Source: a virus
Taxonomy: Duplodnaviria > Caudoviricetes
Direction: 5' to 3' (one strand)
DNA: 43,587 nt
Virus record (IMG/VR): IMGVR_UViG_3300022895_000015
Span: 1-43,587 of that record
Shown: positions 1 to 43,587 of the stretch, piece after piece
How the letters are laid out: every line of letters begins with the position of its first letter
Numbering within the stretch: position 1 is the first letter of the stretch
Translations under genes and position numbers: made by a program
The notes under the pieces: generated by a model
The model's input: the letters and a program-made list of their open reading frames with translations, nothing else
What the model was told of the DNA's origin: nothing
Database searches by the model: none

Positions 1-14
1 TTTCAGAAATTCGC

Positions 15-30
15 TGGTATGATGCGCGCC
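15..30 (+). promoter_or_regulatory. Extended -10 (TG-g-TATGAT) and GC-rich discriminator of the tRNA promoter
   Basis: TGgTATGAT at 15-23 followed by GCGCGCC, just upstream of the tRNA; typical stable-RNA promoter. Confidence 0.65.
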
Positions 31-33
31 ATT

Positions 34-123
34 GGAGAGATGCCGGAGTGGTCGAACGGGACGGATTCGAAATCCGTTGTACTGGCAACAGTACCTAGGG
101 TTCAAATCCCTATCTCTCCGCCA
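34..123 (+). tRNA. tRNA-Ser (anticodon CGA), integration target
   Basis: GGAGAGA/TCTCTCC acceptor stem, anticodon arm ACGGA-TTCGAAA-TCCGT, long variable arm GTACTG-GCAA-CAGTAC, GGTTCAAATCC T-arm, encoded CCA; 90 nt. Confidence 0.97.
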
Positions 124-127
124 TACA
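98..127 (+). repeat. attL core GGGTTCAAATCCCTATCTCTCCGCCATACA
   Basis: Identical to 43461-43490; covers the tRNA 3' end. Confidence 0.96.
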
Positions 128-136
128 CGAAGTAGC

Positions 137-180
137 CGAAGCCCCCGAAAACGTTGATGTTTTCGGGGGCTTCGTCGTTT
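137..180 (+). terminator. Phage-supplied tRNA terminator
   Basis: 16-bp stem CGAAGCCCCCGAAAAC/GTTTTCGGGGGCTTCG; similar to the host hairpin at 43501-43540. Confidence 0.85.
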
Positions 181-193
181 CTGGTCTTTGCAT

Positions 194-224
194 TAGGGCA
201 ATTCTAGGGCATTCCACAAGGGCA
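194..224 (+). repeat. Candidate integrase arm-type sites, left
   Basis: TAGGGCA at 194 and 205 (11-bp period), AAGGGCA at 218; the same motif and spacing occur inside attR. Confidence 0.7.
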
Positions 225-420
225 TTTAGGCCGCGTTAGGCCGGGATACGCCGCCTAAATCAGCTACTAGAACGATTTTCATAGGTTGGACTGAGTAACC
301 TTTCGAGATGAGACTGGCGTATAGCCATTGCGTGAGCATTTGTGACATATTGCCACCATCTCGTCGGATCGGCTTGCCGTATCTGAAGGTATGAGTTAAC
401 CTGCGTGTTAAGGAGTCGGC

Positions 421-915
421 ATGAAGCTGCACGTGCTAACAAGGAAGTACATCCTGGAGAAAGCGGGTGTGAACACCGCTAAAATGACCTCAATCAGTGG
501 AACTCTCAAATGGGTGCCAGTGATGATCCTCCCTGCCTCGGGTCAGCCAGACAAAGCTTCCTTCATAAAGTCTGTGATCGCTGATGTCGACGACCGCTCA
601 AAGCGCAGTCACTTCGTTGCGATGATCGATGCAATTTTCAGTGGAATGACACTGGATGATTTCTCTGAGCACTTTGCCAACTGCGCTGTCAAATACAAGG
701 TGGCGGGCAAATTCGAGTATGCGAGCAAGGTAGAGAATCTGAGGGAGCTCAAGCATGGAAACAAGGATCGAATTTACCTGTATCCATATACAGGGAAAAG
801 TGAGCGCTATCTGTTTTTTCTTGAGGCCGCTCACAAGAACCAAGAGCAAACCGAGAAATCGGTGAAGGACCGTCTTGGAGACTTGATTAAGAAAATCATC
901 GACGAGAAATTATAG
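421..915 (+). CDS. Putative RelE/HigB-like toxin of a TAC system
   Basis: AAGGAG RBS; C-terminal pattern LRELK..RIYLY..LFFLEAAHK..T resembles the RelE/HigB WELR..RxxY..LLHxFxKK.KT pattern; precedes HTH and SecB-like genes. Confidence 0.62.
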   Translation: MKLHVLTRKYILEKAGVNTAKMTSISGTLKWVPVMILPASGQPDKASFIKSVIADVDDRSKRSHFVAMIDAIFSGMTLDDFSEHFANCAVKYKVAGKFEYASKVENLRELKHGNKDRIYLYPYTGKSERYLFFLEAAHKNQEQTEKSVKDRLGDLIKKIIDEKL

Positions 916-934
916 TCCTTATTAGGGTCACGTT

Positions 935-1369
935 ATGAACAACTTTGATATTGCCCAACAGATTGCAGAAGATGCTGAAGTCTTCAGTTATGCGCGGCGT
1001 GGTGCGCCTATTCTTGAAATTAGGCGAATTATGGCGCTGAAGGGGCTGAAAAATATCGATATCGCCGAAAGACTTGGTGTCTCTGAAGCTAATGTTTCTC
1101 GGTGGCTGCGTGGCGATCAAAATCTCAAACTTGATACGATTCACTCTCTTGCTGACGCGGTCGAGGAAAGACTCGACCTTTGTTTTGGTGAATCTCACTT
1201 GAGAGTATTTTTGTCTGAAATGAACTTTTCTGAACCTGAGGTTCAAACGTTTTCTGCTAACGTTTATCCAATTGAAGATTACAGATATGCTCGTGCAGAC
1301 TTTGTATCTTGTAATGATGAAGAGTATGGAGAGGTAGAGGCCAATGAAGGCTGCTTCGCTTTCAATTGA
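935..1369 (+). CDS. XRE-family HTH antitoxin (HigA-like) with C-terminal extension (candidate ChAD)
   Basis: LKNIDIAERLGVSEANVSRWLRGDQNLKLDTIHSLADAV is an XRE HTH; ~55-aa acidic/aromatic tail follows. Confidence 0.82.
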   Translation: MNNFDIAQQIAEDAEVFSYARRGAPILEIRRIMALKGLKNIDIAERLGVSEANVSRWLRGDQNLKLDTIHSLADAVEERLDLCFGESHLRVFLSEMNFSEPEVQTFSANVYPIEDYRYARADFVSCNDEEYGEVEANEGCFAFN

Positions 1370-1904
1370 GAAGGTTGAGTTTATCCATGTAAAAGTGGAG
1401 ACAAATAATTCATTTGAGGGTGATTTTTCCTCGGAATTTAAGCAACTCGATTTTCCGTTTAAGGGCGTTACGTTCCGTAGACGTATGAGTTTGCAGTATG
1501 ACAAAGCAAAGCCTGAAGATCCTAAGAGCTTTGTGTTCGGGTTGAACGTCATGCTTAGCGAAGATCCAGAGGACGCCGAGAACGTATCTTTGCCTTACAA
1601 TATTGACGTGAAGGCCGTCGTATACATGCGTTACGAATCTGACCAGCTGTCTGGGATGGAGCGTTTTCGTGCGATTAGAGCTACCGGATATTCAGTTCTG
1701 TACGGGGCAATCCGTGAGATGGTTTCTAATCTCACTGCTAGGGCTCCACATGGAATGTGGTCTCTTCCGTCTGCGAACTTCAACACCGCCGCGAATGATG
1801 AAGCCGTGCGCGATGAGGAAAAACGGCAAGAGCTGATTGCTAAAAAGTCCTCCCTAGCTCCGAAAAAGCCAGTTAGACGAGTAAAAAAATCTACGGATAG
1901 CTAA
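1344..1904 (+). CDS. SecB-like chaperone
   Basis: Beta-rich N-half plus SecB-type C-terminal motif VLYGAIREMVSNLTARAPHGMWSLPSANF; overlaps the antitoxin end. Confidence 0.8.
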   Translation: MKAASLSIEKVEFIHVKVETNNSFEGDFSSEFKQLDFPFKGVTFRRRMSLQYDKAKPEDPKSFVFGLNVMLSEDPEDAENVSLPYNIDVKAVVYMRYESDQLSGMERFRAIRATGYSVLYGAIREMVSNLTARAPHGMWSLPSANFNTAANDEAVRDEEKRQELIAKKSSLAPKKPVRRVKKSTDS

Positions 1905-1933
1905 TTAAAAATTAGATTCATCGCCAATTAGTG

Positions 1934-1970
1934 AAGGGTGGCCGTCATAAGACTGAAGGCCACCCTTTTT
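1934..1970. terminator. Terminator between convergent TAC and integrase genes
   Basis: AAGGGTGGCC/GGCCACCCTT stem followed by a T-run. Confidence 0.7.
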
Positions 1971-3204
1971 ATTTATCAAAGCCCATCATTTTAGAGACTA
2001 TATGCGCCATGCTTTTGGCGTCCTTCGAAATCCAGCGACCATAATGCTTGCGTACCATGGTCGTATCGCTGTGCCCGAGTTGTCGGGCCACCCATTCAAT
2101 CGGTACGTAGCTCGACAGCGCTTGGCTCGCGAACGTGTGGCGTGCCTGGTTGGCGCCTCGATGGCGAATGCCTGCTTTCTCAAGGTGGGCGGTGAACCAG
2201 TTGCTGACCGTCTTGCCGCTCCACAGCAGGCCGGTGGTGGAGCTGCGGAATAGGAAGCGAACCCGCTCATGCTTCTTCGTGATGTTGTCACGCTGCACAA
2301 CGGTGATGTGCGTGGGTTCGGCATTCTTAGCTTCCGCCACGATCATGGTCAGCAGATCCAAGGCCGGCGCGATCAGCTCTACCGTGCGGATGCGAGAGCG
2401 TTCCTTTGGTACCTTGAACTCCCCTGCGACCAGAGCTCGGCGGATTGTCAGAGTACCGGCCACCAGGTCGACGTCCTCTACGCCGACCGCGATCAGTTCG
2501 GACAGGGATAGCCCGGCCCAGCAATTGAAGACGATCATCCGGCTGTCAGTATTCCGCTCCGGATCGGCGTCGGCTATCCGCTCAATCTCGCTCCGGGTGA
2601 ATGGGTCAGCGAATTCGCTGTCGCTGTCAGACTGGATGTTCTCGATGCGCTCCAGGGGGTTGAGTTTGATGATCTCATCGCTGAACGCATCCCCCCACAC
2701 CCCCCGTACAATGGTGAAGATGTCGTTTACGGTTTTCGGTTTGAGACCATTGGTGAGTAGTTCGGCTTGGAATAATTCAAGCTCACTCTTTGGGATGCTT
2801 GCGATGGTTCTGCCGGTGAATTTCTTCCTGACGTGTTCTGACTTGCTCTTATAGTTGATGAAAGTGCTATGGGCTTTTTTTACCTTGGCAACTTCAAGCC
2901 ACTGGGTAATCCCTTCGTCTACAGTTCTTTTTGCGGGCTCATTCGGAAGTTTTCGTCTGGCCTTGAGCCAAACCGAGTCTGGGAAATGAGCTGCATAGTC
3001 GAAGCGGTTTTCCTTGATTTCAGCAATTATTGTTCTACGTTTGTTATCCGCATAAGCGATGGCGGCCTTGTTGATCTTGGCCACATTGCGTAAAGGCTCC
3101 CGGCGGCGTTCGCCTTCGTACGTGAAGGCGATCCGCAGGAGGTTGCCATTGATGTCGATGCCCGTAGGTAGGGTGTCGACACCTGGTGGGAGCTTCACAC
3201 TCAT
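1969..3204 (-). CDS. int: Tyrosine integrase with N-terminal arm-binding domain
   Basis: RHTFAS and QLGH..TTM..KHY catalytic region; 411 aa; near attL. Confidence 0.95.
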   Translation of the reverse strand: MSVKLPPGVDTLPTGIDINGNLLRIAFTYEGERRREPLRNVAKINKAAIAYADNKRRTIIAEIKENRFDYAAHFPDSVWLKARRKLPNEPAKRTVDEGITQWLEVAKVKKAHSTFINYKSKSEHVRKKFTGRTIASIPKSELELFQAELLTNGLKPKTVNDIFTIVRGVWGDAFSDEIIKLNPLERIENIQSDSDSEFADPFTRSEIERIADADPERNTDSRMIVFNCWAGLSLSELIAVGVEDVDLVAGTLTIRRALVAGEFKVPKERSRIRTVELIAPALDLLTMIVAEAKNAEPTHITVVQRDNITKKHERVRFLFRSSTTGLLWSGKTVSNWFTAHLEKAGIRHRGANQARHTFASQALSSYVPIEWVARQLGHSDTTMVRKHYGRWISKDAKSMAHIVSKMMGFDK

Positions 3205-3455
3205 GGCCGGCCGGCCATCCAGTTCTCGATTTCAACACGGTTGTAGACAATGACGTTGGCAGGGTCAGTGCGCCATTGTTTTTCTTCAAGCCAAATACCC
3301 CGGTCGCGATATTTGCGTACAGCCTCAGTGCTCAAGCCGAAAACAGGGAATAACAACTCTTTCCGGATCCATACGGCGGGAGTGATAAGAAGTTGAACAG
3401 GCTGGGCAGACTGCTTGTTCACTTCGTGAACGGGTTTAACTTGTGGCTTTGCCAT
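3201..3455 (-). CDS. xis: Excisionase / recombination directionality factor
   Basis: Small basic protein overlapping int by ATGA; GIWLEEKQWR..YNRVEIENWM Xis-like pattern. Confidence 0.75.
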   Translation of the reverse strand: MAKPQVKPVHEVNKQSAQPVQLLITPAVWIRKELLFPVFGLSTEAVRKYRDRGIWLEEKQWRTDPANVIVYNRVEIENWMAGRP

Positions 3456-3470
3456 TTAATATTCTCCGAC

Positions 3471-3683
3471 TTACCGAAGTGGTTGCAGGCGCTGAAGCTG
3501 CTGCGTTTTCTTTGCGGCCACGTTGGCCATGTGGGATTGCCACTCGACGTTCTTTCGCTGCTGCCGGATCTTGCTGCAGCGGGAATGGTTGCGGGTCGAG
3601 CGCGCTTGTCCGCAGATGTCGCACATGACGGGCAGGTCAAGGCTATGGGTAGCCATGCGGGGCCTGGTGGCTGGTTGGCTCAT
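3471..3683 (-). CDS. Small Cys/His zinc-ribbon phage protein
   Basis: CDICG..R..NH..CSK.RQ; ATGA-coupled in the early operon. Confidence 0.7.
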   Translation of the reverse strand: MSQPATRPRMATHSLDLPVMCDICGQARSTRNHSRCSKIRQQRKNVEWQSHMANVAAKKTQQLQRLQPLR

Positions 3684-4264
3684 GGCATAACCTCAAGGAC
3701 AGCGCTGTGATGGAACGTGCGGGGTTTACTAGTCTTGCGATTCTTTCCGTAGATGTAGCCGGGACGAGACCACCAGGCTGCGCAGTGCCCTGTTACCTCA
3801 ACTTCAATTTTGGTCCCGCTGGCTTGGATCATTAGCCGGCTGCCAGTTGGATAGATACGTCTCACTGCTGCCAGCAAGCCGACCTGTGCCATCAGCAATT
3901 CGTTATCGGCCGCCTTGACTTCACAAAGGGCCTTCGCGGTGGGTGTACTGTCGAGGTTGATGTTGGTGTCGGGCGTACCGCCCTCCGCCTGGTTGAGGTC
4001 GCGTCCAACCGAAGCACCGGCGCAGGGCATGCCGGAGAGCATGATGATGCTCTCGGGCTCGAAGCCCTCGGTGTTCATCGGGCGGTGGCGCTGGAACTCG
4101 CGTCGCTCACCATCTACCGCGCCTGCTTTGTAACCAGCCAGGAACACCAGGTATTCGCCATGCGTGCGCGTGTCAGCGAAGCCGGTGCAGCCCTTCACCA
4201 GTTCACGCTCGCCCCGGCCGATGGGATTGAGGCTGATGAATAAGTCACGTGGATCTGTGTTCAT
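3680..4264 (-). CDS. Hypothetical phage protein
   Basis: ORF 3680-4318; start at 4264 gives an ATGA overlap with the upstream gene. Confidence 0.7.
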   Translation of the reverse strand: MNTDPRDLFISLNPIGRGERELVKGCTGFADTRTHGEYLVFLAGYKAGAVDGERREFQRHRPMNTEGFEPESIIMLSGMPCAGASVGRDLNQAEGGTPDTNINLDSTPTAKALCEVKAADNELLMAQVGLLAAVRRIYPTGSRLMIQASGTKIEVEVTGHCAAWWSRPGYIYGKNRKTSKPRTFHHSAVLEVMP

Positions 4265-4446
4265 GATGTGCGCCCTCGCATGATGATGAAGCCAGCTGCT
4301 TGACGAGTTTTGGAGCACTGGTCGTGATTGCCCTTCACGCGAGCCTTGCCACAGATGTCGCAGATGAACGACATGGCGGGCCGAAGCATCGGCTGCATGC
4401 CCTTGGGCGTGCGAGTGGTCGGGGTGTAGGTCGATGTGTCGATCAC
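4261..4446 (-). CDS. Small zinc-ribbon protein, paralogous to 3471-3683
   Basis: CDICGKAR..NH..CSKTRQ; 4-nt overlaps on both sides. Confidence 0.65.
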   Translation of the reverse strand: MIDTSTYTPTTRTPKGMQPMLRPAMSFICDICGKARVKGNHDQCSKTRQAAGFIIMRGRTS

Positions 4447-4646
4447 AGCGAATACCTCTCGTGGACTCGGCGAGCGTTCGGGCTCAGGGCGAGGTGCTCA
4501 AAGCTCGCAGCGCTGCTAACTCTCGGTACCGTGCCTATCGCTGGGCGGTAGGCGGTGCTGCTGCGATACAGTTCGGCAAGGGTGACGATCAGTGCTCCAG
4601 CGAGCGCAAGGCTGATCAGCTGCCAGGCGCGTGTCGGGTTAGGCAT
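4443..4646 (-). CDS. Small membrane-anchored hypothetical protein
   Basis: Hydrophobic stretch LISLALAGALIVTLA; coupled in operon. Confidence 0.65.
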   Translation of the reverse strand: MPNPTRAWQLISLALAGALIVTLAELYRSSTAYRPAIGTVPRVSSAASFEHLALSPNARRVHERYSL

Positions 4647-4935
4647 GTTGACGGCCCTCGTTGAGCTGGCTGAGCACCTGCTTTGTAGCTAGTTCGAACA
4701 GTTCGGTGGCGGATACTGGCGTGACGGACTGCTCGCAGTTGTGCACGGCTTCAAACCGGGTGCGGTACAGCCCGGCCTGGCCGAGCCAAGCGACGGCATT
4801 GTGTTCGGCGTTGGACACTGGGCAGCCTTGGGCTTCAGGGACAGTTCCTTCGTGGGTGCGCCTGCACTTACTGCAGTGATACAGGCCGCCGTCGTCGGCC
4901 TCGCTCATGTACCAATCATGGCGGTACGTGCTCAT
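4639..4935 (-). CDS. Hypothetical phage protein (CxxC)
   Basis: HCSKC motif; overlaps both neighbours. Confidence 0.7.
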   Translation of the reverse strand: MSTYRHDWYMSEADDGGLYHCSKCRRTHEGTVPEAQGCPVSNAEHNAVAWLGQAGLYRTRFEAVHNCEQSVTPVSATELFELATKQVLSQLNEGRQHA

Positions 4936-6761
4936 GCGGCCTCCTGCTGGTAAAGGTCGATCAGGTCTTTCGCGTTGGCGGCAATCAAGTCTTCCGCTTC
5001 GTCAGGGCAGACGCTGTTGCCGATCAGACGGATCTGGTCGGTGTTCTTGATCGGGCGCCACTCCAGCAGGCCGGTTTCCTTGTTCTCGAACAGGCCGCGA
5101 TCAAGGATGTAGTCGGGGCTGAAGCCTTGGGCGAGCTTCAGCTCTGGGGCCTTGAGCATGCGGAGGGTGAAGTCGACCAGTGCGTAATCGCCGAGTAGCA
5201 CCAGGTCAACCAGATCGGGGAAGTGCTCCGGCAGGTACTTGTGCAGGAAGTGAGCGCACTTGCGGGCCTTCGCCAGCAGCTCTGGCGGCAGAATCGCGGT
5301 GGGGACCTGGACAACGGTGACCAGCGCCATGCGTTCCTTGGTCGGCAGAGTGTGCATCGGTTCGCCCATGTCTTGCCACTGCCCGCCGGTGCCGTAGTAC
5401 TTCACCAGGTACGCACTCGCCAGGCGCTGGTTGGTGCCGCGCCCGAGAATCGTGCTCAGTGGCACCTTGGCTGCTCGCCCGTCGCCCTTGTAGAAACCGC
5501 CGTTGGCTTGCTCGAAGTGGCATGCGGCGAACGCGTGGTGGCCGCTGCCGGTAGTCAGGGCGTTTACAGGGTGGTCCATGCCGCTACCAGTGGAGCCTTT
5601 GCGCAGGGTGATCATCGACGCGGTGACCAGTGCTTGTTCGCCTCTGTTCGCCCCGGTGATCGTTCGGGTGGACTCGGAAACGGGGTAGCCTGAGCGGTCC
5701 CCATGATGTGTGAGGTGGGTCAGGTGGGCTGCGGCCAAGGCGAAATGGCCACCCTTGATCTGGGCCACCTGAGTGCGAAGCGGCTCGCCTGCGCTGAAGG
5801 TGCGCTGCGTGCTCGCGTTGGCGAACTCGGTGAGGCTTGCGGCGGCCAGCTGTTGCTCGTCCAGCTGGAGCACGAAAGGCTGCTCGGCCATGACGGTGTG
5901 GCGCCAGAAACCTTTCGCCACGCGTCGGCAGGTGTTGTCCACCAGTGGGCGTTTGCGTGCGAACAGGCTCTTGCCCAGGTCGGAAAAATCGATGCACTCG
6001 GCGGCGGTGCGCCAAGGCAGTTGGCCCGGTTTCGGGTTCTCGTGTCGCTTCGGCTTCGTCCAGACGATCGGGCGGCCATCCGTACGGCCGATTAGGAACA
6101 GGCGCTTGCGGATAGTTGGGGAGCCGGCGTTCGAAGCGCGGCGCTCACGCCACTCTACGTTGCAGCCCAGGCCCCGCACTAGTGCGTCCATCGGTACCCA
6201 CTGGCCGATGCAATCCATGATCTCGCCCATGTCCGGATGATCGGCAGCCAGGCCAGTGGTGAGACAGGCGACGAATGCCTTGAAGGTGCGACCCGTTTCC
6301 GACTTGATCGGCCTGCCTGCGTCGTCCAGCGGCCCCCAGGCTTGGAACTCTTCAACGTTCTCCATTAACAGCAGGCGTGGGCGGGTGGCAAAGACCCAGC
6401 GAACCACGACCCATGGCAGCGAGCGCACAGCCTTGCTTCTTGGGGCGCCGCCTTTGGCCTTGGAGAAGTGGCGGCAGTCAGGGGACGCCCACAAGATCCC
6501 CACGGGCTGGCCGCCGGTGGCCTGCAGTGGGTCGACTTCGTAGATGTCGCTGATGTAGTGGCGGGTGTTGCGGTGGTTCGCGCGGTGTACCGCGATTGCG
6601 ATAGGGTTGTGGTTGATGGCGATGTCAGGGTCGCGGTATACGCGGGCGCCGCCGCTGCTTGCCCCACCGGCACCGGCAAACAGGTCAACGTACAGTTCGC
6701 GCTGGAAGGGCAGAGCTTGCTGCTGCGCACCCTGGGTATCGATCTGCAGGGCAACTGTCAT
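4932..6761 (-). CDS. Orphan C5 DNA cytosine methyltransferase
   Basis: Motif I DLFAGAGG, motif IV SPDC, motif VI ENV, R.RLF, motif X IGNSV. Confidence 0.93.
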   Translation of the reverse strand: MTVALQIDTQGAQQQALPFQRELYVDLFAGAGGASSGGARVYRDPDIAINHNPIAIAVHRANHRNTRHYISDIYEVDPLQATGGQPVGILWASPDCRHFSKAKGGAPRSKAVRSLPWVVVRWVFATRPRLLLMENVEEFQAWGPLDDAGRPIKSETGRTFKAFVACLTTGLAADHPDMGEIMDCIGQWVPMDALVRGLGCNVEWRERRASNAGSPTIRKRLFLIGRTDGRPIVWTKPKRHENPKPGQLPWRTAAECIDFSDLGKSLFARKRPLVDNTCRRVAKGFWRHTVMAEQPFVLQLDEQQLAAASLTEFANASTQRTFSAGEPLRTQVAQIKGGHFALAAAHLTHLTHHGDRSGYPVSESTRTITGANRGEQALVTASMITLRKGSTGSGMDHPVNALTTGSGHHAFAACHFEQANGGFYKGDGRAAKVPLSTILGRGTNQRLASAYLVKYYGTGGQWQDMGEPMHTLPTKERMALVTVVQVPTAILPPELLAKARKCAHFLHKYLPEHFPDLVDLVLLGDYALVDFTLRMLKAPELKLAQGFSPDYILDRGLFENKETGLLEWRPIKNTDQIRLIGNSVCPDEAEDLIAANAKDLIDLYQQEAA

Positions 6762-7273
6762 GCTGCGGCTCCTGCAGTTGTGGCGCTCGGAGTGCTGCGC
6801 AGTTGGACGTGGATACGTTTGGCCAGCTCGTCGATGACGTCAGCCTGGGTTCCCGCTCGGGCTGCCTCGGCTTCGGTTTTCAGGGCTTTGAAGGTGCGCT
6901 GAGCCAGGCGCATCGTGGACGAGGCGCTGACCAACTTGTCATAGTCCGCCTTGGTCACTGCGAGGCCGGTGTACGACATGATCCGTGCGTCAAGCTCACT
7001 GATGCTGGCTTGGAGCGCAACGATCTTGATGTGGCGTGCGGCCAGCTCCAGCTCGCAGGTTTGCTGAGCGCGCTGCAATTCCGTGCGCATTTCGTCTTGG
7101 GCTTGCTTCGCTTCCCTGAGCTGAAGGGTCAGGCTCTGGTCGTGGAAGGCTTTGCCTTCGTTAAAACCTCGGGCATAGGCAAGGCGGCGTGCTTTGGCAA
7201 TCAGGAAGGGAAGGATGATCAGGGTCACCATCCAGGCGATACCAGCTGCAAGTGCGTACTGATGTGGTTGCAT
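6758..7273 (-). CDS. Hypothetical protein, N-terminal TM helix plus coiled coil
   Basis: GGAG RBS; hydrophobic N-terminus; heptad-rich body. Confidence 0.8.
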   Translation of the reverse strand: MQPHQYALAAGIAWMVTLIILPFLIAKARRLAYARGFNEGKAFHDQSLTLQLREAKQAQDEMRTELQRAQQTCELELAARHIKIVALQASISELDARIMSYTGLAVTKADYDKLVSASSTMRLAQRTFKALKTEAEAARAGTQADVIDELAKRIHVQLRSTPSATTAGAAA

Positions 7274-7364
7274 GTGCTGTGCTCCAAAGTGCCCAGCACC
7301 GGCCGGTGGTGTGGTGATGGCCAGGTGCTGGATGCGATGCCCCTGATGGCCGGGGCCGCCTCTG

Positions 7365-7604
7365 CTATGCCGTCTGCTTCGATTGAGTGTCGAGGTAGTC
7401 GGCGAGGTCGTGTAGGTAAATCACGTACTGCGCTCGGGCTGAGTGGTGCAGCTTTGTAGGCTTCAGCCCAATCTTTCCGGCGTTGATCAGCTCCCTGAAC
7501 CGGCGGTCTGTCTTGATGTGGGGGAAGTAGTGCTCACGCACCGCAGTCAATGTCGGGCAGGGAGTGGTCCACTGCTTGCGTAGCTGCCCAAGCGTGTCTG
7601 TCAT
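7365..7604 (-). CDS. Pyocin activator PrtN-family protein
   Basis: L..VREHYFPH..INAGKI..S.RA..VIYLHDLADYLD is the PrtN-family pattern. Confidence 0.8.
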   Translation of the reverse strand: MTDTLGQLRKQWTTPCPTLTAVREHYFPHIKTDRRFRELINAGKIGLKPTKLHHSARAQYVIYLHDLADYLDTQSKQTA

Positions 7605-8110
7605 GGGTGCTCCCCACGCCCCTCGGGGATCTGGCCGAGCTTCGCGCGCACTGCTTCGGCAAGCGCGGTCTTGCAGCTGCCGTATGCAGTCGCGTAGACC
7701 TCTCCCTGATCGTCGGTCACAACGGTGCCGAAGGGACGGTGGTCGTCGGTTGTGGGAGTGATGTAGGCATGCAAGCCTTCAGGTAATACCTGGCTAACAC
7801 AGTCCAGTGCTTCCATCAGGGCGATAGCGCGCTGGATCTGTTGTCCCGATTCAGTTCGACCATTGGCCACGTCCTGCAGAAAGTCGCGCAGGGACATGTA
7901 TTTGGTCGAGTCGCCGCGGTGCAGCGTGATCGAGCCCGTGAACGGTCCAAACCGAACCTGCAGGTGATGATCGCGGTCGTCGTTCTCCACCTGGATGTGC
8001 GCATCGACGCTGGTTTCAGGGCGTCGCAGCGGGCAAGTGGCGCTGCCTCCTTGCTCCAGCGTGCCCTCCAAAAGCATCACGCGGCGCAGATTGATGGTGA
8101 ATTCGTTCAT
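7601..8110 (-). CDS. Hypothetical phage protein
   Basis: 169-aa ORF with ATGA overlaps on both sides. Confidence 0.75.
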   Translation of the reverse strand: MNEFTINLRRVMLLEGTLEQGGSATCPLRRPETSVDAHIQVENDDRDHHLQVRFGPFTGSITLHRGDSTKYMSLRDFLQDVANGRTESGQQIQRAIALMEALDCVSQVLPEGLHAYITPTTDDHRPFGTVVTDDQGEVYATAYGSCKTALAEAVRAKLGQIPEGRGEHP

Positions 8111-8268
8111 GCCTCACCCCCATTGGGGATGGCGCGGACATGACCGGCAGGGGAGACAAGCAGGCGAAGCCCGGTAGAGCGTTGAAAGGCTTCAACGGTG
8201 GAAGGGCGGGTGCAGGTGGTTGGGTGCAAGTAGACCTTACACCCACTGTTTGGCTGTGCAGTTGGCAT
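8107..8268 (-). CDS. 53-aa first gene of the leftward operon (absent from the ORF track)
   Basis: MPTAQPNSGCKVYLHPTTCTRPSTVEAFQRSTGLRLLVSPAGHVRAIPNGGEA*; GAGG upstream; stop overlaps the next ATG (ATGA). Confidence 0.75.
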   Translation of the reverse strand: MPTAQPNSGCKVYLHPTTCTRPSTVEAFQRSTGLRLLVSPAGHVRAIPNGGEA

Positions 8269-8303
8269 TTCTGGACCTCAGTGGTGAGAGGGTAGCGGTC
8301 CAG

Positions 8304-8346
8304 ACAATACTCAAACGAATTTGGACGGTCAATACCTTTTCGTATT
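8304..8346 (-). promoter_or_regulatory. PL promoter with two repressor operators
   Basis: Minus strand TTGACC-17-TATTGT (8332-8304); operators AATACTCAAACGAATT 8306-8321 and AATACCTTTTCGTATT 8331-8346. Confidence 0.8.
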
Positions 8347-8365
8347 GATCGTATGAGTGGCGTGG

Positions 8366-9025
8366 TTAGAAGATTTCCAGCTTGGAAACCACGACTCCGC
8401 AGATCGATGCATCTTCGGGTAGCTCGATAATCGGATCAGGCCAAGATGGGTTCAGCGGTTTCAAAAATCTCCGCGCCCCCTCTAGAACCAGTTGTTTAAA
8501 CGTCGCTTCCTTGCTGTCGGCGAGCTTGGCAATAACCATCGATCCGTTCTCGTAGTCCTTGTTCGGATCGACAAAAATGATGTCGCCATCAAGGAACGAG
8601 CGCCTCTCATGGGGGTTGTACATCGATAGGCCTCGCACCCTCAGCGCAAACGTCGCGCTGCTGTGTGACACCGCGCAAGGTAGCCAGTTTTCTACGTCCT
8701 GCAGTTCGAGCACATCTTGCATTTCACACCAAGCTCCCGCCTGCACCCAAGAAATCAGCGGGACAAATCCGCGAATACGTGGACCTGGTTCGATGTTGGA
8801 GTTCGGGCCGGTCGCGATGTCAGGCGCTTCCCCGCCTTTCCAAAGCCACTCACTGGTCACGCCTAGGGCTTTCGCCAGCTTTTCTACGTTTGCCTGGCGT
8901 GGGCTTGCCGAAGTTCCACTGAGGATGCGGTGGATAGTCGGCTGCGGTACCCCTGAGCGTCTTCCTAATTCCCCTTCGGACCACTCCAGTTCATGCATTC
9001 GCTGTGCTACGCGCTTTCCTATCAC
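8366..9025 (-). CDS. cI: CI/PrtR-like repressor (HTH + S24 autopeptidase)
   Basis: HTH ELGRRSGVPQPTIHRIL, cleavage site VQAG, catalytic GLSM and TFKQL; GTG at 9025 preferred because the longer frame runs through the operators. Confidence 0.93.
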   Translation of the reverse strand: MIGKRVAQRMHELEWSEGELGRRSGVPQPTIHRILSGTSASPRQANVEKLAKALGVTSEWLWKGGEAPDIATGPNSNIEPGPRIRGFVPLISWVQAGAWCEMQDVLELQDVENWLPCAVSHSSATFALRVRGLSMYNPHERRSFLDGDIIFVDPNKDYENGSMVIAKLADSKEATFKQLVLEGARRFLKPLNPSWPDPIIELPEDASICGVVVSKLEIF

Positions 9026-9037
9026 GGCCTGTGCTCT

Positions 9038-9113
9038 GATTCGTTTACGTATCGGAATTGTATTGCTCTGTTTAATTCGTTTGGGTATTATCACTCCAAT
9101 TCGATAACGCATC
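9038..9113. promoter_or_regulatory. OR region: three operators, PR and PRM
   Basis: GATTCGTTTACGTATC 9038-9053, AATTCGTTTGGGTATT 9074-9089, AATTCGATAACGCATC 9098-9113; PR TTGCTC-17-TATTAT (9063-9091); minus-strand TACAAT at 9057-9062. Confidence 0.8.
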
Positions 9114-9123
9114 GGTGGGTGCA

Positions 9124-9318
9124 ATGACCATTCAAGAGATGCTTCAAAAGCTGATTGATCTGGGGTTTTCGCAACGTGCTATCGCAGATCGGGTTGGCGT
9201 TACGCAGCCAACTATCTATCGAGCCACAAAAGGTGCAGCCGTCCGCTATGAGGTGGGTAAGGCTATTGAGCTGTTCTATGAAGAGCAAAAGAAGGTTGCT
9301 GAAAAGCAGCAAAAGTAA
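9124..9318 (+). CDS. cro: Cro-like HTH protein
   Basis: SQRAIADRVGVTQPTIYR; divergent from cI; recognition helix QPTI.R shared with CI. Confidence 0.88.
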   Translation: MTIQEMLQKLIDLGFSQRAIADRVGVTQPTIYRATKGAAVRYEVGKAIELFYEEQKKVAEKQQK

Positions 9319-9323
9319 GGACT

Positions 9324-9477
9324 GCTGAGCTGAGGCCTCTCACCACAAGATCCCTCAGCTCAGCGAGCGCGGCGCAAAAGCGCCGTTGCACCCGCCATCC
9401 GGTTGCCTCTCACCACAAGATTCGCCGGATGACTAGAACCGCGTGAAATGCCCGCACAGCACGCAAAGCACAGCACA
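9324..9477 (+). promoter_or_regulatory. Structured cro-cII leader with duplicated 17-nt loop motif
   Basis: GCCTCTCACCACAAGAT at 9335 and 9405, each inside a different stem; CGGCGC-AAAA-GCGCCG hairpin between them; GCACAGCAC at 9454 and 9468. Confidence 0.7.
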
Positions 9478-9545
9478 TCGGTCGTATTCACAGGATAGGA
9501 CGTTGAAAGCCCTGTGACTACACCGTAAACCGAGGATTTACGGTT

Positions 9546-10034
9546 ATGAGTCGCGTTGATCTATTACCGGACGCCGGTCCGGTCCTCGCATTGCGCCAGG
9601 CGCTCTATCGCGCTGGTCGCGACTATCACGGCGGCATCACCAAGCTGGCCTTCGATATGGTCATGGACGTGGATGCCCTGCAGAAAAAGCTTCACCCCAC
9701 AGAAGAGCGTCGCTGGCCCAGCCCGGACGAGATTGAAGAGATCGTCCGCTGGACTGGTGATCCACGGCTGCTTGATGCGCTCGTCCGTCCGGCATGTGCC
9801 GTCTGGTATCGCCCGGAGCCTGTCCCAGCGACCAATGAGGCGCTGCAGGCGGTAGCGAAGCTGCTTGAGGAGTCCAGCGAATTTGTCGGTACCTTGCACG
9901 ACGGCGCCGCTGACAACGTGTGGACGGCTGCCGAAGTGCTCGACCTTGAGCGTCGCGGCATGGATGTGATCCGCCAGGTGCTTGCCATCATGGCGGGTGC
10001 GCGTCAGGCCATGGAGGACGAAGCTCATGGCTGA
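9546..10034 (+). CDS. Phage regulatory CII-family protein
   Basis: YHGG..LA..M..L.KKL.P pattern; position after cro; GAGG RBS. Confidence 0.78.
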   Translation: MSRVDLLPDAGPVLALRQALYRAGRDYHGGITKLAFDMVMDVDALQKKLHPTEERRWPSPDEIEEIVRWTGDPRLLDALVRPACAVWYRPEPVPATNEALQAVAKLLEESSEFVGTLHDGAADNVWTAAEVLDLERRGMDVIRQVLAIMAGARQAMEDEAHG

Positions 10035-10230
10035 TGTGATCGATGTGGCCAATGACCAGGCCGACTACCACCTGCAGGTGGCGCTTCAGCGCCGCGTTCG
10101 CCCAGCGACTAAGCCGAGCGCGCAGTTCTGTGAAGACTGCGATGAACCAATCCCGGAGGTGCGGCAGCAACTGGTGGCGGGGTGCGAGACTTGCATCAGC
10201 TGCCAGGAACTGCGGGAGCGCCGCAGATGA
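10027..10230 (+). CDS. TraR/DksA C4 zinc-finger protein
   Basis: MAD.ID.A, CEDC..PIPE.R..GC..CISCQ. Confidence 0.9.
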   Translation: MADVIDVANDQADYHLQVALQRRVRPATKPSAQFCEDCDEPIPEVRQQLVAGCETCISCQELRERRR

Positions 10231-12995
10231 GCGAAGGGCCAACCTCTACCACAGCTGATTGGGCGCGGCGGTACATTGAAGCCTTCGATCTCGCCTTGGT
10301 TCCGATTGAACCAGGTGAGAAGGGGCCGAAGGGTGCCGGCTGGAACAAGCCGGGTGGCTATTTCACGGACGCCTCGAAGGCTGAAGCGTTTTGGACTGCG
10401 AGCCCGAACCACAACCTCGGTGTTGTTCTCGGGCCAAGTCGCGTCTGTTCGCTGGATGTTGATGATGTCGAACTGACCCGGCAGGTTCTGCAGCAGACGC
10501 TTGGGCTTGATGTCGATGCACTCGCTGACGCCTACCCGACATCTGTGGGCAACCCTGAACGATTCCGCGTGATGTTCCGCGTCCCCGAGGGCGTTGAGCT
10601 AAGTCGCCACGCTCTGGTTTGGCCAAACAAGAACGACCCTGATGGCACCATCTACAAAGGACTGATGGTGCAAGTGAAGGCTGCCATGGAAGAGGGAGAT
10701 GCAGGCCGCGAGGCAGCTTACCGCATGGCGGCTGAGCCCTTCAAGAAAGTGACGGTCTTCGAGCTGCGGGGCGGCTTGGTGCAGGACGTATTGCCGCCAT
10801 CCATTCACCCAGGCACTCGCAAGCCCTACACATGGCGTACCCCGCCGAGCGCTGACGGCTTGCCAGAGCTGCCGACCAACTTGCTGGCCATCTGGCAGGA
10901 CTGGGACGATTTCAAGCCGAAGGGGGAGGCCGTTTGCCCTTGGAAGCCAAAGGCGGCAGCGTCTGTGCCCGCAGTTCGTCCAGTGGCCAAGTCATCACCA
11001 GCTGCAGCTCGAGCCGTTGATCGGCTCCCCGAGGTCATCCCTGAGTTCAATCGCATCCATGATATTGCCACGATGATTGAGGCGCACGGTTACAAGCGCA
11101 TCGATGGGAAGTGGTTGAGCCCACACAGCAGCTCAGGACTACCCGGTGTAACGATCACTGAAGGCAAACTCTATTCGCATCACACGTCTGATCCACTGGC
11201 CAACGGACACAAGAATGATGCGTTCGATGTGTTCTGCATCTTGATGCACGACGGCGACCAGAAAGCTGCGACCAGAGCGGCTGCTCGAATCCTTGGTATA
11301 GATGCGAAGTCCCGTCCGCCTGCGCCGCCGCCATTGGGCGAGCTTCCCCATACCCCATCGGTGGTCGAGCAGGCCGACCATGCTTCATTCATCGACAATG
11401 ACGTCGAAGGCCCTCCCCATTCTCCTTCGGACGACGAAGCATCCAGCCCGGCCGGCTCCTCGGCTACCGGGGGGGCAGGGGGTGACGCCCTGGATATTGA
11501 TGGTGCGATGCGCCGCTTCGCCCTGGTCGAAGGCACCACCAGCGTGTGGGACTTGGACAAGGGGCGGTCGATGAAGCGGACAGGCTTCGAGGCTCTGGTC
11601 GGCAAGCCGCTCGCGAAGGAGTGGATGGAGCGGACTGATAAGAAGCTGATCGCGACAGAGCAGGCTCAGGAGCTTGATCAGGCCCGCCGTATGTCGGCCA
11701 AGAAAGGCGGGGCGTTGAAGCTCGACCCCATCGAGCGCTACGTGTACATCGACGGCACCAAGGACGTGTGGGACCGGGAGAAGAAGCGTCGTATCGCCGA
11801 GGGGGCCGTAAAAATGGCCATGGGAGAAGAGTACAAGTGGTGGCTCAACAGCCAAGATCGGCGTGTCGTGGATGTCGACCACATCGTATTCGACCCCACC
11901 ATGACCAAGGATCCCAACCTTTACATCAACACTTTCGAGGGGCTCCCGCTGGAGCCTGTGCGTGATGACGCGGCGTGCGAGAACCTGCGCTGGTTGATTT
12001 CCTTTCTCTGCAACCATGATGAGGAAGCACTGGGCTGGCTGACGAAGTGGTTGGCATTCCCGCTGCAGAACATGGGAGCCAAGATGGACACTGCGGTGCT
12101 GATGCATTCCATCATGGAGGGCTCAGGCAAGAGTTTGTTGTTCGCGGACATTTTCGGCCAGCTGTACGGCCAGTACGCGGCGACCGTTGGCCAGACTCAG
12201 TTGGAGGGTAGCTTCAACGCCTGGCAAAGCCGGAAGCTGTGGGCTGTATTCGAGGAGGTCGTAAGCCGGGACCAGCGTTACAACCAGGTCGGCAAAATCA
12301 AGCACATGATCACCGGCAAGACCGTGCGCATGGAATCGAAGTTCATCAACGGCTGGGAAGAAGCCAACCACATGAATGCGGTCTTTCTGAGCAATGAAAT
12401 CATGCCGTGGCCCATCAGCGAAGATGATCGTCGGATGCTTGTGATGTGGCCCTTGCAAACATTGCCAGTTGATCGCCAGAAGGCTATCGGTCGGGAGCTG
12501 AGCAACGGAGGGGTGGCGGCACTATATGGTTGGCTGCTCGCGGTCGACCTTGGAGATTTCAACCAGCGAACCCGTCCTCCCAAGACCGAGGCCCGGCAAC
12601 GTTTGGTCGCGCTTAGCCGTACTGCATGGCAAACTTTCCTTCACCTCTGGCAAACTGGAGAACTAGGCCGAGGTTTATGGGGTTGCTGTCTCGCGACCGA
12701 CCTGTATGCGTTGTTCATTGAGTGGTGCTCACGTAACAAAGAGCATGCCATGAGTCAGACGAAGTTCTCGCTGATGCTCAGTGCGACGGTGGAGAAGACG
12801 CGCTCGATCCCATGGACAGAGGGGAATAATCGCCGTTTTGCGGCGTTCTTCTTCCCTGATGATCCCCAGGCTTCCCTGCCCCCATCGTTCAATGCGGCCG
12901 AGCTGGGGCAAGCCGTTATCACCTGGCGCAGCAAGGCGAAACTTGCAGGGTGGAACGTCGACGCGTGGGAACACGTGAAGGGGGTCGCTGCATGA
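10227..12995 (+). CDS. Primase-polymerase fused to SF3-type helicase
   Basis: N-terminal K.P..GW, NLG, LDVD, LPPSIHP Prim-Pol motifs; C-terminal Walker A GSGKS, FEE, FLSN. Confidence 0.88.
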   Translation: MSEGPTSTTADWARRYIEAFDLALVPIEPGEKGPKGAGWNKPGGYFTDASKAEAFWTASPNHNLGVVLGPSRVCSLDVDDVELTRQVLQQTLGLDVDALADAYPTSVGNPERFRVMFRVPEGVELSRHALVWPNKNDPDGTIYKGLMVQVKAAMEEGDAGREAAYRMAAEPFKKVTVFELRGGLVQDVLPPSIHPGTRKPYTWRTPPSADGLPELPTNLLAIWQDWDDFKPKGEAVCPWKPKAAASVPAVRPVAKSSPAAARAVDRLPEVIPEFNRIHDIATMIEAHGYKRIDGKWLSPHSSSGLPGVTITEGKLYSHHTSDPLANGHKNDAFDVFCILMHDGDQKAATRAAARILGIDAKSRPPAPPPLGELPHTPSVVEQADHASFIDNDVEGPPHSPSDDEASSPAGSSATGGAGGDALDIDGAMRRFALVEGTTSVWDLDKGRSMKRTGFEALVGKPLAKEWMERTDKKLIATEQAQELDQARRMSAKKGGALKLDPIERYVYIDGTKDVWDREKKRRIAEGAVKMAMGEEYKWWLNSQDRRVVDVDHIVFDPTMTKDPNLYINTFEGLPLEPVRDDAACENLRWLISFLCNHDEEALGWLTKWLAFPLQNMGAKMDTAVLMHSIMEGSGKSLLFADIFGQLYGQYAATVGQTQLEGSFNAWQSRKLWAVFEEVVSRDQRYNQVGKIKHMITGKTVRMESKFINGWEEANHMNAVFLSNEIMPWPISEDDRRMLVMWPLQTLPVDRQKAIGRELSNGGVAALYGWLLAVDLGDFNQRTRPPKTEARQRLVALSRTAWQTFLHLWQTGELGRGLWGCCLATDLYALFIEWCSRNKEHAMSQTKFSLMLSATVEKTRSIPWTEGNNRRFAAFFFPDDPQASLPPSFNAAELGQAVITWRSKAKLAGWNVDAWEHVKGVAA

Positions 12996-13008
12996 AACCA
13001 AGAACCTC

Positions 13009-13300
13009 TGTGTTGGGTGTGTTGGGTTTGTGTTGGGTCGGTCTGAGCAACCCAACACGCATAGAACCCCCAAAATTCAAGGCTTCCCGTGCCCCTGTGT
13101 TGGGTGTGTTGGGTTTGCGCACACGCGCGCGTGCGGGTGACTTATTTCTCATGCTTCGGCAGGCCAACAAAAAAACCTATGCGAGGACTCAAAAACCCAA
13201 CAAACCCAACACACTCAACACAACTACTAATAAGGTATTGAATTTATTGGGTTTTATCTGTGTTGGGTTTGTGTTGGGTTGGCTAAATGTGTGTTGGGTT
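13009..13300. repeat. Iteron cluster, probable replication origin
   Basis: About 12 copies of TGTGTTGGG in both orientations plus an AT-rich segment (~13221-13258), directly after the primase-helicase. Confidence 0.8.
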
Positions 13301-13320
13301 CTAATTTCGGGGGGTACGCG

Positions 13321-13866
13321 ATGAGCATGGATCAGGAATTGGGGCTCCTGCTGCGTGTCACGCAGCACCAGGTTGATATGGCAGAGCTGATTGATGCTGC
13401 CGAGCGCTTGCGGTTGGTTGGTGAGCTGATGCGCCATTGGGGCGAGCAGCGGCGGCAGGTCGGGCTGGAGGCGAGCCTTGGCAGTCAAATGGGCACGATC
13501 ATGGAGTGGAAGGGGGCGGCCCCGCGTGGTGGCGTGTCGGGGCATCGCATTCTGGTTGCCGGGGCTGGCTTGGATCACCCTGCGGCAGAAGTGGACGCTG
13601 CCGTCGTCCAACTGGGGAGGCGCGACAAACGGGGCGAGACCTTGGCCAAGCTGGCAGAGATGCGGTACTTCCTGGGCTTCACTGTTCGGGAGCAAATGAG
13701 GGTAGTGGGGCTGGCAGAAGATGCTGACCGTACCTATCGCAACTGGGTCAAAGCCCTGCATCTTCAGGTGTTTGCGATCCTGGCTGCGAGGTCTGGCAGG
13801 GTTCGGCAGCAGACCGTTCGTCGGGTCAATATGCGCCGAGCGTGCGCCGAGGATGCGCCGAAGTAG
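13321..13866 (+). CDS. Putative late-gene regulator (Q position, pyocin PA0613-like)
   Basis: Position between replication and holin; LMRHWGE and LAEMRY..Q...TYRNWV..LH C-terminal HTH-like pattern. Confidence 0.65.
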   Translation: MSMDQELGLLLRVTQHQVDMAELIDAAERLRLVGELMRHWGEQRRQVGLEASLGSQMGTIMEWKGAAPRGGVSGHRILVAGAGLDHPAAEVDAAVVQLGRRDKRGETLAKLAEMRYFLGFTVREQMRVVGLAEDADRTYRNWVKALHLQVFAILAARSGRVRQQTVRRVNMRRACAEDAPK

Positions 13867-13925
13867 CGCCGAAGCGGAGAACCGAAAACAGCCCCTTTTC
13901 GGTTTTTCCGGTGGCCTGTAAAAAG
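13833..13925 (+). promoter_or_regulatory. Late promoter region: four phased heptamers and an inverted repeat
   Basis: GCGCCGA at 13833, 13844, 13855 and 13866; AACCGAAAA-7-TTTTCGGTT at 13880-13904; only a weak -10 (TAAAAA). Confidence 0.55.
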
Positions 13926-14008
13926 TCACCACGATGTGAAAAGTGCGCTTAGGCGCTGACCCAACAAGCACTGTGCTGTGCAACCCGCCCCGACTTCTCG
14001 GTGCATCG

Positions 14009-14040
14009 AGAACCCTGCCAACCGGCGGGGTTTTCTTTTT
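14009..14040 (+). terminator. tR'-like terminator before holin
   Basis: AACCCTGCC-AACC-GGCGGGGTT followed by TTCTTTTT. Confidence 0.8.
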
Positions 14041-14070
14041 CCGGCGCCGTGCTTTGCCAATGAGGCTTAC

Positions 14071-14418
14071 ATGAACAGCGAGCAACAAGCGTTAGCCGAA
14101 CTGCCGATCTGGATGGTGATAGTGCTGTCCCTGGTCGGCGGTGTGTCGGGAGAGATGTGGCGGGCGGACAAGGCGGGTGCTCGTGGTTGGGGGCTGATTC
14201 GCCGGTTGGCTCTGCGCTCGGGTGCCTGCGTTACCTGCGGGCTGTCGACCAACATGCTGCTGTACGCCCTCGGTGTTTCGGTGTGGGCTGCTGCAGCTGT
14301 CGGGTGCCTGACCGCGATGGCCGGCGCCGATGTGGCGATCAACCTCTACGAGCGCTGGGCCGCCAAGCGGCTGGGCATCGAGCAGGTGCCGCCGCAGGCT
14401 GGCGAGCCGGGGCAGTGA
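14071..14418 (+). CDS. Holin (pyocin R/F-type)
   Basis: Hydrophobic helices; GGVSGEMWRADK.G motif; GAGG RBS. Confidence 0.85.
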   Translation: MNSEQQALAELPIWMVIVLSLVGGVSGEMWRADKAGARGWGLIRRLALRSGACVTCGLSTNMLLYALGVSVWAAAAVGCLTAMAGADVAINLYERWAAKRLGIEQVPPQAGEPGQ

Positions 14419-14438
14419 GCCGGCCGGCGGCCCCGGCA

Positions 14439-14567
14439 GGGCGGGGGACCCTGGCGATATGGCCGGGGTACGGGACCGGGAACCCGCGCTTCTTCGTTAG
14501 CGGGTGGTTCACCAGCTTAGTGAACTGCGGTGAACTGGTTAACCCCCTGATTTTATTGGATGAACTG
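14439..14567 (+). other. Candidate cos packaging region
   Basis: Non-coding gap before terS; GGGCGGGGACCC matches lambda cosN at 10 of 12 positions; TGAACTG at 14521, 14531 and 14561 as R-site candidates. Confidence 0.5.
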
Positions 14568-14578
14568 GACTTTGCGAC

Positions 14579-15160
14579 ATGACGTACCTGACGAAATCGG
14601 AGTTCGCTGCCCGTCACGGATGGTCGAAATCCTACGTCTCTAAACTGGCCAAGCAGGAACGGCTGGTGCTGACCGACGACGGCAAGGTCGACGTCGAAGC
14701 CACTGAGCTGCTGCTGGCTGAGTCCGCCGATCCGAGCAAGGCAGCTGTGGCTGCCCGGCATGAAGAAAACCGCGTTGAGCGGGATGTCCGAAGCCAGCTC
14801 CAGCCCGGCCCCGGCCCACTAGCGGTGTCGCAGCCGGATCCAGCACCTGGCGGGGCTCACAATTTCCAGAAGGCGAAGGCGCACCGCGAGTACTACCTCG
14901 CCCAGTTGGCCGAGGCTGAGTTCAACAAAGTCCAAGGCAATCTGGTCGAGCGAAAAGCGGTGGAAGATGCTGCCTACACGGCAGGCCGGATGCTGCGCGA
15001 CCAGTTATTTGGGCTCGCCCCGCAGCTTGCCGCCGAGCTGGTCGGTATGAGTGACCCGTGGGAGATCGAAAAACATCTCGCGAGCGCCTTCCGCCGCGTT
15101 CTAACCGAGGTCAGCAAGATGAGCGATGCCGACCTTAACCTAGCCATCACACAGAGCTGA
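14579..15160 (+). CDS. Terminase small subunit
   Basis: N-terminal winged HTH (KSEFAARHGWSKSYVSKL), LAE.EF..G.LV coiled coil; precedes terL. Confidence 0.88.
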   Translation: MTYLTKSEFAARHGWSKSYVSKLAKQERLVLTDDGKVDVEATELLLAESADPSKAAVAARHEENRVERDVRSQLQPGPGPLAVSQPDPAPGGAHNFQKAKAHREYYLAQLAEAEFNKVQGNLVERKAVEDAAYTAGRMLRDQLFGLAPQLAAELVGMSDPWEIEKHLASAFRRVLTEVSKMSDADLNLAITQS

Positions 15161-15164
15161 GCCT

Positions 15165-17201
15165 ATGCCCACCGGATACGCAGACGGTGCCGAGGTGTAC
15201 CGCGAAGCGTATTGCCGAGGGCTGACGCCTGACCCTGAACTATGGGTTGATGAATGGGCGGACGAGTACATGCGGATCCCGCGTGACACCGGCGCCGCCG
15301 AACCCGGCAAATACCGCACCGCGCGCACACCCTACGCACGTGAACCAATGCGCTGCCTTTCTCCCGCGCACCCGTGCAAACGGGTGGTGACCAAGGTCGC
15401 CTCGCAGCTGATGAAAACGCAGATCGCCCTGAACTGGATCGGCGCCCTGATTCACATGGCCCCATCCAACATCCTGACACTGCTGCCCAGCCTAGGGCTG
15501 GCCAAGCGTGTGTCGTCCCGGATCGGCAAGACAATCGACGCAACGCCCGAACTCAAGGCGCGCGTGGCAGCTAACCGCTCCAGGGATGCCCGCAACACCA
15601 TGGACACCAAAGAGTTTGAGGGTGGCACGTTGTACGCCACCACCGCTGGCTCGGCGGCGAACCTGTCTGAGCTGTCGGCGCGGTACATCTACGGCGATGA
15701 GGTCGACCGCTGGGACGTTGACGTAGACCAAGAGGGCGATGGCATCAAGCTGGCCGAAGCGCGCGGCAGTACCTTCGGCCGTAACGCAAAGTTCTATTTC
15801 TCCAGTTCCCCGCTCATCAAGGGGGCCTCGCGGATCGATGACCTCTTCATGATGGGGGATCAGCGGCACTACTACGTACCATGTCCTACCTGTGGGCATA
15901 TGCAGATCTTGAAGTGGGAGCGTCTGCTTTACTCCGCGGACTTCAGCACGGTGCATTACCAGTGCGAAGGAACTGAGTGTGATGTGCTGATCGATGAGCA
16001 TCACAAGGCAGAGATGTTGGCCAAGGGTGAGTGGCGAGCCCATGCCAAGGGAGACGGCGAGACAGTGAGCTTCCACCTCAATGCGCTCTATGCGCCTCTA
16101 GGGTGGCATTCTTGGACCATGCTGGCCCGCGAGTTCGAGGGGGCAAAGCGCGCCCAGGATCGCGGCGACTTGGAGCCGATGCAGGTGTTCTACAACACCC
16201 GTTTGGCAGAGGTCTGGGACAGTGCAGTCGAGCAAACCAAGGCCGAGGTGCTTCAGGCCCGTGCGATGCAAGAGGACTACGTTCTTGGAACCTTGCCCGT
16301 GGGGGCGCTTGCCTTAACGGCCTCCGTCGATGTGCAGGCCAATCGCCTGGAGCTTATGGTGATGGCTTGGGGGACAGGCATGGAGCGCTGGGTGGTCGAT
16401 CACCAGGTAATTCCCGGCGACCCGGCCGACGAGCGTACTTGGTCACTGTTGGACGAGCGGCTGAAAGTCCGGTACCGGCACCCCTGCGGCGTGAGCCTCG
16501 GCATCCTGGCTACCGGCATCGATTCCGGCGGTCATCACACCCACGAGGTCTACCAGTTCGCCCGTGTCCGCCGTTGGCGCAACGTGTTCGCGCTTAAGGG
16601 CGCAAGCAAGCCGGGGCGGCCCGTAATCGCCCAGCGGCCGTCGCAGGTGGATGTCACCTGGAAAGGCCAAACCGAGCGCAATGGTGCGGAGCTTTGGATC
16701 GTCGGCACCGATACGGCCAAGGATTGGATTTACAACCGCTACAGCTTTGAGATAGGTCCTGGTGCGTTGCACTTTGCCAAGGACCTGCCCGACGAGTTCT
16801 TCCAGCAGTGCGTGGCCGAGCGAAAGGTCGCCCGCTACGTGAAGGGCTATAAGCGGATTGAGTGGGTCAAGGGCAAGGCCGACCGCAATGAGGCGCTCGA
16901 CCTGATGGTTTACAACTTGGCCATGGCCAACTTCCTCGGCCTGCACCGCTATGGCGAACAGGACTGGGACAAGCTGAGGCAGGCGCTCGCGCAGGCCAAC
17001 TTGTTCGAGCAAAACGAAGCGGAGCCAGCCCGGCCCCAGGCCAGCGAGCCGGACGACGACCAGGACGACGAGATCGATTCGCCGGCTCCTGTACCTGCTC
17101 CGGTCAAGCGCAACGATCCGCCACCACCGCCGGCTCCGCGAGTCGCACCCCAACCCATGCAACGCCGCAGCTCCAGCAGCGGCTATCTCAAGAGACGCTG
17201 A
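15165..17201 (+). CDS. Terminase large subunit (lambda gpA family)
   Basis: ASQLMKTQ, GDEVD, VPCPTCG, IDSGG, RNEALD motifs. Confidence 0.95.
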   Translation: MPTGYADGAEVYREAYCRGLTPDPELWVDEWADEYMRIPRDTGAAEPGKYRTARTPYAREPMRCLSPAHPCKRVVTKVASQLMKTQIALNWIGALIHMAPSNILTLLPSLGLAKRVSSRIGKTIDATPELKARVAANRSRDARNTMDTKEFEGGTLYATTAGSAANLSELSARYIYGDEVDRWDVDVDQEGDGIKLAEARGSTFGRNAKFYFSSSPLIKGASRIDDLFMMGDQRHYYVPCPTCGHMQILKWERLLYSADFSTVHYQCEGTECDVLIDEHHKAEMLAKGEWRAHAKGDGETVSFHLNALYAPLGWHSWTMLAREFEGAKRAQDRGDLEPMQVFYNTRLAEVWDSAVEQTKAEVLQARAMQEDYVLGTLPVGALALTASVDVQANRLELMVMAWGTGMERWVVDHQVIPGDPADERTWSLLDERLKVRYRHPCGVSLGILATGIDSGGHHTHEVYQFARVRRWRNVFALKGASKPGRPVIAQRPSQVDVTWKGQTERNGAELWIVGTDTAKDWIYNRYSFEIGPGALHFAKDLPDEFFQQCVAERKVARYVKGYKRIEWVKGKADRNEALDLMVYNLAMANFLGLHRYGEQDWDKLRQALAQANLFEQNEAEPARPQASEPDDDQDDEIDSPAPVPAPVKRNDPPPPPAPRVAPQPMQRRSSSSGYLKRR

Positions 17202-17202
17202 C

Positions 17203-17409
17203 ATGGCATACACGAAAGCACACCTCGACGCTGTCGAGCGGGCGATTGCACGTGGTGAAAAGACCGTCCGGTACACCGACCGCACCGTTGAATACCGGAC
17301 GGTCGACGAACTGATAAAGGCTCGTGACCTGATCCGTACTGAGCTGACCGCTGCCGCAGGCCCCCGCTCGCGGGTGACCCGTATCTACCACGGGGGCAAG
17401 GGGCTGTGA
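17203..17409 (+). CDS. Head-to-tail joining protein (lambda gpW-like)
   Basis: AIARGEKTVRY.DRTVEYR; between terL and portal. Confidence 0.85.
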   Translation: MAYTKAHLDAVERAIARGEKTVRYTDRTVEYRTVDELIKARDLIRTELTAAAGPRSRVTRIYHGGKGL

Positions 17410-18896
17410 GCGGACGCTACCTGTCCCTCGGTCGTTCAGGCATTTTGGTGCCCGAGCGGATTAAGGCCAGCTACGAAGGCGCCGCCGAGGGACGGCGCTC
17501 ATCAGGATGGGATGCGCCTGACACCGGCGTGAACAGCTTGATCATGCCGGCCTTGCGTAACCTGCGCTCACGCTCCCGCAGCGCGGTGCGCAATGACCCT
17601 TATGCTGCCAATGTCATCGACAAGCGCGTCAGTAACCTGATCGGTACCGGCATCACGCCGCACCCTCGGCTGCTCGACAAGGCGGTCCGCAAGGTGATGC
17701 AAGAGCTGTGGGAGGACTGGGTTGATGAGGCTGATGCCGATCAGCTCACGGACTTCTATGGCTTGCAGGCGCTGGTGGCCCGCACGGTAGAGCAGTCGGG
17801 CGAATGCTTCATTCGTCTGCGTCCGCGCCGGCTGGAGGACGGCTACGCGGTACCGCTGCAGCTGCAGTGCCTATCGCCAGAGTTTGTCCCCCATGACAAG
17901 TTCGAAGTCACCCGTTTCGGCAACGTCATTCGGGCCGGCATCGAGTTCAACACCCTGGGCCGGCGCGTGGCGTATTGGTGCTACCGCAGCCATCCCAGCG
18001 ACAAGTCCTCTCTCAATGTGGGCTACAACCAGCTGGTGCGGATTCCAGCTGAGCAGATGCTGCATGTGTTTGAGCCCTTGGAACCTGGGCAATTGCGCGG
18101 CGTACCGCGCTTGGCGCCGGTCCTGAAGCGTCTGCGTAGCCTGGACAACTTCGACGACGCGGTGTTGTTCCGGCAAGAGGTCGCCAACCTATTTGCCGGC
18201 TTCGTTCGTAAGCCAGCCCCGGACGGCCCGCCGCAACTCGACCCGCTTACCGGGGCGCCGGTCAGATACGACCGAGACGGCTTCACCCCGATGGTAGGGC
18301 TGGAGCCCGGCACGATGCAGGAGCTGCTGCCTGGTGAGCAGGTCGAGTTCTCGGACCCGCCGGACGCCGGTAACAACTACCCCGACTTCATGCGGCAGCA
18401 GCTGATGGCCGCTGCCGCTGGCTCGGGGTTGCCTTACGAACTCATGACTGGCGACATGCAAGGCGTGAACGACCGCGCGATCCGGGTGGTACTGACCGAG
18501 TTCCGTCGACGGTTGGAGCAGATCCAGTTCCAGGTGTACGTCCATCAGCTTTGTCGGCCGGTACGTAAAGCCTGGATGGACATGGCTGTGCTCGCTGGTG
18601 CGCTCGATCTACCTGACTACGCACAGCGCCGCCGTGAGTACCACCGTACACGTTGGGTACCGCAGGGCTGGGCTTACATCCATCCGGTGCAGGATGTCCA
18701 GTCGCGCAGCATGGAGATCGCCGCAGGCTTCGCATCGCGCAGTGAGGTGTGCCTGCGTAACGGTACGGATGCGGAGGTGGTCGACGAAGAGAACGCCGCC
18801 GATATCGCCCGGGCGAAGGCCTTGGGCCTCAACTACAGCAGCTTGCCGGCCGTCGAGGATGACCCTGATGAGTCCGGCGACAAGGGGGAGAAATGA
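17406..18896 (+). CDS. Portal protein (lambda family)
   Basis: LR.RSR..RND.YA, GQLRGVP, YE.MTGD, I.PV.D motifs. Confidence 0.94.
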   Translation: MSGRYLSLGRSGILVPERIKASYEGAAEGRRSSGWDAPDTGVNSLIMPALRNLRSRSRSAVRNDPYAANVIDKRVSNLIGTGITPHPRLLDKAVRKVMQELWEDWVDEADADQLTDFYGLQALVARTVEQSGECFIRLRPRRLEDGYAVPLQLQCLSPEFVPHDKFEVTRFGNVIRAGIEFNTLGRRVAYWCYRSHPSDKSSLNVGYNQLVRIPAEQMLHVFEPLEPGQLRGVPRLAPVLKRLRSLDNFDDAVLFRQEVANLFAGFVRKPAPDGPPQLDPLTGAPVRYDRDGFTPMVGLEPGTMQELLPGEQVEFSDPPDAGNNYPDFMRQQLMAAAAGSGLPYELMTGDMQGVNDRAIRVVLTEFRRRLEQIQFQVYVHQLCRPVRKAWMDMAVLAGALDLPDYAQRRREYHRTRWVPQGWAYIHPVQDVQSRSMEIAAGFASRSEVCLRNGTDAEVVDEENAADIARAKALGLNYSSLPAVEDDPDESGDKGEK

Positions 18897-20050
18897 AAAA
18901 GCTGATGCCGTTTCGTATCTTTAACAAGGCGCCCTCGGTGCAGCATATCGAAGACCAGCATTGGTACAAGATCAGCGCGGCGGTTGAGGGGCAAGGCGAT
19001 GCCAAGGCCGATACCACTCCCATCGAGATCTACATCTACGGTGAGATCGGGGGCTGGGGCATCACCGCGAACGAGTTCATTCAGGACCTGAAGGCGATTG
19101 ATGACGGCGTTTCACCGGTGGTGGTGGCCTTCAATACTATCGGTGGCGATCTGTTCGACGGGTTGGCTATTCACAACGCGCTAAACCGGTTGGGTGAGCG
19201 CTGCACCGCGCGTGTTGATGCTCTGGCGGCCAGCGCTGGAAGCGTCGCTGCGTGCGGCGCCCACCGCCTGGTGATGGCTTCGAATGCGATGCTGATGGTG
19301 CACAACCCGTGGACCTGGACCAGCGGTGATGCCGAGGACTTGCGCCGGGTGGCCGACGTCCTCGACCAAACCTTCGAGGCGATCATCGCGGCATACAAGG
19401 CCAAGGCGCCGGGCATCGACGACGCCGAGCTGCGCCGTATGGTCAACGATGAAACCTGGTTGACTGCGCAGGAAGCACTTGCGCTGGGCCTGGCTGACGA
19501 AGTGGGCAATGGGGTCGAGGTCAAGGCGTGCCTTGGCCAGGGCGCGGCGATGCAGCGCTACCGTCAGACACCCAAGGCGCTGCTGGATCAGTTGGCCGAC
19601 CTGCCGGAGGCAGCGAGTGGCCAGCCGGCAACACCACCTGACCCGCCAGCGGCTGACCCTGGCGACTCTACTGCGCTGGCCTTGATGATCGCCCAAGACT
19701 GCGCCAAGGCGGGAATCAGCAATCTGGTCGAGCCGTTGATCGCCTCCACCAAACTGGCCGACAAGGCCACGGTGCAGGCTGCCTTGACGCGTGCGAAGGG
19801 GGTCCGCGATCTCTGTGTAGCTGCTCGGCTGCCGGAGCTTACCGTTGAATTTGTGCAGGCCGGCTTGGAGCCTGATGCGGTGCGGGCTCGGCTGTTCGAG
19901 AAGCTGGTCAGCTCCGGCAAAGGTTTTGAGATCGACAACAGCCTGCCGCCGGCCGATGACGAGCCTGAGAAGGTCAAGGCGCAGTTACCCAATCCATCCA
20001 GCATCTGGGCTGCCCGCCGGCAGGCCGCCAATAAAGGAGCACGACTATGA
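18893..20050 (+). CDS. ClpP-like head maturation protease / scaffold
   Basis: IYGEIG, N..GGD, LAASAGS, MVHNPW, ETWL.A.EA..GLAD. Confidence 0.93.
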   Translation: MKKLMPFRIFNKAPSVQHIEDQHWYKISAAVEGQGDAKADTTPIEIYIYGEIGGWGITANEFIQDLKAIDDGVSPVVVAFNTIGGDLFDGLAIHNALNRLGERCTARVDALAASAGSVAACGAHRLVMASNAMLMVHNPWTWTSGDAEDLRRVADVLDQTFEAIIAAYKAKAPGIDDAELRRMVNDETWLTAQEALALGLADEVGNGVEVKACLGQGAAMQRYRQTPKALLDQLADLPEAASGQPATPPDPPAADPGDSTALALMIAQDCAKAGISNLVEPLIASTKLADKATVQAALTRAKGVRDLCVAARLPELTVEFVQAGLEPDAVRARLFEKLVSSGKGFEIDNSLPPADDEPEKVKAQLPNPSSIWAARRQAANKGARL

Positions 20051-20394
20051 GTAACATCCGCCAGGAGCCAGTTCACACCGGTGAGTTCCTGCTTTCCGAG
20101 GGCCCGGGAAAGATCTCTCGCGAAGCCATCAATGTCGCTGCCGGTCCTGGCCTTGTCGCTGGTCAAGTGCTTGGTCTGGTAACGGCCAGCAGCGAATTCA
20201 CTGCCTACGACCCCGCTGCAGAAAACGGCAGCGAAAAAGCCGTGTGCATTCTCTATGCCTCTCTCGGTGAGTCCGAAACCGTTCGGCGCGGCCGCGCGGT
20301 GGTGCGGCTGGCAGAGGTCAGTGAGGACCTGCTTACCGGCATCGACGCCGATGCGGAACAGGCATTGGCAGCGCATTTCATCATCCTGCGCTGA
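20047..20394 (+). CDS. Head decoration protein
   Basis: EFLLSE..SRE, G.VLG, YDP..GSE motifs; precedes the capsid gene. Confidence 0.85.
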   Translation: MSNIRQEPVHTGEFLLSEGPGKISREAINVAAGPGLVAGQVLGLVTASSEFTAYDPAAENGSEKAVCILYASLGESETVRRGRAVVRLAEVSEDLLTGIDADAEQALAAHFIILR

Positions 20395-20412
20395 CCCGAC
20401 TCTCTTTCACCC

Positions 20413-20440
20413 CAACCCCGCCCTGAGCGGGGTTCTTAAT
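20413..20440 (+). terminator. Hairpin before the capsid gene
   Basis: AACCCCGC-CCTGA-GCGGGGTT followed by a T-rich run. Confidence 0.55.
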
Positions 20441-20454
20441 TTCTGGAGTACCTC

Positions 20455-21450
20455 ATGGCTGAGATTGCCATTTTCCAAGACGACGCTTTCGGCGTTGCAG
20501 CCCTCACCGCTGCTATCAACGAGCAGGAGTATGTGCCAGGGCGCCTTGCGGCTCTTGGCCTGTTCCAAGAGGAGGGTGTCGCCACCCTTACCGTGCAGAT
20601 CGAGAAAGACGGTGACACGCTCGCTCTGGTGCCGGCGGGGGAGCGCGGTACCTCTGGTCTGGTGGTGGGTGGTAGCAAGCGCACGCTGATCCCGTTCAAT
20701 ACCGTTCACCTGCCGCAGCGCTTTGCGATCAAAGCGGACGAGATTCAGGGTATTCGCGCGTTCGGCACGCTGACGGAGCTGCAGGCCGTACAGGATGTGG
20801 TCAACAAGCGTCTGGCTAAGGCGAAACGCCAACTGGATGCCACTCACGAGTTTCATCGGATGGGGGCCATCAACGGCAAGGTGCTCGACGCAGACGGCTC
20901 TTCAGTGCTGCTGGACATCTACAAGGTTTTCGGGGTGTCGCAGCAGAAGCAGTCGATGGGACTGAATGACCCGAACGCCAACATTCAGGTGCAGTGCATG
21001 GACGCCTTGGACATGCAAGAAGATGCTCTCGGCAACGTGACCACCACCGGCGCCCGCGCTTTCTGCGGCAAGACCTTCTGGAAGAAACTCATCGCCCACT
21101 CATCGGTTGTCGATACCTACAAGGGTAGCCAGCAGGCCGCAGCGCTTCGTGGCGACGGGCGTGAAACGTTCGAGTTCGGTGGTATTAGCTGGGAGCGTTA
21201 CCGGGGCAAGGTCGCGGGTGTTCCATTCGTCCCTGACGATGAAGCGCGCTTGGTGCCTGAGGGGGTTTCTGAACTGTTCCTGTCGGTTTACGCGCCGGCA
21301 GACTATATGGAAACCGTCAACACCGAAGGCCTGCCGTATTACAGCAAGCTGGAGGAAATGCCCTTCGGTAAGGGTGTTGCGGGTGAGGCTCAGTCCAACC
21401 CGTTGCACATCTGCACGCGCCCCCGTGCAGTCATCCGCCTGACCGCCTGA
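20455..21450 (+). CDS. Major capsid protein (lambda gpE family)
   Basis: LT.AIN, ADEIQGIRAFG, QSNPL..CTRP; 331 aa. Confidence 0.93.
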   Translation: MAEIAIFQDDAFGVAALTAAINEQEYVPGRLAALGLFQEEGVATLTVQIEKDGDTLALVPAGERGTSGLVVGGSKRTLIPFNTVHLPQRFAIKADEIQGIRAFGTLTELQAVQDVVNKRLAKAKRQLDATHEFHRMGAINGKVLDADGSSVLLDIYKVFGVSQQKQSMGLNDPNANIQVQCMDALDMQEDALGNVTTTGARAFCGKTFWKKLIAHSSVVDTYKGSQQAAALRGDGRETFEFGGISWERYRGKVAGVPFVPDDEARLVPEGVSELFLSVYAPADYMETVNTEGLPYYSKLEEMPFGKGVAGEAQSNPLHICTRPRAVIRLTA

Positions 21451-21452
21451 TC

Positions 21453-21767
21453 ATGGCCTTCCGCGACCTGATCGATGATCTGGACGAGGTGGTGTTCGAT
21501 GTCCTCGGCGATCTTGCGCATATCGAAGGTCGCGAGGTTCTCGGGATGTTCTCGGCGCCGTGGCTGCAGCCCAAGCTCGGCCAGATCAATACCGGCCTGC
21601 GTGAGCCGCACCTGGTCATCCGCGTTGGCGACAACACGGGTGTCGATACGCGGCAGAGCGTGGTGGTCGATCTGCCGCCTGAGGACGGTGGTGGCAACTA
21701 CATCATCACGCGCATAGAGCCAGGCGGCGATGGCCTGGTAACGCTCGTTCTGAGGAAAACACCATGA
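21453..21767 (+). CDS. Head-tail joining protein
   Basis: Synteny; C-terminal P.GDGL..L.L. Confidence 0.7.
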   Translation: MAFRDLIDDLDEVVFDVLGDLAHIEGREVLGMFSAPWLQPKLGQINTGLREPHLVIRVGDNTGVDTRQSVVVDLPPEDGGGNYIITRIEPGGDGLVTLVLRKTP

Positions 21768-22426
21768 GTGTCGGCAGCTATCACAAGGTGTCAGCCAGTG
21801 CGGGTTTTTTGATCCTGCAGATGAGCCCGCAAGACGTCAAAGGCTTCGAGGACTTTGCCAAGCTGGTACCCAAGGCTATGGCTGCAGCTCAGCGCAGAGC
21901 GATTAACAAGACGCTTCGTTGGCTTCGCGGGCAGGTTGCGCGTGAGGTGGGGCGGCAAGAGCGAATCGCCATCGCTGCGGTGAGGCAGCGGCTCAAGGCC
22001 TTCCCGATGGGCAGCAACGGGCAAGGCAAGCTGTGGTTCGGTATCCGTCCAATCGAAGCCAGTCGCGCTGGTCGTCCTCGGCAAACCCGAACCGGTGTTT
22101 CGGTGGCTGGGCGCCGGTACCAGGGGGCGTTCTATCGGCAGGTATACGGGGGCAAGCCGGATATCTGGATCCGCACAGCCAGCAAGCACTTCGATGCTGC
22201 CAACTACCCGGATAGTGAAGTCTCTGGCGGTGGTGGTCCCCGGTCCGGCTGGGTTTCAGAGAACGACAGTCGCTTCCCACTGGCGAAGGCGAAAATCTCG
22301 CTCAATGACGTTCGCCCTTACTTTGAAGCTTGGACTAACCGGGCGCACGATCGGTTGAAGGTGGTCCTCGAGCAAGAGCTGAACTTTGAACTGCAGAAGT
22401 ATTTGCGGAGAACAGGCAATGGTTGA
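21764..22426 (+). CDS. Tail completion protein (lambda gpZ-like)
   Basis: RAINKT, basic composition, synteny. Confidence 0.7.
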   Translation: MSVGSYHKVSASAGFLILQMSPQDVKGFEDFAKLVPKAMAAAQRRAINKTLRWLRGQVAREVGRQERIAIAAVRQRLKAFPMGSNGQGKLWFGIRPIEASRAGRPRQTRTGVSVAGRRYQGAFYRQVYGGKPDIWIRTASKHFDAANYPDSEVSGGGGPRSGWVSENDSRFPLAKAKISLNDVRPYFEAWTNRAHDRLKVVLEQELNFELQKYLRRTGNG

Positions 22427-22949
22427 TGACCCGATACCTCTCGCTGGGATCTACACGGCGATTGAGCAACATGTAAGTGACGCCATCCCAGGCCTCGCCT
22501 ATGTCGGCACCATGCCGGACGGGATCGAGGTCGTGCCGATGCCTGCAGTAGTGCTGGAGTTGGCTGGCCTTGAGAGTGCGGACAAGGATCCTGGTACCGG
22601 TGAAACTGCCGTCGATGCTCGCTTCGAGGCGCGTGTGATTGTTGGTGTAGAGGTGCCCAACTGCTTGCATGTGGTCGCTTTCGCTGCGGCTCAGCTGGCG
22701 GTCCTGCTACGGATGCAGTCCTGGGGTTTAGCGGTTGAGTTTGCTCAGTTCGTGAGGGCAGAGCGGGACTGGAGCCGTCCCGAGCTGGATAGTTATGCGG
22801 TCTGGGTGGTTGAGTGGACCCAAGTGATCTATCTCGGAGAGGAGGAGTGGCCGTGGCCCCGAGAGCCCGGCCCGCTGGTGGTCGCCTTCGATCCTGACAG
22901 TGGTCCAGGCAACGAGCACCATTACCAATCACCTGAGGCCCTGGAGTGA
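22419..22949 (+). CDS. Tail terminator / neck protein
   Basis: Synteny; W.VEWTQ..YLG motif as in R-pyocin neck genes. Confidence 0.65.
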   Translation: MVDDPIPLAGIYTAIEQHVSDAIPGLAYVGTMPDGIEVVPMPAVVLELAGLESADKDPGTGETAVDARFEARVIVGVEVPNCLHVVAFAAAQLAVLLRMQSWGLAVEFAQFVRAERDWSRPELDSYAVWVVEWTQVIYLGEEEWPWPREPGPLVVAFDPDSGPGNEHHYQSPEALE

Positions 22950-23548
22950 GTTACGCGAGCGCCGAGCACGACCGCATGTTGGCCGGCGTGATGATCAAGG
23001 GATATGTCGTGGCGGTCGACCTGGACGCCGGCAAGCTGCGCATGTCGGACGGTAGCGGCTGGAGCAGTGCCTGGGTGCGTTGGCACTCGTTGGCTGCCGG
23101 CAAGGTGCGACACTGGCGAGCACCGAGCCTGGGAGAGCAGGGCGCGTTGGTCAGCCCTAGCGGCGACCCTGCTCAGGGTACTTTCATTCCGGGCCTGTAC
23201 GGCAATGCCGGCGAGCGCCCGGACAACCGCGACCATGTCGAGGTGTGGCGTTTCGATGATGGCGGGTCTCTGGTCTACGACTGGGCGGCCAATAGCTACA
23301 CCATCAAGCTGCCCACCGGCACAGTCAACATTGAGGTCGGCAGCAGCAAGGCGGTGGTTACCGACGACGCGATCACCGCCCAGTCGACTGCGATCAGCGC
23401 CGAGGCCGAGAGCATCACGGCTAAGGCCGCCCAGATCACTCTGCAGGGCGCTGTGCAGATCGACGGGCCGTTACGCGTAACGGGCGACATCTTCGGCCTC
23501 GGGAAAATCATCGATACCGGCGGCAACACAGCCAACCACAAACACTGA
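22946..23548 (+). CDS. Baseplate spike (P2 gpV-like)
   Basis: WR.PS.GEQ, F.DG..YD, C-terminal HKH. Confidence 0.92.
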   Translation: MSYASAEHDRMLAGVMIKGYVVAVDLDAGKLRMSDGSGWSSAWVRWHSLAAGKVRHWRAPSLGEQGALVSPSGDPAQGTFIPGLYGNAGERPDNRDHVEVWRFDDGGSLVYDWAANSYTIKLPTGTVNIEVGSSKAVVTDDAITAQSTAISAEAESITAKAAQITLQGAVQIDGPLRVTGDIFGLGKIIDTGGNTANHKH

Positions 23549-23591
23549 CAGCCCGCTCTCGCGGGCTTTGTCTTTTCTGGAGCATCACTTT

Positions 23592-23870
23592 ATGGCAGTC
23601 AAGAAAACCGCTGCGGATGACGCGTTAACGGATGCGGGCGAATCAGCAGTTGTACCTAGTTCGGGCTCCGATCTCGTTGTGTTGGAGGCTGCGCCGCTTG
23701 GCGTGACCTACGCCGACAGTGCCTACACCTCGCGCTCGCTGTTCCTGCAGGCCGGCGACGACCTGCGCGAGTTCAAGGTGCTGGCCGGCCGCGTGACTAT
23801 CCAGCACGACGACGCCGAGGCGCTGGCGTTTCTGGGTGGCCATGCCGACCTGCAGCGATTGGGCGGCTAA
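23592..23870 (+). CDS. Hypothetical protein
   Basis: CTGGAG RBS after a hairpin (23550-23575); fills the gap before gpW. Confidence 0.65.
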   Translation: MAVKKTAADDALTDAGESAVVPSSGSDLVVLEAAPLGVTYADSAYTSRSLFLQAGDDLREFKVLAGRVTIQHDDAEALAFLGGHADLQRLGG

Positions 23871-23872
23871 CC

Positions 23873-24199
23873 ATGATTGGCGTGGACCGGCAAACCGGCC
23901 AGCCACTTTCGGGCCTCGATCATCTGAAACAGTCGATTGAGGACATTCTGACCACCCCCTTGGGTAGCCGGCGCATGCGACCGGAGTACGGCAGCAACCT
24001 ACGCCGCTTTGTCGACTTGCCGGTTAATGAGGGCTGGAAAAGCGCCGTGCAGGCCGAGGTGGCCCGCGCCTTGGGCCGCTGGGAGCCGCGCGTGCAACTG
24101 GAGCGCGTCAAGGTGGTTTCCGTGCTCAATGGCCAGATTGGCTTGGAGCTGACAGGCCGGTACCTGGGTAACTCGGCCGTTGTAGAGGTGAGCGCATGA
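23873..24199 (+). CDS. Baseplate gpW/gp25-family protein
   Basis: QSI.DILTTP.GSR.MRPEYGS, WEPR. Confidence 0.93.
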   Translation: MIGVDRQTGQPLSGLDHLKQSIEDILTTPLGSRRMRPEYGSNLRRFVDLPVNEGWKSAVQAEVARALGRWEPRVQLERVKVVSVLNGQIGLELTGRYLGNSAVVEVSA

Positions 24200-25176
24200 T
24201 TGACCTGTCATTGCTGCCCCCGCCAGATGTGGTGGAAACCCTGGAGTTTGAGGCGCTGTATCAGGAGGTGCTGAGCATCTTCCGTCACCACATGGCCGAC
24301 CAGTGGACGGCGGTGTTGGAGTCCGACCCGGTCGTAAAGCTGATGGAGACCATGGCCTACCGCGAGCTGCTGATGCGGGCGCGGGTCAATGCGGCGGCCA
24401 AGGCCAGCTTGCTGGCTTATGCCAAGGCTGCCGACCTTGACAACCGCGCCGCCGACTACGGCGTGCAGCGGTTGACCATTCGCGCAGCCAACCCCGATGC
24501 AGTGCCGCCTGTGTCAGCCGTGATGGAGGGCGACGAGGCGTTGCGCTACCGCACGCGGTTGTCGCTTGAGGCGCTGTCTGTTGCCGGCAGTCGCGGCGCG
24601 TATGAGTACCACGGCCTAACCGCCTCGGCGGAGCTGGCCAACGTCTCCGTCGATTCGCCCCGGTTTTCCGGGGTGGCGCTCGATGCCGCGGTTAAATCGC
24701 AACTGCCAGACGGGGCCATTGTGGTGGTCTGCGACTACGACGCCGGACTGGCCAACCCGCTGCCCGGCGACGTGTCGCTGGCCATCCTGCCCAGGCCGGA
24801 CAGCACGACGCTGCCGGCGCAACTGGTGGCCACGGTGCAGGCGGCGCTGTCGGCTGAGAGTGTGCGGCCGGTCACTGACCGCCCGCGTGTTCAAGCCGGC
24901 ACGCCGGCCGACTTCAAGGTGCAGGCCGTCCTGCACGTTGAGGCGGGGCCTGATCCGGCGGTAGTCAAGGCATCTGCCCGTAAGGGCCTGGATGCGGCGA
25001 TTGCCGAGGCGCGGCGCCTAGAAGGGCAGTTGCCCCTCTCGGCGATCTACGCAGCGTTACACGTAACGGGGATCAGCCAGGTGGACCTTACACACCCTGC
25101 CGCCGGCATCGTGTGTGACAAGCGGCATTACCCCAACTGTACGTCAATTGCGCTGACCACGCAGGTGGCGACATGA
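24196..25176 (+). CDS. Baseplate gpJ
   Basis: IDLS.LP.P.VVE, ESDP..KL, SVAG..AY.YH, VRP.TD. Confidence 0.93.
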   Translation: MIDLSLLPPPDVVETLEFEALYQEVLSIFRHHMADQWTAVLESDPVVKLMETMAYRELLMRARVNAAAKASLLAYAKAADLDNRAADYGVQRLTIRAANPDAVPPVSAVMEGDEALRYRTRLSLEALSVAGSRGAYEYHGLTASAELANVSVDSPRFSGVALDAAVKSQLPDGAIVVVCDYDAGLANPLPGDVSLAILPRPDSTTLPAQLVATVQAALSAESVRPVTDRPRVQAGTPADFKVQAVLHVEAGPDPAVVKASARKGLDAAIAEARRLEGQLPLSAIYAALHVTGISQVDLTHPAAGIVCDKRHYPNCTSIALTTQVAT

Positions 25177-25895
25177 GCCTGTTACCGCAGAACGCCACGT
25201 TACTGGAACGCGCCCTGGAGCGTGCTAGCGAGCAAGGCATTGACCCGGAGGTGATCCGGGGCATCGCCGACTCGAAACGCTGCCCGCCTGACTTCCTGCC
25301 GTGGCTCGGTTGGGCCTGGAAGGTTGAAGGGTGGGAGGCGGCCAACACCAACGCCCAGCGCCGCGAGCTGGTCCGCGAGGCGATCCCAGTTCACAAGACC
25401 AAGGGCACTGTCGGTGCGATCCGGCGGGTGCTCAAGGCGGTGCGGGTCAACGCGGATTTCAAGGAGTGGCACCAGATCCCCAACGCGGCCCCGTACACGT
25501 TCCAGGTCACGGCCTGGGCGAACGAGAACCGCGAGGGGGAGGGCTCGATTATTTCGCCGCAGCTGGGGGAGCGCTTGCGCGCCCTGGTCGACGCGGCGAA
25601 GAACGAGCGAAGCCACTACGAGTTTCGCCTGGGGGCGCGCTTCGACGGTGGCCTGGTGTTTGCCAATGCCAGCCGAGGGCGTGGGTTGCAGCGCCTAAGC
25701 GTGGATGCCCAGGCGGTGCAGATTGACGTGGCGGTGCAGGGCCTGCAGCTGGCCAATGCCACCCAGTCGCTCGGTGTGTCTCGGCGGTCGGTCGAGGCCC
25801 TGGGCGTTCCGATCAACGCTGAATCGGGCTTTGTGGTCGCTTGTGCGACCCGCGCCCTAGTCGTCGTGCGCAGCACGATGGAGGCTGTTCTATGA
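25173..25895 (+). CDS. Tail protein gpI
   Basis: SLLP.N.T.LERAL, CP..LPWL.W, H..KGT..A. Confidence 0.92.
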   Translation: MSLLPQNATLLERALERASEQGIDPEVIRGIADSKRCPPDFLPWLGWAWKVEGWEAANTNAQRRELVREAIPVHKTKGTVGAIRRVLKAVRVNADFKEWHQIPNAAPYTFQVTAWANENREGEGSIISPQLGERLRALVDAAKNERSHYEFRLGARFDGGLVFANASRGRGLQRLSVDAQAVQIDVAVQGLQLANATQSLGVSRRSVEALGVPINAESGFVVACATRALVVVRSTMEAVL

Positions 25896-26758
25896 GTACC
25901 CCGTTACAACCCGTGATCACCAAGGCGGGGCTGGCAGCGATCCTGCGGGCTGATAACACCGGCATCGCGGCGCAGATCACCCACATCGCCCTGGGCACCC
26001 AGGGTTACACGCCGTCGGCCGATCAAAAAAGTCTGATCGCGCAGACGGCCAAGTATCCCATTGCCGGCGGCGAGCGCCTGAGCAGCACCCTGCTGCACCT
26101 GACCGCCTTGGCCGATGACGGCCGAGCCTTTTGGGTGCGGGAAATCGGCTTTTTGCTGAGCGACGGCACCCTGTTGGCGGTGTGGTCCGACCCGACCACG
26201 CCGCTGACCTACAAGTCGGCGACCACCGACTTGCTGTTGGCCTACGACCTGTCACTGGCGGCGCTGCCGGCGGACAGCGTGACCATTATCAGCAATGACG
26301 CCGGCCTTAGCCTGAGCCTGGCTGCGCCTTTGGCCGCACAAGCGCAGGCGTTGATTGCCGAACAGTTGCGCGGCTTGCAGCAGCAGGACCAGCTCGACCA
26401 GCAAGGCCAATGGCAGCGCGTGGCGGGGGATCAGATTTCCCTTCTGTTGTCGCGCATGTCGGAGGTGGAGCGGCGCCAGGACGCCGACCGCGAAGGCTTG
26501 GCTAGTGCAGCCATCGGCAATGCCGCTGCAGTGGTGGCTGGTCAAATGCGCGGCCTGCAGATGCAGGAGCAGTTAGACGCCCAGGCCGAGGGCTCGCGCC
26601 GCATCGGCGCGGTACTCGACAACCATGCGCAGCGCTTGCAGGTCGCAGAGCTGCGCCAAGACAGCGACCGGGAAAACCAGTTGGTCGCGATAGTTAGCAA
26701 CGCAGCGGCTGTGATCGCGCTGCAAACCCTAGTAAGCAAAAACACCTTTGGAGCATAA
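25892..26758 (+). CDS. Tail fibre N-terminal adaptor with duplicated coiled coil
   Basis: IT.AG, FWVREIG..DGTL.AV P2 gpH-type anchor; ~60-aa internal duplication. Confidence 0.8.
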   Translation: MSTPLQPVITKAGLAAILRADNTGIAAQITHIALGTQGYTPSADQKSLIAQTAKYPIAGGERLSSTLLHLTALADDGRAFWVREIGFLLSDGTLLAVWSDPTTPLTYKSATTDLLLAYDLSLAALPADSVTIISNDAGLSLSLAAPLAAQAQALIAEQLRGLQQQDQLDQQGQWQRVAGDQISLLLSRMSEVERRQDADREGLASAAIGNAAAVVAGQMRGLQMQEQLDAQAEGSRRIGAVLDNHAQRLQVAELRQDSDRENQLVAIVSNAAAVIALQTLVSKNTFGA

Positions 26759-26763
26759 GACGT

Positions 26764-27525
26764 ATGAGTCTCGAATCTGATGTTGGCAACCTGGTCACGC
26801 AGACCACCAAACTGGTCGACTACTTTGGCAGTAAAAAGTCTGTCATCGACAAGGCGGTCGCGGACGCAATCGCGGCGGTACCGGAAACCTCGCGCACCTG
26901 GTACGTCGATCAAGTAAATGGCCTGGATTCCAACGCAGGCACTAAGGCTGCGCCGTTCAAGTCCATCAACAAGGCGCTTTCGGCCACGCCAAACAGTGGT
27001 TATTGCACGGTTTACGTAGTCGGTGACTACGAAATGAATATCGTGATTGGCTCTAGCTGCTCGGTGCTGCTGATTATTGGTGTGCCTGACGCCAATGGTG
27101 TGCGGCCGAAGCTGAAGCCCAAATACCTGACCGCCACGTCCGATGGTGTGACGGGCACCAACATGGTCGGATTCAACCAGTACCTGGCGTCGAATCTGAT
27201 TTCGTTCCGTGATATCGACATTGTGCTGCCGTCGCCGGCTGGCTTCAATCCAGCGCCGACCAACCTTCGCACCAGTTGCTTTATCCGTGGTTTTTCCAGC
27301 ACCAACGTGCCGACGGTGTTCAACGTTTCTCTGGAAAACGTCGCGGTCACTATGGCGCCTGACTGGTTTGGCAACTTCATTGGTTTGGCTGCCAGTAGCC
27401 TGATCCTTGCAATTACCGGTACTTCTTTCCCCAGCGGCTTTGCTGGTCGTTACGTTAGCAACGTGGCCGCCGGTGCTCTGGTGAAAGACTTGGGTCACGT
27501 CATGTGCAACCTCAACTCCCTCTGA
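26764..27525 (+). CDS. Putative receptor-binding tail fibre subunit
   Basis: N-terminal coiled coil, YVD..G.D.N.GT..PFKSI.KA beta-helix cap motif; follows the adaptor. Confidence 0.65.
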   Translation: MSLESDVGNLVTQTTKLVDYFGSKKSVIDKAVADAIAAVPETSRTWYVDQVNGLDSNAGTKAAPFKSINKALSATPNSGYCTVYVVGDYEMNIVIGSSCSVLLIIGVPDANGVRPKLKPKYLTATSDGVTGTNMVGFNQYLASNLISFRDIDIVLPSPAGFNPAPTNLRTSCFIRGFSSTNVPTVFNVSLENVAVTMAPDWFGNFIGLAASSLILAITGTSFPSGFAGRYVSNVAAGALVKDLGHVMCNLNSL

Positions 27526-27540
27526 TTTCGGAAATAAATC

Positions 27541-28005
27541 ATGCAAACCCGTAACTTGAGCGTCGACTTTGGTGGCCGTTTCTACGCCGGCTGTAATTAT
27601 GAAAACCTGCCTTTGGGGGCGGCCCTGCTGGTCGCTCTGATTCAGATCGATCAGGCGGCGGATGTGTCCCGCGCGGCCGTGATCAATGACCCGTTGCGCG
27701 CCTTGGAGCATCAGCGCGCTGCTGATGAGGCCCGCGCCTTTGTACAAGCTGACTATGCCGGTGTGACTCCGCCCTATGTGAAGGCCTGGGCTGATGCTGC
27801 TGGCCTGGAGCCGCAAGCGGCCGCCGACACCATTTTGGTGCAGGCCGATGCCTGGGATCAGGCGCTATTAGCGCTGCGCACCCTGCGCCTCAAGGGCAAG
27901 CAGGATGTGCTCAAGGCGACCAGTCACGCGGAGGCCGAGGCCATCGCTGACGCGGCCATTGCTGCCATCAAGGAAAGCGTACAGGGCGTCGGCAGCGCCG
28001 CCTAA
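27541..28005 (+). CDS. Putative tail fibre assembly protein
   Basis: ID.AAD..R..DPLRA.E..A..A, R.LRL.GK; synteny. Confidence 0.65.
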   Translation: MQTRNLSVDFGGRFYAGCNYENLPLGAALLVALIQIDQAADVSRAAVINDPLRALEHQRAADEARAFVQADYAGVTPPYVKAWADAAGLEPQAAADTILVQADAWDQALLALRTLRLKGKQDVLKATSHAEAEAIADAAIAAIKESVQGVGSAA

Positions 28006-28032
28006 TCCGATCCGTCAACCCGTAAACCCCAA

Positions 28033-28055
28033 GGGCCGCTAAGCGGCTTTTTTTG
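28033..28055 (+). terminator. Terminator after the fibre module
   Basis: GGCCGC-TAA-GCGGCT followed by a T-run. Confidence 0.65.
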
Positions 28056-28071
28056 TGCCTGGAGGGCACGC

Positions 28072-28404
28072 ATGAACCGAACCCACCTCGAGCACGTCCT
28101 GGCGGCGCTGCTGATCATGGGCGCCCTGTGGGGCGTCCTGGCCCTGCTGGGCGTGCCTGCTGGCCATTGGGCCGGCGCCGCTGCCGGCGTCTTCTTCTTT
28201 GCCGGCCGGGAGTACACCCAAGGCGAGCGCAACCTGGCGCACGTCGAGTCGGTACACCTGGCCAACCTGCGCTGGTACGACGGTCTGCGCATCTGGCGAT
28301 GGACCGTAGACGGGCGTCTCGACTTCTTCTGCCCCCTGGTGGCCTGCCTGACCGTGGCGCTGCTGGTCCAGGTGCTGCAGATGCTGCAGACCCTGCAGCA
28401 CTGA
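28072..28404 (+). CDS. Small membrane protein
   Basis: GGAGG RBS; two to three hydrophobic segments; GRE..Q.E motif. Confidence 0.75.
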   Translation: MNRTHLEHVLAALLIMGALWGVLALLGVPAGHWAGAAAGVFFFAGREYTQGERNLAHVESVHLANLRWYDGLRIWRWTVDGRLDFFCPLVACLTVALLVQVLQMLQTLQH

Positions 28405-28468
28405 CTGATTCCCTTTCTTCCACCCTCGGGCCGCGCATGACGCGGCCCTGTGCTTTCTGGAGTTTCAT

Positions 28469-29644
28469 ATGGCTGGATTCTTTCACGGCGTTACCGTAAC
28501 GAGCGTCGACACCGGCGCTCGCAACGTCTCGCTGCCGTCTTCCTCGATCATTGGCCTGGTCGACACCTTCACCGAGGGCGCGGGTGCCACGGCCAAGGCC
28601 GGCGACCTGGTGCTGATCACCAACGAGCGCGAGGCGGTCGCCGCATTCGGCCCTGCCTCGGCCATCACCAAGGCCTGCCAGGCCATCTTTGCCCGCTCCA
28701 AGGCGGTGATCGTCGCCACAGGCGTGGCCAAGGTGGTCGACGGTGCGGCGCAGACTTCCGCGATCATCGGCGGCGTGCAGGCCAGCGGTAAGCGTACGGG
28801 CCTGCAGGCGCTGCTCGATGGCAAGAGCCGTTTTAATGCCCAGCCCCGCCTCATCGTCGCGCCCAAGCACAGCGCGACCCAGGCGGTGGCCACGGCTATG
28901 GACTCGATTGCTGGGAAGCTGCGCGCCGTGGCGATCATCGACGGCCCCGGCACCACCGACGAAGCGGCCACCACCTACGCCAAGTTGTTCGGCTCCAAGC
29001 GCCTGTACATGGTCGATCCGGGTGTGCAGTTCTGGGACACCACTTCCGGCGCGTCTGGTGCGACGGTAGACGCGCCGGCCTCGGCCTGGGCGGCGGGCAT
29101 GTTTGCCTACACTGACAGCGAATATGGCTTCTGGTCGTCGCCGTCCAACAAAGAGTTCATCGGCATCACCGGCACCACTCGCGCAATCGAGTACCTGGAC
29201 GGCGACGAGACGTGCCGAGCCAACCTGCTCAACAACGCCAATATCGCGACCATCATCCGTGACGACGGTTTCCGCCTGTGGGGCAACCGCACCCTGTCGA
29301 GCGATTCGAAATGGGCGTTCGTCACCCGCGTGCGGACCATGGACATGGTCATGGACGCGATCCTGTACGGCCACAAGTGGGCGGTGGACCGGGGCATTAC
29401 CTCGACCTACATCCGCGATGTAACCGAGGGCCTGCAGGCCTTCATGCGCGACCTGAAAGCCCAGGGCGCAATCATCAACTTCGAAGTCTACGCCGACCCG
29501 GTGCTCAACTCGGCCAGCCAGTTGGAGCAGGGCAAGGTGTATTGGAACATCCGCTTCACCGACGTTCCGCCGGCAGAAAACCCGAACTTCCGCATCGAAG
29601 TTACCAACCAGTGGTTGACCGAAGTCCTCGACCAAGTCGCGTAA
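28469..29644 (+). CDS. Contractile tail sheath
   Basis: FFHGVTV, G..TGLQAL, GFW.SPSN, GFRLWGNRT. Confidence 0.95.
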   Translation: MAGFFHGVTVTSVDTGARNVSLPSSSIIGLVDTFTEGAGATAKAGDLVLITNEREAVAAFGPASAITKACQAIFARSKAVIVATGVAKVVDGAAQTSAIIGGVQASGKRTGLQALLDGKSRFNAQPRLIVAPKHSATQAVATAMDSIAGKLRAVAIIDGPGTTDEAATTYAKLFGSKRLYMVDPGVQFWDTTSGASGATVDAPASAWAAGMFAYTDSEYGFWSSPSNKEFIGITGTTRAIEYLDGDETCRANLLNNANIATIIRDDGFRLWGNRTLSSDSKWAFVTRVRTMDMVMDAILYGHKWAVDRGITSTYIRDVTEGLQAFMRDLKAQGAIINFEVYADPVLNSASQLEQGKVYWNIRFTDVPPAENPNFRIEVTNQWLTEVLDQVA

Positions 29645-29656
29645 GGAGCGCATCAC

Positions 29657-30166
29657 ATGGCAATGATTCCCGAAATTCTGGCCAACATGAACCTGTTTGT
29701 GGATGGGGTCAGCTTCCAGGGCGACGTGCCCAGCCTGACCTTGCCCAAACTCACGCTCAAGATGGAAGAGCACCGCCCAGGTGGCATGGACATGCCAATC
29801 GAGATGGACGTCGGCATGGAGAAGATGGAGTCCAATTTCACCACCACTGGCGTACGTAAAGAGTCGCTCAAGTTCTTCGGCCTGGCCGACGGCAACGCCT
29901 TCAACGGCACTTTCCGTGGCTCGTTCAAGGGCCAGAAAGGTGAAACCAAGGCGGTCATCGTCACTCAGCGCGGCACCCTGAAAGAGCTGGACATGGGGGA
30001 TTGGAAGCCAGGCGACAAGGCCGAGCTCAAGCACGCTGTGGCCCTGACCTATTACAAGCTGGAGGTCGCCGGCGAGGTCATCTACGAGATCGACCCGGCG
30101 GGCATGAAGCGCGTCATCAATGGCGTCGACCAACTGGCCGGCCAGCGCCGGGACCTCGGCTTGTAA
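29657..30166 (+). CDS. Tail tube
   Basis: NLFVDG, LPKL..K.EE.R.GGM, YYKL, GVDQL. Confidence 0.95.
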   Translation: MAMIPEILANMNLFVDGVSFQGDVPSLTLPKLTLKMEEHRPGGMDMPIEMDVGMEKMESNFTTTGVRKESLKFFGLADGNAFNGTFRGSFKGQKGETKAVIVTQRGTLKELDMGDWKPGDKAELKHAVALTYYKLEVAGEVIYEIDPAGMKRVINGVDQLAGQRRDLGL

Positions 30167-30214
30167 TCCCTCCCCACCCTTTCATATCTCTTTCCGAATC
30201 AAGGATCCCAAACC

Positions 30215-30511
30215 ATGGCCAAGCCACTGCCAAAGTTCATCAAGCTCGAAGCCGACCGCGTCACCGTAACGCTGACCAGCCCGGCCGAGCTCAACGGTGT
30301 CCAGCTGGACACCATCACCCTGCGGGCGCCGACTGTCCGCGATATCCGCAACTCGACCCAAACCTCGGACGGTGACGATGAGCAGCGCGAGCTGAACCTG
30401 TTCGCCTCCTTGGCCGATGTTCACGTCAAAGACCTGGAGGGCCTCACCTACAAGGACTACAACCGCCTGGCGACCGGGTACAACTTTTTGGTGCGAGACG
30501 ACGAGCTTTAA
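30215..30511 (+). CDS. Tail assembly chaperone (P2 gpE-like)
   Basis: TLR.PTV.D, L..L..DY.RL; between tube and tape measure. Confidence 0.88.
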   Translation: MAKPLPKFIKLEADRVTVTLTSPAELNGVQLDTITLRAPTVRDIRNSTQTSDGDDEQRELNLFASLADVHVKDLEGLTYKDYNRLATGYNFLVRDDEL

Positions 30512-30623
30512 TCCGGCCACGCAGAAGCAAGCTGCCAAGCGACTTGCGGCTGAGTTGAATTTCTCCGCCGCAGAGATCCTGACCATGTCCTACGCGGACA
30601 TGGTTTGGTGGCTTACGGATTGA
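30507..30623 (+). CDS. gpE' frameshift extension (+1 frame relative to gpE)
   Basis: AKRLAAELNFSAAEILTMSYADMVWWL fits the P2 gpE' pattern; no own start or RBS. Confidence 0.7.
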   Translation, partial: FNPATQKQAAKRLAAELNFSAAEILTMSYADMVWWLTD

Positions 30624-30642
30624 GCTTGCATAGGGGGCACCG

Positions 30643-33600
30643 ATGGCAAGCAGGTTAGCGTTATCGCTGGTGATCGGGGGGGCTGTCGCCTCATCGGTAG
30701 GCGCTGCATTCAAGACGGTCGAGAACGGCATCCAGAAACTGGAAGCCAAAGGCAACAGGGCCAAGGTGCTGAAAAGCACCATTGGCGAAACCGTCAAGCT
30801 GCGTGAAGAGTGGAAGCGGGCGCACGACAGCGGTGCGGCTGGCGCCGACAAACTACTGCGTAAGCTGGACAGCAATCTGGATGCCTTGCGCAAGCAGGGT
30901 ATCGAGGTTGGTCGCCTCAGTCGCGAGTATCAGCGCCTGGGGCGCGAGGCGAGAGCCGCCGATCTGCAACTCAAGGGTCACCAGCAGTTGCAGGCGGGCA
31001 AGGAATCGCTCAAGTCGAACATTGGCAAGGCGGTGGTCGCCACGGGCGCCGCCGCCGTGCCGACAATGATCAGCGCCAACTATCAAGCGGTCATCCGTGA
31101 CATTGCGATCAAGGCCGATATCGTCAACAAGCCGGAGGAGCGGCAGCTCACCCGGACGGTGATTGATACGGCCAAAGATACCGGCATGTCCCGCAATGAC
31201 GTGGCTGACCTGGTCAACCAGTTGGTCGGTGCCGGCATGGAGCTGGACAAGGCACTGTCCTATGCCCCGGTCGCGGCCAAGTTCGCGATTGGCCAGGGGG
31301 CTTCGGGTGTCGACACGGCGTCGATGATCCAGGCGCTGCAGCAAAACGCCAAAATCAACGACCCGAAGGTCATGCAGCAGGCGCTGGAGGCTATTGCCTA
31401 CCAAGGTCAGGCGGGCAGCTTCGAGGCCAGCGACATGGCCAAGTGGTTCCCGCAACTGCTGGCTGGCATGGAGAAAAACGGGATCACCGGGCTAGACGCG
31501 GTGACCTCGCTGGGCTCAATGCTGCAGGTGCAGATGAAGACCGCCGGCAGTTCGGACGAAGCAGCGAACAACTTCAAGAACTGGATGGAGAAAATCGGCG
31601 CCGGCGACGTGGTCAAGGCTTATAAGGATGCCGGCATTGACTATCAGTCCTCGCTGAATACCGGCCTGCAGAAGGGCATGAACGTCATTGAGGCGTCCAT
31701 GGCCTTGGCCATGAAGTACGTCCAGGCGACTGACCCCGCGAAGGCCAAGAAGATCGAGGCGGCCAAGGCCAAGATCGACAAGGAGGTCGACCCTGAGAAA
31801 GCCAAGGCGGCGTTGGACGCCCTGGAAAAGACCTTGCGCACCGGCGATATCTTCGCCGACATGCAGGTCAAGGCGGCGCTCACTGCCTATGGGCAGAACA
31901 GGGGGTTGTACGAGGAGCTCAAGGCCGACTCGCAAAAGGCTTCGGGAATTCTCGACAAGAACCTGGCTGAGCGTCGCGAAACATCAGCGCAGCAGTGGGC
32001 CGAGACAGCCCAGGCGGTTGACGACGCGATGCGTAGCATTGGCGATGCGATCCGCCCAGCTACTGACATGGCATCGAAGGGCCTGACAGCCGTCGCGCGT
32101 GGCATTACTTCGCTGTCGGACAAGTTCCCGGCTGTCGTGGCGGGCATTGCCGGTACTGTGGCGGCCATCCTCGCACTCAAAACGGCATCCAGCGCGTTCA
32201 AGATCGGGCGGGGTGTGTTGAACATCGCGCGAGGTCGAGGTCTGGAGAGGATGGCCGGCCGGGCGGGGCGTGGCGATCGTACGCCCATTGAGCTGCCTAA
32301 GACGGGCAGCAAAGTGGTCGATACCGGCCTTGGCCTGCTGGGTAGGGTGTTTGGAGCAACGCCGAAGGATGCGGCGCCGGCGAATGACCCGCTAGCAGGC
32401 AGGGATGACACGCAGCGGGTCTTCGTGGTCAATGCCGATGCATTTAGCGGGATCGGTAGTAGCGTCACAAACAACGCGCCTGCAGCCCCTGCCCGGGGCA
32501 GTCGTAGAAGCCGGCGCAGGGCTCGCAGACGAGAGGCAAGACAAGCTGCTCCAGCCCGGCCCGGGGTGAAGGTTGAGGCGCCCAAGTCGCCACTGGTGAG
32601 GCCGGCTATTCCTGTAGCTGCGCCGAAGGTGGTGACCGGCGTCGAAGAGTTGGGCAGGGTTGCTCGCTCGGTGCGCGGCGTTACACGTCTGGCCAAGCGA
32701 TTGCCTGGTGGGAACGTGGTTGACGCCGGCGCTGCTGCGATCGATGTCGCGATGAATGCCACATCTCAAGATGAGAAGGCAGAAGGGTATGGTGGTGCAG
32801 CTGGCAGCCTTGCGGGGACTCTAGCAGGCGCGGCGGCCGGGGCGGCCATCGGCTCGGTGGTGCCTGTCATAGGCACTGCAGTAGGCGGTGCAGTCGGCGC
32901 TGTACTCGGTGGCATGGGGGGCGAATCGCTGGGGGGGTGGCTGGGCAAGCGCTGGTTTGGCGATGAGCAACCCGAGTCCGCCCCCAAGGCAGAGTCAGAA
33001 AGTCCGGCAGCGCCTGGGGAGGCTTTACGTGTAACCCTGGCTCCGGCACAGAAGGACAAGCCAATCCCCAAGGTTGATACCTCGGTTCCGTTGCCAGCGG
33101 CCCCAAAGGCTGCTGTCGTGGCGCCGGTAGTGATCGACAACCGTGAACCTGTCACCAAGCCAATGCCGGCGCCGCCGGTAACGGCCCTGGGAGACACGGT
33201 GCGCAGCGCATCAGCCCCGATGCCGCCCGAGTCTAAAGTATCGTATGACCCGCTTGACCCGGCGTCCAAGGAGCCGTATCAGGTGCCCGCGCTGACGGCC
33301 AACAAGGTGCGTTTGCCAGGTGCGCCACTGGTGCAGCCGCCGGCGCAACCCGAACCTCAAGCTGAGGCCGTGCCGATCGAGCATGAACCGCCGGCGAAGC
33401 TGGGTAATACGCTGCGCGCCGTGACCGTTTCGGCTCCAGCACAACCTGAGCCAGTGACTGAGCCTGAGCCTGATCCGACGCCGGCAATGCAGGAGCTGCC
33501 TAGGTTGGGCGACACGGTGCGAGCCGTGGCCACCCCGACCCCGGCTGAGCCTGAAGTGTCGTATGACTCGCTCGACCCGGCGTCCAAAGATCCGTACCTG

Positions 33601-34644
33601 GTGCCCGCGCTGACGGCCAGCAAGGTGCGTTTCCCAGGTGCGCCACTTGTACGGCCGCCGGCGCAACCGGCTCCTCAGGCTGAAGCCTTGCCGATCGCGC
33701 AGGAGCCGCCAGCGAAACTGGGCGAGACGGTGCGAGCCGTGGCCGTTTCGGCTCCGGTGCAACTTGAGCCAGCAGTCGAGCCTGAAGCGGCACCGGCGCT
33801 GCAGGAACTGCCGAGGTTGGGAGACACGGTAAAAACCGTGGCTACACCGACCCCGGTTGAACCTGAAGTGTCGAATGGCCCGCTCGACCCGGCCTCCAAG
33901 GACCCGTACCTGGTACCGGCATTGACCGCAAACAAGGTGCGCTTCCCTGGCGAGCCTCTGGTGCGGCCGTCGGCGCAACCTGACCCTGTGCCTGAACCTG
34001 TGCTGCAGGAAGCACCGAAGTTGGGCAGCTCAGTGCGAGCCGTGGCTACACCGGCGCCGACCGAGCCTGCGGTGTCGTATGACCCGCGCGACCCGGAGTT
34101 CAAGGACCCGCACCTGTTGCCGGCTTTGACAGCCAACAAGGTGCGATTCCCGGGTGCAGGCCTGGCGCCGCCGCAAACACAACCGCAACCTTCGCCGGCA
34201 ACGCCACGGATGAAGCTGGGCGAAACGGTGCGCGAGGTGCCGGCTAAATCGGCACCGGTGCCTGTGGTGATCGACAGCCGCGAGCGTAGGCCTGTCGCAG
34301 AAGGTGTTTCACCGCCAGCTGTCCCCCAGTTAGCAGCCTTGCCGGCCGGTTTCGGTGAAGTGGTGCGTGACATGGTGGCCAAGTTGGCACCGGTGCCACC
34401 TCGGATGCCCGAACTGGCTCAGCCAGCTAAAGCGGCTGCGCCTGTGGCGGTATCGGCGCCGAAGGTGGATCAGGCGTTTTCGTTCTCGCCCACCATCAGG
34501 ATCGATGTGCACGGCGATGTGAAAGACCCGTCGCAGGTCGTCCGTGAAATCGAGTCACCGCTGCGTCGGCTGTTTGAGGCATGGCAGCGCGAAGCATCGG
34601 CGCGTATGGCTTCGGCTCAACTGTTCGACCAACCGCATGTTTAA
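30643..34644 (+). CDS. Tape measure protein with Pro-rich repeated C-terminal expansion
   Basis: Helical TMP core (G..G.FE..DMA.WFP.L), glycine-zipper segment, then four long repeats. Confidence 0.9.
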   Translation: MASRLALSLVIGGAVASSVGAAFKTVENGIQKLEAKGNRAKVLKSTIGETVKLREEWKRAHDSGAAGADKLLRKLDSNLDALRKQGIEVGRLSREYQRLGREARAADLQLKGHQQLQAGKESLKSNIGKAVVATGAAAVPTMISANYQAVIRDIAIKADIVNKPEERQLTRTVIDTAKDTGMSRNDVADLVNQLVGAGMELDKALSYAPVAAKFAIGQGASGVDTASMIQALQQNAKINDPKVMQQALEAIAYQGQAGSFEASDMAKWFPQLLAGMEKNGITGLDAVTSLGSMLQVQMKTAGSSDEAANNFKNWMEKIGAGDVVKAYKDAGIDYQSSLNTGLQKGMNVIEASMALAMKYVQATDPAKAKKIEAAKAKIDKEVDPEKAKAALDALEKTLRTGDIFADMQVKAALTAYGQNRGLYEELKADSQKASGILDKNLAERRETSAQQWAETAQAVDDAMRSIGDAIRPATDMASKGLTAVARGITSLSDKFPAVVAGIAGTVAAILALKTASSAFKIGRGVLNIARGRGLERMAGRAGRGDRTPIELPKTGSKVVDTGLGLLGRVFGATPKDAAPANDPLAGRDDTQRVFVVNADAFSGIGSSVTNNAPAAPARGSRRSRRRARRREARQAAPARPGVKVEAPKSPLVRPAIPVAAPKVVTGVEELGRVARSVRGVTRLAKRLPGGNVVDAGAAAIDVAMNATSQDEKAEGYGGAAGSLAGTLAGAAAGAAIGSVVPVIGTAVGGAVGAVLGGMGGESLGGWLGKRWFGDEQPESAPKAESESPAAPGEALRVTLAPAQKDKPIPKVDTSVPLPAAPKAAVVAPVVIDNREPVTKPMPAPPVTALGDTVRSASAPMPPESKVSYDPLDPASKEPYQVPALTANKVRLPGAPLVQPPAQPEPQAEAVPIEHEPPAKLGNTLRAVTVSAPAQPEPVTEPEPDPTPAMQELPRLGDTVRAVATPTPAEPEVSYDSLDPASKDPYLVPALTASKVRFPGAPLVRPPAQPAPQAEALPIAQEPPAKLGETVRAVAVSAPVQLEPAVEPEAAPALQELPRLGDTVKTVATPTPVEPEVSNGPLDPASKDPYLVPALTANKVRFPGEPLVRPSAQPDPVPEPVLQEAPKLGSSVRAVATPAPTEPAVSYDPRDPEFKDPHLLPALTANKVRFPGAGLAPPQTQPQPSPATPRMKLGETVREVPAKSAPVPVVIDSRERRPVAEGVSPPAVPQLAALPAGFGEVVRDMVAKLAPVPPRMPELAQPAKAAAPVAVSAPKVDQAFSFSPTIRIDVHGDVKDPSQVVREIESPLRRLFEAWQREASARMASAQLFDQPHV
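33187..34233 (+). repeat. In-frame degenerate tandem repeats within TMP
   Basis: SYDPLDPASKDPYLVPALTANKVRFPG-type block at 33241, 33559, 33871 and 34075. Confidence 0.92.
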
Positions 34645-34653
34645 GGAGGGCCT

Positions 34654-35499
34654 ATGGCCTACATGGAGCAACTGGAGTCTTCCCTGTCCGGGCTGGTTTC
34701 TGCGGGGGAGGCTGGGCGCAAGGGAGTGGACGGCATGCTGTCCCCACTCAATAGCGCGGTCGGCAGCATCACGGGGGCTGCGTCGGAGCTGGAAAACATT
34801 CCGTTCGTGGGGCCTGAGGCCGGCGCGAAGCTTGGCCGGATCGTGCGCAGTATCAACGTGGCTCAGTCTCAGGTGGGGCAGGTGGCGTCGATGTATAGCC
34901 GAGCAGTGACCGGCGCCACTCAGGTGCAGGAGCGGCTCGGCACGTTCAAGCAGATGGCAGCGAAGGTCACTGCTCAGGCCGGCCGGGTGGCGGGGTTGGT
35001 TAGCCCGTCGCTGTCCAACGTGCTGCCTACCGGCGGCCTGTTGGGGTCGGCCACTCCGCTACCTGAGGCGGTCGCGCCTTACCCACACCTGCTGATCATC
35101 CAGCCACACGATCCGAAAAAGCAGCCGTATTACTTCAACCTGGGCACGGCCGCCTTTGACGAGCTGCGTCGTCAGACGTCGTTCCGTTGGGCTGGTCAAG
35201 AGCGTCTGCGTCGAAGCGTGGCCCAGCAGGCAGTGGGGTTGGGTGAGGAAAAGATCACGCTCAAGGGTGCGATCTTCCCGCACCACAAGGGCGGCATCAA
35301 GCAACTGAGCGTGCTGCGTAGCATCGGTCGCAACCTGCAGGCATTGAAGCTTGTTACGGGTTACGGCGAGGTGCTGGGCGATTGGTGCCTGGTCAGTATC
35401 GAAGAGGAGCAAAGCCACCTGTTGGCAGGTGGAATCCCCCGTAAACAGGGCTTCAACCTGGAGTTTGTGAGCTATGGCAACGACCTGCAGAACGTCTGA
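34654..35499 (+). CDS. Tail protein gpU-like
   Basis: AF..L.R..RW..Q.RL, G.G...ITL.G, G.G.VLG.W. Confidence 0.88.
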   Translation: MAYMEQLESSLSGLVSAGEAGRKGVDGMLSPLNSAVGSITGAASELENIPFVGPEAGAKLGRIVRSINVAQSQVGQVASMYSRAVTGATQVQERLGTFKQMAAKVTAQAGRVAGLVSPSLSNVLPTGGLLGSATPLPEAVAPYPHLLIIQPHDPKKQPYYFNLGTAAFDELRRQTSFRWAGQERLRRSVAQQAVGLGEEKITLKGAIFPHHKGGIKQLSVLRSIGRNLQALKLVTGYGEVLGDWCLVSIEEEQSHLLAGGIPRKQGFNLEFVSYGNDLQNV

Positions 35500-35680
35500 C
35501 GGGGATCTGCTCGATGTGATCTGTCAGCACCATTATGGAAATCTCAATGGCACGGTCGAGGTAGTGCTCGATGCCAACCCGGATTTAGCCAGGGAGGCAC
35601 AGCCGTACCGCGCCGGCCTGTTCATATTGCTGCCCGATCTGTCAGCGCCGGCTGTCGAGCTGCTGCAGCTGTTCGACTGA
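35474..35680 (+). CDS. Tail protein X
   Basis: GD.LD.IC..HYG, V..ANP.LA. Confidence 0.92.
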   Translation: MATTCRTSDGDLLDVICQHHYGNLNGTVEVVLDANPDLAREAQPYRAGLFILLPDLSAPAVELLQLFD

Positions 35681-35697
35681 CCCGGTGTTACTCAAAC

Positions 35698-35725
35698 GAA
35701 GCCCCGCCCAGTGCGGGGTTTCTTG
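35698..35725 (+). terminator. Hairpin before gpD
   Basis: GAAGCCCCGC-CCAGT-GCGGGGTTTC followed by T residues. Confidence 0.6.
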
Positions 35726-35739
35726 TATCTGGAGTCTGC

Positions 35740-36783
35740 ATGAAACCAACGTATCGAATCATCGCGGACCGCAAGGACATTACCGCGCTGATCAATGACC
35801 GCCTTCTGCTGCTGCGGATCTCGGACAAGCCTGGCATGGAGTCGGACGAATTTGAGCTGCGCATTGACGACCGCGACCAGGTAGTGGCGCTGCCAGCGCG
35901 GGGAGGGGTGGTGGAGGTTCTGCTGGGTTACGAGGGCCAGCCACTTAAACGCATGGGCGCCTACACAGTGGACGAGGTGCAGTTATCCGGTCCGCCTGAT
36001 GAGCTGACCATTCGCGGCAAGGCCAGCGACATGCGCGGCAGCGGTAAGACCATCCGAAGCGGCAGTTGGGAGGGTGTGCCGCTGTCCGAGATCGTCACTG
36101 AAATTGCCAAGCGCAACGGCTGGGAGGTGGTTTGCCCGGTCACGACGAAGGTCGAGCGGATCGATCAGCGCAACGAGTCGGACTTCAACTTCGTCACGCG
36201 CCTGGCGCGGCAGTACGACAGCACTGCCAAGGTTGCCCAGGGCAAGCTGCTGGTGATGCCCCGGCAGGGTGGGAAGAGCACTTCGGGCAAGTCACTGCAG
36301 GTCATCACCGTCAACAAGACGGACGTGTCCCGCTATCAGTTCCGGCTGAGCGACCGCAGCACGCAGAAGGCAGTGAAAACCCAGCACCAGGATCAGAAGA
36401 CCGGCGCTTTGAAGGTGGTCCAGCTCGACAACGACGAATCGCCGGACGGCCTGCCCCCAGTTCACACCGACCGGCATATCTACCCCAACGAGACTGCTGC
36501 CAGACAGGCTGCCAAGGCGCGGTTGGCTGCGTTCAACCGCAGCACCGCCGGTGTGCGGCTGGAGATGGCGGGCCGGCACGACTTGTTCGCGGAGTGCACG
36601 GTGAATGCCCAGGGGTTCAAGGTCGGGCTCGATGGCGAGTACCTGGTGGAAAGCGTGGAGCAAGTGTTCACGGCCAGTGGGTGGACTACCACCGTGGAAT
36701 GCAACGGCGGCAAGAAGGGCAAGGCCAAGGCCTCGGGCAAGAAAAAGAAAGACGACAAGCCGCTCAAGGTTGAGCAGCTCTAA
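35740..36783 (+). CDS. Baseplate hub (P2 gpD family)
   Basis: D..G.ESD, LGY, DQ.NESD..F.TRLA. Confidence 0.92.
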   Translation: MKPTYRIIADRKDITALINDRLLLLRISDKPGMESDEFELRIDDRDQVVALPARGGVVEVLLGYEGQPLKRMGAYTVDEVQLSGPPDELTIRGKASDMRGSGKTIRSGSWEGVPLSEIVTEIAKRNGWEVVCPVTTKVERIDQRNESDFNFVTRLARQYDSTAKVAQGKLLVMPRQGGKSTSGKSLQVITVNKTDVSRYQFRLSDRSTQKAVKTQHQDQKTGALKVVQLDNDESPDGLPPVHTDRHIYPNETAARQAAKARLAAFNRSTAGVRLEMAGRHDLFAECTVNAQGFKVGLDGEYLVESVEQVFTASGWTTTVECNGGKKGKAKASGKKKKDDKPLKVEQL

Positions 36784-36820
36784 CCCCTATGGCCGCATAC
36801 GGCCATCACTGGAGAGACCA

Positions 36821-37390
36821 ATGGCTATCTCAGTTCAACAGCTGCAACAGATCCTCCCCAACGCCGGGCGAAAAGCCGGCGTTTTTGTTCCCGGCCTCAA
36901 CGCAACAATGGGCAAGTACTCGATCATCACCCCTCGGCGTATGGCTGCGTTCCTCGCACAAGTCGGCCATGAGTCTGGGCAGCTGCAGTATGTGCGCGAG
37001 CTCGGTAACGATGCTTATCTGGCCAAGTACGACACCGGGCACCTGGCGGAACGCCTCGGCAACACCCCGGCGGCTGACGGTGATGGTCAGCGGTACCGTG
37101 GTCGTGGGCTTATTCAGGTCACTGGCCGCGACAACTACGAGGCCTGCAGCGAAGCGCTGTTTGGCGACAGCCGCTTGCTCAATACCCCTGACCTGCTTGA
37201 GCAACCCGTCTATGCGTCGCTGTCGGCCGGCTGGTACTGGCAGCGGGCAGGACTCAATAGCCTCGCGGACAAGGTGCTGAGGGCCGATGACTCGGTGTTC
37301 GAGCTGATCACCCGCCGTATCAATGGTGGCCTGAATGGGTTGAAAGACCGCCAGGCGCTCTACAAGCGCGCGCTTGAGGTGCTGCAGTAA
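36821..37390 (+). CDS. Endolysin, glycoside hydrolase family 19
   Basis: FLAQ.GHES, YRGRGLIQ.TG..NY, ITRRINGG.NGL. Confidence 0.95.
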   Translation: MAISVQQLQQILPNAGRKAGVFVPGLNATMGKYSIITPRRMAAFLAQVGHESGQLQYVRELGNDAYLAKYDTGHLAERLGNTPAADGDGQRYRGRGLIQVTGRDNYEACSEALFGDSRLLNTPDLLEQPVYASLSAGWYWQRAGLNSLADKVLRADDSVFELITRRINGGLNGLKDRQALYKRALEVLQ

Positions 37391-37944
37391 TGCCGTTGAA
37401 TTGGCGTATCGCACTTCTGGCTGTGGCGCTCGGGCTCTATGCCGGCGGGCGTGGGGCTTGGCTGTGGCAGGCCAGCGATTACGGAAAGCAGCTGGCTGAA
37501 CAGGCTGCAGGTTATGTACAGCAGTTGGCGGCTAAGGATCGGGCTCACGGTCGTGAGCGTGAGGAAGCTGCAGCTGCAGCCCTGAAGCAATTGGCTGAAC
37601 AGAAAAGTCAGCGCAAAGACCTGGAGGATCGCCTGCAGGAGCAGGGCAAAACACATTGGAAGGAGATGAACGATGCACAACAGATTCAAGCTCGTCTGCG
37701 TGACAAGCTGGCTACTGCTGATTTGCGGCTGTCAGTCCTTGTCGACGCCGGAGCCTTTGCCGCCCCTGGTTGTGACAGTGGGGTGCGAGAAGCCGCCGGC
37801 ACCGGAGGCATGGTTCATGGACCCATTCGTGCCCAACTTGACCCAGCGCATGCTCAACGAATTATCGGCATCACCGACGACGGTGACCGAGGACTGATCG
37901 CACTGAAGGCCTGTCAGGCCTACGTCCGCGAAGTCACCAAGTAA
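37390..37944 (+). CDS. Rz-like inner spanin
   Basis: N-terminal TM helix, coiled coil, C-terminal L.ACQAYV. Confidence 0.85.
   Translation: MPLNWRIALLAVALGLYAGGRGAWLWQASDYGKQLAEQAAGYVQQLAAKDRAHGREREEAAAAALKQLAEQKSQRKDLEDRLQEQGKTHWKEMNDAQQIQARLRDKLATADLRLSVLVDAGAFAAPGCDSGVREAAGTGGMVHGPIRAQLDPAHAQRIIGITDDGDRGLIALKACQAYVREVTK
37673..37897 (+). CDS. Rz1-like outer spanin lipoprotein embedded in Rz
   Basis: AGGAG RBS, signal peptide with lipobox-like LICGC, Pro-rich mature part, +1 frame inside Rz. Confidence 0.8.
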   Translation: MHNRFKLVCVTSWLLLICGCQSLSTPEPLPPLVVTVGCEKPPAPEAWFMDPFVPNLTQRMLNELSASPTTVTED

Positions 37945-38046
37945 AAAGAGGCGAGCCAGGAGGATGCGTCAACATCCAGCCCGGCCCGCCGAACCCGCAG
38001 ACCCTTCCTGCAAGTCCAGCCGTGGCCTCTGCCTTGTGCACAAAGC
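37943..38046 (-). ncRNA. Candidate ~100-nt structured sRNA with SymR-like hairpin
   Basis: Minus-strand extended -10 TGtTAGGCT, AGAGGC/GCCTCT closing stem, GGATG-TTGACG-CATCC hairpin, terminal T5. Confidence 0.45.
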
Positions 38047-38062
38047 GCGGCGAGCCTAACAC

Positions 38063-38078
38063 CTGTTTATTCATACAG
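38063..38078. promoter_or_regulatory. LexA (SOS) box
   Basis: CTG-TTTATTCATA-CAG; minus strand reads TACTGTATGAATAAACAG. Confidence 0.8.
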
Positions 38079-38095
38079 TAAAGACTTGCATACCT

Positions 38096-38890
38096 ATGAC
38101 CTCTCCAATTATCCCCTGGATGGGTGGCAAACGCCGCCTGGCCGACCGCTTGATCCCCCTCTTTCCCCCTCATGAGTGCTACGTTGAAGTCTTCGCCGGC
38201 GGTGCCGCGTTGTTCTTCATGCGTCCCCAGCCCGCCCCAGTGGAGGTGCTGAACGATCTTAACGGTGACCTGGTCACCCTCTACCGCGTTGTGCAGAACC
38301 ACTTGGAAGAGTTTGTGCGCCAGTTCAAATGGGCGCTGAGCTCTAGGCAGATCTTTGAATGGCAGAAGATGACGCGCCCTGAAACTCTGACCGATATCCA
38401 GCGTGCGGCTCGGTTCTTCTACCTGCAACAACACGCGTTCGGCGGTAAGGTCACCGGGCAGACGTTCGGTACCGCCACCACCGGGCCAGCCATCAACCTG
38501 CTGCGCATCGAGGAGAACCTGTCCGCCGCCTGGCAGCGCCTCGCTGGCACCTACGTTGAGAATCTCTCCTGGCTCGACTGCGCCGAACGCTACGATCGAG
38601 CACATACGTTTTTCTACATGGACCCGCCATACTGGCAGACTGCCGGTTATGGCGTGGATTTCCCGTTCGATCAGTACGAGCGCATGGCTGAATTCATGCG
38701 TCACTGCAAAGGTAAAGTAATGGTCAGCATCAACGATCACCCCGATATCCGGCGGGCCTTCGAAGGCTTTCGCTTTGAGTGCTTGGGTATTCGCTACACC
38801 ACCACGAACCAAAGGCAGAGTAAGGCTGATGTCACTGGTGAGTTGGTGATCACGAACTGGCAACCAGACGAGCTTGGCCAGCTGTTCTGA
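38096..38890 (+). CDS. Orphan Dam/D12-family adenine methyltransferase
   Basis: WMGGK, YVEVFAGG, EVLND.N, DPPY. Confidence 0.94.
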   Translation: MTSPIIPWMGGKRRLADRLIPLFPPHECYVEVFAGGAALFFMRPQPAPVEVLNDLNGDLVTLYRVVQNHLEEFVRQFKWALSSRQIFEWQKMTRPETLTDIQRAARFFYLQQHAFGGKVTGQTFGTATTGPAINLLRIEENLSAAWQRLAGTYVENLSWLDCAERYDRAHTFFYMDPPYWQTAGYGVDFPFDQYERMAEFMRHCKGKVMVSINDHPDIRRAFEGFRFECLGIRYTTTNQRQSKADVTGELVITNWQPDELGQLF

Positions 38891-39191
38891 CCCTGAACCT
38901 ATAAAGAAAATTTAAGGCAAAAAGCGGGACTGTATCGGTCAGCGCCGCTGACGTTGAAGACTGGCTGCTAAGGCTGCCGATTCTGTAATCAGGCTGCTTG
39001 CGTCTGGGACAGCGTTGAAACGGAGCCTGAGTCCTACCCGCCCATGGTCCTTGGTTGCTAAAGTGTGGCTTGCATAAGGGCATTGGGGTGTGTCTTCACT
39101 TGCACCCTAGGGAAGTCAGTGCGAGATGGAGCGAGTGTCCATACAATTCCGCGCATGGCCGCCAAAATTACGCAAAGCATCAGGAGATGAC

Positions 39192-40235
39192 ATGGACCTC
39201 CCCGGCGAAAAGCTAGTGATAAAGCTTTGGGAAACATTAACGGAAAAAGGCCTTGGTGCGCTGCTCTCACCATGGCAAGTCGGCCGAGAGGGGCGGGCCC
39301 GAAACGAAATTCGACGACATGAAATTCTCATGCTAGCCCAAGCAGAGGCAGACGCCGCTGATATCCGGTCTGGCAAGAAAAAACTTCGTTCAGACGGCAC
39401 TTTACTGCTCGCTAATACTGAAGAGACAGCGTCCGTTATTGACGAGCGAATTGAGCCAACCCTCGGTCTGTGTAAAGCCGTAGAGTACGGTAATAGAAGT
39501 TCAGTAGCAGCAGCAGCTCGATCAGAAATCAATGCCTCGAGAGCCATACTCTTTGCAGAAGAGGAACTTGCAGCAGATGGGCAAGTCCCCCCAGATCGAA
39601 CAGTTGACGATGACTGGCTCTTCGCGTGGCGCGAGCAGGCGGGCAAAGTTTCTAATGAGGATCTACAGCGGATGTGGGGTAGCGTTTTAGCTGGTGAGGT
39701 TAAAGCTCCTGGTCGATATTCGATTCGGACGCTGGAGTTTTTGAAAATGCTCTCCAAAACAGAAGCCGAAACGATCAGTAAGCTGGCGAGATATATCATC
39801 GCCGGTTCTATTGCTCGGAACCAGCTTAAGCACTTAGAGTCCAATGGTGTTTCCTTCTCTATGCTTATGCAGATGCAAGAATTGGGCGTGCTTTCGGGTG
39901 TTGAATCTATTGGGCTCTCCACAACATATCAATCTGCTCTTAAAGATAGATTTCTTCGAGGCTTTATCTCTCATGGCAAGATATTAATACTTGAGCACGA
40001 GGATCCCCACAAAACTGTCGATTTCGAAATATACGTGCTTACAGCTGTAGGCGAGCAATTACTCGAACTGGGTTCGTTCGAACCTGATCTGGAGTACTTG
40101 CGGCTCGTTGGGAGGGAATTTGCCGGCAAAGGGTTTACTGTCAAGCTCGCGGACTGGGTAAGCACATCTGATACATCAGGACGGTTCTATAACGCACAAG
40201 ATATTACATTTGGCACGGCTGCACCTCTAATGTAA
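39192..40235 (+). CDS. DUF2806-like accessory protein
   Basis: CAGGAG RBS before ATG 39192; VD.DWL..W...A..VS.E.LQ.MW..VLAGE...PG.YS.RTL.FL pattern. Confidence 0.75.
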   Translation: MDLPGEKLVIKLWETLTEKGLGALLSPWQVGREGRARNEIRRHEILMLAQAEADAADIRSGKKKLRSDGTLLLANTEETASVIDERIEPTLGLCKAVEYGNRSSVAAAARSEINASRAILFAEEELAADGQVPPDRTVDDDWLFAWREQAGKVSNEDLQRMWGSVLAGEVKAPGRYSIRTLEFLKMLSKTEAETISKLARYIIAGSIARNQLKHLESNGVSFSMLMQMQELGVLSGVESIGLSTTYQSALKDRFLRGFISHGKILILEHEDPHKTVDFEIYVLTAVGEQLLELGSFEPDLEYLRLVGREFAGKGFTVKLADWVSTSDTSGRFYNAQDITFGTAAPLM

Positions 40236-40718
40236 GTTTTCAGTTGAGCCGAAAAGCATTGGTACGATGAGGAGATACCATGATGCGCAATCGTCAGGCC
40301 GCTCGGAAATTGAAGTCTAACGACTGCGTATCGTGGCCGAATTCATGTTTCAGGCGATTGCGGATCATAACCCACGGGCTCTTGGGCACCCCACTGTTCC
40401 AAGCCACTAACTGTAGCGGAGGGGCAAAATTGGGGAGAGCCGCATGTCTTGCTATGCCAAATTTTTAGTCCTCTTTTGCGGCTATGTCTCAGTAGAAAGA
40501 CGCGCCAGACTCATCTACCTCTTTGCCTGGAACGCCCATTCCGTGCCTGTAGCAGCACATTCGGGGGCTGCTACACCGTTTGACGATCACAGAAGCGAGC
40601 TGAGATTGTTCGGGAATAACATTAGTGTCAGGCTCCTGCCTCAACATGAGTGGTATTGACAATTTCAGATAAATATAGCAGTTTATGGAGTTTCGTTAAA
40701 CGGACTTGAGAATTAGTT

Positions 40719-41849
40719 ATGGCCAAAGCTAAAGTCACTCTTCGTGAGCTTGAAGAGCGCTACCAAAGAGAAGATCGTGGGGTTTCCCAAGAGAGAAGTG
40801 ATTTTCTTTTGCCTCAGATTCTCGATTTTGTGAACCAGAAAAAATGGATGAACTTACAGCCTGAATATCAGCGTCGCCAAGTTTGGGATCGGAAGAAGAA
40901 GTCTCAATTCATTGAGTCGCTTTTGATGAATCTTCCAGTGCCGCCTGTGTTTCTCTTCGAGCCCGAATATAGTCGCTATGAAGTGATGGATGGGCAGCAA
41001 CGGCTTTCGGCGATAGTTGCCTTCTATTCTAATAGATTCAAGCTTTCTGGTTTGGAGCATTGGCCGGAATTAAATGGTTTTTTATATGATGACCTGCCTC
41101 CGTTAATTCAGCGAGGGCTAGATCGTCGTCGTCTTTCGGCTGTGGTTCTGCAAAGTAATGCCGGGGTGGAAGACTATGATGAGCTCAGGAAAATAGTATT
41201 TGAGCGTTTGAATACGGGTGGTCAGAAGCTGAATGCTCAAGAGTTGCGGAACTGTATATACTCTAGTGAGTTTGCAAAGCTGCTTGTTGAGCTGGCAGGG
41301 TATTCTACCTTTAACGATCTTTTGGGTGTGCCTCGGTATGACGACTATATCGTAAGGGGACAGATTGCTCAGGAGCTGGCAGAGAACGCTTTCTTCAAGC
41401 GAATGATAGACTGTGAATTGGTTCTCAGATTCTTTGCGTTTCGCCGGAAAGCGAATATCAAGGGTTCGGTTAAATCTGTGCTGGATAAGTGCATGATGGC
41501 TAATTTGGAAACTAAGCTCGACGACGTAGAGCTGCAGGCGGAAGAGTTTCGCTCCCGAGTTGATATGGCATCTGAATTGTTTGGTGTGGACGCATTCAAA
41601 ATTCGTGAATTCAATAAGGATCAAAAAAAGGTATCGCCGCCTTTCTATGATGCGATAATTATTGCCTGCGATCGCCAGTTCGCAAATCGAGCCGCGTTGG
41701 TAAAAAAACGGGTAGCATTGAGAAAGGCTTTGGATGCGGAGCTTGCCAAGGAAGATGTTTATGAGCTGATCGTTGGGCGGGCTAATACATCTGAAGCGAT
41801 TCGGCAAAGACTTGATCTTGTTGAAAAAATATTCGTCGGTGTGCTTTGA
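40719..41849 (+). CDS. DUF262 (ParB/GmrS-like) domain protein
   Basis: P.YQR..VW, FIESLL.N.P.P, EV.DGQQRL, FERLN. Confidence 0.9.
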   Translation: MAKAKVTLRELEERYQREDRGVSQERSDFLLPQILDFVNQKKWMNLQPEYQRRQVWDRKKKSQFIESLLMNLPVPPVFLFEPEYSRYEVMDGQQRLSAIVAFYSNRFKLSGLEHWPELNGFLYDDLPPLIQRGLDRRRLSAVVLQSNAGVEDYDELRKIVFERLNTGGQKLNAQELRNCIYSSEFAKLLVELAGYSTFNDLLGVPRYDDYIVRGQIAQELAENAFFKRMIDCELVLRFFAFRRKANIKGSVKSVLDKCMMANLETKLDDVELQAEEFRSRVDMASELFGVDAFKIREFNKDQKKVSPPFYDAIIIACDRQFANRAALVKKRVALRKALDAELAKEDVYELIVGRANTSEAIRQRLDLVEKIFVGVL

Positions 41850-42647
41850 ATGAGCGGCGATAACAGGAAGCTGTCGCCAGCCAAGGTGGCATATGAAAGC
41901 TTATTGGAGCTCAATGCTGAGTGGCAAGCCTGGATTATAGGTGCGAGTGAGTTTGAAAACGCAATCAAGCCTCATATGCCTTGGGAAAAATTGGGCAATT
42001 GGCATAAGCAGGTTATAAGCCAGAGGCTTGCTACGTCGCAGCCAGATACCCAGTTGTTGGTCAACTCTTTCTATGTGACGATGGTCGCAGGCTTTGAGGA
42101 ATACCTGCGTGCATTGATTAGGGAGGTTGTATCAGCCTTAAACTCTAGCGGGAAAAAAGCTTCCGATGTAAATCCGTCGATCGTTAAGTCGCATATTAAG
42201 GAGGCTGCTGGTTTGCTTCGTAGAATAGATTCGCCTCCAGACTATATGGCTATAAATGCAGATGACTTATGTCGCAGTATTGGAAGCTGTGTAGCAGGAT
42301 CTAACCGTTTGGAATTCAGCGTGGATGCTTTGGCGTATATTGAAAGTCCGATAAAAATGGACAACTTCTTCGGTCGTCTGAGTGATTTTGGTATATCGAT
42401 CGGTTGGGATGTTCTAGGTGGCAGCGCTCAGCTGAAAGATGCGCTAAAAATGTCGGGCGGAATTGGAAGTCGTGATGTAGGCAAAGCGGCTAAAACTGAG
42501 ATCGAGAGAGTCGCTCGCTTCCGGAACCGGATCGCGCATACAGGAGGTCATGCGGCAGATGTTAGTGCTCAAGTAATTGCTCAAGATTCGGAGTTTTTGA
42601 AAGCTTTATGCTGGAGCGTTGATTCTGTTGCTTACCCGCAGAAGTAG
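41850..42647 (+). CDS. HEPN-domain putative RNase
   Basis: N-terminal FEEYLR helix and C-terminal Rx4H motif RNRIAH; abuts the DUF262 stop (TGA-ATG). Confidence 0.82.
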   Translation: MSGDNRKLSPAKVAYESLLELNAEWQAWIIGASEFENAIKPHMPWEKLGNWHKQVISQRLATSQPDTQLLVNSFYVTMVAGFEEYLRALIREVVSALNSSGKKASDVNPSIVKSHIKEAAGLLRRIDSPPDYMAINADDLCRSIGSCVAGSNRLEFSVDALAYIESPIKMDNFFGRLSDFGISIGWDVLGGSAQLKDALKMSGGIGSRDVGKAAKTEIERVARFRNRIAHTGGHAADVSAQVIAQDSEFLKALCWSVDSVAYPQK

Positions 42648-43114
42648 GCGCACCGCTTTATCGCAGCGCTAAGACGCTCCTATGCTTCTGATATAGCATT
42701 TATCCAGTCTTACCACGCACTGATAGAGGCCGCTTAGTATCGCCGAACGAATCGCGGACAAAAGAAAGCCCACCAAGGTGGGCAAGTCAATTGCTTTAGA
42801 TTGCACGTGCGAGCGTGAAATCTGTGAAGCACCATTCGTAGTTGTTTCATCTTGACGCAGGTCACGAGTTCGTAGCTGCCTCACTCAGAAAGCCTGTGAT
42901 TAGGCTGTGATGTGGGTAATAGATAGGGGATGCGCTCAAGTCTTCGAAGGATTGAGTGGTATAAAAATGGTACGCATCTAGGTCGGCTAAGCCGTAAGCC
43001 TCGTAATACGTAGGCTACGGAGAAAATGTGCCCAATCCATCATCGGTGGTGGTGCCAGCAGCACGGTCTGGCTCGGCCGATGAAGCATAGGCGGCGGCGG
43101 GCAGCTTTGTTGGT

Positions 43115-43324
43115 TTAAGACCGTAGGCGCTCGAGCCCGATCGAGATTGCTTCAGCGTTGGTGTCCAGCGTCATCAGGGCCGCCATGACGTTGTCGTGGA
43201 TGTGGATCGAGCCACGTTGACTGACCCAGAGGGACAGCTCCTCCAACGCTGCTCTGATGGCAGTTTGATTGAGTAGCAGCAGCTCCAGGGCGTCTGCTGC
43301 GATTGCGGCTTTTTCGTCCATCAT
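43115..43324 (-). CDS. Small hypothetical protein
   Basis: AGGAG RBS; 69-aa helical ORF. Confidence 0.6.
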   Translation of the reverse strand: MMDEKAAIAADALELLLLNQTAIRAALEELSLWVSQRGSIHIHDNVMAALMTLDTNAEAISIGLERLRS

Positions 43325-43349
43325 GGTACTCCTAGTACCGTAGATAATT

Positions 43350-43367
43350 TAGGGCAAATTTAGGGCA
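43350..43367 (+). repeat. Candidate integrase arm-type sites, right
   Basis: TAGGGCA at 43350 and 43361 (11-bp period). Confidence 0.7.
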
Positions 43368-43460
43368 GATTCTAGGACGCTTGAGGCCCGATTGGGCCAT
43401 TTGCTCGGTCGAGGATAGCCGTTTTTACTGGCCTATTGTGGCCTGTTGAGCTTGTCGGGC

Positions 43461-43490
43461 GGGTTCAAATCCCTATCTCTCCGCCATACA
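43461..43490 (+). repeat. attR core
   Basis: Identical to 98-127. Confidence 0.96.
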
Positions 43491-43500
43491 TGTGGTAGAT

Positions 43501-43540
43501 GAAGCCCCTGAAAACGATGAGTTTTCAGGGGCTTTTTCGT
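43501..43540 (+). terminator. Displaced host tRNA terminator
   Basis: AAGCCCCTGAAAAC/GTTTTCAGGGGCTT followed by a T-run. Confidence 0.85.
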
Positions 43541-43587
43541 TGGTCTCTAATACGCCCTCATCGGTCGCCTGGTCGGCGTCATAAAAG

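Follow-up and report, generated by a model that had tools for sequence, protein, structure and literature searches.

A predicted CII-activated antisense RNA with two seeds in the cro-cII gap of Pseudomonas-type temperate phages

Introduction

The c4 RNA of phages P1 and P7 is a small phage RNA that recognizes two-part targets in trans through two short seeds and restrains lytic-side genes. Its targets carry paired a and b sites (the c4-a1b1 targets), and its relatives are the CI RNA of P4 and the CA RNA of N15. Control of ant by c4 is described in the excerpted text of PMC8201110. The OOP RNA of lambda and the Sar RNA of P22 are short antisense RNAs of the switch region that favour one pathway (PMC12197685). 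StxS belongs to the late-leader RNAs that act as base-pairing regulators in lysogens; its targets are rpoS and stx1B, and an effect on phage propagation was undetectable (PMC7547250). For phage 186, excerpted accounts place an inverted repeat for CII at -38/-58 of the promoter pE (PMC6593788) and report that pE yields CI and integrase (PMC8538670, PMC7708051, PMC6593788). In such excerpts of the lambda and 186 literature, the establishment promoter is described as supplying repressor and causing transcriptional interference.

Here, we analysed a 43,587-nt stretch of DNA (the window; IMG/VR record IMGVR_UViG_3300022895_000015), which comes from a Pseudomonas-type temperate phage. A two-part motif, TCACCAC followed by GCACAGC, had been noticed in three of its early leaders and ascribed to an undescribed control circuit acting at the RNA level, either nut/put-like antitermination or paired antisense targets resembling the a and b sites of P1 c4. 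Our results support such a circuit, and we found no description of the system in the literature. We consider it probable that a two-seed antisense RNA, transcribed from the cro-cII gap under CII activation, blocks translation of the early-left genes. This reading was drawn from sequence comparison of the -35/-10 pattern, the -38/-58 repeat, the leftward folding, the target positions at translation starts and the joint change of loops and targets.

Results

Exact matching in the window found all named copies of the two-part motif where the original prediction had placed them: TCACCAC at 9340 and 9410 on the plus strand and at 8287 and 7317 on the minus strand, and GCACAGC at 9454 and 9468 on the plus strand and at 8259 and 7282 on the minus strand. 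Taken singly, both words are weak in the window, with 12 copies of TCACCAC versus 5.8 expected (reached by 3 of 100 shuffles) and 14 copies of GCACAGC versus 14.4 expected. Their pairing was beyond chance, as three TCACCAC copies have a GCACAGC within 70 nt and none of 300 shuffles gave more than one such pair. The stems proposed around the cro-cII copies of TCACCAC do fold (z -5.7 for 9316-9440). A fourth GCACAGCAC, overlooked before, was found at 13981-13973 on the minus strand, and its complement is borne by the late leader. TCACCAC at 13926 was rejected as a further site; it falls where the late promoter is variable and lacks conservation itself.

The motifs are kept in about 300 Pseudomonas phage loci, related to one another and partly redundant, so the conservation in relatives on which the prediction had been staked was found. 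The relatives come from putida, fluorescens, syringae, aeruginosa, stutzeri and Azotobacter and include the cultured phages Lodos, Turba, PG1, pAN and KT1; one locus, L237, is without canonical boxes. Two scans for remoter relatives added little, the first giving mostly loci already found and the second 4 loci, and these loci entered no count. Among the relatives, the first conserved core is CUCU[C/G/U/A]AC or CACU[C/U]ACC and the second is CACAGCA(C), with TCACCAC being the form of the first core in the window's own sub-lineage. The Rfam scan proposed earlier revealed no phage antisense family: at the gathering score the window gave a tRNA at 34-120 alone, with C4 (RF01695) absent, a search of positions 1-15000 with E up to 10 gave weak matches that included no phage antisense family and no C4, and nine relatives gave no C4 match at the gathering score.

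A cI-like repressor gene (8366..9025, minus strand), a cro-like helix-turn-helix gene (9124..9318, plus strand) and cII (9546..10034, plus strand) form the switch region. The cII product is of the 186 type and matches Pfam PF06892 with an E value of 6.9e-15, above the curated cut-off. A sigma70-type leftward promoter was found at 9492..9520 on the minus strand, with the -35 element TAGTCA (9520-9515), a spacer of 17 nt, the -10 element TATCCT (9497-9492) and a predicted +1 at 9485. Its pattern is present in 277 of 292 loci, compared with 1/292 in the plus-strand control and 38/1460 in shuffles. In 152 distinct sequences anchored on the hairpin start alone, T-12 was found in 144, A-11 in 145 and T-7 in 149. 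The promoter pattern and the 5' hairpin of the RNA described below were defined on the same sequences on which they were scored, which weighs against the antisense reading. An inverted repeat at 9520..9546, whose half-sites (9520-9526 and 9540-9546) have their centres at promoter positions -38 and -58, is the predicted CII operator and also encloses the cII ribosome-binding site. Judging from this sequence arrangement, the leftward promoter is likely to be activated by CII.

The leftward RNA predicted by comparison and folding extends over 9305..9485 on the minus strand (z -3.0), with an approximate 3' end. It would be about 170-180 nt long in the window and about 70-90 nt in relatives with a single hairpin, and would consist of b' boxes in a 5' hairpin, then a pair of a' hairpins and finally a U-rich tail. 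The b' seed GUGCUGUG occurs twice, at 9476-9469, about 10 nt past the predicted +1, and again at 9462-9455. The inner (9396..9431) and last (9323..9365) a' hairpins both carry the loop GUGGUGAGAG, at 9416-9407 and 9346-9337, respectively, and the predicted RNA exposes GUGCUGUG and GGUGAG in loops. The last hairpin, followed by a weak U-rich tail, is possibly a leaky terminator. Because a tail of at least five U follows the last hairpin in only 72 of 216 RNAs, we treat the discrete leftward RNA as a prediction.

Covariation, whose absence would have spoken against the motifs, was detected: among 55 single-hairpin RNAs, 98.9% of cells pair and nine pairs have changed on both sides, which 0/500 shuffles equalled. 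The G-U pairs of the cro-cII hairpins favour the leftward strand by 150:2 and 54:2. Against the antisense reading, the A-C excess over all cro-cII stems is modest at the context level (39 versus 29), and the promoter region also folds as a hairpin on the mRNA strand (164:8). The 20 expression runs listed consist of assembled contigs; four of them, aligned to the DNA, gave patchy, flat cover that is mute on strand and ends. The earlier statement that the motifs always lie in the transcribed sense holds for the left sites, as shown below; at the cro-cII site, structure favours the non-mRNA strand. On this sequence evidence, the cro-cII gap is better read as carrying the gene of an antisense RNA than as a third target site.

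Two sites in the window fit the expectation for complementary targets of the predicted leftward RNA. The pL promoter (8304..8332, minus strand; TTGACC-17-TATTGT) is followed by the pL-leader target (8253..8304, minus strand), in which the a site CCTCTCACCAC (8291-8281), the Shine-Dalgarno sequence (8279-8276) and the AUG (8268) precede the b site GCACAGC (8259-8253), which forms codons 4-6 of the first pL gene; the arms of an inverted repeat lie at 8304-8297 and 8277-8270. This gene (8107..8268, minus strand) encodes 53 aa of no assigned function. The post-prtN target (7271..7331, minus strand) begins with a hairpin (7331-7292) bearing the loop TCACCACA, after which come the Shine-Dalgarno sequence GGAG (7285-7282), the b site CACAGCAC (7281-7274) and the AUG (7273) of a 171-aa gene (6758..7273, minus strand) without a family match. 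Neither predicted target gene matched an antirepressor.

Of 402 distinct left b contexts in the loci, 228 directly precede an AUG and 148 fall within the first codons (376/402 at starts), and the polarity is 374 in the mRNA sense versus 7 opposite. Up to several translation starts per phage bear copies, and the genes at boxed starts change between phages. For 122 of 123 first pL genes, the codon preceding Gln-His has A as its third base, compared with a background of 6-10%. Because constrained folding at the left-operon sites also favours the opposite strand (94:35 and 116:31), this measure does not discriminate between strands.

Leftward RNA and pL site share their loop nucleotide in 241 of 247 loci (C in 206, U in 26, G in 8 and A in 1); two loci are discordant and four mixed, and the non-C concordant loci fall in 11 groups on the cII tree. 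The a match within a locus is 10.8 nt long on average, compared with 6.3 nt against all other loci and 9.0 nt against the 8 closest ones (154 wins and 31 losses of 199). The b flanks gave no signal against nearest relatives (107:92), which counts against the antisense reading. Compensatory change of the b core was found in three lineages (L094/095/103/287, L207/210/211/212/233 and L293), while among the 15 loci whose b' is variant, L048, L077, L135 and L137 kept canonical targets and L097 is without a match. Natural swaps include the loop change C to G and the b-site change CACAGCAC to CACAACAC.

No RNA partner for the a loop was found elsewhere by aligning non-C with C loci, with or without wobble pairs; beyond the loops, the alignments recovered only sites within or close to coding regions, with no recurrence by type. 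PG1 contains eight GGTAAG, of which six are a sites and two lie in late genes. Among the products of the first pL gene and ten further families, no protein was found to track the loop nucleotide, a test with noisy alignments and with small ORFs outside its coverage. A primase codon that seemed to track the G type was discarded, being common in C loci as well (71/184).

Downstream of the early region, a candidate gene for a Q-like late antiterminator (13327..13866, plus strand) fell into the Atlas cluster 'Phage antitermination protein Q' (0.94), which we take as a lead only; it gave no Pfam match. The candidate late promoter (13896..13924, plus strand; TTTTCG-17-TAAAAA, with a conserved CACGAT at the predicted start) is presumably pR'-like, judging by its position in comparison with lambda. 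A short late-leader RNA of about 110 nt is predicted at 13931..14041 (plus strand; z -3.4); a small hairpin in it carries GUGCUGUG (13973-13980), and an intrinsic terminator lies at 14008-14041. Promoter, short leader and terminator after the Q-like candidate fit the pR'-tR' kind of short RNA and, by analogy with pR', this RNA would be made in the lysogen. The GUGCUGUG loop is present in 219/252 loci. The late RNA was rejected as the carrier of a', which it lacks; the odds are about even that it serves as an additional source, for the b' seed alone.

Discussion

In the mechanism that we consider probable, CII would switch on the leftward promoter, giving a small RNA across the cro-cII gap. Its a' loop would dock on an a site, whereupon the b' seed would cover the Shine-Dalgarno-AUG region; at the post-prtN site the predicted b duplex has 14 bp (7285-7272), including two G-U pairs. 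Early-left translation would thus be blocked and the early genes damped in the lysis-lysogeny choice, favouring lysogeny, and cI would be provided by read-through beyond the weak U tail, as it is from 186 pE. The paired antisense targets originally proposed would accordingly be retained at the pL leader and after prtN, with the cro-cII site becoming the RNA gene.

The best surviving alternative, though an unlikely one, is that a and b are mRNA-sense sites for a phage or host protein, acting in nut-like antitermination or translational control, with the leftward promoter an ordinary pE whose leader is complementary merely by overlap. Copies do occur directly after pL and after cro, spots which we take to be those of nutL/nutR and putL/putR in lambda and HK022, and a concerted change of all copies is also what a protein with drifting specificity would produce. 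Unlike nut or put sites, however, the boxes occur at the starts of changing genes, at up to several per phage, and their stems and loop sizes vary, in contrast to a fixed boxB hairpin. As in the original prediction, no lambda N-like gene was recognized; the first pL gene product is not arginine-rich, and in the noisy alignments of it and the ten other families no residue tracking the loop type was found. Furthermore, the cro-cII G-U pairs lie on the leftward strand rather than the mRNA, the 5' hairpin begins exactly at the predicted +1, and the late leader bears the complement rather than the sense motif. The antitermination half of the earlier interpretation is therefore weakened.

Still less probable is that the late-leader RNA is the main regulator, pairing with the left b boxes and with the cro-cII mRNA leader, where it would flip the hairpins upstream of cII, while the a loops have another partner. 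Exact TGCTGTG is found in 219/252 scorable late leaders; of 168 distinct ones, all except 3 have it 50-60 nt past the -10. Left b sites are absent from 12 of 29 loci without the late box compared with 4 of 189 with it, and in the PG1 lineage one flank has shifted jointly (42/99 versus 23/490 sites, in this one lineage). The mRNA-strand hairpin over the promoter also suits this explanation. On the other hand, the late RNA has no a', a separate a' RNA was found neither within about 8 kb of cII nor in the whole PG1 genome, and in L094/L095 the changed targets follow the leftward RNA while the late box is still canonical. Left targets without an exact late box are retained in 17 loci, which, like L094/L095, also counts against the antisense reading with the late RNA as a second seed source.

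Pairing might instead activate translation, the RNA opening a hairpin to free the ribosome-binding site, or the b boxes might act mainly as ACA translation enhancers, which we regard as very improbable. The 3' arm of the pL-leader a hairpin does include the Shine-Dalgarno sequence, but the b duplex would lie over the spacer and start codon or over codons 3-6. Pairing at the start codon or early codons normally blocks initiation. ACA motifs raise translation in enteric bacteria, according to the excerpted text of PMC3879156. The least credible explanation is that the elements work at the DNA level, as cruciforms or as marks of module exchange where genes meet, or that they are gene-conversion repeats without a regulatory role. 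Although mismatch counts reveal no strand preference for the stems of the left sites (23:16 and 14:14) and the genes behind the prtN site differ among relatives, the elements keep strict polarity with transcription, the repeats measure a mere 7-13 nt, and the cro-cII copy has a strong strand bias and a promoter. The idea that the loop mimics an anti-Shine-Dalgarno sequence or a tRNA anticodon was discarded, since the loop differs in length and flanks and is found with each of the four nucleotides.

If the antisense mechanism is true, a widespread Pseudomonas phage family reuses the leader of an establishment transcript as a multi-target regulator of the other early operon, and the lysis-lysogeny switch gains a post-transcriptional arm. 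A tentative extension, which we think rather doubtful, has two RNAs with one shared seed, one CII-triggered for establishment and one a Q-gated late leader for lysogeny, both silencing the early-left regulon; RNA 'immunity types' would be defined by which of the four nucleotides the loop carries, and the b seed, near-universal among the loci, could damp incoming relatives with a different cI. The system is directly testable because the natural variants are ready compensatory pairs and cultured phages exist.

Among known regulators, GcvB similarly directs a G/U-rich seed at C/A-rich sites in the ribosome-binding regions of many mRNAs, as the excerpted text of PMC3879156 describes, but it is a host RNA of enteric bacteria, and we note the likeness without claiming homology. 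OOP and Sar are each described with a single target mRNA, cII and ant respectively, whereas the predicted leftward RNA matches several distant starts and lies upstream of cII. The late-leader RNA resembles lambda 6S and StxS (pR'-tR') in following a Q-like gene, preceding the lysis region and ending at a terminator; unlike StxS, it carries a seed that fits early starts of its own phage and duplicates that of another phage RNA. The leftward promoter can be likened to lambda pRE and, more closely described, to 186 pE, with a PF06892 activator, a leftward promoter at the cII start and a repeat at -38/-58. A trans-acting structured leader is not mentioned in the excerpted 186 accounts (PMC8538670, PMC7708051, PMC6593788). 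As with P1 c4, two seeds complementary to two-part targets were found together with joint change, and the predicted leftward RNA would work like c4, yet it is not a member of the C4 family: it is a chain of simple hairpins, its gene occupies the antisense strand of the cro-cII gap, preceded by a CII-type promoter, and, in place of an immI-type operon with icd and ant, it is predicted to target several starts in the other early operon.

Window phage and related loci

The window covers a complete record of a temperate phage. It carries a tRNA (left end), integrase, left early operon, cI, cro, 186-type cII, TraR-like gene, primase, Q-like gene and late genes. Because its named relatives are from Pseudomonas and close genera, we infer that its host is a Pseudomonas. 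For comparison, 297 loci collected by cII similarity were combined with five named phage genomes and the window, giving 303 sequences. The relative KT1, in reverse orientation, was not included in the counts, and a locus was dropped from any test for which it was too short, hence n varies between counts. The loci are related to one another and in part redundant; the majority of counts use distinct sequences.

Several other features were observed in the window. The tRNA gene at 34-120, with a CGA anticodon loop, is the probable integration site. It is adjoined by a three-gene moron (421-1904) encoding a 164-aa protein (no family), a 144-aa HTH protein and a 186-aa protein (no family), which resembles by eye a toxin-antitoxin-chaperone set, with a PADLOC match for the HTH part only. 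At 40719-42647, a 376-aa gene with PADLOC matches to NsnA (E 4e-63) and PD-T4-2_A (E 3e-38) and the adjoining 265-aa gene are likely an anti-phage defence moron. Two small genes, 600 bases apart (3471-3683 and 4261-4446), share matches to three PHROG families of unknown function. Between the primase and Q-like genes, the stretch 13005-13300 contains an iteron-like array, probably the replication origin, in which a 14-nt unit with TGTGTTGGGT occurs eight times in direct orientation and also in inverted copies.

A predicted leftward RNA gene between cro and cII

The cro-cII and early-left feature is real. Every motif of the original prediction was found in the window; the heptamers singly were barely or not enriched, whereas the TCACCAC/GCACAGC pairing was: the window has 3 pairs, and none of 300 shuffles had more than 1. 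Across relatives, the core of motif a is CUCU-N-AC (or CACU-N-ACC) and that of motif b is CACAGCA(C). A 9-nt a-like match, TCTCACCAC, also lies in mRNA sense in the methyltransferase gene (6256-6264), possibly by chance.

The cro-cII copy had been read as a site in mRNA sense, but a leftward promoter and G-U pairs on the leftward strand fit better with a gene on the strand opposite to the mRNA, as which we interpret it from sequence comparison. The predicted RNA starts near 9485 on the minus strand. Its 5' hairpin displays GUGCU in the loop, and one to four further hairpins with loops of the GGUGAG type come after it. Among single-hairpin RNAs, 55 of the 56 listed were used (L223, of a different class, was omitted); in these, 98.9% of cells pair, against 26-54% in slid controls, and both sides changed in 9 of 24 pairs. 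G-U pairs on the leftward and opposite strands stood at 150:2 and 54:2, the second ratio being fairer because the 5' hairpin was defined on the leftward strand. In a strand-neutral count, A-C exceeded G-U oppositions on the mRNA strand of the cro-cII stems (66 vs 31 in 155 stems; 39 vs 29 by contexts), compared with 0 vs 8 in 20 late terminators.

The leftward promoter pattern, defined after viewing the same data, was matched by 277 of 292 loci; the control frequencies were 1 of 292 for the plus strand and 38 of 1460 for shuffled sequences. An alignment anchored solely at the first-hairpin start gave T-12 in 144, A-11 in 145 and T-7 in 149 of 152 distinct sequences, with more variable middle positions. 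The region upstream contains an inverted repeat whose half-sites have their centres at -38 and -58 and, in 85 distinct sequences, a complementarity of 0.74-0.98 across eight positions. This geometry has been reported for 186 CII at pE (PMC6593788); the cII protein belongs to PF06892. Against the antisense reading, the mRNA strand gives the better fold of the promoter region (164:8, n=174), so that an mRNA hairpin may account for some of that region's conservation. The last hairpin has at least four U behind it in 126 of 216 RNAs, compared with 28 of 138 for inner hairpins and 2 of 89 for the mRNA-strand control. Because at least five U follow in only 72 of 216, termination would be leaky.

In L142, L143 and L145-L148, the leftward promoter and repeat lie further upstream, about 150-180 nt 5' of cII, with an extra a-hairpin set and b box between the displaced promoter and cII.

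Putative target sites in the left operon

The a/b sites of the left operon appear to be targets at translation starts. Of 402 distinct CACAGCAC contexts there, 228 are 0-4 nt upstream of an AUG, 148 are at most 16 nt downstream of one and the other 26 lie elsewhere. By orientation, 374 run in mRNA sense and 7 in the opposite sense. The box of the prtN site (AUG 7273) is kept while the gene behind it changes between lineages. In the first pL gene (AUG 8268), A is the last base of the codon preceding Gln-His in 122 of 123 cases; the primase background is 255/3994 for Thr and 872/8894 for Ala, so the b box is held at the nucleotide level. Some relatives carry at least three a+b pairs in this operon. 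Two results at these sites count against the antisense reading: the stems are neutral in mismatch counts, and constrained folding prefers the opposite strand here too.

The arms of the pL hairpin (8297-8304 and 8270-8277) co-vary among relatives. In this sub-lineage, the -10 box is immediately followed by the 5' arm, most of which precedes the expected start. Only transcripts reading through from cI could form the hairpin, and in them it would hide the Shine-Dalgarno sequence of the first pL gene.

Joint change of loops and targets

Conservation, strand of folding and co-variation can be read directly from the compared sequences. Of 247 loci, 241 had an identical variable loop nucleotide at the cro-cII copy and pL (C in 206, U in 26, G in 8, A in 1), the rest being discordant (2) or mixed (4). 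On a FastTree cII tree, the non-C concordant loci fell into 11 groups, of which some may represent a single event. The contiguous a match averaged 10.8 nt when both partners came from one phage and 6.3 nt when they came from different phages. Against the eight nearest relatives it averaged 9.0 nt, with 154 wins and 31 losses for the own match over these relatives (n=199); for b this comparison was flat (107:92, n=213).

The b' seed, complementary to b, is variant in 15 of 212 distinct loci, and the target follows it in three lineages: GUGUUGUG occurs with CACAACAC in L094, L095, L103 and L287, UGGCUGUGUC with GACACAGCCA in L207, L210, L211, L212 and L233, and the variant of L293 has a 9-nt match at the pL site. 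Against co-change, the targets have stayed canonical in L048, L077, L135 and L137, and no match is seen in L097. With canonical b', the prtN-site core is CACAGCA in 114 cases, CACACCA in 4, CACAACA in 0 and absent in 38.

Concerted change of the copies would also fit motifs that are bound by a protein; a search for another RNA or protein partner found none. The cro-cII gaps of L225 and L234 hold mosaic arrays of two A-type and several C-type loops, possibly intermediates of a specificity switch.

A putative second RNA in the late leader

Downstream of the Q-like gene, a conserved promoter-like sequence is followed by a leader of about 110 nt (13931-14041, plus strand) and a terminator. Of 252 leaders that could be scored, 219 contain exact TGCTGTG (a further 50 were not scorable), within a small hairpin where substitutions give G-U on the late-leader strand. 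Of the 33 others, 7 have a wobble variant and 6 have no promoter match. This leader is a putative second RNA, carrying b' only. That it plays the leading role would accord with the absence of left b sites from 12 of 29 loci without the late box, against 4 of 189 with it; however, L094 and L095 keep a canonical late box although their target changed, and 17 loci keep left targets without an exact late box. The late leaders of L019, L025, L046, L087 and L089 lack the b' hairpin, with the terminator directly after the first hairpin and a different sequence beyond.

Proposed mechanism and comparison with known systems

We consider a CII-activated, two-seed antisense RNA the probable mechanism as a whole; transcription of the RNA, its control by CII, its pairing and the sign of the effect are what we infer. 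CII expressed from pR likely switches on the leftward promoter. In cis, the leftward RNA would interfere with the pR leader; in trans, it would pair with the a+b sites, in predicted duplexes over the ribosome-binding region. Because this region would be covered, early-left proteins would fall, with cI supplied by read-through. The late-leader RNA may maintain part of this repression in the lysogen until Q reads through.

Points of comparison were c4 a/b pairing, P4 CI, N15 CA, the nut/put positions and lambda pR'. Titles and abstract starts in the open full-text literature gave no description of this system, which subscription papers, bioRxiv supplements or non-Rfam motif catalogues could hold. 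Four motif strings gave four matches in the alignment supplement of PMC2864571, none resembling this element in the lines viewed. The predicted RNA would act in the manner of P1 c4 but differs from it in location and target, and it does not match the c4 family model. The system would combine a 186-type pE module, c4-like two-seed logic and an StxS-like late RNA.
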